A DNA stretch of 64,000 nucleotides from contig CM022671.1 of assembly GCA_012295275.1 (NCBI GenBank), positions 12,152,001-12,216,000 on the forward strand, read 5' to 3'. Origin of the DNA: Chrysomallon squamiferum. Lineage: Eukaryota > Animalia > Mollusca. Of this stretch, positions 1 through 64,000 are shown piece after piece. A program made the translations under genes and the position numbers. Position 1 is the stretch's first letter, and each line of letters starts with the position of its first letter. The notes below the pieces were generated by a model. It saw nothing but the letters and a program-made list of their open reading frames with translations, was not told where the DNA came from and did not search any database.

Positions 1-2802
<2,802 letters not shown>

Positions 2803-3079
2803 TTCTTCTCGGGGAGAAGTAAAGTAGAGTTGAGAATGTGAATGTGTTTTTAATACGTTTGAATGTGTTTACATAAGTTTAATGTGATACGTCGAGGTCT
2901 GAAGATAATCAGGATGACAAAATACGGTTTTAGTAAAAATGTCAGACGAAGTGTCAACGTAGTTTACCCAGGGAAGTTTAGCAGGCGATGTTGTTATAAG
3001 TTGTCCCACATCCAATTCGAAAACAACAATCAGTATCTCGTCACACACGCGATAAATAAAATTGAAATTGAAAACAAGA

Positions 3080-3080
<1 letters not shown>

Positions 3081-3134
<54 letters not shown>

Positions 3135-3171
3135 AAAATTAAAAAAATCGAAAAAAAAAAAAAAAAAAAAA
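3081..3171. repeat. Long interrupted poly(A) tract
   Basis: Read directly. Confidence 0.9.
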
Positions 3172-3716
3172 TCGAAATAAAAAGTCATAAACAAACAAAC
3201 AAAAACAATTTGACTATTTCATTTCAAGTGTAAAACTCGTGTGGTTGAATGACAATAATACGAATACCTGTCTGTATGTTTTTGGTGAATATACCACATT
3301 TTGATGACAAATATCGGCTAAGACATTTCGTACTTGAAGGTTTGGGGACATTCTTTTTTTCTTGTTCTTGTAAGAATATTCATTCGTTCACAGAATTCGT
3401 TCACACTCCGATAAATAACGTCTAATGATCTCAGTAGAAACACTGCACTTTTCTCACGTTTGTGAAAAACTGACCTGGCCCCCTTCTTTTCACTGACTGT
3501 TTTCACAGTATAAATGTTAAACGATCTTTGTAACAACGCTTAACAAAACGGCGACACACTGAATACTGAGACTTGGACAATACCATTAGCTTCTTTCTTT
3601 GTTGAGCCGGAAAGGTCATCTGTAATTGCTTCGGAGCCGCGAGTCAACACGAACACGAAATGTTGGAATTAAGTCATTACCGATAATAATAAGCAAGCTA
3701 AAAAAAAAGAAAAGTT

Positions 3717-3752
<36 letters not shown>

Positions 3753-3904
3753 GTAGCAGAAGAAAAAGAGCAATCCTGACAAGAAAAGGAGAAGAATAAA
3801 TGAATATGTCTTTAAAGACATTATCTTTACAAACACATTTTATTTGAGTGGCGGATTTAACTATAATCTTAAAAGGCTACATATTACGGCCTTACATGTA
3901 TTGC

Positions 3905-3951
<47 letters not shown>

Positions 3952-4093
3952 TCATTTCCACTTTCGAATAATAAATTTTAAAGAAAAGTAGATATTTGCA
4001 AAATTCAGTTATATGTATTTCATCTTTGTTTATACTGTACAGAGAAGCCATAGCTCAGAAGTCCTATTTATAAGTTTCTAAAAATCAACATTG

Positions 4094-4133
<40 letters not shown>

Positions 4134-4612
4134 AGCGTAAAAGATATACATTTATACGTTAATATGGATAGGCAGTCTGTCTGAATAACTCTACTTACAT
4201 GATTAAGACGAAATAATCCTGGTTTGAAACGAGTAAACGGACGAACGTTTGTTACAAAAGGATGCTTCTGAAATAACAGCAAATGCAGCAATAATGTTAT
4301 ATTCATCTTGAAGTCATAACTTCAGTATTGTACGAAGTAAATTACAACGGATATCCTCGTTCTACAGATAAATATTACATTATGTTGACCTGTACAAGAA
4401 ACTAAGTTTTAAAGCAAGTGTTTGGTGGATTATTTTTGTAATTAATTCTACCTTTGTAGTCTGACGAGAGTCTTCTGACATTTTGTCCAAAACGTAAAAA
4501 TATTTAGCTTCAAACACGCGAACAGCCGGCTTTAATAATCATACTTAAGGTAACGTTTTTAAAAAAAGGGTTTTATAATAAATTGTATTCTACAGTGAAC
4601 TGCTTATAATTT

Positions 4613-4655
<43 letters not shown>

Positions 4656-5238
4656 TTTGATCAGCATTCATAAAAATGAAATAAATAATAAAACTGAAAA
4701 AACCCCGAAACAAGTGTAATACACAAAAGCATAATTCAGTAGAATTTAATGTAAAGAATATCCTTATTATCGTTGAGTTAATTTTTTTCTGCTCGTTCCC
4801 AACAGTACTATTCGTTTAAATAAGCAACAACAACAACATCAGCAACTGATTACGAGCAAGGAATCACTTTCACTAAGAGGAAGCAAGTAACATGTTTTTA
4901 GTTTTTAAAAATTTGTTTTAATTTAGCTTTTGTTATTCAAATATTTTTAGCTTTTGATATTCAACCATTCAGATTATTATTACTTATTAGAACAATTTCA
5001 CTGGTTTCATTTTGGAGCATGACTTGAAACTACAACGGATACTTCAGCACTTTGAATAAACAGTTTATCTGTTGCTGCAATAAGTGATGAAGTTTCAGTA
5101 ACGTAGCTTGTTTTGTTTGATGCACTACCCAGATTTACTGGTAGGCCTACATTTTAGATCAGTGAGAACATCCAGCTGGTGCCAGTTGTCGAATTCACGC
5201 AGATTTGTGTTTAATACAACTATTATTAACAGATAAGA

Positions 5239-7016
5239 ATGTCTCTTATATTAGGTGTTAATACTTTCTGCAGTACATTGCTGTGGTACTGTACTGTAAT
5301 GGGCTCGTTAACTCATCTGTGTCTGGCCCTGCTACTTCAGCACGTCAGTGCAGCTACTGTGTATATGTATGTAGGACCTCATGGATCAGACTCAAACAGC
5401 GGGTAAAGTGGTGGTGTTCCTGAATGTGTTTCAGTTCTTTAATACGTTTTTCTTAATAACATTATAAACACATATCCATAGTTAAAGGGTTGTTTTTTCT
5501 TTTCTTCTTTTTTTATAATTATATAAAGTAATAGTCCAAATATATTAGGAATATTAACCTAAAACAAATTTAAATTTTATTTGTTTTCTGACGTCCATTC
5601 TTAATTTATATTTAACGTATTTATTTTATTTTATTGTTTTCTTCAATACTACACTTAAATTAGTATGCAAAAGTTGTTGTCTTACACAGATTACTTTTAT
5701 TCAGAAAAAAAAAAAAAAAAACGTAACGAAGGTTTCATGCGGCGTCAGTAGAAAATTTAACGGTATTTTGAAAAATCTTGCATTCGTAAATTCTGATGAT
5801 TATTTCGTCGTTGTCGCCCTGATTGTCATCATCATTATTATCACTGATGTTGTTATGATGATGATGATGCTTATTATTATTATTATCATTATTATTATTA
5901 TTTTAGTGCAAGTCACGGAAATGCTTTCCTGACTTTGGAAAAAGCGAAATTGAAAGCTGTACATGAAACAGAAGTGAAAGGGAACAGTAAGCAGTTTTAG
6001 AATTTGTAGTAATTAAAAGTGATAAATTATACCAAATAATAAATCACATAGCTACTTTTTCTTCAACTATTGCTACTTAAAACTTGCTAAAAATTAAATG
6101 TTCGGTATTAATGGCAGTTAATTGGGTCATAATCTAAACATTGTAAAGAAAATATTAAACGTGGGACTATTAAATTCTGTCCATTATCATTATTATTATT
6201 TATAATTATGTTGATATATAATTGCAGTGTAGTATTGTATGTCATATATTATACAATAAAATTGTGTATATGAGAAAATTGTGTTCCAGAAAATTCAAAA
6301 GTAATCTTATTTTGGTTTAATGTTAACAGTATTAATATCCCAAACGCTATATATACGGATTACTGATCTTACATGCATTTCGAAACTGTTACTGGCTGAA
6401 GCTCATTACAAAGAAAGCTCACCTTCTTGGATCAAATATTCACAAGCACATAACTGCTATTATAGTAACTATCCGTGCTATATCAGACCTTCACAACTTA
6501 AAAAATAAATGTATGAGCGGTCCAAGATTATAAAATATTCTATAAAGACATCCTTAGTCACAAAAGATTTGCAGCCACTGACCTATTTATCAAACTTTAT
6601 AAAAATTAATGACAACTTTACATAATAGTTTTGCCTGTTATATTTTTTTTACTTTATTTTATTTTTTTTATACGCTTCTGCTTTTGTTATCATTTTTATC
6701 TTATCCTCAACACAAACAGAATGTTCTGAGATAACACAAAATGAATGTACTGGTTAGAACTATAAAAGTCTAGCCTTCATATTAATTTTGTTTTTCAGAT
6801 GTAAATGTGGGTTTGGTATATGTTGAGATAGAGAGAGAGACTGCTTATGTCAGTGCTACTTATGTTTTCAGTGAGACTGGGTTAGGGAGAGGCAGGCTTT
6901 TTATCCTTTGTGTGTGAATGACAGGTCGAGAGCATACAAACGTGAAGAATCATTTTATTTATTTTATTTTTGTTTTTACAATGAGAGGAGTTCAGTGCAG
7001 TTGATATTGATATTAA

Positions 7017-7069
<53 letters not shown>

Positions 7070-7515
7070 GTTTGTTTTTGTTCTGCAGGTGTCATTGTAG
7101 AACTTCTTCCAGGTTATCACGATTTGAAATCCACACTTCAGTTCTCAAACGGACACAAACATCGAGTCACTTTCCGAGCTTACAAAAGCCAGGAAGTACA
7201 CGTGGTAGGAGAACTTAGAACATGCTTATATACATATAAACACAACCAAGTACAAGCACGCACGCATAGATACACATACACACACACAGAGATACATTCA
7301 GTTTGAAGTGGATAAGATTTTATACAAGAATATGTATAAATTATGTTTTCATTTTCAAGTAGTATTCATGAGTGTGACATTGATTTCATTCAGACTGGTG
7401 GAAAGCGAATCAGCAGTAGTTTGTTCCATCACGTCACAGTCCACAGAGAGCTCCAGCGTTTACCTCATGTTGCAAGAAACAAAGTAAGAATTAAATATTA
7501 TCTTTTAGTTAGTAT

Positions 7516-7591
<76 letters not shown>

Positions 7592-7980
7592 TCCTTTTGG
7601 GAATACTGATCATTGCAGTTATAACTTATGTATAAAGTACAACTAATTTTTTATTTCAAGCAATTTAAATTAAAGTTCTGGGTCTGTATTTTTTTTTTTT
7701 TTTTTTTCACATTAATAGCATTATTTCATAGAATATCGTAGAAATTCTGTTGATCAATACTTGGTGATACAGACAGCTGTGTAATTTATAGCCATTAACT
7801 GATATTTCTTGTTCAGGTGGTCAAGGTACATTTGCCTGATGCTGGGATCACGGACTATGGACAGATGACGCGCTATGGTTTTGGCATTGTTAGAACGGCT
7901 CCTCTTGAACTGTTCATTAATGGCAGGCCAACACGATTTGCACAATGGCCAAATGAGGTATAAGGAAGTATAGTGACAGA

Positions 7981-8019
<39 letters not shown>

Positions 8020-9740
8020 AACACCTTAGGCCTGCAGTTAAAGGCTTCATGCATAAGATTTAAACCTTACAGATAAAACAACCGAAAAATAACAACAACA
8101 AAACTAAAAACAAAAATAACTTCACACGGCCTTAAAAAACATCGTAAATACATGCTTGAGCGATTAATAGTTTAATCAGGGCTACGTGCCTTAGACTGGC
8201 ACTCTGGTGTAAGTAGTAATTATCGGGAATGACATGAAAGCTTAGTACTGGAAGAGATGAATAGAAATAATAACAGAATTGTAGAGAAGATTAGAAAAGT
8301 ATGAAATTGACAGATTTTTCTCTCTTTTGTTATCCATCAGAAATTAAGATTTCTCTTTAATCAGCACCTTTCTTGGTTTATATAATTTAATATAATATTT
8401 AGTTCTTATCACACTAACGAAGTTTATTACATCGATTTTGTGTTCAGCTGCTGCATTTACGTTCATTTTAATAAAAATAATTTGTATGAGCTAATGATTT
8501 TTTTTATTTAAACTGTTGTCGTTTTCTTCATTCCGAACATTTTAAAACAACATCAGTATTATTATTCTTGCTACTACTATTACTATGTTACTACTGCTAC
8601 TGCTGCTACTATTATTATTACCACTTCTATATATATATATATACTACTGATAATAATAATAAAGAAAAATGACTATTCACGAAAATATTAGTTTAATATA
8701 TGTTTGTGATACGAGGGTTACATTAACGTGGAGTCTGTCCCAGACGGCAAAGATGGCGCAAGGTTTACATACTCCGTACCTGACAACAGAGACTTAAAAT
8801 GGGCTCATGAGAAGCAGCCGTGGGTTTACGGATTTTGGTAAGTGTGTCTGAGTGTGTGTGCGTGTGTGTAGTTATGTGTGTATATGTATATTGTCTCTGT
8901 GTGCATATGTGTGTATGTGCGAATGTGTGTGTGTACACTTATAGATACCTAAATTCAGTATATATACATACATACATATATCATACGTACATATTTACAT
9001 CCACACATACATACATACATAAATACATACATACGTACGTACATACATACATCCATACATACATAGATATATACATACATACATACGTACGTACATACAT
9101 AGATATATACAGACAGACAGACAGATGGACAGACAAACACTTCTGTTGGTGATACATTCAGCTATACACTCAAGCGTGCGTGCACGCACAAGAAAGGCAC
9201 GCACTTTGTGTGTCTTACTAATTTTTTAGGTACTGGGGATGGGCAGACGATGCTGTGAAGGTGACAAATTTTGACGTCCAAAATAAAATAATAACACTGG
9301 CCCAGCCTGTCAGATTTGGTCTTAGACAAGGTTTGTGTTCAAAATGATCAGCTGAAGATAACGTTTTATTATGTGAACTTTAGAGTGGTTTGTTGTATTT
9401 ATTCAGTGAACGGTTTTAACAAGTCACCTCTTTTAAATAAATATATTTGTCTGCAGGTATATGATGGTATAAATAGTGTGTATGTTTGTGTGTGTGCATG
9501 TGTGTGTGTATGTGTGTATGTGTTTGTATGTATACGTGTTTATTTGAGGGTATGAGTTTGTTTGAGTGTGTTTGTGTCTGAATATATAGGAATTTTAAAA
9601 TGAAATTAGAAATAAAAATACCCACTTGGGACAGGAACTCATTATAGTTAGATACACAATTTATCTCATTTTTTGAAATTGTTGTCATCTTACTTATTTT
9701 ATTAACAAAGCTATTTCCATCAGAAATAAAACAGACATAC

Positions 9741-9777
<37 letters not shown>

Positions 9778-10571
9778 CAATGCTGTAATATGTTGTTTAT
9801 GTAATACAAACAATATGTTTAGGTTTTCTACCAAACATTGGTGGTTTTTCCAAACAAGGAGGATATTTTCGAGTTATCAACATGTTATCCGAACTGGATG
9901 AACCAGTAAGTTATTATTTACTACAGAAATAGTGAAACAAATAATTATTAATAGTAGAGCATATCAAATTTTTCTATACAAACTTGAAGAATCTGAAAAA
10001 TAACTCATCAGAATAACATGAAAATAACATCCGTAAAATAAATGCTTAACAGATAATTTGCTATAAAATAAAATAATGATCACAACTGAATTAAACTGCT
10101 TTGTAGGGAGAATATTACATCGACCGAACAACAGGAGATTTATATGTTTGGCCTAACACTCCGTCGGGAACTCTGTCTCACTCAGATATCGTATACGCCT
10201 CGTTGATTAACACTTGTTTTAGGTAAGTTCACTGCTGATAACAGAGAGGAACCGTGGTCAGTTGTTAGCGGAACAATAAATCCTTCTAAGTCAGAATTTT
10301 CCATTCCATTAGATGCCACAAATCATTTGTTAATCTATTGTTTGTTCTTTGGATTGTAAGAGGCTTGTAAAAGAGTTTTGTTGCTGATCAGTAAAAATAT
10401 GTAATGTGTTTTCAAAACAGAAAATACAATTACACTGCACGCAGGAACATATCATAGAAATAAGTATTGTGATTTGGGTAAAACATTTATTTTTAAATAT
10501 TGCGTCATTTCCTTTCAGAAATTATTCGTCTTTTTCTTTCTTTTCTGTTTTTTAATATATATTTTTAAAAA

Positions 10572-10616
<45 letters not shown>

Positions 10617-11108
10617 GTTTTTATTTGTTTTGATGTTTTTATAGTTTAAAAAAAATAATAATAGATAATCAGATAATGTGACAATTTTGCTTTGTGCACA
10701 TTTCTCAATAAAAAGTTAAAATTAAAAAGGATTTTATAATAGATTTTATCATTTAACATAAATAAAGTAATGAAAGAAAACCACTTAATGTTTCTCTTTA
10801 CTCTTCAATATCACATTTATTTTAATTCTCGAATCCATTGCTTATTAAAAATAATATTTAAAAATAATAAAATACACTTTACAAATTAACTATTTGTATT
10901 ATACCTTGTTTATTCTGTTTTATCTGGGGTTTTTTGTTTGTTATTTTGACTGTTTTTTCTAGTATTGCCAGTGGTGTATATAATCTCGTTTTCTCGAACT
11001 TCACCGTGGAAGCATGTCGTCATCATGGTTTTAGTGCCACCGACATTCACAACGTCAAATTTATAAACATGGAAATTAAAAACTCAGGTATCCATTAAAA
11101 GGAAATAT

Positions 11109-11198
<90 letters not shown>

Positions 11199-14100
11199 AG
11201 TTCAAATATATATTATTTGTTTTAGTTTTTACTTTGTTTTTACTTTTCTGAATTTCTGAATAAAATATTTTAGGTGCTAATGGCATATCGTGTAGAGGAG
11301 ACTGTAGATCTATTACAGTGTCAAAGTGTGAGATACATCATGTTGACGGCGGAATCCATATATCAGGCAAGTAAAAATATAAGTTCTGCACTTTAATATT
11401 GGAAAATGTTTAAGTAAGTGATGGTAAAAATTAAATAGCAATGGCTAAACTCACTTGTATTTGTTTCTGTAACAAACAAAAAAATCTGGCACAAGGACTA
11501 TACGGTCAAAAATTAAAAAGAAACTAGTACACAAGCAATATAATAATTAACGAACTTATTTTAACTCTAAATGCAAAGGCGGCCAACACGATAAACAAGA
11601 TTATGTTATATGTTACATATATTTGCAGGTGGTAGACGTGCAACACTGACTCCCTCTGGAAACTTGATTGAAGACAATCACATATGGCAGTATTCCAGAG
11701 TTGCTGCTGTTGATCATTTCGGTATCGGCTGTTTTGGCGTGCACAACATGATACGTCACAATGAACTACACGATGGCCAGTATACTGCTATATGGTGGGC
11801 TGTATGTATAACAGGGCTTGTATTGCATGCATTGCAATCTCTCTATCTTAATACATACATTTTCATTTCTTTATTACAAATCTATATTTATGTTTCTTTT
11901 TCTTTATCTCTTCTTTGTATGTGTATGTGTCTATGTATGTTTATATACGAACGTGAGAGAAGTACTTTAATGCTAAGTAGATTGATAATTTGATATTTGC
12001 CCTGCATCTTTGCGATGTATAATGTTTTGAAATAATTCAGAACGAGACTATATGTAATACTTTTAGGGAAATGACCATGTAATTGAATACAATCACGTGT
12101 GGAACAACTGTGTCAATTCTAGCGACTGTGGAGCGATTCACGCTGGCAGAGACTGGACTAATGTAAGAATTTAGAGAACTACATTTAACAGATTCAAAAA
12201 TCTAACGTTTATCATTTGTATTTTATCAGTAACCACAAACTGATGATAAGTGTCTCTGAATGTTGTCAAAGGAAGACTATGTATAAAATCAACAATCACA
12301 GAAATCGATATACGCAAAACTTTGCAAAGATATGACTGTCCAGATTCTTATCTTTGTCTGAGATGATGATAGATACTAATTATGTATTTTAGTTCAATAA
12401 CAACGACGATCTAACTTATTTATATAATAAATGTAACTTAAATTTCAGCGAGGAAACGTGATTCGCTACAACCACATACACCACACTCTACGTTTCTGGC
12501 CTGGTTCACACGTCAGAGGAATTATGCTTGATGATCAGTATTCCAGCGTCACCATCGAGCACAACGTCTTCTACCACGTACTGCTTTCCTTAAAGCTAAC
12601 TGAATTAAACTATATTAATAATATAAAAAACATACTACCTTTTAAAAAGTAAATACGTGTAAATTAACCCTGAATAATAGATATATTCTGAAAATCGGAC
12701 TAGTTTCTTGAAAGGTAAATAATGTTGTATAATTTGAAACGCAATGCCTTTTTTTAAAACTATGTATTTTATACTGAAATAATATAGACTATAATGCTGT
12801 TACATAATTTGGAGTGATTTCCAACATTTACTGATAAGAAAATAATTTCTAAAATAAAAGAAAGCAACAAAAATTTGTTTTAAATTTATAATTTTATACA
12901 GTATGATATAACCTATTTTCAAGGCAATTTGTTGATATTTTTGTTTATTACCTTTGATTGTTCATGTATTTAGAATTATACATTATTTTGCTATGTCAGT
13001 TTTACTATGGCTTAAGTATCAATCACCTCCATTATCATTTAGATAATTAAGGTTAAATTTTAAAATGAGGAATTTTAAATCTAACATCAACAGAATGAAA
13101 TTCATGTGAACATTGGCGGAGGCAGAGACAACATCGTACGATACAACGTCTTCTACAACGCGACAGGGTCGTCGATTCATGTCGATGGACGGGGTTTACC
13201 AAATGGCAACGGAAACAATGGCACACTGGAAACCCGGTTAAAGGTACATTACTTTGTAAATACAGTCAAGTTATGACACTCTGGACAAATAACTATCAGG
13301 CACATGCGGAAAATTACCTAGGATGGCGAAAGCTCAAGGTTTGACACGTCTTCTCTGGAAAATAGTTTAAGAAGATAGAAATTCATTTTGAATAGGCGGA
13401 TTTTGAAATCAGAATACGTACCTGCTTTTACTTAATTATGTTTTTGTTTTTTTAAGGCAACCAGTTCTAAATTTATGTTTTTATTTTAAAATAAAAGAAG
13501 AAACAAAATGATTAAAACTTCATATAACGCGAGATTTTGCTGAGATAATGGAATGGTCATTATGATTATAAATATTTACTTTATTGACTCGTATCAACAT
13601 TTCTTGTATTTCTTCCCCATACCATTGTTCTCTTGCTTTTACAGGCTGTTCCATATACAAGCAAACTGTGGCAAGAAAAATATCCCAAACTTGCAGTTAT
13701 AGATCAGACAAATGCAAATGCTCCAGAAGGCATGTAATAACTGTAATTCAGGTTGTTAAGCTTTTTATAAAATCACGTGCTACATCTTCAGGTTTGTAAC
13801 TTCCAATTGCTTCTGTGACGTTTCAAAATGAATCTTGATATAATATTTATATAACATAAAAGAAAATAAAGATAAATAAAAGAAAATCTCTAATAACTGA
13901 ACACATTTTTTAAACATACAGTAGTAGATTCCTGTATGATAATGATTACATTATCGTATTTCACTGTTTCGTGGGGCTCTCATATAAATCGAATGTGACT
14001 TACAGATTCACCTTCCTAGAGAGAGGGACCAGTCGGTGTCATGGTTTGAGGTTAATTTTGGATCACTGAGACTATTTCAGGTGTACGATAGAAAATAATA

Positions 14101-17100
14101 AAAATAACAGAAGTGTAAAAATCTACAAGGTGCTAAACATTATTATTTCATTGTTTGTTTTATCGAAGTGCATAAAAGGATCTTTGTTGTGTACATCTTC
14201 AAGTAGAGGAATGCACACTCCTGTCTTTTCATAAAACAAAATACAGTGACTGGCTGGCAGAAATAATAAATAACCCAGTGGTTGCACCTAGTAGGCTAGA
14301 TACTTAAACTCACCATTTTCAAATCACTGTTCTAACCACTGAGCTAGTATCGTCTCAAATTGTAGAAGATGCACCCATTTCATGATAACTGATAACATAT
14401 AAACATCATTAATTGTTCATTTCAGGTAACAAAATATATGACAATGTATATTACAATGAACATGGCAAACAATTCAACCCTATCAGTGAGAGCTTGAACA
14501 CCATAAACTATTTTGATGTTCATGACAACTTTAAGGTAAATCATTTTTTTGTTTTCGACTTCGTGGTATATCAAATATTTAAAAAAAAAAAAAAAAAAAA
14601 CAATTATTATAATAATTATTATTTTTTTAACTCAGCTGTTTATGATTGTAGGTTCAAACAAATATGAACTTGTGACTGTCTACGTATCAGTATTATTATT
14701 TTACAAACTATACACCTAATTGCATATAGATTTAACAAAGACGTCAGATAACATAAAGCGGAAAATGTATTTATCTCCAATTCAGTATTCATACTAAAAC
14801 ACCATTTCAAAGATTAAACTGTATTTAACAGTCACCGTCACCAACTGACTTCTGGTCGCCAGAAAATAATGATTTTCGTCTGCGATGTCTGGCGGGCGAC
14901 TGGGCGAATACTTTGAACTTTGCACAACCAGTAGACTTGAACTCTGTGGGACCACGATACCAAACCGGGCCTGCGTACTTAAACATAGGTCAGTCATTTC
15001 TGACTACCATACAGCCGTTTGTACGTATGTGTGTTTATGTGAGGATGTGGGTATGAGTGTTTGTGTCTTGCGATTCCGATTTCCAGATGTATATTAAGAA
15101 TTAAAACTAAAAACTAAAAATGAAATTTGAAATAAAGATAAACGTTAGGTTGTTATGAGACGAACACGTTCTAGTTTTATTCATGACAGAATATGGTACA
15201 TCTTTTTTTATGTATCTTTTATTATTTTAAAAACCTGAATTTGAAAATGACCTAAATACGTTTTAAGATCTGAAACAGCAGTATTTGCTGGATTATCTCG
15301 TGTTTAGTCCACTTGATAAAACTGTTGTTGAACAAGATTTATAATAATAAGAAGTCTTAGTGTATATTTCATGACAAATTCTAATCCCTTTAATGTTAAT
15401 TCTACAGTATGGCATAAACAATCAACAAATATGATTTCAGTTAATATAATTATTTGGTATGATTGTTTTTTTTGAATAACAGAGCAAAGTTAATTTGTTG
15501 TCAAATAATATATATATTACTAAACAATTATTAGTATTATAACTCTTTAAACAGGTTTTTGTTAAAATAATATTTGGAATAACAAATATTATTTTTTGAA
15601 TATTAAGTGTACAATTTCATTAGCAAAAAAACAACAAAAAAAACCCAAAACAAACGAACAACGAGAGTAAAAACAAATAAACAGCCTCTTTATCAGTCAT
15701 AGAAATATTTAACAGACAGAATGCATTAATTAATAAATGAAAGTCCTTTTATAAAATCTGTTCTCAATGTGATGAAAGATATTCGTTTACAGATCGTTAT
15801 GAGAAGAGTCATCATTCTGCCACTCCCAAACCTTGTGCTGGAACACAGGCGCCCGCAACCAAAGCACCCAAAACACCCTACCTGTCTGACGGATCAGGAC
15901 CAAACAACATACATCCTGATATTCCAAAATATGGTGAGTAATAAATAAAATACTAGATTACATATATATATATGTGTGTGTGTATGTGTATGTATATATA
16001 TATATATATATCTATATATATGCAGTTTAAAAATCTAGTTGTTTCTCCCGATTGCAAATATATCAAGATTATATGTTGTTATAAAAGCCAAAACATGGTA
16101 GGCCTAGATATGTAATTTGACTGATAAAAGATCATACAGTAGTGAAAGTGGGATTCTTTTAATGACAGCTGTTTGAGTTCAGATATTAAATCTTCATATA
16201 TTTAAATGATAAAATTATATTTCTTCAAGGTTGTTGGTTTATCACGACTGGGTGTCCGCACGATGAATACAGCGGGCTAGTGAGAGACAAGTACGGAGAG
16301 GAACATGTAAATGCAGGACGAGACGAGGACGCGTGCCTGGCAAGAGCTGCCGACGAGTGGCGGTACTGCGGCTCGCCGAGTGACCACACAGTCACCACCG
16401 TTTTTGGACCAACAGGTAAAGCATTCCTAGCCTAGAATTCATTAAACTGTTTTCACTGTTTATTTAAATTTTTGTTATGAAAAAAGTAATTCTTTTCTGA
16501 ATATTCAAATTTAACATATAACATAAACAAGCAAAATGCAATAAAATTTACTTTTTAAATATTTTAAAAATGGCTATGAGGTTTTATAAAATACTATACA
16601 ATAATTTTAAAAACTCATAATATTTTCTATATTTACAGTGTTGAAACAGTGAGTATTTTTTTATGCTGGGTATAATTAAACGTCAGTTCTGTATTTTCAC
16701 AGGGGCCATGACACTCGCTGGTTCTGGCTGCTACTTTGCTGATTATGGCTGCCCAAAATATCACATATATCACCCTAAAGGCGCCTTCTACCATGACCAC
16801 TATGGTGAGCAGCATGGAGCACTCAGTGATGAAAACACTTGTCTCAGTCGTGCCAGAGATGAATGGGTCTACTGCGGATCTGATCCTAACTTTCCCATCA
16901 CAAGTCTTTATGCACCCACTGGTTCGTCAATTCATTGTAACTTTCATTTTAAAATAGTTTTATTATTTCTTTCCAAAAATGTTTTCATCCATCTCCTCTT
17001 TCATTTAGTCTGTCTTTCGTCTCTTTTCCTACATCTTAATGGACACTTTAGTGTCAACCACTCGTTCATGCTTGGACTGACTCTCAAACTCTCTGCTCAT

Positions 17101-17699
17101 GCTAAGTTTTAACTATTAATATTTCACTTGTTCAACATTTATGTTCTTGTTTTTTTTAACACAGAGTTTTAAAGTCTTAAAACTTCTTTTCTTTTATAAT
17201 AACATTCTGCTTTTTTTCGTCACCCTCAGGTAAATCAAAATCTGCTGGTGGCGGCTGCTGGATTAAAATAAAAAATTGTCCTGGAGACTCTAAACTGCAA
17301 CACACATTTTTCTATGATGCATGGGGAGCAACGAACTTGGATACAGGCATTTTCATATTGCAATATTCCACTTTTTAGTTTTTTGGTGGAGTTTTTATTA
17401 TTATTATTATTATTGATATTTCTTTTCTATTTCATTAATTTAAAAATACTATGTAACATACTGATATATTGTACAGAATGTACTATAACTAGAAGTATTT
17501 TTTTCTATTTAAAATTAACAGAAACATCAGTGTTAAATAATCCATTACTGACATACACACTGACTCTACTTATTAACACATTATCTACCTATTAAGAGAA
17601 TATTTTCTAGGAAACCTTTTAATTACGTTTTTTTTCCACTCTATATGTTCTCTTTTTTTCAATTTTATGATCAAAACAATCTAAATTTGGATTTTTAAC

Positions 17700-17754
<55 letters not shown>

Positions 17755-17919
17755 AAGGACATATGTTGTATTTTCATTTTATTTTTCACAGATCATGATC
17801 AGAATGTGTGTTTTGAAAGAGGCAGATATTTCTGGCACAAATGTGGAAGTCATGACAACTATCCAGTATCAGCATATTTCCGGCCAACTGCTTCATCCAG
17901 AACAAGTCCATCTCACTGA
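5239..17919 (+). CDS. Secreted right-handed parallel beta-helix protein (bacterial GH141-like/pectin-lyase fold) with three C-terminal Cys-rich repeats, ~973 aa, 23 exons
   Basis: Exons 5239-5402, 5907-5986, 7089-7204, 7394-7483, 7817-7957, 8716-8837, 9230-9330, 9823-9905, 10107-10222, 10963-11087, 11274-11366, 11629-11801, 12067-12162, 12449-12577, 13094-13243, 13645-13729, 14426-14535, 14832-14988, 15793-15933, 16230-16415, 16703-16921, 17230-17346, 17792-17919 join to a 2922-nt open frame. Hydrophobic leader ending ...LLLQHVSA. Motifs YVGPHGSDSNSG..AFLTLEKA, ELFINGRPTRFAQWPN, GFWYWGWAD, NMLSELDEPGEYYID, GGRRATLTPSGNLIEDNHI, GNDHVIEYN..SDCGAIHAGRDWT.RGNVIRYN, GIMLDDQYS, IGGGRDNIVRYNVF. The start could alternatively be the in-frame ATG at 5299. 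Confidence 0.88.
11113..11194. repeat. (AG)n microsatellite
   Basis: Read directly. Confidence 0.95.
14200..14360 (-). mobile_element. Possible tRNA-derived SINE remnant
   Basis: The - strand reads ...TAGCTCAGTGGTTAGAACA (A-box-like), followed by a degenerate B-box and no cloverleaf. A similar head (GGGCTATAGCTTAGTGGTA) occurs at ~34215 on +. Confidence 0.35.
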
Positions 17920-18209
17920 ATGCTATACTTCCCCAACTTACATATGGAAATGTAAAAATGAGGACAACATAAAGAATATGTTCAAACTTATTAATTCTTG
18001 CTTTATTTGTGTTTGAAAAATTTGGTAATTTAATAACCTGGAAATTTCATAGAATTACCTTGGTTTTTAAGGGAGATATAAAAATTTAATGAACTTCGAT
18101 CCTGTTATTGGTTTTGATAATTGTTTTAATAGGCCAAAATTACCTGAATTTTCAAAACATGAAATTGCCATTACTCTATTATTTTTCTTAAGTCATCATC
18201 ATCATATTA

Positions 18210-20406
18210 TCATAAATGTTTGTAGCTAGCAATAACTTGTTCAAGCGTCACAAAACTGTTAAGAAAGTCCTCCTCTGTGAGGCCATGTTTAACATACTGA
18301 TGGACATATGCCCTTGAAGCAAACATATTCCAAGCTTTTCCCACCATCCGATCCATAGAACCAAGAGATGATTTGCTATTACTAATCAACACTGCAGACT
18401 TTTCATACTGACAGAAAGATCTTGGCTGTTTCATAACCTGTAACTGAAAATCTTTTGGCATCCACTCTGCATACAGCTTACGTTCAGTGAAAGGTGTGAT
18501 GTCAGCTTTATCAGTATCTTTGCCTCGAAGAATGAGTACATTGGCTAGAGATCTGTTGTACTTTGTGCTGCCTCGCGGAGTCTCAGAACCTGCCTGGACA
18601 TCCCAGTCAATTCCTACACAGAAAATAAAACAGTGATACTGAAATCAAAATAGTGTGTGTGTGTGTTTGTGTGTGCATGTGTGTCTCTCTCCACATAAAT
18701 TTCTGTGTGTGGTTGTGTGTAGAGATTTATAAAAATTATTATTCAGTATATATATATATTTTTTTTTACTGTATACATTTATATATATACACACACAATA
18801 AAAACAAATATATATATATACTGAATTTTTCAAATAACATTTTGTTATATAAAATATTACTTTAATTAAGCCTAAGGGACAAAATTCTAATTTAATTTTT
18901 TTCATATTTACGACATTAATTTTTGATATGATTTTGTAATGATAAAAACATATTCATCCAACTGTTTTTAAAACAGAAAAATGTTCAGCATGAAGTAATA
19001 ACTGAAGCTTGCTGCAGACAACCTGTTAAACAAACTGGGAAAACACCCATGTAAGTGGAGTGAAAAAAGTGAAAAGAACAAAAAAAGGCTAAAGATAATT
19101 CTGCTTCAGTTGAATAATACACTGTGGATATATCTAGATGGAGTTATACATAAAAACCTATGATATTTTGTTATCTGAAATAGTTTACACAATATAACAT
19201 GTTAAGATATAATTAAAATCTTTACTCAGGATGGACTGCCATATTTAGATACACTATTTTCTTTTTTGTTTATAATGATCACCTTCTTCCATGGCAGCAT
19301 TTGCAATAAGCATCTGTCGAAGATGTTTGAGTAGACCATGCCACTGATATACAGAAAACTCCATTGATCTCTCTGCAATCTGTGGAATGTTTCGAACATT
19401 GAGGAGTTTGTACTCTGGCTGTGGGATTAGATGTTGCAATAGGTAACCTGCAATAAATTCAGTACAGAGAAAAACGTGTTTGCCACATTGATGTTTTGTT
19501 GTTTATAGAAAGACATATTCTCTCTCTCACTCATTTCCCCACCTCCTTCCTCCTCCATAAATTTATCTCATCATATACCAACACGCATTCAAAAACTTTG
19601 TATTTCTAACCATTTCTATACTTACCAAGATCATTTGAATTTGAATAATCTCCTTCCTCAGAGCCTGCTGGAAGCAAGAAACTGGCAAGTTTGTGTGAAA
19701 TCACTTTATTTATGTCTCTGAAAGAAATTTTCTTGATGTTCAGTAACTGAGAACAAATTTTCTGAAGTGAATCATTCTCCATGACAACAATGGCATCTGA
19801 TGTCTGGTACAAGTGAGATAATGTTAGCACAGCATTGTAATTCTGTACAATTACCTCACCTGTTTCATAAGGCCACACCACCTGATTAAGAATAAAAGAA
19901 AATGGAAACTCATCACGGAGACTCTCCGTGAGTCTTGCACCCACACCTGACCCCGTCCCCCCTGCAAGACTCATCAGCAAGAGAAAACCTGCCAATCTGT
20001 CACACTTCTCTGCCTCACATCTCACCATCTCCATGATATCAGCCTGCAGTCGAGGACCATGGACACAATATCCATCAGCCCAGTTATTTCCAGATCCTCT
20101 TTTCTGACACAACTGTTGCTTCTCTGGATAAACCCATTTGCCAGTTTTCTTAGCTTCCAGACAAGTTTGCATTATGGCTTTGGGTTCCATATCAACCATA
20201 ACAGCCCTTGCCTCAAATGATGGGATTCCTTTCTTATCCTTTTCATTGAAAAACATTTCTGTTGCTTCCTTCACATAATCTTTGTTTTTGTTCAGAGGTA
20301 CAAGGACACTGGAAGGTTTGGCATGGATGTCATTAATAACTGTTGAGAAGAGCTGACCACCAATCTGGTTACCACACTGACCTAACTGAACTGTGACAAC
20401 TGACAT
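18210..20406 (-). CDS. TUBD1: Tubulin delta chain (449 aa, 3 coding exons)
   Basis: Exons 20406-19626, 19447-19283, 18613-18210 (1350 nt). N-terminus [34 protein letters not shown], tubulin signature AGGTGSG, delta-type [20 protein letters not shown], and C-terminal [25 protein letters not shown]. Confidence 0.97.
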
Positions 20407-21437
20407 TGTTTAACAAGATAATTAAATTTCAATGTGAATTTCACAGACCAGTTTTCCAACTAAACAGAGAGATTAATCAAGCTGCGTAAACATAGATTTA
20501 AAATCACGTCTGAAAAATGTAAAAAAGATGAAAAAAATTAAATAAAACATATAATGAAAATATACTGGTGACATACATACATTAGAAACAAAACATATTT
20601 TAATTCTTTTACAGTATTAGTACATAAATATCAACTCTAAAATATGCTTTTGTAGTCTTTAATAACAACATAAATTCTGAGAAGTTTAGTTAGCAAGATT
20701 ATTCAGGAGAAAGAACAGTAACAGAGAACAATATTTAAAATTAACTGTGTAACTAATTTTTTAGGTTCTCTTCCATAAACTTTTTTCTCGTTATAACCAA
20801 CTTACTAATTTTAATTTTCATTTATGGTCAGTATATATATTAAGTGAAAATTTCAACCAGATATGCTCTTAATAACTGTAAATTAATTTGTTTATTATTG
20901 TATATAGACATTCACACTGATAATAGAATCAACAATTCTTTTTCTGATTTTATTTATTTTGTATCTTCATAATCTTGGTATTGGTATTATTGGCAGAAAT
21001 ACCTCCCGTCACAAAATAGCTAGGAAGTCGGATATATAAAATTAAATAGTAAATATATTTGTAAAAAGTGTAAAAAGTTAGAACAGAACATTATTTTAGA
21101 TTTATATCATTACGGGAAATGAATATATCTTCTACTGAAAGTCAAACTAAAAATATATATATTTTTTTAAAATAATAAACAACCAAAATATGCTTTTTTT
21201 GAGTTATCGGCCTTGGTATTGCTAAATATTAATTTGAGTCGGCTCTGAGTTAATGAGAAAAAAATATTTTAATTGATATTCTTGTTAAGATTTTAATTTA
21301 AAATATTATATATTAATAACATGTTATGCACTTTTCATTTTTTTGTATATTATATACATAGTTTCTATTTATTTCATGATTACTAATCTCTTTCTATGTC
21401 ATCGTAGTTTACATTTATAGTTTTCAATTATTTCAAA
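20407..21437. promoter_or_regulatory. Putative bidirectional promoter / 5'UTR region of TUBD1 and MRPL50
   Basis: Divergent start codons ~1 kb apart. On the - strand a splice acceptor lies near 20510 and a candidate donor near 21002, suggesting a non-coding first TUBD1 exon. CpGs reappear locally at ~21000-21250. Confidence 0.5.
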
Positions 21438-23594
21438 ATGTCTGCCCCCATGAGACGGATTTTGTTTTCACCTTTGCTGTCAAACAAATTGATTATTCAT
21501 AGAAATCAGGTAGCTGTCGTATTGTATCATTATTATTTTACCAGTGATATACTTTACGATTTAAAAAAACAACCCTCTGAATATATAATTATGTATTATG
21601 TTCTATGCACACACACATGCAGTGACCTGCATTTAGAAAATCGTCATTAGTATTATCGTGCGAAGTCGCAAATGTTTAAATAACATTTGTAATGTCAAAG
21701 ATAAATCATGACATAACGTAATCCGTCATTCATATTTAATAAATTAAATGAGTAATAATTAATTCACTTTATACTTCAAATACATTTTATGTATTATATC
21801 ATTCTCATTGTATTGTTAAAAAGTATAAAATTGTAAACACTAAAACAGTTGTTCCAAAACAGAGCAAACTCAAACAAAATATTTCAGTGCCTGAAAGTTT
21901 TTAAGTATTTACAAATTTGGAAACATTCCCCAAACTATTATTATTTGATTTAATTTATTAATATTAATAATAATAATAATAAAAAATTCGGACATAGATT
22001 AACATCGATAAATGATTATATATATATTGCATCCATCCATCATTAGATATTATATTGAATATTAATAGATTATTATTCCTCCTCCTTTTCTTCTTCTTCT
22101 TCTTCTACTACTTATTATTATTAATTTGTTTATATATATTTCTTTTCTTTTCTTTCTTTTTTTAAAGTGTCCATGTAGGACAGCATTCTTTTGGAGAAAG
22201 AAGAAAGATGAGACAGATGAAAAGGCGCCAGTTGAAACTAGGAGATTACAGCCACAGGTTGATGGACCAACAACAATAGACAGACTGCAGTCTCTTAAGA
22301 AACAAACGTAGGTTTTCAGTAGGAATTGGCAGTAGCAGAAGTTACATGAACAAGACATAGAACATGTAGCAACTTTTCAAATTTTTTGGCTTAACATGTC
22401 ATATAATTATTTCACTTGATGTATTTGTATGAAATGATAACTGTTCAGCTTCACTTGACATATAATAATATAATTTTTTACATTTAGATTGTGAGATAAT
22501 CTGCTTTCCTACAAATTTCCAGGAAAACAGTTTCTTATTTGGCATTAATTTTAGATAACAAGTTTCTCATTTTTACACTTTGACATTCATTTATTTCCTT
22601 TTGTTTTTGTCCATTGTAGAATAATGCCCTTTAGGGGGTTGTTTTGAATTTAATTCAGTCTTGCCATTGGGTTCTGAGAATTAAATTTTATTTTTCTGTG
22701 GACGTATAGTCTTCAGTAATATTAATAATGTTATTATTATATAATTTTTTAACATGAGTTTTTCTGTCAAAACAAAATTAGAAATGTACATAATGAAATC
22801 CTTTTGTCTTTAAAAAGAGATTTTTTAAAAATAGAATTTAATTTTTTTCTTCTTATTTACATTTGTTTGAATGAAGCATGTTAATCAGTGGTTTTGTTTC
22901 AGGTCTGTTTGTACAGTTAAAGGGTACAAACCTCCTGATGACTTACTTGAAAGAATGGAACAGATAACTTCTCAGGTGTGTGGTGACGTGGATGACTGGA
23001 AATCTGTGTCACTAGATGATAACAGGCGACTGAAGTTCAAGGTAATTAATGTTAATTGATTAATATTATTATCCATTCATTCATTTATTTGCAGACTGAT
23101 TAACCAACATTAAATGTGCATCATTTAGAGAACCATGCAACGATTATTTTATTTTAATTTAGTCTTCATTGTTTTTCATTACTTAATCATAATAATGATG
23201 ACAATGGCAAAAGAGAGAAAACATTGTGCAGAAAACACAGTTTAGTAATTGCTATTAGGGCATGTATGATCTCTACATGTTCTGATATGTCACATCATAT
23301 AACACTGTGTATTTTATTTTATTTCAGCTACTGACGAGATTCATTAAAGAATTTGATCATGACATCGCAAACGCTGATCTTCACAATTTGCACAAAGTCA
23401 GTGATGCTGTCAGCTACTTCCAAACCGAGGTCAAAGACACATCTACATATGAAGACCTGTCCAAACTGGATTTGCCTAAAAATTTACATATTCAATTAGA
23501 ACCTCTGCGATTTGACCCTGACAGTGACACCATGTTCGGTGGAGTGTCAGCTTTTGATCAAAAGACTCAGAAAAGCAGATCAAGATGGGCCTAA
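21438..23594 (+). CDS. MRPL50: Mitochondrial large ribosomal subunit protein mL50 (~205 aa, 4 exons)
   Basis: Exons 21438-21509, 22168-22307, 22903-23041, 23328-23594 in frame. Basic N-terminal targeting peptide; YKPPDDL, LKFKLLTRF..EFDHDIANADLH...VSDAVSYF, and YEDLSKLDLPKNLHIQ match my recollection of the mL50 family pattern. Confidence 0.85.
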
Positions 23595-26500
23595 TTGAAT
23601 TTTTTGATTTTTGTATTAAAACATTAATAGTGATATTTACAGCATTTGTTGTCTATTACTAATAAATAGTAAACCTCTTCTGATTCACTTTTGTCTGTTT
23701 TATTTATTTGTTCAGCTTTGTTTACAAACTCCATTCCAGTGTTGTCATCATTTCCAGTTAATCATCTCAGTATAGTTTAAAAGTTCTGGTAATTTTTAAC
23801 AACTTTCAATCATAGCAGCATGAACGGAAAAGTATAACCTTGATTTTGGAATAGATTTTATTGTTTAAGCATTGACACACATAAAACATAATGCACTGAT
23901 GAGCATATACATTACTGCTTTACTGTGTATACTTTGATACAATATCGCAGGAATTCGTAGGAAGGGGGTAATTTATGAGTGATGCACCCAGTATGCTTCG
24001 AACAATGTTTAATATTACTGACATGCATAAGAAAACAAACCATCCTTCTCGAGAGTTTTTACATTTTATGTTTATAATTCTAACTCGAGACAGTTCAAGA
24101 TTAGACAAAAAGTCCTTATGGAATTCATTTCCATGAAAACCAATATTAAGAAGATCCGCCAGTAGGATGCTAAACTGACAACAATAACAAAAAAAAAAAA
24201 AAAAAAAATTCTATATAAATAAATAAATATCTACATACATATATTTATTAAAGGTCATATTTACAAATGAACATATGAAAATAATTGGCTGTTTGAGACC
24301 AAACAAATTTGTATATCAATATTTATAAAAATCTGAATTGGCTGAGTTAAATCCATTGTGAGAGCTGACACTGAATAACACGTATCTATTACATATTTGT
24401 ATTTTACTGTCAACCTTTATTAGTAAAAAAATGTAATCGATGGCGAAAAATTGAAACAATAATGTGAAATTATAAAAATATATTTGAAGCTTTGTTAACA
24501 AATAATTATTACCAGCGGTTAGCATGCGGTCAGTGAACTTGAATAAAATTGTTTAGTCTATTTCACAGTTTAATAATCAGTGATAAAATAATTTGTCTTT
24601 AGGCCAAAGAATTATTCTGTATAGTAAACTTTCGTTTACCTCCTGATTTGTTGTCTACATAATGAAAATGAAAAAAAAAAAAAAAAAAAAGAAATTGAAA
24701 AAAGAACCTTCTTATTTAATGCGTTGTTTTAAAATGAAATATACTTTATTTTCCTGTGTTATTAGACTTTGTTGCTGGTATTTTATCTCCAGCCACTATG
24801 AATATTCGAGTGCAAAGACAAGTTACCAGAAAACAGGCATACCTACCTGACCGGCCGCGCTATAAAGCATCATCTTCAGTGATTCAGCTAGTTGTTTGTG
24901 TTTTTCATTTACTCAAAAAAAAAAAAGAGATAATCCTCACTGATTTTACGATAACGATGATGAAATAATAATTTTGTTTTATAATTTGGGATTAAAATAT
25001 ATAATAAAATGAAGCAAAAGAGTTAGAATTATATCATTTACTTCCGAAGTAAAAAAATCGAGATGCGAACTTGAAATTTTTAACTTATAGTTATCAAAAG
25101 TACATCAATGTAAAAAAACAAAGGAATAAACACGTAAACAGAATGTATATTTAAAATATTTATTTGATTATTTTTTATATCACTGGAAAGTATGATAACA
25201 AAACGTTTTAATCTATTATTTTAATTATTATTATTTCTAATTACTTATATCTTCTTAATCTGAGAAAGTTACATATCTATATAGACTTTTCATCACAACT
25301 GATCAGAAGCTGTATGTGTATAGTCAACAACTGACATTTTTCTGCTGCTGTCAACAAATGATAAACTAAATCAGCTTGCAAAAAACTAGCAAATAAAAAG
25401 TAAGTTTGTCTACGTATTTTAATCCTCACCACAACATTATTTAAAATCATGTTATTTTGAAATAAATAGCTATTAAATGGCTTAATCGGCTCATTGTTAA
25501 TCAGCATTCAATTACTGTTAATGCTACTATACACAGAAAAACACCCAACATAATAGCGCTAATTTTACAAACAACTGACAATAGCGTAAATCCTGTAATG
25601 ACTAAAGTATAAATTAGCATTATTTTTCTTTTTAAATAAAACACAGCAAACTGCTTAAAATAAAATTAATACAATTGGAATATCTTAATTACTTAGCAGC
25701 CATTAATTATTATCTGCAGCCATTACGTGATTTATTTCACTAATACGGATCAATAATCTTTCATGTATTTTATCTCTTTCCAATAGCTCCGTTGCCGTCA
25801 ACATAGCAACCAAGGTAATTTTTTGTTATAACGATATTTAATGTTCCAAGAAAGATATATAAACAACATTATAATATTACTGTGCGTTACACTTCAAGTT
25901 TTGATCTGTGAGTTATCAGCATTCCAACGCACCGCATGATTCATTTTGATTTACGTGTAAAACTGTGCAATATAAATCGTTTCTGGATTCGTTTGAGTGG
26001 CGCGATCTTTCAAGTTGAACATAATTTTATTTAGTTCGCTAATATTCTGTTTAGAAATTAGGAGATTTAGTTTTATGATTGACATTCGCTAGAATACTTG
26101 GTAATGTTTCAAGAAATGATGATCGCTAAAGAGAAAATTTTTAATCTTGTGGGAAACAGCTATATGAATGACATGCGCATTATGATGGACAAGCCCCAGA
26201 AGGTAAGTGATAAAACGAATTATTATTATTATAAATTAATTTTTTAATACATATAATTATTTGAAAAATGCACTTCTTTGACGTGACATTTTCCTGAAAA
26301 AGCAATAACACACATAAATTTGATATATATCTATTCACACACACACAAATCCACACACACACACACACACACACAAACACATAAAACACAAATACATACA
26401 GGTATTCAACCGATTTTCAGTTTTCCTTGGTACCACAATTTGCCAGTTTATCAGTTTTTTTGGATCAAAAGAAGTCACGTAATGATAATTGAACAACACA

Positions 26501-28979
26501 CCTCCGAGCAACCAAATATACTCCTCATATGTTATTTAACGCAACAGACACTTAAATTAATCAAAAATATTAAATATAAATTGAATGAAATACCGTAATA
26601 TAAATATTATAATTTTTCTTTTTAAAAAAATAAATAAAAAAATAAATAAATAATAATAAAAAAATTAAACGTAAATTAAGTGAATTTAAAATGATCGGTG
26701 TTAATAGAGCTTTCGAACATCAGAGTCCGGAAAATCGTTCATGAACTTACTTTGAAACTGAAAGGAGTGAGGTCAAGTTTTTATTATTATTACATTTTAT
26801 GTTTATGTACAATGACCGGTTTAAATGAAGAAAACACCAGTAACCATTTGCAACAAATCATTCATGCGGAAACAATAATAATGAAAAAACCCAACAACAA
26901 ACAGAGTACCAGCAAATAAATAAATAAATCGAATAAAAACAATCTGTCAAGTGTAGGTGTGTGTGTGTGTGTGTGTGTGAAGATGAAAGTAATGTTAAGA
27001 AAACTCTAATTATATACAGCTTTATATTCTTCTTTTAAAAGGAAACGAAAGCCCTCGGGCTGAATGTTTTATATGTACATCAAACTGAAGTATTTATAAC
27101 GAGACGACAATTTTTGTAAATTCACACACCATTAACTGTCATTTGAGAACACATAAAAAAGTAAATAGTTTAAAATATGACTGAAAGCATATATATATAT
27201 ATATATTGACACACATACATACATACATACATATATACATATACAAACACACAGTGCATATATCATTTTCTGATGCACTACTTTCACAGATATACACTAT
27301 ACCGAGCAGTGAACTGAAACTATATATGAAATTCCAAATCTGAATGCATTTTATATCAATTGTTGATAATTTAAAAATAAATAAAAACAAGGCAGAGTTT
27401 TATACTTAATCGGATGCAGGAATTTAGAAAGATGGGTGGATATTCAATTGTGATGGATACTACTTTCGAATCATTATAAAGAAGACGAAAAAATTAGAAA
27501 CAAGAAAAAAGTAAATGGGAGACGCTGTCTGTTGATTCGGTTTATGATACAGGTTTGTACCATAACTGACAAATAAAATACGTTGATCAGTACAAGATCT
27601 TCATAAAATATTAGTCTCCTTTCATTTTTATTTAATCTGTAACACTTTTACCAAGTTATCAAAATACAATATTAATGTTAGAGTCAGTTCATGAAACCAA
27701 TCATTACATGAAACGTAATGCCTATGATGACTAGTCTTTTCGCATTATATCCCAAACTATTACTTTCTGTACACAATTACCTAATGTGGATCTGTATAAT
27801 ATGCTTATTGACTACAAGTAATGGTCATTTTCATTTATATTTTATTATTTTAATTATTTGATCTTTTCACATATAACACAAGGTCAGTTTATTGTTAATT
27901 TTTGTTGCTTCGATCTTTTTGAGCAGATTGAAGAGAAGTATGAGGTTGTACTTACTGCTAAGAATTTAGTTATGTTATCTCAGTGACTATAGGAATGCTT
28001 ATAACCATTTTCTGTACTATTATGGAGTTAGAGATGTTTATTAATTATCCTCTGTCAAGTTTTTAGCAATTAAAATGAACCACTTTATTTTCTATAATTA
28101 TATTTGCATATTTTTGCTCAGCTTTCATAAAGAAGACATCTATTAAGATATGTTTAAAAAAACCATCTTTATTTACTGAATTAATAGTTTTACACAAGGA
28201 CGTAAAGCTAACTAGGTGGCTAGCTTGGTCTCAGACAAAAAACTTGCAGTGTACTGCAATAGCGTAGTTTTGGTGAGTAAGATGTATATATCCATGGTGC
28301 ACGATCTTCTTGAATTAGAAATCAGTTTGTTATGCCTGAATTCACCATTGTCTGTCGGTGGTTATATAATGTACTAACATGTTTGAACAGTTAAACCAAA
28401 CACACTTTATTGCTACCAACAATTTCTAAATACAGTGTGCATAATGTACTACTAAAATACAGTATGTTTGAAATGTTTTCTTTGTTCATAGTGATAAATT
28501 CTAAATGAAGTTAGCCTTTGATAATTAAACCTTGTATATAAAATTACATTCAGTTCCATGTGAGATGTATATTAAGCATTATTTTAGATCGTGATAAATA
28601 TACACGTATGTATACAAATATGTTTTGGGAAAACTGAAATTCTGATTTTCACCTATGTTAAAATACTGACACATAAAGTATTCCAAAATAATACTGTCAC
28701 GTTCAGTGATATTGTTTTAATAGGTAATTTTACTGTGTACGTAGGCCGATCTGTAAAGTAATGCTTGCAGAAAAGTCGCTTTTTTTTTTTTCATAGATCA
28801 AAGTGCGCCCGCCCACTGAAATGATTCTTGTTTCAGGCCAGGTTCCACTCTTTTATATTTTTTCCTTCTAATTTTCTGGCACTGTATATTAAAAAAGAAG
28901 AAAAAAGAAAAAAGAAGAGATTCTTAAAAGAATGTGATAGAGTCGAGTGTTGGGTTTCCTCTAACATGTCTTATTATGC

Positions 28980-29456
28980 TAAAACCATGTCTGACACGTA
29001 ATATGCACTGAGATATAATTCAGAAAATATTCATTCGTTTCTTTGTATGGTGCAGTAGTGAATTCTCTGCGTTGTCACGTGTATTGAGCTATAAATAAAT
29101 CGATTTTCGTCAACGTGCTTTACTGTACTGTATCATCTACCGACGTGATCGGTAACGTTCTGTAGTTTTGTTTTCCACATCACAAAGACAACGTGATCGT
29201 GTCATACAGACATTATCGAGACCGTACAAGGAATCTTCCTTTCTCTAGATCTGTACTGATTGACATGTTTTAGAAAACCTTTAACCTAAACGCCTGTTCT
29301 GATGCATCTCGTGACTGTGACGAATGGTGAAGACGTGGATTAAAATGTTTTACATCTGCTGTCGAATGAGCGTGCGATCTGGGTAATCGTGAATGTTCCG
29401 TAACTGTGGCAAAGCGACCTTGTAATTTGCAAGCATTTGTTGACAAAAATCGAGTA
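28980..29456 (+). promoter_or_regulatory. CpG-rich segment ending in a strong donor (GTAAGTAAGT): candidate promoter / non-coding first exon of the TRIM gene
   Basis: High local CpG density and no ORF. Donor-like motif at ~29454-29464. An acceptor (ttttcttttcag, ending 31922) sits 9 nt before the TRIM ATG, so an upstream UTR exon is implied. Confidence 0.4.
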
Positions 29457-31931
29457 AGTAAGTATTAACCTAAAAGTAGCAAATCACAGGGCTTGTTAGC
29501 TTATCACCATATTGCTTGTTACAAGTAACTGCAGTAATTGATTTCTAATGTTTACGAGAAATTTCCGCCATGCTTTAGACCCGTGTAAAAATAGATATTT
29601 TATTACTAATGTTTATATTTTTAATACGTCATTTCAAATTTAATATTTTAAATCGTTTATGTGAGAAGGATTTAATGTCAATCAATACAGTATGAATTAA
29701 TTTATATGCCAACACTTTTGATTTCAATTGTCAGCAAGATATTTATTTATTTATTTATTTATTTTCCTTTTATCTACTTAAATCAAGTGAAGCATAAAGA
29801 TTTACGAAACACAAGAGGAAATTAAGCATGTATGCACGAACATACCATTTAATTTTTCCTTTTCCTGTTCATAACAAAGATTTTAACATTTGACCTTAAA
29901 CTATGCATTTTTCATTTCGTAATATGTATGTAATGTATCTGTATATTAGTGATGAATGAATCGGACAGCTTTCTAAAATGAGAAAATAAATTAACAGCCT
30001 TCGTTTTCTCACGGTCAGTCACATTGCTGTTGCACTGAACATATGCGAAGAGACATACTAAATAAACATAACATGATTTATATATACAAACGTCCACACA
30101 AGCATATATAAATTGTTTTGATAACATATATATATATATATATTATTTAAATATTTATCAGTATCTGACTAACTGGAACAGTTAAACACTAAGCTAAACT
30201 TTTTATTTATTTATTTATTTATTTATTTTATTGATATGTTGTATTTGTTAAAGAAAATATTTTGATAATTTGTGGAAATATTATATTTTATTATAAATAA
30301 TACATTAATCTACACTGCTTTCAGCAGTGAGTAGACACTGAGCTGAGGTATAAACATTTATAATTTTATAAAAGTATTTTTCAAAAGACATAATAATAAA
30401 TATTAATAACAGCAGAACAACAACAACAACAACAACAACAACAATAATAATAATAATAATAATAATAATCATAATAATGATAATTCTCTGATGGTGTTGG
30501 GTGTTATTCAGTCAAATGATAAACAACTGACAGGCTTTCAACAAATGTAACACCTATCAATTTGTTGTTTTTCTTTTCCACTTTTTTATTTTTATTTATT
30601 TATTTTATTTTTTTTAATTATTAGAAAGTTATAACACTGCATAAAAATAACATATCTGTACAGTTGACAACCTGAGTGGATTTCATAAATAAATTATAAA
30701 TTATTTTCCTTCCTGTATAGATTTGTATCTCGATAATCTGCAGCAATGGTTTAGTTTACTAAAGAGTAATATTCCTGTTATCTGAAGTTTAGTGTTTTAC
30801 TTTAAAGACAAATCAGACAAAACTGACCACTGAAACTAACAGACCGTATTAAATCATTAAGACACATGATCTAGCAAGTTTTAATACATCTCAGTATCAG
30901 TTTAATGTGTTTTTTCAGCAGCTATAATTCGTGAACCCAGATTATGAATAAATTAACTTTGCAAATTAATTTTATATCAGAGTAATTTGATTTGCAATAA
31001 AATTTAACTGGTATTTTTTTTTTCCTTACTATATCAAGAAAAGTGATACAGCACAAGCTGTATATAATGTAACAGTGTGAAAATCTTTATTTTTTTTATA
31101 TATAAACCACTTTTAAGAAAAATAATATTAACAGATATTAGCTTATCTTTACTTACGTTAATTACAACATTAGAAAGCTTGAAATAATGATCAATACAAA
31201 AAGAACAGTTAAACTGATAAGCTACAAAAATAACACTACTGACACAAGCGGTAAATAACCAGAACCAACTAGTTTGAAAATACGTTTTTTTTTTTTCCCC
31301 AACATCATATAATTAATTATCGGACTTTAATGGATGAACAAATTTGTTTTCTTCGTGTATAGTGTTTGCGTGACAGCATGTGTGTCTTTATACACATGTG
31401 ATCGAATGTATAAGGAGACGTATACATTCCTTGTACTAATCTGTTTTACTTCAGTATATTAACTTTATTTTTATTGCTCATGATTAGAATTCTTAGTAAT
31501 AAATCAAACCTAAATATCCCCAAACAAAAACTGTCTTCAAGCTGACACTGAAACAGAACTGAAAAACACTACTGTTTAAAAAGTTTCAAATTAAGTAATT
31601 GATTCATTTAAATAATTGTTTACTTTAAACTGTATAATTCGTTTGTAAATAATTGTTTTTAACAACTCGAAAATCAATAATATCTCTGAATAGAAAATAC
31701 TTTAGACAACATCTTTTCCAAATGTTACTGCTCTTAAAATTTTTCCAAATCACTAATTTGTTTATTTTCTAATATAAGAACTACCATTGTTGTTACTATA
31801 TTTATCGTCGCTATTGTCGTTGTAGCTGTGACCATAGTCGTGGTTGTCGTTGCTGGGTTTTTAAAATTAATTAATTTATTAATTAATTATTTTATTTATT
31901 TACATGTTGGTTTTCTTTTCAGTTACGTAAG

Positions 31932-33943
31932 ATGGCAAAATCATCAGTGCAAAGCACAACGTCCAAATCTCGCTTTCTGAAGTGTCTGTTCTGCACACAT
32001 CATTTTTCATTGGGCGAACGTAAACCTTGGTTTCTGAAATGTTGTTTGAACACTGTGTGCTCGAGATGTGCACAAAAACTCTACATAACCGAGAGCGGGC
32101 ACGTGGAATGTCCGATCTGTCGAAGGAAAGTTCCAGCAGAAGACTCTTTTAGAGGAAGTGACAACAGTGTCATACAGACAAGCCGTGACACTACTGCCTG
32201 TCCTGATGATGTCTCTGTGGATGGATTCTCTATAGACAGTCACGTGAATGGCACAGAAAATGGAATTAATTACCAGAACGGATTGAAAACTGAAAATGAA
32301 AAGCAAAAGCAACAAGTAAACGGATTGACGTCTGTGTCAGACAGCTCTAGTGTTAGTTCCAGAAGTAAGACAAACAGGATTAGAGACGACAGCGTGTCTG
32401 TAAACAGTGAGAGCGATTTCACTGATGATCTAACTGTAGCAGATGCAGAAGATGTTGAATTATTACTAAATGTAACTTATGACAATGAGTCAGTTTTCTC
32501 TGATACATGCAGTACCATGACGTCGTTGTCTGTGTCTTTACCGCTTGACCCAATCAGAGTGAAGGCGATAGAATTCAATAAAGTTCAGAACGACAACCTT
32601 CTTCCATGCCAGGTGTGTAATCTGTCACGTACCTCCTCCTGGCGGTGTGAAAACTGTTGTATGTTTCTATGCGACGACTGTCAGGTTAAGCATAAATTTG
32701 ATGTGAAAACGAAAAGACATGCACTGGTTCCCTTCGACGTCCTGAAATCAAGACCATTAAAACTGTTTAATCACAACCATTTTTGTCAAGTACATCCGTT
32801 CTCCAGACTCACTCTTTTCTGCTGCTCCTGTAACGTTGTCATCTGCAGCACGTGTACACGAAACGCACATGAACGTAAAACACACAGTGTTACAACGGTC
32901 CAGGAAGCGTTTGGTAAAAGAGTGAAGGTTACTAGTCAGCTTCTCGCAGACGCACAGGCGAAAATAAAAACCATATCTCAACGATCAAACAGACTAAAAC
33001 AAAAAACTGAATGTTCTATGGTATCCATAAACTGTGCTGAAAAGCTAATTACCTCAACGTTTGACGCTATTTCAGAAGCTATTAACCAAAGGAAAAATGA
33101 ACTTATAACCGAGTTGTTCAGATCTCAGACTCCCGAATCATTTGAGGACACAGAGAAAATAGGAAGCCAGCTGTCTCTCCTGCACACTGCACATGACTAT
33201 ACTAACGAACTCAGATCTAAAGCGGACTGTGTTGAGTTCCTTCAGCAGTATCCCAGTGTTAGTGAAACATTGAGAAATTTAATAGAGTTAGAAAGTGAAG
33301 AAGTTGAATATTCAAGAAAAGGTGTGATGTATGAAGATACGTATTTTGATCTGGTACTGAAATTAATTAAGAACATTGGAAATTTGAAATCTGTAACTTT
33401 TAAACCAATAGAAAATGCGAACAAAGATGAAGTCACCATTAAACCATTTCATACCACTGAAGGTAAGCCTTTGTTTTTGTTCCTCTATTTAACAATAATT
33501 AAAATATTTTGACTTTTTAAAAAATAATAATCACAATAATAATTATTTAATGAATTATATGTTTGTTTGTTTTTTTTGTTGTTTTTTCTTAATATCTTTT
33601 AAATAATTTTTTTAAACTTTAGAATCTTTCTGTTCTTAATATTCTTTTTTCTTCTTCGTCATGATCATCATCATATTTTATTTATATTTATGATTTTTTA
33701 TCTTGTTATTGTTACTTTACTATAAATTTAATAGTTACACCCCATATTCTTTATTCCACATATTTCAATCAATATTTTAGTGACGTCATTGGAGTCTTCG
33801 TTTGTCCTGTCTGGAGATATTTTTCCTCAAGAAAGCAACAGCTGTGAATTAAAATGTAAGTTTATATACATAAGTATTATAATTGTTAGTATATAGATAT
33901 ATATACTGCATGTTCTGGAGGATGGTGCATGTGTGTGTGTGTA

Positions 33944-34026
<83 letters not shown>

Positions 34027-35174
34027 CCTGTTTGGTAAGCTTTTTAATTACTATTTTGTCTTCTAGGTTTACCGAACAATCGGATGATCATCCTTCAGAC
34101 TTCAAATACAGTTGTCAGTATTAATTGTAAGTATATCTAACAGAACAAGTATTTTACATGATTTTAACATTGTGTAAGTAATAATTAAATGCTGAAAATA
34201 GCTATTTTATAAACGGGCTATAGCTTAGTGGTACACTAATAATTTGAAGTGTAATTGTTCGTAGTGCTTTCTCAGAGAATACTCTTTTCAGTCAGGGCTG
34301 TGGAGATTATCAAATGTATTTTGTTATTTATGCTAGCTGTTTACTCTCTTATAATAATCATAAAAAAACATGGTTTACATGTAGTAAATTTTAATCCTTA
34401 ATTCATATTTATAACGGTTTTTTGTTGTTGTTGTTTTTTTCACTAGGTCCCACTCTTAATTTTGATCAAGGAACAATGTTTGCTGAGAGGTCAATTTTAG
34501 GTGACGACATCATGACAAACCACCCACCTGAAGAACCTCTGCCGGAGACTGGTTGCCGACTCAAGGCCTATCCAGGCGCTTTGGCTGACAGAACTCTGTG
34601 TGGGTACGCAGTAATAAACTCAAACTGGCCAGTCTTACCCAAAGGCAAATACATGTGGGTAACAAAAACTATGATGTCTCTGAAACAAAAGATTCCTGAC
34701 AACAAAATGGTGTTCGAAGCGGCTCTCACGGACAGACCGGTGGACGCTAGATTCAGTCAGAGAATTGGGTCAAGTGTTGTCCTTGCTGGTTGTGATCAGC
34801 ATCAATCGTTGTGTCTCAAAGTTAAGTATAACGGAAAGGTAATGGCACATATACCTAGCGGAAAAAATAGACCATCGGAAAAAGGACACTACGACATAGG
34901 ATTCCTGCTTGATCTTGATAACACGACATTACATATATTCAATATGCTCTCAGGACAGTGTATTTTCTCTATTCATGATATCGATGTAACAAGACCTCTT
35001 AGGCCCGTTTTCTGTGTAGGACGATACACATTTGCTGACATTAAGTTAAGATTAGTTACGGGAAATAAGGTTGCCTTACCTGAAGGCGTGAGCGCTATTT
35101 TGAGAAGTATATATGATGATGATAGATGCAGTACGCTGACGTTTACTGTTGACGAATCAGCGGGCGTCAAATAA
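31932..35174 (+). CDS. TRIM-family protein (RING, two B-boxes, coiled coil, SPRY/B30.2-like C-terminus), ~797 aa, 4 coding exons
   Basis: Exons 31932-33462, 33781-33855, 34067-34126, 34447-35174 in frame. RING CLFC..CCLNTVCSRC..CPICR; B-box1 CQVC..CENCCMFLCDDC..H..H; B-box2 CQVHPFSRLTLFCCSCNVVICSTC...H..H; helical region; SPRY-type YDIGFLLDLDNTTLHIFN...PLRPVFCV. Confidence 0.9.
33947..34024. repeat. (AG)n microsatellite
   Basis: Read directly. Confidence 0.95.
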
Positions 35175-35972
35175 TTCTTCTAAGTACACAAAGGACACAT
35201 TAGATATATTCCCTGACTGTCTGGGAAAAGAGCGCGGTTAAGTGAGGGGGTCCTGCCGGTACTTTGTTCCGTGGCCCAAGAGCTAAGAAGGGCCCCACAC
35301 CAACTATACAAAATCCAAATCGAGAAAAAGCCCTTTCTGCTACCCTCGGCCCGACATAAACTTACATTCACATATACAAACATCACTATACTTGTCACTA
35401 ATTAATTGAATATTTTGTTACATTATGTTCTATCTGATCATGGAAATAAAGTATTTATGAGAGTTTACATGTAGATTTACTGGACATGAAATCCTCAATC
35501 TTTGCCTGCCTCGGAGCCTAATTTATATTGCTGTTTAATTTAAAAATTGATAAAATCATATTGCAGGGGATTATTTATTTAGTGGTTTCACATAATCTGG
35601 AAAGATTAAATGATGGGGAAATATTAAAAACAAGAAAAAAGAAACAATGTCTGTCGATATATACGTTTTAAATATACATGTATAATTTATAAATGTAACT
35701 GTAAAGTGGCTTATGTGAAAATAATGAAAAATGAGTTACTTATCTGTGATTATTTAATATTTATGTTTTAAACCTTCCATGTATGATACTTTGTCTTATG
35801 TCTTGCTTTTTTTTTTTTTTTTTTAAAATAATAAATGATAAACGTTCTACGTTTTTATTGAATACTTTATTTTCTGCTTACCAACATATTCACTGTGATA
35901 TTAACAGGTCGCCGGATCAGTTCTCCATGTTGCCCCTTCCCCTACTATATATAATATATATAATAAAAATTA

Positions 35973-36026
<54 letters not shown>

Positions 36027-36909
36027 CGCACTCACGAGAACACAGCTGTTTAACTCGTGCTGCAGAGCGATATTTTTATTACGTTAAGAGAAACTTTGAT
36101 CTTCCCTGCATGCGATGACGTCACCATATATGCGCACACAAACATAGACACACATACACACACATACACACAAACACGCATACGAATACAAAATAACGGA
36201 ACAGAAAATGAGCAAGTACAAAATAGGTGAGTCTAAAATACAAAGGATGTTTATAGAATATTTTTGTATTCAGAAGCTATTCACGAACGGAGATAAACAG
36301 ATATTGTTAATTAGTGCATCAAATGTCTTATCATTAATTTTTAACATATGCATACATACATATAAATTCAAATGGCAAACAAAGGAAACAATTTATGAGA
36401 AGACTAATTATAATTTCGTCATTCTAAAGTTTGATTGAGATTATACTGAGTTTTAAATATCTGCGTCTGGAGACGTTACAAGAAGATTGTGCCATTGGCA
36501 AACAAGTTCTGAAAAGAAGAATTTATCATTTACATAAAAAAAAGTATTCTTTTCAGAACTTGTTTTCTTGATTATCGCTGCCTTGAAATATAGAACAATA
36601 AATACAACTTTGAAAAATATTCTCTTCACTCTGTATTCAAATTCTCTCTTGAAATGTTTGCAATTTAGGCTTGGATAATTTGTAAATATTTTTCTAGGGT
36701 ATAAAATATTCTTTTTCACCGCTTAATGTATGTATGTTGGTTCCGCTAAATAAAGTGTTGTTTTAGAGATAAAATATGTGTTTTGCGAAATCACACTGCA
36801 TTGTTTAGGCTGCTGTAACTACAGACATCTTGTTTTCTGATTAAATGTTACATTTTTTTTGTAAGCATTTATATATGTATGTATGTGTGTGTGTGTGTAC
36901 GAACGTACG

Positions 36910-38449
36910 TACGTATGTATGTATGTATATGTTTATGTCTATTATTCACATTCTATAAAAGAGAAATTTACAACGACTGTGAATTTTATGTACAAAATAA
37001 ACATTCAGTAAACAACCCTATATAGATTACATACGAATACATGAATATTATAATCTGGTTCAAGGACATCTATGAGTATCGTACTATAAGTATTACGCTA
37101 AATGTGATTATGAGATTATTCATTCATACACACCAAATCCAACTCTCACATGCACCGGATTCAGACTGTAGCACATACATTTAAAACAACAACAACAACA
37201 ACAGCAACAACAATAATAATAATAACAATAATAATAATAACAATAATAATAATAATAATATTGTCGTGAATTGATGTATTGAAATTCATACGATTTTTAA
37301 AAAGTATATAAACAAAAAGGTTATCGCAACAACAACAGTGGTTAATAAACACATTCCAAGGAAAATCATTTGATTAAATCCTTGCTTTTTCTAAGACTTA
37401 AAAGACTCTGCATATCTTATGACCAGACCATGATCAAATTTTAAAACATAAATTACTTATTTGCATAGTAATTCTTTTATTTATGGATAATTTAAAGGAG
37501 AACAGTGGTTTATATTTTCTTTTCCGAAAACACACAATTTCCGATACATTGCTCAAAGGGTTATGAACGTTACGATAGTTCAAACCTAAGGCCTCTGTTA
37601 TAATATTAAACCTAGGAAAACTATTTGAAAAAGATGTTTGAGGAGATTTAATGGCCTTATATAATTTTACCTGAAACGAAGGAACGGTTTGCCTGACATG
37701 TGAACAATAATACTGTCAGATGCTTTTGTTCGGGGATTATATAGCATACACTACTTTGCTGCTAGGTTTTATGTTTTGCTCTAGTCAGAAATAGTACATT
37801 TATTACATTAGATAATTACAATAAAGCAGTCTTTAAATTCAACCCTTTGTCTCACCATTATTGTATTTTCAGATCTACTTAATTATATTACGTCATCGTA
37901 GTGTAGAAATATTTTGCAAGAATGAACAACCAGCTGCTTCTTAAATACTAAACATAAATGAAACAAATTTACGTGTTAGGTAAATTTACATGTTAGGTTG
38001 ATAATGACGCTCAGACAAATGGAAATATTCAGACGGGTAAACGTCAGAATTTTAGATCAATGTAAAATGTAAAAATACATTTGAATAATTATAAGCTGGC
38101 GCCAGGTGGTCCCCTCTTTCATCCTACACATTACCGTCAGGTGCTGGGTATTTGTGTAAACAACTGGGGAGGAAAACAATATATATATTTATACAACTTT
38201 TCTTTTCACATAGCTTGAAAAACATTCGTTTCGCTCTCTATTCTAATTCTAAAGACCAGACGACTTTCTGCCAGACCTTGCATCCCTGATAAGAAAGCAG
38301 AAATAAACGATCAAAAAACGTCGAATCTAAAATCGCTGGGTTACCTTTTCTTGGAACCCTTCAGTATTATACAACCGGTAAGTGTCTTTGTTATATAATA
38401 AAAACATTACATTAAAATTCACTAATGATTCACTAATGATTCACTAATG

Positions 38450-38490
<41 letters not shown>

Positions 38491-39180
38491 TATGTATATG
38501 TATATTATATCCTGTTCCTAAGGTGAACATTCTCACAAGATAACTCATTGTCAAGGACGAGTTATTCTGTATTAAACACTAGATGTCACTAGATGTCGAT
38601 TACAGGTCGCTGTATTTAAGGTACTGTATTGAAATAATCAAAGATACATTTAATAATAATTATAATTATAATAAATTATAAAGCTGAGGAATAGTTAATA
38701 CAAATTTTAATTAGTATCTAAACTGTTTGTAATGTTAGTATTGTTAATCAGTATTCGTAGTAAAAATAAGTACAGTGTTGGTGTAAAAATCGTTTTATTT
38801 ATTATAAATTGCTTATAAATAACAGTAAAAACAAACTAGAACATGTTTTTTTATAATCGTTTTTATTTCATTTAATATTTGTTCTGAAAAATATTAAAAA
38901 CACTTAATTTTATTTATTTTGAGTGTTAATTTGTGTTGGTAATTTAATTCACTCATTAATCTCTCAAAGATACTTTTCTTTACAATTATAAGACATGTAT
39001 GGTAGACCGAACGTATCATAACATCTAACTTCACTTTTTTCTTTCTTTTTCCTTACCTTTTCTTTTTTAAAGCTATTATCACTTACCTTAAATTTAAACC
39101 AGAATTAATTTTTTACAGTGCACAGAGAAATCTCAAACATAATACTGTAAATATCAAATTAGCTGTGAACCCATTAACAG
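36910..39180 (+). pseudogene. Decayed partial duplicate of the CYP44-like locus (upstream region, exon 1 remnant at ~38213-38377, and a piece matching the 3' flank)
   Basis: 36910-37110 resembles 40170-40390; 37880-38400 resembles 40560-41105; 39006-39180 resembles 50125-50278. The exon-1 copy lacks the ATG-containing segment and has a 22-nt deletion, but keeps the G|gtaagt donor. Confidence 0.85.
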
Positions 39181-40885
39181 TTATTGCTTACAATGGTCAA
39201 TCTATGGTCAGTCTATAGTCTGTAAAGTAATACTGCTGAAGTAATTACATCACAATCATATTAATGTTTAGTATCCGTCACGAGACCCGAACAGCAGTCT
39301 TGGAACGGTTCTTTACATGACACGAACATTTTACACGAACGCTTTGAAATTGGACGAATTATACCCTCTTGACGACAGCAAGTTCTCCATGATTAGTGAC
39401 GTTTACAGATTTCGCTGTCCATTCACGGTTCTAAAAATAGCAGTTCTTGTGTTTTTTTCAGATGTACGTTATTGCGTCTGTAAATAATGTCTCCAACCTA
39501 GACTTCATAGGAACGTTCCTGAAGACGATTTGTAACAAAATCTCTTGCCTGCTGATTCTCACCAATCTTGAATATTTTCATGTTACTTCTTTTAAGGGGA
39601 AGTAAATCTTTGCCATTTCTTTGGTCAAATTTCCTTGCTTTTTCTGGTGATACTGTTTTCAGCTTCCGTGTTGAGCGATGGCTTTACGAGAGTTTGTGAG
39701 GTAGGAAGGGGAAGAATCGTTGTACGTCATTATTTAATGTAATCATTTAGACAACATATATATAAATGACTATATGTATATATGTATATGTATAAATATA
39801 TGTATATATATATACACACACAATTTTATATGCGTACTTGTGTGAGAGTGAGAGGTCCTGACAGACTGAGGCAAATTTGTACTTTTATGCAGTGCACTAA
39901 AGTATTTCCTTTCTTTTATCTTTCTGTTTCAGGGATAAAATTTGTATTGTGACATTACAGTGCACTGTTTATGCTATTATAATTACAGAAATAATGGTAT
40001 TTATGTGTGTAAGTATGCGAGTGTTTTCAAATCTGGTACTATTAGTCAGCCTATCAAGGTCGTCACTTTGTTTAACTTGGTGCATTAATGATGAGATAAA
40101 CCAAAATGTATTTGTTACGTGGCATAATACACATTTTATCTTTGTAACAGACTACTGAAATTACAGAATGTATGTATGTATGTATGTATGTTTATGTTGT
40201 TATTCACATTCTGTAATAGAGAAATTTATAGACAACTCAATATTTTTTGTGGGATGATTGTAAATTTTATTAAAATAAATCATCAGTAATTAACCATGTA
40301 TAGGTTACATACGAATAAATGAATATTATAATTTTGTTTAAATCTTTATGATTACAATAATAACGAATATTACGCTGAAATGTGATTTAAAAAAATATAT
40401 ATTTATTTTATATTTTTGTTTTGCAATAGATAGAAATATACCATTTATTACATTCGACAAGTGATCTAAAAAGAATATATCCTTATAAATATTATAAAAC
40501 ATCAGTAATAAAAATCATTTAAATTTAAACCATTGCCAAAATATTATTATATTTTCTATTTAATTATATTACATCGTTGCAATGTAGAAATATTGTGATA
40601 ATGAATAAGCATACTTCAACATAAAGGAAACAAATTTACATGTAAGGTAAATTATGATTTTGCTGATAATGACGCACAGACAAACGGAAACACTCAAACA
40701 GGTAAGCATGAGAATTAGGTCATTATAAAATGTCAAAAATACATTTGAATAATTATAAGCTGGCGCCAGGTGGTCCCCTCTTTCATCCTACACATTACCG
40801 TCAGGTGCTGGGTATTTGTGTAAACAACTGGGGAGGAAAACAATATATATATTTATACAACTTTTCTATTCATATAGCTTGAACA

Positions 40886-42392
40886 ATGAAAGGAAAAACA
40901 TTCGTTTGGCTCTGCATTCAAAATCTGAAGACAAACACAAGACGACTTTCTGCCAGACCTTGCATCCTTGATAAGAAAGCAGAAACAAACGATCTAAAAA
41001 CGTCGAATCTAAAATCGTTTTCAGAAATACCGGGGCCGGCTGGCTTACCCTTTCTTGGAACTCTTCTGTATTATAAAACCGGTAAGTGTCTTTGTTACAT
41101 AATAAAATACTAGACAGAACACAGAAAAAGAGACAAAATTAACCTATATTATTTTACAGTAACCATATAAATTGTATATGCAATCAGAATAACAGTATTT
41201 TTATTTTGAACAAATGTCCGAGATAAGGACTGTTTTCGTTTTAAAAAATATTTTGATAGAAGCTACCATCAGAAAGCTTTCAAAAATTAAGATAGAACTT
41301 CAAGCAATTTTATCATTTTAAAGATTATATTATATTATATTATATTATATTATATTATATTATATTATATTATATTATATTACATTATATTATATTATGT
41401 TATGTTATGGTATGTTATATTGCATTATTTGTTTTTAGTTATTTATTTATTCCTCGCGATCTTAACTATTATTTATTTTCGAATGCAAATGACAAAACTA
41501 TTTAAAAATTATTTTCAAATATGTTTAGCTTCGCTTGATCTAATACCATACATCAGCATTAGGCTCGTATATACAGGTAGGCCACATTTAACTGTTGAAT
41601 AGATCCCTGTTGAATAACTATATCATCAGATCCTTACTAAATAAATGCCGTTAATTTTGCTTTTCCAAATCCAGTGGTACCTTGACTTACGAGTTTAATT
41701 CGTTCCGTGACCGAGCTCGTATCTCAATTTACTCGAATATCAAATCAATTTTCCCAACTGAAATACCATTAATCCATTCCAGCCCCCCAAAACCACCCCA
41801 TATTTTCTTCTTCTTTGTAACGTGTTTTTAAATAAGAAAAATGTATTTACAAATGACAAATATTGTATAAAAAAACAAAATAAAAGAGAATGTAAAGAAA
41901 TAAATTGGTTTTGTAAAGTGTATTTATCTTGGAGATCAGACAAATTATTTTAACACCTTCGGCTGGAGTTACAGCCTTTATCGACTCCTTCAGCTTCAGT
42001 ATGGTTCATATCGTAGAAGTACTATACTCGTACTGCCTAGCCAAGTCGACTATATGCACACCTCGTTCGTGTTATTCTATGAATTCAAACTTTAATTCAA
42101 TGGACATCGTCCGCTTCTTCTCCGCACTGTCATTTGCACTCACTTTCTTAGGATCCATGGCCAGAAAAAAGAAATTTGGCAAAATACTGCACAAAACGCG
42201 AGCACAACACAACAGAAATGCTTCCGCGGAGAGGTAACCATGTGAAGTAAACGAGTGAGACGTAGGATGCTGGCTGGATGTTATACTGGTCATTGCACCA
42301 ACTAACGGTGGCGTATCTGAAGCTCGCTCGTAACTCGGATATTGGCTCGCAACTCAAAGCAAAAAACGCCTAGGCGACTGCTCCTATATGTG

Positions 42393-42435
<43 letters not shown>

Positions 42436-43831
42436 CTTGAAACATCAGCTTTACATTTAAACCTCAGCGGATTTATTCTTGTCCGCTGCTTATGTAGTTG
42501 TCTTCCTGTTCAAATTATTTATTTTTGTTCATAATTCTTTCATTTTTTTTTTTTAAATATGTATAAAGCATAGGGTCGACGTAACTAATTGTACTTTATT
42601 CGCACTTTATATAAAAAATAAAAATTTAAAATTGTACGCGATTAAATCATTAAAGAGTAAAATGATTTTTATTTTTTGTTATTTAATACTATTGACTTAA
42701 TAGTATAGGAGAAGGCTTTAACATACTTGCATTTTATTGCAGCTCCAAGTTCAAGCTTGACAGTCAGTGGATCTATCCTCATTCGTGCTCTCTTGTGTTT
42801 ATTATTTATCTTCAATAAACTATCCCACGAAACATTTATCAAAGTCAATTGGCGGTTCTTTCCAGTCTACGGAAAGGTGATACAAATGATATGCATTGCC
42901 ACTAGTAGATGAATAAAGAGAGAGGAATTTCATCCGTTTTCTTTTTTTCTTACTGTTATACAAGAAATCTGTTAGAATCAGAAAAGAGGAACTATTAAAG
43001 TGTCATCACATATTGTTATTTTGTTATTAAATGTAATATTTTTCAGGCCGCCATTCTGTTGACCGATTCCAAGATGCTTTATTTGAGCGTTATGAGCAGT
43101 TTGGGAAGATCTGCAAAGAAACGATTGGTACTGAAACTGTGGTTCATTTGTTCGATCCAGACTACATCCAGGAAATGTACAGACAAGAAGGGAAATACCC
43201 GTCAATTCCTCCACTTATTGAGGCATCAAAGAATTACCGCGAGTTTAAACAAATATCGCCCGGCCTAGGCAATGTGTAAGAAACAGTTATTATAGTAAAT
43301 AAATAAATGTGTGTGTGTCTATGTATATGTATATATGTGTATGTGTGTGTGTGTATATACCCATACGTATGTACGAGTGTATGAGTGTGTTTGTATGTAC
43401 GTACGTATGTATTAGTCTATTTATTCTTTATTTATTTTCTTTTAATAATTCTTTATTACTTTATTTATTTAACAAAATCTTTCATATTTTTGTTTAATGT
43501 ATTTATTTATTTATCATTCATTTCTTCTTTCATTCGTTATTATTTATTTATTTTTATAATTTATTTAGTATTTATTTCATTTATTTATTATTTATTTCAT
43601 TTCTTCTTTCTTTCTTTATTATTTATCTATCGTTCGATTTACATTTGTTATTTATCTGTGTACCAAACTGTCCTTCCAACGTTTACGTCGACTGAGCTTG
43701 CTCTTGTTGTGTGGATACAAAATTTACATAGACTATGGTCACAGGTTGAATTCTGTGACCTATTATCTGTAATTATCGCTATCCTTGTTATTCAAAATTA
43801 TTGCACAGTCATAAAAAGGTTTTTAGTTGGG

Positions 43832-43891
<60 letters not shown>

Positions 43892-44566
43892 ATTATAAAT
43901 ATCGATGGAAGTAACAGGCATAAACATCAAGTCACTATTAAATTACAGTTAAATTAAATAATAAGACAAATTAACAAAGGTAATTTTTATATTGATGGAT
44001 GTTCAGGTTTAATATATATCAGATTCTATTCGTTCGTTTTTCTTTTTAATAAAATTGATTTCGTTTTCAATGTAATATATATTACCAGATGGCACTCACG
44101 TCCGTTTCAAAAATTCTAGATTCAGTTTATGCGTGTGCGGAGGTATTTATAATTCTTTTATGAACACAAACAGAATTTTACTTTATGGATAAAATCTGGT
44201 TATAAATAATTTCTTCTAGAAATGGTTCGGACTGGCATCGTCTGAGAAGTGCTGTACAAAAACTTATGCTAAGACCGAAAGAGGTAACAGAATATTTACC
44301 TATGATGGAAGCAATAGCAGACGACTTCATGGCGAAACTGTGCAGAAAACTTACCAGGGACGGCAAAATAGAAGACTTTTACAATGAAGTAGCCAAATGG
44401 AATCTTGAATGTTTGTTTGTCCTAGTTACTTGATTTATGTATTAGTTCGTTACTTTGTAGTAACGAAAACATTTAGTATGCATTAAAAATAGTAATAATA
44501 ATTAAGAAAAAAGTAACAAATAATAATAATAATAACAATAATAACAACAACAACAACAACAAGAAC

Positions 44567-44597
<31 letters not shown>

Positions 44598-45807
44598 TTA
44601 ATGCTAACATAAAATAAGTATAATGTAATAGAATCTGTATATGAGAGTGTTTCAGTGCTTACAACTGTTCTTTTAATTCTTCCTTCCTATTATTATTCTT
44701 TTACCTTTGACTGCTTCTTTCGATTCTTCTTTATTTTCTCTTTGTCTGTATATCATATATTATTAAATTAAACATTTTATGCAGCATCTGGAATGATCTG
44801 TTTTGAGTCACGTATAGGAGGTTTGGACGAGCAAACTGACAGCGAAAGTCAAATGATCATTGATGCTAACAGTGACATCTTCAGCTTGGGCACAAAACTG
44901 AAATTTTCCTATCCATGGCAAAGGAATGGGTCCAAAACTTGGCAGAAACACATGGACGCCGAAGAACGCTTTTTTGGGTTCGTTACAAATAAAATTCAGT
45001 GTGTCTTCATAATAATGCCATTAAAAAAACGAGTCTTTCTCGAATCTATTATTTATTTCTTAAAAATAAGAACATTCTCACTTGAAGATACCTGCAAATG
45101 AACTAGATTTTGCATTAACAGAAGTCGAGATAAGATTAAATATAGAGGTCGGTTTATTATCTAACCAGGGGTTCTTAATCTTATTGCTTTTTAAATACCA
45201 TTTTCAAATAATTTCAAATAATGCTGGTGACCTCTAAGTTAAATACAGAAGCACTATGAATTTGAAGTGACGCTGTGATGCCATGCTTCTCGAAGGTGCT
45301 CATCGTTAGATCCTAACGGCGGCGTAAAATGGCGCGAACAACAACATGATGACTGCGTTAACAGAAGTGTCGTTACGATGTCGTAATTGAGTGAATCGCT
45401 GTGTCAGTATTTACTTTGCAATACATGTTTCGAGCAGTGCCTGACCCATAAATCATGTGTTTTAATGTCTAATTGGTGAACAGATCTATTTATTCACATG
45501 TTTTGTTGAATACATTATATTTTATTACAACTAATGCACATGATATGTTTTGTCTGAATATGACCAACAACAAATGTGAATAGACAAATCTTTAATAAAG
45601 GACGTTGTTAACAACAGGATTAGACCTGTTGCTAATATAACGATTTTGTAGGCCAACGACATTCATAAAACACATTGGAAATCATGAATATTATTTCACC
45701 GATACGTTACCGTTATCGTTATACATAACGATGACTAGGAATATGGTCCAACCTTGAGAATCACCGATTTCGATGCTTCACAAATTATCCTCATTCTACC
45801 AATGATA

Positions 45808-45867
<60 letters not shown>

Positions 45868-46974
45868 AAGAAAGAGAATGCAATGAACTGGTGTGACTCG
45901 TTTCGTAGTTAGAGCGCTCCATTAAGGTTGATGTTCCTCTACTTAAAGAGTTCCATACAAATATGTACATTGTCCTATTCGTATATTTAATTATAGAGAC
46001 AGTTTTTTCGTAAATGTAAACTTAGAGAACTGTTACATTATTAAATATCATCTTGAGTGAATTTTTAAAATATGTATTTTGTTTTGCTCAGGAAAGGTCA
46101 GGAATATGTGGACAACACTGTAAGAAATATTGACACGTTACTGTCGTCAGGTCAGCTGAGTGATAATCAGTACAAACTGATGGCTTACCTCCTTTCCAAA
46201 AAAGAACTGAATTTCAGTGACATAAGCATCCTTACTCTTTCCTTCTTTGGTGACGGGCTTACATCGGTGAGTGCTTAGGCAGGACTGGGTTACTAAGGAT
46301 ATAAATATTTAGCAAATCATTTTATAACCGGACTGGATGAATAAACACGTGAATTAATCATATAAATTCCCAGGTTGTAGTTTATTTTGTTTCTGGAGAT
46401 GAGTTTCCGATAACAATAAAGTATAGTTTTAAAATAACAAGCTCGTACGGATGCTTTAAGGCAGACGTTGCTTTTTGCAGGTGTCCATCTCGGCCATAGA
46501 AGAAATATCTAAAAGACTGAGCAGCTAGTATTAATGGCAACCATTTGAGAAATAAACAGTCGCTAATGTATTTGTTCTTTTTAATTTGAACTACATAATT
46601 TTGTTATTTAGCATCATCATCACTCATTGTTATTATTATTATTATTAGTCTGTGTATTTATATATGTGTGTGTGTGTGTTTGTAGGTATATGTATGTGTG
46701 TTATATATATATATATATATATAAATATTCAGTTGACTCAATTTAGATTGTACCATCTATGATAAATAATCTGTACAACCTGGCTACAAATCCTGAAACT
46801 CAGAAAATACTGTTTGAAGAGATCAACTCATCTCTACCCAAAGAAGGTGGCCGCATGACGCCACAAACACTGACCAAACTTAAGTATCTGAGAGCGTGCA
46901 TAAAGGAAACATTTCGGTAATAATATCCACTTTTTGAGAAAAAAAATTAAAAATTAAAATATTAACTGTGTTCG

Positions 46975-47067
<93 letters not shown>

Positions 47068-47796
47068 TCGATATTAACGTTTCAGGAGAAATAATGTTTT
47101 TACTTATGATATGAAATAGGATGGCACTGTTACATCTCCACTAGCAATTTTAAGAATTTTGTTATAATTATGTAATAAGAGACCAAAACACTGAGAAACT
47201 AGAAGAGATACAGAGAATAAGTATCACAATTAAGGATTGGCAATTATAGAAGAAAAAAAAAAAAAAAAATAAATATATAAAAAAAAAAAAAAAATGTATT
47301 ATATTAATAGTAAGATATGTGGAGTTCGGTAATAAGAATAAATAATGTTTAGCTTTGGGTGTGTATGTATATGTGTAAGTATATTGGGTTTTGTGTAAAT
47401 GGGTGTGTATTTATAATGGGTTTTTTGTGTGTTTGTTTTTCTAAGCCTTTTCCCTGTTCAAGTGGATATTGCCAGAATAACGACCCAAGACACCATCATT
47501 GACGGCTATGTTATACCCTCTGGGGTACGTTAAATGTTTGTTTTTTTTTCCATTCAGATTTCTTGTCAGCCGATTTTTAAGCATTTTGTTTCTATTTAAA
47601 GAAATTGTTTAAATCTTGAATATATTCTTCCCCGCTGTTTTAGTATTCTCCCGTGTTAAACTGTTTATCGTTTATATAATAAAATTATGATCTGTTTTGT
47701 TGTAAATAACTTATCCATTTATCTGTAATAATAATAATGAAGAAGAAGAAGAAGAAGAAGAAGAAGAAAAAGAAGAAGAAGAAGAAGAAGAAGAAG

Positions 47797-47827
<31 letters not shown>

Positions 47828-48041
47828 GCAATAATAATAACTCTTCATTTTATATTTAATACAGACTCGGGTGGAACTGCATAATTTTGTTAACCTGAGA
47901 AACCCGGACATTTTTCCAGAGCCAGACAAATTCAAGCCTGAACGATGGCTAAAAGGAGGATCTGCAGAAAATGTTCATTCCTTCATTGTTTTGCCTTTCT
48001 CACATGGGCCTCGAATGTGCATAGGTATGCTGACAATATTC

Positions 48042-48136
<95 letters not shown>

Positions 48137-48400
48137 ATATTTATAAAATGAAGGAAATTATTAAAATCAAACGTACACAAAAAAAATAATAATAAATAAA
48201 ATAACCATCGGTGATTTTTACCTTTTGTGTATATTGATCTTCCAGGAAGACGGTTTGCTGAACAAGACATGCAAATCTTGCTGAGCAAATTGCTTCAAAA
48301 GTTTGAAGTGGAATGGAACGGTGGTGAAATGGGTCAGCGATACAGGATACTAATGACTCCCGACTGCCCAATAGACTTTACTTTTAAATTTAGAGAATAA
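40886..48400 (+). CDS. Mitochondrial-clan cytochrome P450, CYP44-like (515 aa, 9 exons)
   Basis: Exons 40886-41081, 43047-43275, 44220-44410, 44785-44977, 46092-46266, 46747-46916, 47446-47524, 47865-48024, 48246-48400 (1548 nt). Basic leader then FSEIPGP; C-helix WHRLR; I-helix [10 protein letters not shown]; K-helix KETFR; PERW; heme motif [15 protein letters not shown]. Confidence 0.93.
41323..41420. repeat. (TATAT)n pentanucleotide repeat
   Basis: Read directly. Confidence 0.9.
41672..42440 (-). mobile_element. Tigger/pogo (Tc1-mariner superfamily) non-autonomous relic in CYP intron 1
   Basis: Terminus CAGTGGTACCTTGACTTACGAG at 41672 and internal GCTCGTA repeats. Broken transposase N-terminus on the - strand from 42158 ([32 protein letters not shown]..., then frameshifted [33 protein letters not shown]), resembling the CENP-B-type HTH. 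The right TIR is not found and is interrupted by a microsatellite. Confidence 0.85.
45166..45766. mobile_element. Possible degenerate hAT-Charlie-like MITE in CYP intron 4
   Basis: Left end CAGGGGTTCTTAA and right end TTGAGAATCACCG form an imperfect inverted repeat (9/13 match). CpG-rich interior. No clear target-site duplication. Confidence 0.35.
46978..47064. repeat. (AG)n microsatellite
   Basis: Read directly. Confidence 0.95.
47726..47840. repeat. Compound trinucleotide repeat (TAA)(GAA)n(CAA)n(TAA)
   Basis: Read directly. Confidence 0.9.
48044..48133. repeat. (CT)n microsatellite
   Basis: Read directly. Confidence 0.95.
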
Positions 48401-51057
48401 TACGTTGATCCTAAAATCAGGTTAATTAGAGACAGACAGAATTCAACAATCGAACAGCTAAATCAGTAATATTAAGAAACTTATAATTTAATAAGGAGCA
48501 CCTGAGTATCGATTATATATATATATAGGCAAACAAACTAATAAACAGTCAAATAAACAAATAAACACAAAAACAAATAAATAAACAAACAAACAGATAA
48601 AACAAAACCAAAAATAAACAAATAAATAAATAAATATGAAACTACTAAACAACTGAAAATAACATATCTATTACTAAAATGTAAATCGTTTGTTAGACCA
48701 TATCGAAAAATATTCTTTGACGTTATTTACTATAAATTATCGGAAATGTTAATATTCTAACCTGTCACTGATTTTTTTCTTCTTCTTTTATTCTAAAAGT
48801 AAATGTCCTGTGGTGATTTCAGAAAATAATTTTATTTATTTAAATAATATATATTTAAATTTGTGGAAAAGTAATATATGATTATATTAACATGTGTGTA
48901 TGTATCTACGCATGCGTAAATGTGTATGGAGGGGTATATGTATGAATAATATATATGCAGAAATAATCATAACTAACGTTTTTGCTTATCTGAATTTTTG
49001 AATAACATTTCTGAATTAATTTGATTTCATTTATATGCAAATACTATTATAATTATATTATTATTTTAATTCCTGTATAAATTATTTTATTTTTAATTAC
49101 GGTGTAATTGTTTCTTGCTACTTATTACTGCAATTACTGTTTCGCTATTTGTTTGAATGATATTTTATTTTATATTTCCTTACTAACATGATTGTCTCAC
49201 AACTATGTTTTTTTTTTTTTGGTGTAGTGCCTGCTGGTTTGGGGTGAAATAAGCAGACTACGACAGTAATCACTTTGATACTGCAGCACATATACTAATG
49301 TTATTTGTTTTGAAATAAAATAATTATATTGGATAATTCTGTTAACAGCTGTTATATAAACAAATTATATTGTTATTTTACCAATAAATTATTTGTTGTT
49401 ATCATCGTATTAAGTCAATTCGTTATTATTTTTTTAGAATAATTAACGTTTCTTTAAAACTGATCAATGCTGTAAAAACAGACAAGTATTCCTGTCATGG
49501 CATGAAACGTTTGCCAAAGAGTTTTGATTCCACAGTCTGCTGAATTCTTTTTTTTATTTTTATTACTTATTTGTTTATTTATTCAAGATGGATGATTTAT
49601 ATAAATATAAACCAGAAAGTCTCAAAAAAAAAAAAAAAAAAAAAAAAGATTACGATAGAACATTTCGGAAAACAAAAACAAAAATGGAAAAACATCATGC
49701 AAGCACACAACTTTGCGTCACCATTCTCAAACACAAATCTGCACGTGTCCCTACATCTGTTTGAATTTATAATACTAATGCTTTTTGTGGGTTTTTGTTG
49801 TCGTTTGTTTTTTTGTTTTTTTCAAATCACCTTATGGTGGATCACTGTGGAATAAAAACCTATTGTTTTATTTCCATTTTATTTAAATTAGGTAAAACAA
49901 GAGTACATACGTCGAATGAGTACACTCATAACGATTAACTGAATTACTACTGAAAATCGAATCGCTGTTTAATGATACCAAGTGTTTAAGGTGCTTTCAA
50001 TATTTGAAATTGTTTTTTTTTTTTTGTTTTTTTTTAGAAAAGATGGTGAAAGGCTATCTTAACACAGCACTATTAGAAAGACGTCTCAGATATCAGTCTA
50101 TATAAATACATAATATGTATGATGGACCGAACGTATCATACACTTTTTTTTTCCTTTCTTAAAAGCAATTATCAATAATGTCACCTTCACTTTAAGCCAG
50201 AGTTTGTTTCTTTATGTCCAGAGAAAATTTCAAACATAATAACTGTAAATAGCAAACTAAGTGTCAACCCATTAACAGTCAGATATATATATATATATAT
50301 GACCGGAGTTTTCATGATAAGCTTTTTGTTTAAGCAAAATGGAATTAAACAGTCTTTGCTCTTTGCTCAGTCATCTATAATATAATTGAAAGAAATAAAT
50401 AAAATAGATTATAAATATGGAGGGAAGTGAGTTTCCCAATATTTAGACAGTTCCTCTAACAGAGGGCTATTTTGTTGTGACAGTGAAAACCTACGGTCTA
50501 GATTCTAGAACATATTGTGATGACAGTAAGAATAAATAAGGTATGCTACCGATATAATTTAAAAGCATTATAATGCAGCTTATACGACGCATATGCAAAA
50601 GACATATTTCGCTTACACGACGACAATGACATGCAGTATCAATAGTAGGAATGTAATTAGGATGCTTGCACACATCATCTAACTGTGCAGTTCTTTCATT
50701 ATAATATATTCTGAATATTCACAGTAAATATGGTTGACGGGGGCAAAATCATCACTTGAATGGTTTGAACCTTCACTCTCTCTAACAAAAACATTCACAG
50801 CTTCGGCTATAATGATTTACAATGCTATTTCTATTAAAAGGTGGGGCTATCAACATCGTGTATGGGTTGGTTTATCTCGACTCTCAATCAATTAAATATT
50901 CGTACGTAACTTCGGCTACGGGATATGCAGTACCTATCTGAGTTAAAATAAAATATTAAATTATATATATGTAATAATAAATTAAAATTATTTGAAGTTA
51001 ATTTTGTAGCTACGTTTTAGCCAAAATTAATTTAACATACGAAGATATCTGCTAATA

Positions 51058-51270
51058 TCTGATCACGTGATCTATGGTGGCTAGCAAATGTCGGGACAAT
51101 ATCTAGATTTCGTAATCGAGATCTTTTATTATAGCAAATATTATTAGTTCAGCATGTTTTAAGTCTGATATTAAATTTTATGCAAACAGTGAGTAAAATG
51201 ATCGCGACTTCAGCTTCAGTTTTGAGGATAAAATAAGTTTGACATTTGTTATATATTCCAAGATGGCGTC
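51058..51270 (+). promoter_or_regulatory. CTTNBP2 promoter motifs: palindromic E-box GATCACGTGATC (51061-51072) and YY1-like CAAGATGGCG overlapping the ATG
   Basis: Both motifs are read directly, in a locally CpG-retaining region upstream of a CpG-depleted gene body. Function is not shown. Confidence 0.45.
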
Positions 51271-54200
51271 ACGAAACGTCAATCTTCCTCCAGGTGCTGG
51301 TTCCTTTGATCCAGCCGATAAACTCCAGTCAAATACTTTGAAGGTATATTCGTTTTAAATTAAACAATTTTTATAGGCTGTTTGTCTTCTATCAGTTCTG
51401 TAAAGATCAGTCTCAGATTTATAGATTGTACTGCAAAATTCGGACACTATGGAGTACGGTATAGTACAAAGTACTAGTTGCTAGTACTGTAGTAGTCGAT
51501 GTGGGGCTAGGCCTATTTTACAATTTTTAAGTATGATCATTATATTTACTTTGCCATTCCAGAATTTTCTGACAATCAGCATGTCAGTGCACATTAGTAA
51601 TATTTCTATCATAAATAATAAATATCACTTTTAAATGCTTTTGTACACATACGTATCCACACGTACAAAGACGCTCGAATCATTCTCAAACACGAAAGAG
51701 TTGTGAATTTTCAACGATTTAATTTTTGAACATGTGATTGGTCTAGTGCAAATAAATATTGGCTTAGCAGAGGTTTATAATAAAACATTCTAATACATAT
51801 TTGCAACATATTTAACAAAAAATATATTAATGTCAGAGACAATAGCTGAATAGGCATTTGAAAATCAAGATAATTGTGTACAAGAGCACAAAATAATATA
51901 AATAAATAAATAAGAATAAAAAAAAATCATAATTTTGGAATTATTTGACTGACAATATTATATTTTATATCTTTGTAATAAGGATAAAAAATACCTACAG
52001 TTGTATTTAATTTACAGTACAGAAAAAATCACTTTGGAGTATCTACTAAGTATAAGTACTGTTAGTATTAGGCATAAATCATTATTTCTTCTTTTTTTAT
52101 GTTATTAAAAAAATTATTTTGTGATCTTCGTTCAACAGAAATTCTGTTTATGATTTAGAATAGTAAAACTGTTAAATCATGTAATTTTGGGGCACTTGTT
52201 TACATATGAAACCACAATAAAGAAGCAAAAATGCATTTCATTGGCTATTTTAATTATTGTTGCATCTAGAATAATTGCTTTTTACTAATCATGAAATTAA
52301 ATTTTCTTTTGAAAATATGATAAATAGCATTATGGAAGTTAAAAGTTGTTAGCATATTGTTTTAATTTTGACAGTTATTATGAAAAGAGTCTGTAAGGTA
52401 TCAAATCATAAATTGTATTTATGGGTGTTTTGTGTATTTGAGAATTATTAACAGATTGTCAATATTTATTTGCAAAATCCTGATTTCAAGTTAAAATTTT
52501 GATTTGCAGTTACTATTTTTATATAAAACATTTTGAGAATATTAATTTTCTAAGAAAGCGTAGCACCAAATAAGTCTTTTTAATACATTTTGACATTAAA
52601 AGAAGGATGAAAAAATTGTTATTAGTCCACCATTAATGGTTTACACAACATTATTTTTTTTGAACTTAGCATAATTCAACAATTTATTTTACTTTGCATA
52701 ATTCAGAATATTTTTTTTTTATTAGCTATGTGTAATATTTTTGCTTACAGTATTACAGTACTTAATAATATATGTATGTTACAATGAATATTAAATTGAA
52801 CTGTTTGTTGTCATTATCTATATATTGAAAAAAAAAATCATTTAAATTATGATTCCTGTATATCACTGCACATACATATATTTATAATTTATATATTTTT
52901 TATATTTCAGCGGCAGCCAAACCCAGATTGGAGTAAATCAGATTTACTACGGCTTCTAGGTTACTTGGAAGGTGAACTGCAAGGCAGAGATATCACCATA
53001 GCAACACTAAGGGTAATATGTTTTTTTTGCATTTAATATATACAGTATTATTATTTTATAAATTTAAATTACAGTAGTGATCTTCTTTTCAATTGTAGCA
53101 GATTATTTAGTTAATTGTCAAATAATCATGTTTTTTTTTAGAAAATATTAACTCAGAGGGAAGCTGCTCAATTTGTGTCTAACCACAGTCATTTGCACTA
53201 TTACAATTGATAAATTTTAGTGATAAAAAAAAGTAATTATATGAAACACTAATGTTATTAGTTTTTAAAAGCATGCTATTTGTCTTGGATATCAGGCTGT
53301 TAGTGATTTTAAATATAATTATTGATAAATAATTTGTATCAAGACAAGTTAATAACAAATGCATTAATTTGATTAAATCAAAAATTATTAATTTTCTAAA
53401 CTACTTTCTTTTGAAAAACATTTCAGGCAGAAAAAGCCAAAAATTTATTATTTCAAGCAAAATATGGCCGCTTTGGTTTGGGTGATCCCTTTATTGCACT
53501 ACAGAGGGATTCAGATAATATGAAAGATACAAGCTTTGATGAACCAGCCATAAAATCTATGTATGACAACCAACTCGCACAGCTTGAAAATCTGATTGCC
53601 ACCCAGAGAAAAGCTCAACTAAAGATGCGTGAACAGCTGGTCTCAGCAGAAAAAAGATACCATAAGGTGGCTGACAATTTTATAATCATATTAATCAAAG
53701 ACTGTTATGTCACTGTTAAAACACTGGCTCTCTATTTCAAGATGATATATTTTTATGTGTATTTTTGTGTGTGTGTTTGCATATGTAAATTTCTTACTAT
53801 TATATATTATGTCATTAAATTCAGTCTTATATATCTAAGCACATTAAATGCAGTTCAAACTATTTGAGAACAGCATGCATTCTGTTTGATGTTGTTTAGA
53901 ATTGTTTGTTTTGACAAACATAATAATTATTTATTTATAATTTAAAAAATAACAAATAGAAAACCTTTTTTGTTAAATTATTTTCTTATATCTGTTAGCA
54001 GGCTGAATTTGGTTTCATTGAGTAAAATGTGTAAGAAAAATGGTGTATTTATTTCAGTATTACTCCATGTTGAAAAATCTTATTCTCTGAGTTCACTGTT
54101 TGTTTCAGTAAGATATTATTTGTTAAAAACTATAATTTTCACCACTCTTTGTTTAGGTTATTTCTGAACTAGAGGATGAGAAACGCAAACATGCACAAGA

Positions 54201-57200
54201 CACTGCACAAGGTGATGATGTTACTTACATGTTGGAAAAGGAACGTGAAAGATTGAAACAGGAGGTTTGTGTATCTGACATCTTAATAAAAATTCCAGAT
54301 ACTTAATATTTTATTTCAATATTTTTTTTAAATCAGTGCAAATAAAACTGAAACCAAGCAGTAACATAAAATAATAACTGGTTTTATTGCAATCATGGGG
54401 TTGGAAGTTATTATTATAATACTGTTACATATCAGTAAATACAGGATTGCTTATAATTACTGATCAGTTCTATATCTGTCACATATTATTTTGAAGTCTT
54501 AATTTGTGATATTGTTATAATTCTAGTATTTTATTTTAATTATTTTTAAATATAACTAACTTTGTTAATTAAATTTTATACATTTCCATTTCAGATTGAT
54601 TTTGAGAAGGCACAGGTAAAACGAATGGAGAAAGATTTAAAAAAGACTTTGGCTAGTTTAGAGGAGGAACGAGCAAATTCATTAAAACATAAAAAAGTAG
54701 CACTTATGTTGATCAAGGAACGTAAAAAGTTAATGGAACGAATGCTTCATGAGAAAAACAAAAGTGTTCAAATTGAGCAGATTCTTGATGAAGAAAAAGA
54801 CAAGATGATTAACATGGCAGAAGGTCTGGTTCAAGAGAGCAAAAAGTCCTTGAAAATGGAGGCTGCCATGGAAAAACAGCTTAGTGAATTTGACATTGAG
54901 AGAGAACAGCTGAAAAGTAAATTGTCTCGGGAAGAACAGAGAAACAAAGAACTACAGAGTCAGGTGAACTCTCTAACACAACACATAGAAGATTTACAGA
55001 AACATCTTCATGCTGTAGAGAAATCTGTTCCTCACAGTTCCTTGCAGAGTATTGAAATCAAATCTAGTACATCTTCTGCACGAGGCCAATCAGCCAGTAC
55101 TGGTCACAGTACTTCAGCAACAAAAGTCTCTCCAAAGTCAATCAAAGGAGTAGAATGTCAGAATACAGGCTCACCTGAAAGAGACACTAGTTACAGATCA
55201 ACAGAAGCTTTGCTGAAAAAACCTATTAGTTACAGTAGTCCATCGTCACCTACATCTTTCGACAGAATTGACTCAAAACAGGATCAGCGTATTGCCCCTG
55301 TTGGTACCTCATATGTTGAAAGATCTCCTGATGGGAGTCCTACACACAGGTTACACATTGTCCAAGGTTCCAGTGCTACAGTTGTTACACCAGGTGTTGG
55401 AAAGATCTCTTTTCATGTTGGACAAAGTACTGGTGGAGGTTCACCTCGCAAAATTGCACCAGTTGGTCGAGGAGTACCACCCCCATTGCCTCCTAATAAA
55501 CCTGTTCTTAATCCAGCAACAACAGGACCAAAACCCATTCTCCCACCTAAAGTGGCGGTTGCTCCCACAAAAGACCATGTTAGTGTTTCAGGACATGAAG
55601 CTGGGGACCAGCATAGTAGGCCTGTTAATTCTGTTAAGTCTGTACAGATACCTGTCAATGTAGTAGGTGGACAATCCGTCACATCAGGCAGTCGGTCCTC
55701 ATCACGAGACACTTCACCCATGAGGAAAACTGCACAGGTTTGTGTTAATGCAAAATGAAGGGAGGCTCTGGCATGGCCAGTTTTGTTGCAATATACATTC
55801 ATATGTATATAATCTTACATAAACACCTGTCTATACTATATACCCAATTAATGTGCAATGTTTACCTCTTATCTCTTTCTCTTTTTTTTTTTCATTAGCC
55901 TGAAATAAATGTTTTGCAATAAAGGCAACCTTGTGTGAAATCCTTTACAGAGTTGTGGGTTTATAACACTGATATGTTGTTCTGTTTCTGCCTTCCTCTC
56001 CCTTCATTTTAGAATCTGGTGAAGGGGTTTTATAAAAAATGTAGGCTTTATATTAAGAGTATTCATTCTTCTGTACAAACCTTATTATTGCAAATATATT
56101 TCTAATTCCAGAAATATTTTTACAATGCAAATTGGACAAAAATTAATTTGAATAAATGCTAAACCTTCTATATTTTAATTTTTTTATATTTAAATTTATA
56201 GCTTAATATCTGCAAGGTATTTCAGTGGAAGCTGCAGAATAAAATTATGTTGAAATTATGTAACATAAGAAAATAATGTTAGTCTTAAATGTTAGCCATT
56301 TGCTTTCCTTCAAATTGTCTTCTAAAAGTTTTAGTATTTTTAAATTTCAGTCAATTTTGGGAGGTGGTTTCAAAAACTTCTAAATGGGATGTAAAAATTT
56401 CTATTTTGTTTTTTTATTACTGAAGTACCTGACTTGGCCAAACTGTTTGTGTTGTTACTTCACTTTTTTTTTGTGACTTCTATGTCTTGTTCTAGCCATG
56501 TTTCTTTCCTTTGTTTGCTTGTACTGTGTTCTTGTGAAATGTAATTCTTAAGTGTTCATGTACTTATTTACTCACTGCAATTAAGTGCTATTAAAACTAT
56601 TGTTACTAAATGATGTAATTAATTTTCATTTAAGATTTATTAACCTAATTTGAAATAATTATTTTAATCCCATGTTTTGTTTTATTTATTTATTATAAAA
56701 ATGAAATGTGATTTGAAATAGTGTTAAACAAGTTAAAGTTAACAATTTCCTTTAGTCATTTTAATGATTGCATGCCTCAGTCAATTTTATTTGCATAAGC
56801 AGTATAAAAACTAGAAATCTACTTAAAGTAGTGATAATAATTTTGACTTTCCAACTTGACTTCTGAATGTACTTTTGATATTAAAATGAAGTATGCAGTT
56901 GTGTAATGATAATGTCAGGAGTTAAATTATTGTGTCAGGATGAGACTGTGTACAGAAGGCGAGGCTCCAAAATCTTTTCTGTTAGAAGTCTGGCAGAGAA
57001 GTTTGAGCAAGCATCAAACTGTGAAGGTTATTCCACAATGTGTCGGGCTCAGTGCAGTCAGGTCAGCATACTCTGAGTGGAGGATGTCAAATCTGTTTTA
57101 AAGTGTGGTTTTGCAGTGTGTAATGGAGATCTTGTCTATGCTATATATGTTGGGTGTTTAAGAGTCAAAAAAAAGTATTTGTCATTTTTATCTACCTGAT

Positions 57201-58839
57201 AGTATTTGTTGATTTTTTTTTATTAGTTTAGTTTTTACATTTGTGTTTGTTCCCTCACAGTTTAAAACCAAATGAACAACAGTTTTTTGTTTTGTATGAT
57301 CTTTCAAAGACCTATTGATTTGGCATCAGGAATGCATTTTATTTTTTTTAATTTTTAATTAAAACAGGATTTATTCACAGCATCATTAGTAATTTTGTTT
57401 AAAGTTAGTTACGTCTAAAAGAAACATATTGTTTGTGTTGGAAAATGATACCAGTGTTACATGTATGATGTGCTTAGTTTGAAACACAATAAGAAATGTA
57501 ATTCTTCAGCTTGCCCATCTGTTACATCCTTATATGAAACATTTTGTCATGTGGCTTTTAGATTATTGCTTGAGAATTGAAAGTTTTGATTTGTTGTAGT
57601 TGGGTGGTTTTTTTTTGGTAATGATGGTCTCACTACTAAATGCCACAGAACAGAACATCCTTCAAGAAAAAAACCCTGTTTTAATGATTTAAAGTTTGAG
57701 CATTTATCTACATTGCCATAATTTATTTTAAAAGTATATTAGTCAAGTTGGGAAGTTATTTAGAATTTTAATGAAGATTTATTGTAAGTAATGAAATGCA
57801 AAACACTGAATGTATGGCTATTAATTTAGTTAGTAATTTAATGAATACATTTACTGTAGTGAAAAGAATATATATATTGAAATAAATTTGTAATTGAATC
57901 TGAACACTTAATATATTTCATTTATGCAAAAGTAGTAAATTATATTGATTATTTTTATATTAAATAAAGCATAATTGTTACTTAAAATAATTCAGTTGGT
58001 AATTATACAGTCACGAAGCTTTTGTTTTGTGTATTAGTTACTTTCATGTTGTAATTCTTTATTTTATTTTTATTGTTGTTACACTACATCCCATATCTGC
58101 TGTAAGAAATATTTAATTAAATATTGTATTAAATATCAAGTTTAAAAATGTCAGGTGGAACAAATTTTTTATTTTTTAAATTTTGTTTTAACCATAATAC
58201 ATTGAACTCCAAAACCTTGTATTTTAAAAAAAAATTTAACATTCTATAAATTTACATGAATACATGGATATTGTTCATTATTGATAAAAAAATACCTGCT
58301 TGGAGCATGTGGAACATTCTCATTGTTACATTCTCTTTTAGTGGATCCTGTACATCCAATCTTTCTTTTTACTTTGTTTATGGAAGAAGATGTATCCCAT
58401 TTTTTTCTGGGATATTCCTTTATGGCTTTCAGATATGCTAACCTTTCTGACTAAAACAAGTTGCAATTAAGTCCTTATCTCACTAAGACTACCATCTTGG
58501 ATGTGTAGTGATGAAAACACAGACTAAAATGGCTAAAATCATTCCCAGACAACTTGATTGACAGGTGACACTGTAGGGAATTTGGTGACATGATGCTGGG
58601 AAGTTTTCATTTTGGTCTTACGTAAAAACTACTGGAAACCGGCCAGTAATAGACAATATCCATGTATTTATTTAATCATGTAAAAACATGATTTTTGAAA
58701 TATGAAGTGTTAAAGTTCTTGAGGAAGGGTTGACCCATCCAGTATTTTAAAATAAAATATGGGATTTTGTGGGGTTTTTATGTTAGATATCTTGTATGGG
58801 TTTTTTATTAATATGCAAGGAAAGAATAGTTCTTTAAGG

Positions 58840-58898
<59 letters not shown>

Positions 58899-59435
58899 CT
58901 TCATTTATTTCCTGTTTCATTTTAAGAATTATTTTTAATAAATGCATTTGAATTGAAAGTGATCCCAGATTGTAGATATTTGGTATTCTTATCATAACAC
59001 CTTTTCTAGCTAGGCTCATCTTTTTATAGAATTATAAAAAGAACTGAGATTTTTGTTGTTTCCTAATTCTGTTGTATAACTGTATTCAATACAAACTGGA
59101 ATCAAGATGGAATTTGCCTTTAATGATCTAATGTAGACAGATTTTGTTACAGTAATTTCCTTGCATATTAATGCAGTTTATTTACATTTGCATGCTTACT
59201 ATGTGTTAGATTTTTGATGTTTTATGTGTGAATTATTTTTAGTTTTAACTTTTAAGTTTTGCATGTATTTATTTGTGTTCACTGTGTGCATGTTGGCATG
59301 TGCTTGGTTTCTTGCAGTCGTTGGCCAGTCAGGCTTTGGAGTATTCTGAAGTTACTTCCCCTGTCACCCCTACCTTGGACTTTCTTGGCCCTGAAATGGC
59401 CGACTTGCAGCAATTGCTTGCTACCATGACAACAG
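51263..59435 (+). CDS. CTTNBP2: Cortactin-binding protein 2 / CTTNBP2NL family (STRIPAK-associated), 5' portion; the long form probably continues beyond the window
   Basis: Exons 51263-51343, 52911-53012, 53427-53666, 54157-54264, 54595-55737, 59318-59435. Family motifs SKSDLLRLLGYLEGELQGRDITIATLRAE, YGRFGLGDPFIALQRD, ELEDEKRKHAQDTAQGDDVTYMLEKERERLKQ, LSEFDIEREQLK, and Pro-rich RGVPPPLPPNKP. Read-through of exon 5 gives a stop at 55758. Confidence 0.92.
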
Positions 59436-61227
59436 GTAATGGGCAAAGTTTTGCTTATTTTAGTGCAAAGCATTCATCATTTTCATTTCATAACTTGGTA
59501 TACATCTTTATTCATTTTATTTATAAAAGGTCACTATCTGTTTATTTATTTGCACAGTTTTCTTTCCGTTTTTTATTCATCTCATTTCTAAGTTAAGTAT
59601 TTATCATCTGTCAATTTCATTATAATCATAAATAGATAAAAGTAAAACATGTATGAAAATAATCTATTTAATATAAACAGTATCAAGCAATTTAAAAATA
59701 TAGTTAATATTTCTTCAGTAACCAGTATATCATACTTGCAAGAACAGTATTTAGTTTTAATTTTAAAAAAGTTAGTGCTCTATGTAATGTCTACAATGAA
59801 GGCTACCCCTATCATCAGTAATAATAATTGTGAAGATGTTACTGATTTAACTTGGTCCAATAAAAGTGTGTGTGTGTAAAACTAAATACAGGCAGCCAAA
59901 TTGTCTCAGTATTGTGCAAAACACACTGTGACCTAGGCAGACCATGATAAATATTGTTAATGTTAGAGAATGTAAAACTAATAATTTATGTCTACTGTTG
60001 GCACTCTCTGCAGTTGCACTTTGAATCATAGGGAAAGGATTCAGAAATAAAAGTGTTCTGGCCAAAATAAAAGAATGGCACATGTATTAAATGACATTCG
60101 AGGTTTTCTTCAGTACATATTGATCCACTGAACAACACAAGTGATGAAGTATTGAAGTGATGATTACATTATTTTTTTTTAAATTCAGTTTTATACAGTG
60201 AATTAAAAAATATATCTTTAGTTTATAAACACTAATCAATACAGAACCAAATTTAATACATGAAAATATGTTGAGGTCCTTGATATCACTATAATTCATT
60301 CTTAAAATATCATCAAAGATTTGTTAACTGGATACAGATAATAGTAATATGTGATGCTAGATTACAGCTTTACCATTATGCTTTGCATTAAGTTTAATAT
60401 CACAGGTAGTGTTACCAGTGTATTAAAATTATAAGAAAGGAAATGAGAAGAGGTGAGAAAAGTTGTTGAGAAGAAATACCAATCCATATACAAGTTGAAG
60501 AGCTCTGGTTTAACATTAATAAAAGATACTTGAAACTTTCAAAAAATTGAAAAGGGCAAAATAAAGAGTGATATCCTTTATTTTAAAATTATTTTATTTG
60601 CAAATCTCATGATAAAATTAACTAGTTGAAAAAATATAACAAAAACTGGAATCATTTCAGAAGTGTGATGCAGTTTGCTTCTTTTTATTATTAAAAATAA
60701 AATGTTACATATACTCAAACAAATAATAATTGTTTAACTAACACAAACTCTTGATTAGCTAAAAAATAATAATCACCATGTTTCACAGTTATTTTTAATA
60801 ACTATCCTTGAACCTAATTTCTGATCAAGTTGTAAAAGATGGGAGACAGCAAATATAACCTGTGAGATGATGTGCAGACTTCTGCCTGGGGAATACGATG
60901 AAGAGTGGACGTCTGAAATTGATTATCTGCAGATGAGTGCTGTTTGATCTTTGCAGGCTATTGATTTCTCCACCTGTCAGAGTAGTAAAAAGTTGGCAGT
61001 AGAACTGTAACTTGTTCAGATGGCATGCTACAAGATTAACTCTGTTATCTTTATGAGTTGATATACACATTTCCAGTGATGTAGTATGTCCCTGTGATAT
61101 GGCTAAATGCCAAACATAATGTTTGTTGGATTTTAGCTGGTCCTAGAAGATATTCCTTCTGTTTTTTATTTTTATTTTGTTTATTATTATTATTTATTTA
61201 TTTTTAAATTGATAATTAAATTATGTA

Positions 61228-61267
<40 letters not shown>

Positions 61268-64000
61268 ATAATAAATAATAAATTAATAAATAAATAAAAA
61301 TAAATGCAGTAATATTCCTGTCAGTCAAACCTTTTACCAGCCTGAGAATATGTTGATAGCTTCTTTTGTTTCTCCAAGAAATAAAGTAATCTAATTAAAT
61401 TACTATATATATGTATATATTATATATATATATAATTTTTTTTTATGAGAAAAAAGCTTAAATTCTAAATACAATTAAAAAACAATTTTTAACATAATAA
61501 TCTTATCCCTCTTGTTAATGTATGTCAGTTATTAACTTTTTCTGTAAAATCAGTTGTCATGAAAAGTAGTTAATCTCAGATTTACTTAGACTTTTAGAAG
61601 ATAAGGAAGCTTTGTCTATTTGACAGACAACTATTATTAACATATTTTAACAGCCAGAAATGTTTCCTTAATACCTGCATAAAACAGATTACACACACAT
61701 ATTTAAGTAAATCATATGAATTCTTTTGATTACATTTAAATATTTTAACAAAATAAAATTAGACAGTTTGGTATTTCTAACCATTACAATAATTATCATG
61801 ACAAACAAACAAAGAAAAAACCCAACAAAGAAAATTTATTAAACATTGTTTAGTTGTAATAGGTAAAAATTAGACTAAATTTTCAAGCTGTTTAATAACA
61901 GCAACAAATACAGGCAGTTTGACCAGAGGAACTGCCTATGTAATGGATATTTGTTTTATAGTTCTCTGTATAAATACAGTATATTCCTGAAGATCTTTCA
62001 CTAAATTAGCAGCTTTTGTTTGTATTGATTTTTGTCTTTCTCCAATTTGTTTGTGGCTCATCTGTTATGAATGAGGTATATAGCATTTGGATGTCATTAG
62101 GCAATTAAGGCTGACAAGAATGAGAAAAATAACCTTCTGAGGGAGTTCTCAGAACCATTTAGACAGCTGTTGAAAAAAAACAATTGGAGATTACTGAATT
62201 ATTATTGATTAATGACTTTAATCCTGACTGCCATAATGTCTCTGTACCTTATCTGCATTAACTCTGTAAATATACTTCATGAAATGCACAAACAGAAAAA
62301 CAGAAAGATGCTTTAGAGCCACTCAAAAAAGAGAGAGAATAATTTCAGAAGCTAAACCTTTTTGAAAAAAGAAATTATTAAAAAATAAAAATTAAAAATT
62401 ATTTCTCTTAATTTATGTCTTGAAAAGAAATTGTTGATTATAAATAAAATATTGTAAAATATTTTTACTAAATATTAAAAATTATTTTATTTTTTCAATA
62501 TACCCAGGAGCTTCTTGCACTTTATTTTTCAGTTTATAGTAGTGATAAAATAATAATTGACTAATTTTAACTTTCAAATTCTATTTTTATTGTTATTGTT
62601 GGTCTTTCTTGCTTCTTAGGTCTGAAACATATTTCTGTGAGATGCTACTGAATTGTGTCTGTGCATGGCCTTCCTTTACAGTGTGTATGTGCATACCTTT
62701 ATTTAATAATTTATTAAAATGTAAATTAGTTTGTATGTTAGTTCTTAATAAATAAGCAACTTTTATTTTTTATCTATAAATTATCTTCAGCATAAATTTT
62801 ATTGACAAACATTTTTAGTCTAATTGTACTGTGCCAGCATTTTCTTTTATATTTATCTATCTGGAAAAGAGGCTAGAAATTACTTTAATGTTTTCAAATA
62901 TATACTGTCAGGCTTTGAAAATTCAGTCTTCAAAGTCAGGTCTTTTATCAGCTCCTGTATATGCTAGTAATAGCAATCTTCCAAAATTCAAGTGCCAATA
63001 ACTTGAAAACCTCTTTCTCAAAGTCATTTTGCATTTCCAGAAATTAGCCCTTGAAAACTCGAAATGCTGGAATGGTTAGTCTATTGTTTTCATGGGTATT
63101 TACAGAACAATGACATATTGATTAAGTTGCTTTGGTCATCTGTGTCTGTACCAAGCATAGAGCCTCTTTATAAATAATGCATAACTGCAGACAGTCTCTA
63201 ACAAAATGTTGTAGTAAACTGAAAATTAACTGAATGGTGTTTGTTTTCACTTAACACCATACATAAATCTGATGTAATAGAAATCACTTGGCTGTACATT
63301 ATAACTTGGCATCTACATGATGAATTTGTTGAGTCTGAATTGTCATATGTTTCATAGTTTTATTAGAACAGACTGTTAATGCTAGAAAGTATATGACCAA
63401 ATCTTTGTTGAATACAGTACCTAGTCAGTTAACACTGTAGCATTTTTAAACTAAACTTTAGATAAGTGTATTCATTGTTGTGTCTGTTTCTGTAAACAAT
63501 GTGTATTCTGTGCTTGCTTGTCAGGATTTGTTGTAACTGGAATACAAAATCAGTAGTGGAGTCATATCATTTAGTTATCCATAAAGTGTGAAAGAAACTG
63601 GCAATTAAAGTTTATTGGTTCAGAACTGTTTGGTACAAAAATATTAGTATTAATGTTGTTTGCATGTTTGGTGTTGTAAATTAATTTTAAATGTTTTTTT
63701 TTTAAATGATAAAGATTATTTGGGTATTTATTTGGGTATTTGTTTATTTATCTTTTTTATCTTTTTTAAAATGACCACCATATTAAGAATAAAGTTATTA
63801 AGCTTAGTTTTAATGCGTAAGTCAGTTTATTAAGAATAATAATGACAGTTATGTACAGTAAATAATGTGGGATAAATGCTTGAATTTACTTTAGTATCAT
63901 TTAAATCAAAATACTGAGTTACATGATCAGATGTTTAAATCCAGTTCTAGGTAGATCTCATGTTGATAATTCTGTTCCAGGTGTTGTCATGATATAAACT

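Follow-up and report, generated by a model that had tools for sequence, protein, structure and literature searches.

Gene structure and protein layout

The 64-kb window of the Chrysomallon squamiferum genome (the whole stretch of DNA that was analysed) contains a gene of 23 exons, which splice from the window sequence into a single open frame of 973 aa on the plus strand, spanning positions 5239-17919 (Table 1). No further copies of the gene were found within the window. Splicing reproduced the 23 exons, 22 introns and ~973-aa frame of an earlier note on this DNA, and all the motifs quoted there were recovered in the same order. The end given there, 14988, was wrong: only exon 18 stops at that position (710 aa), and exons 19-23 continue from 15793 to the stop codon at 17919. 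Of the introns, 19 are GT-AG and 3 are GC-AG (after exons 11, 16 and 22), exon 6 has a GAG acceptor, and the GC content is 45% in exons versus 27% in introns. Aligned with the Gigantopelta aegis protein P0001 (951 aa), the model shows 69% identity across 952 columns and gaps at no more than 4 positions, which is far above chance and indicates that the gene model is real.

Table 1. Positions in the window of the exons, unusual introns, domains and predicted catalytic residues of the 23-exon gene.
Feature	Position	Strand	Basis or remark
Exons 1-8	5239-5402, 5907-5986, 7089-7204, 7394-7483, 7817-7957, 8716-8837, 9230-9330, 9823-9905	+	
Exons 9-16	10107-10222, 10963-11087, 11274-11366, 11629-11801, 12067-12162, 12449-12577, 13094-13243, 13645-13729	+	
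Exons 17-23	14426-14535, 14832-14988, 15793-15933, 16230-16415, 16703-16921, 17230-17346, 17792-17919	+	
GC-AG intron 11	11367..11628	+	GT at same position in bivalve-like contig L103
GC-AG intron 16	13730..14425	+	GT at same position in bivalve-like contig L103
GC-AG intron 22	17347..17791	+	added exon backed by gap-free alignment to G. aegis orthologue
Likely signal peptide, M21-A38	5299..5352	+	hydrophobic stretch; aligns with G. aegis leader
GH141-like catalytic module, aa 39-710, about 76 kDa	5353..14988	+	beta-helix with inserted domain
D488, predicted catalytic	12124..12126	+	equivalent of BT1002 D523 by alignment columns
D528, predicted catalytic	12530..12532	+	equivalent of BT1002 D564 by alignment columns
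Exon 19, Pro/Thr/Lys-rich linker, aa 711-757	15793..15933	+	sequence
Exon 20, Cys-rich repeat 1, aa 758-819	16230..16415	+	symmetric phase 1-1 exon
Exon 21, Cys-rich repeat 2, aa 828-892	16703..16921	+	symmetric phase 1-1 exon
Exons 22-23, Cys-rich repeat 3, aa 901-964, plus stop	17230..17919	+	

The ATG at 5239 is an upstream in-frame codon, and the true start may be M21 (5299), which would give an 18-aa leader as in the G. aegis orthologue, where the leader forms helix 2-15 of the predicted model. This N-terminal helix, together with the hydrophobic stretch recognised by eye, agrees with the signal peptide proposed earlier, and the protein is likely to be secreted.

The Pro/Thr-rich linker and the three Cys-rich repeats at the C-terminal end were missed in the earlier reading. 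The four-cysteine repeats are new here; they are present solely in the mollusc proteins of the family and absent from the bacterial relatives. They had no match in Pfam and no sequence match in the PDB, and a comparison with the Atlas gave nothing usable (best TM 0.35 by query). The repeats would be a later addition, likely via exon duplication, and may serve as a binding or anchoring module, probably a new carbohydrate-binding module.

Integration into the host genome and transcripts

A tubulin-family gene (E 5.6e-46, best PDB matches to gamma tubulin) and a gene for mL50 (E 6.5e-5) adjoin the locus. The linkage to TUBD1 and MRPL50 claimed earlier stands for a tubulin-family gene and mL50; the tubulin is presumably the delta form. 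In the bivalve-like contig, 10 of 11 introns match introns 8-17 of the window in both position and phase, which points to a long history of the gene within molluscs. On Logan contigs of 2.9-3.2 kb, a length at which these represent spliced mRNAs, there were four homologues measuring 942-956 aa.

For exons 1-9 (5100-10400), three RNA runs gave short repeat matches only, although such contigs cannot show absence; four runs were listed, with a best RNA share of 0.06, which is too small to count. This lack of an RNA contig in the C. squamiferum runs is the one observation in line with bacterial contamination or a misassembled model. Set against it are the 22 spliceosomal introns, 10 of them shared with the bivalve-like contig, the adjoining tubulin and mL50 genes, the position of orthologues on scaffolds as long as 130 Mb, and a probable DNA run that covers 27 of 30 bins. 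Contamination is refuted by the intron conservation, and we regard an artefact of either kind as extremely improbable, in agreement with the host integration argued before.

Predicted fold and catalytic residues

The fold was read from a model of the 69%-identical G. aegis orthologue, not of the window's own protein, with a pLDDT of 94.9 (only 32.5 when folded without an alignment), and is predicted to be a right-handed parallel beta-helix of the GH141-like type. The top match of this model in three structure searches was the GH141 alpha-L-fucosidase BT1002 (PDB 5MQP), with a Foldseek E-value of 5.1e-21, with Z 35.5 and rmsd 2.7 over 489 aligned residues (runner-up Z 29.7), and as first of 48,161 chains at Z 35.1. 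The GH141-like beta-helix put forward from the sequence is thereby upheld. At Z 28-30, alginate epimerases and PL6 lyases were the next structural neighbours, covering about 300-370 residues. A profile search of the PDB yielded 9RX2 as the best sequence match (E 1.9e-59), and 5MQP at E 9.1e-28. Single exons gave only a weak Beta_helix match in Pfam. The Pfam profile GH141_M matched 35 of 37 family members weakly (best E 1.4e-4) and scored 12.4 bits for the G. aegis orthologue, under the cut-off of 27. Filing as a tested GH141 member was rejected, and we classify the protein as a predicted, uncharacterised GH141-like secreted hydrolase.

The D-x-GAI and LDD aspartates, suggested previously as catalytic candidates, fall in the GH141 register as D488 and D528. 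They share columns with the canonical GH141 aspartates, which pair in the alignment with positions 528 and 569 of the 5MQP sequence; with a numbering offset of 5 inferred here (chain residue 18 read as sequence position 23), these are D523 and D564. The match is one of sequence register via canonical GH141 intermediates. Both residues are essential in BT1002 (PMC12786026). The D488 column holds an aspartate in 59 of the 64 sequences of the mollusc clade, in all 22 canonical GH141 sequences and in 321 of 326 others; for the D528 column the counts are 60 of 64 (4 gaps), 21 of 22 and 323 of 326, respectively. As has been proposed for GH141, the two would serve as a pair of acid/base and nucleophile, and would cut a glycosidic bond within the groove of the beta-helix. 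An arginine five residues before D528 is specific to the mollusc clade (59 of 64 mollusc rows, 0 of 59 bacterial rows).

Distribution and origin

All named eukaryotes among the matches listed (two sets of 120) were molluscs, comprising 23 genera, among them gastropods, bivalves and one chiton; neither a non-mollusc eukaryote nor a cephalopod or heterobranch was named among these 240. Judged from these sequences, the family is mollusc-wide and not peculiar to the C. squamiferum genome. In an exhaustive HMMER search, the best 150 of 4,401 representatives at 1e-30 included 21 of mollusc type and 129 outside the clade, the latter judged prokaryotic by eye. The databases label the family 'right handed beta helix domain-containing protein'. 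We found no description of it in the literature searched or in the supplements of PMC12040131, PMC5840672 and PMC4203926, and no CAZy family or activity is assigned to the mollusc enzyme in the sources searched.

The mollusc sequences formed one clade (support 100*) on a long stem of 0.7-1.0 inside starred prokaryote-type nodes, and were nested among prokaryote-type proteins in all three rooted trees, none of which singled out a donor clade. For these trees, 2 of 264 and 19 of 431 rows were dropped for core coverage below 40% or 55%, and the IQ-TREE subsets contained 60 and 38 rows. Since the gene is found across molluscs and among prokaryote-looking proteins, with no non-mollusc eukaryote among the matches listed, an ancient horizontal acquisition, in which a bacterial gene passed to an early mollusc of the stem lineage, is likely. 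The ancient transfer suggested earlier is thus favoured and not proven: an AU test of the molluscs lying outside the bacterial ingroup was borderline (p 0.0499, simpler model only), and a look-alike cluster in the ESM Atlas (314 members, 53% Eukaryota) has Rotifera as its commonest group, which leaves the restriction to molluscs unproven.

This cluster raises an older origin, with entry into Spiralia or an earlier eukaryote, patchy retention, and orthologous copies in rotifers and molluscs. Losses seem common, given that no cephalopod or heterobranch appeared among the matches listed, and the long mollusc stem could conceal a fast-evolving sister. The same cluster is 47% non-eukaryotic, however, bdelloid rotifers are known recipients of many independent gene transfers, no non-mollusc eukaryote was named in the 240 matches, and behind the molluscs the best 150 of the HMMER search were filled by prokaryote-looking representatives. 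We consider the older origin unlikely, though it is the strongest of the alternatives.

Function and substrate

We favour, with reasonable but far from full confidence, an intact gene for a predicted secreted GH141-like hydrolase that would have passed from a bacterium to the mollusc stem and would act in the gut on complex food polysaccharides. The enzyme would likely work on complex algal or biofilm polysaccharides, and the family-conserved arginine and tryptophan residues would hold a probably anionic heteropolysaccharide containing a deoxy-sugar or pentose, derived from microalgae, seaweed or biofilm. The bacterial neighbourhoods named no consistent substrate. Out of 69 loci, 28 were covered, with 177 ORFs, and at 14 of the 28 a gene of CAZyme-like or sulfatase type lay nearby; these genes were of mixed kinds, with GH29 beside one locus and a sulfatase beside three. 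The counts carry no background control and start from a top BLAST match (P0052), not the nearest tree neighbour.

Supplement 1 of PMC5549309 reports at least two mussel transcripts with Beta_helix plus NosD, expressed at 41 and 30 TPM in the digestive gland and at <0.9 TPM in four other tissues; they are tied to the family by Pfam label, not by sequence, and NosD matches 31 of 37 family members. Through this Pfam pair, such digestive-gland-specific look-alikes may represent a new link for the family. They speak against a role outside digestion, on own or microbial glycans in mucus, shell matrix or biofilm and capsule defence. That role, or a lyase or non-catalytic binder, is improbable in our view. 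It would suit the retention of the gene in molluscs of very different diets and the structural rank of the alginate epimerases and PL6 lyases, but those matches span far fewer residues than the 489 for GH141, and the aspartate pair is nearly invariant.

A more specific proposal is that the gene is an unclassified mollusc endo-fucoidanase cutting the sulfated fucans of brown algae and diatoms. GH141 includes endo-fucanases (GH141*6 Wf141_1/2/4; PMC12786026), the fucoidanases of Lambis and Patinopecten yessoensis are still without a family (PMC11943901), the gene occurs in Mizuhopecten yessoensis, Pecten, Littorina and Haliotis, with several paralogues in grazers, and the clade-specific arginine lies near D528. 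On the other side, with 9RX2 as a proxy for GH141*6, none of the three fucan-binding residues W, N and R is in register and the loop bearing the W is deleted; freshwater genera retain the gene, as does the vent snail, whose adults depend on symbionts (PMC7895826); and GH29 and sulfatases are rare beside the bacterial loci. We rate the endo-fucoidanase as rather unlikely.

Slightly less probable still is the composite scenario of a gene captured once before the chiton, bivalve and gastropod split, which gained about twenty introns and a new module of three disulfide-rich repeats for glycan binding, and which would be the gene so far lacking for the degradation of fucoidan or sulfated glycans by molluscs. 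The activity in that scenario would be the animal-encoded one long measured in mollusc digestive glands. If true, molluscs would directly degrade a polysaccharide otherwise credited only to specialist bacteria.

Comparison with known systems

The gene from the vent snail belongs to a phylum-wide, likely bacteria-derived family of putative digestive enzymes left uncharacterised in databases. It offers exact residues for mutation, named genes in farmed abalone, oyster, scallop and mussel, and a testable candidate for the mollusc fucoidanases that lack a family. Orthologues with database names include LOC121368738, LOC124120284, LOC111122626 and KP79_PYT15959. A characterised mollusc enzyme would provide the first function for a large bacterial sister group of GH141 (the 4,401 representatives at 1e-30). 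The closest bacterial proteins, 'right-handed parallel beta-helix repeat-containing proteins' from Planctomycetota, Armatimonadota, Lentisphaerota, Hydrogenedentota and others, are themselves uncharacterised. Their identity is 28-36% across 60-70% of the protein, at a TM of about 0.9, and they share the motifs DxGA, LDD, GGGRD and DGRG, but are without introns and Cys-rich repeats, and the residues that flank the second aspartate in molluscs are particular to these animals.

BT1002 shares the overall architecture and both essential aspartates in register, at 15% identity in the structural alignment, whereas the mollusc gene is eukaryotic, has extra C-terminal repeats and falls below the GH141_M cut-off; canonical GH141 is a separate clade (support 99-100*). 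The aspartate pair also aligns with the GH141*6 endo-fucanases and 9RX2, which from its residue spacing probably belongs to that branch; no paper on PDB 9RX2 was found in the literature search. The GH120 beta-xylosidase XylC (PDB 3VST) is a related beta-helix and a much weaker match (profile E 9.6e-8, Z 20.1). GH120 enzymes use an Asp nucleophile plus a Glu acid/base, the latter presumably being the 3VST glutamate one coil after the aspartate. One aspartate of XylC aligns with D528, while the Glu column holds a Gly in the mollusc protein, in a weak stretch of the alignment; membership in GH120 was rejected. Bacteria-derived CAZymes in animals are an already known kind: the GH30 enzymes of shipworm, oyster and scallop are, according to PMC5840672, intron-bearing, secreted, from the digestive gland and proposed to stem from an ancient transfer, while differing in fold and family from the GH141-like enzyme described here.

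Gene structure and neighbouring genes

Assembled from splice signals, the gene model comprises 23 exons and a 973-aa frame with its sole stop at the end. These figures agree with the earlier note, but its interval of 5239..14988 holds just 18 exons, encoding 710 residues. The 22 introns were of the GT-AG (19) and GC-AG (3) types, and the GC content was 45% in exons versus 27% in introns. The Gigantopelta aegis orthologue P0001, retrieved using one window exon as the query, was 69% identical to the window protein in an alignment of 952 columns that contained 4 gap positions. This near-gapless match confirms all the junctions by homology. Either M1 or M21 could be the first residue of the leader. 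Sequencing run X2 showed two coding differences from the window, at 5327 and 7925 (A30V, R187W), which represent alleles or another individual.

The tubulin-family gene is presumably delta tubulin by motif, and its best PDB matches were to gamma tubulin; its 3' end may overlap that of the GH141-like gene. We read the exon with the CortBP2 match as coiled-coil CTTNBP2/FILIP1-like.

Features of the GH141-like gene and its neighbours in the window
Feature	Position	Strand	Remarks
Exons 19-23, beyond the earlier interval	15793-17919	+	splice-signal model
GC donors	11367, 13730, 17347	+	3 of 22 introns
Rarer acceptors	8716, 16230	+	GAG, AAG
Tubulin-family gene	18213-20409	-	downstream, tail-to-tail, ~300 bases from the GH141-like gene's stop
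Mitochondrial ribosomal protein mL50 gene	22170-23594	+	downstream of the GH141-like gene
259-aa open stretch	34395-35171	+	no Pfam match at 1e-3
Cytochrome P450 gene exons	43037-46917	+	E 2.5e-10 and 8.6e-4
400-aa open exon	54556-55755	+	CortBP2 match, E 6.6e-6

Distribution in molluscs

The best 49 of 120 homologues listed were 45 named molluscs and 4 transcript-sized Logan contigs; below P0001 itself their identities were 40-61%, and the next match fell to 36%. Named eukaryotes among the matches listed belonged to 23 mollusc genera (8 of gastropods, 14 of bivalves and 1 of chitons), with no cephalopod, heterobranch or non-mollusc eukaryote named. A HMMER search of 1.84 billion representatives gave 4,401 matches at 1e-30, the best 150 of which were 21 of mollusc type and 129 outside the mollusc clade, the latter judged prokaryotic by eye.

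Within molluscs the gene tree split chitons, bivalves and gastropods, with FastTree supports of 0.999, 0.755 and 0.988 and IQ-TREE supports of 100 (starred), 84 and 97 (starred), respectively, and placed the window protein as sister to P0001 (IQ-TREE 100, starred). In L103, a marine metagenome contig nearest to Mercenaria, 10 of 11 introns agreed with the window in position and phase and the eleventh lay beyond the local alignment, a comparison that is mildly circular in that the window protein guided the choice of boundaries among nearby AG/GT sites. Since L103, which is bivalve-like, has GT at 11367 and 13730, both GC donors in the aligned span, the donor switch may be lineage-specific. We conclude that the gene is real, old and mollusc-wide. 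Paralogues in Littorina and Liolophura (P0009, P0011, P0014, P0015, P0041, P0042; P0036, P0043, P0044, P0047) share one scaffold length within species, suggesting tandem arrays in grazers.

Evolutionary origin

In three trees rooted on canonical GH141, the molluscs formed a long stem inside prokaryote-type proteins, within starred nodes, and their closest neighbours differed from tree to tree. The named bacterial relatives were mainly Planctomycetota, Armatimonadota, Lentisphaerota and Hydrogenedentota. Constraining all ingroup bacteria to group together cost 55 log-likelihood units (AU p 0.0499; 38 rows, non-mixture model). The ancient horizontal acquisition proposed in the earlier note is favoured by the nesting, for which this AU value is borderline, and weakened by an ESM Atlas cluster of look-alikes (314 members, 53% eukaryotic, mostly rotifer), which counts against a mollusc-only story. 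The cluster would accord with an older origin and patchy retention, which we consider less likely. A bacterial origin is likely and a single transfer into stem molluscs reasonably probable, with a precedent in the bacteria-derived GH30 of bivalves described in PMC5840672.

Domain organization, predicted fold and candidate catalytic residues

In the window protein a leader precedes a catalytic module of ~670 residues, which is followed by a linker rich in Pro and Thr and then by three ~63-residue repeats. Four cysteines and two aromatics are conserved in each repeat. Searches of Pfam, of PDB sequences and of the Atlas gave no match to the repeats; among 324 retrieved proteins their profile matched 47, each of which either bears a mollusc name or lies within the mollusc clade, and the module is new. 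Repeats 1 and 2 each occupy one phase 1-1 exon, a pattern typical of shuffled extracellular modules. Repeat-free paralogues of ~707 aa are present in Haliotis, Littorina and Mytilus, so the catalytic module is able to stand alone.

An AlphaFold2 model of P0001 (107 sequences; pLDDT 94.9, pTM 0.89) ranked the GH141 alpha-L-fucosidase BT1002 (5MQP) first in Foldseek (E 5.1e-21) and in VIA-align (Z 35.5, rmsd 2.7, 489 aligned; runner-up Z 29.7), with Z 35.1 in a wider search, bearing out the proposed GH141-related beta-helix. Candidate catalytic residues were mapped via GH141_M-positive proteins of five bacterial genomes. The two aspartates of one such protein aligned with 5MQP sequence positions 528 and 569; applying an offset of 5, we infer these to be D523 and D564, which are essential in BT1002 (PMC12786026). 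The corresponding columns hold window D488 (Asp in 59/64 mollusc-clade, 22/22 canonical and 321/326 other rows) and D528 (60/64, 21/22 and 323/326), so that the D-x-GAI and LDD aspartates put forward earlier, in GH141 register in the family alignment, are predicted catalytic residues. The Ruditapes paralogue P0038 has neither a counterpart of D488 nor the final Asp of LDD and is possibly a non-catalytic copy. The five genomes, of the PVC group or Armatimonadota, contained 3 to 28 GH141_M matches each, showing large expansions of the superfamily.

Expression and substrate

No RNA contigs from three runs covered exons 1-9. The rows listed from a mussel atlas (PMC5549309) include two digestive-gland-specific Beta_helix + NosD transcripts (41 and 30 TPM versus <0.9 elsewhere), a label that, as the sole basis of the match, fits the mollusc family. 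The product is a predicted GH141-like secreted hydrolase with a likely digestive role. A nearby CAZyme-like or sulfatase gene, of mixed kinds, occurred at 14 of 28 bacterial loci, a raw count uncorrected for background; neighbours included GH29, GH78, apiosidase, rhamnogalacturonan lyase and heparinase-like domains.

We found no description of this mollusc family in the open-access literature searched; PMC11685898 and PMC13668718 link GH141 to fucoidan solely in bacteria. Fucoidanases of Lambis and Patinopecten appear as unclassified in PMC11943901, and M. yessoensis carries the GH141-like gene. Freshwater molluscs have kept the gene, as has Gigantopelta, whose grazing is confined to the juvenile stage (PMC7895826).

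W, N and R residues are listed for the endo-fucanase branch of GH141 (PMC12786026). Their absence from the mollusc proteins and the score of P0001 under the GH141_M cut-off lead us to term the protein GH141-like rather than an established GH141 member. The missing signature, together with retention in freshwater molluscs and Gigantopelta, argues for a substrate broader than fucoidan. In these residues the mollusc proteins differ from the GH141*6 endo-fucanases, whose proxy 9RX2, the best PDB sequence match, has the W, N and R by spacing.
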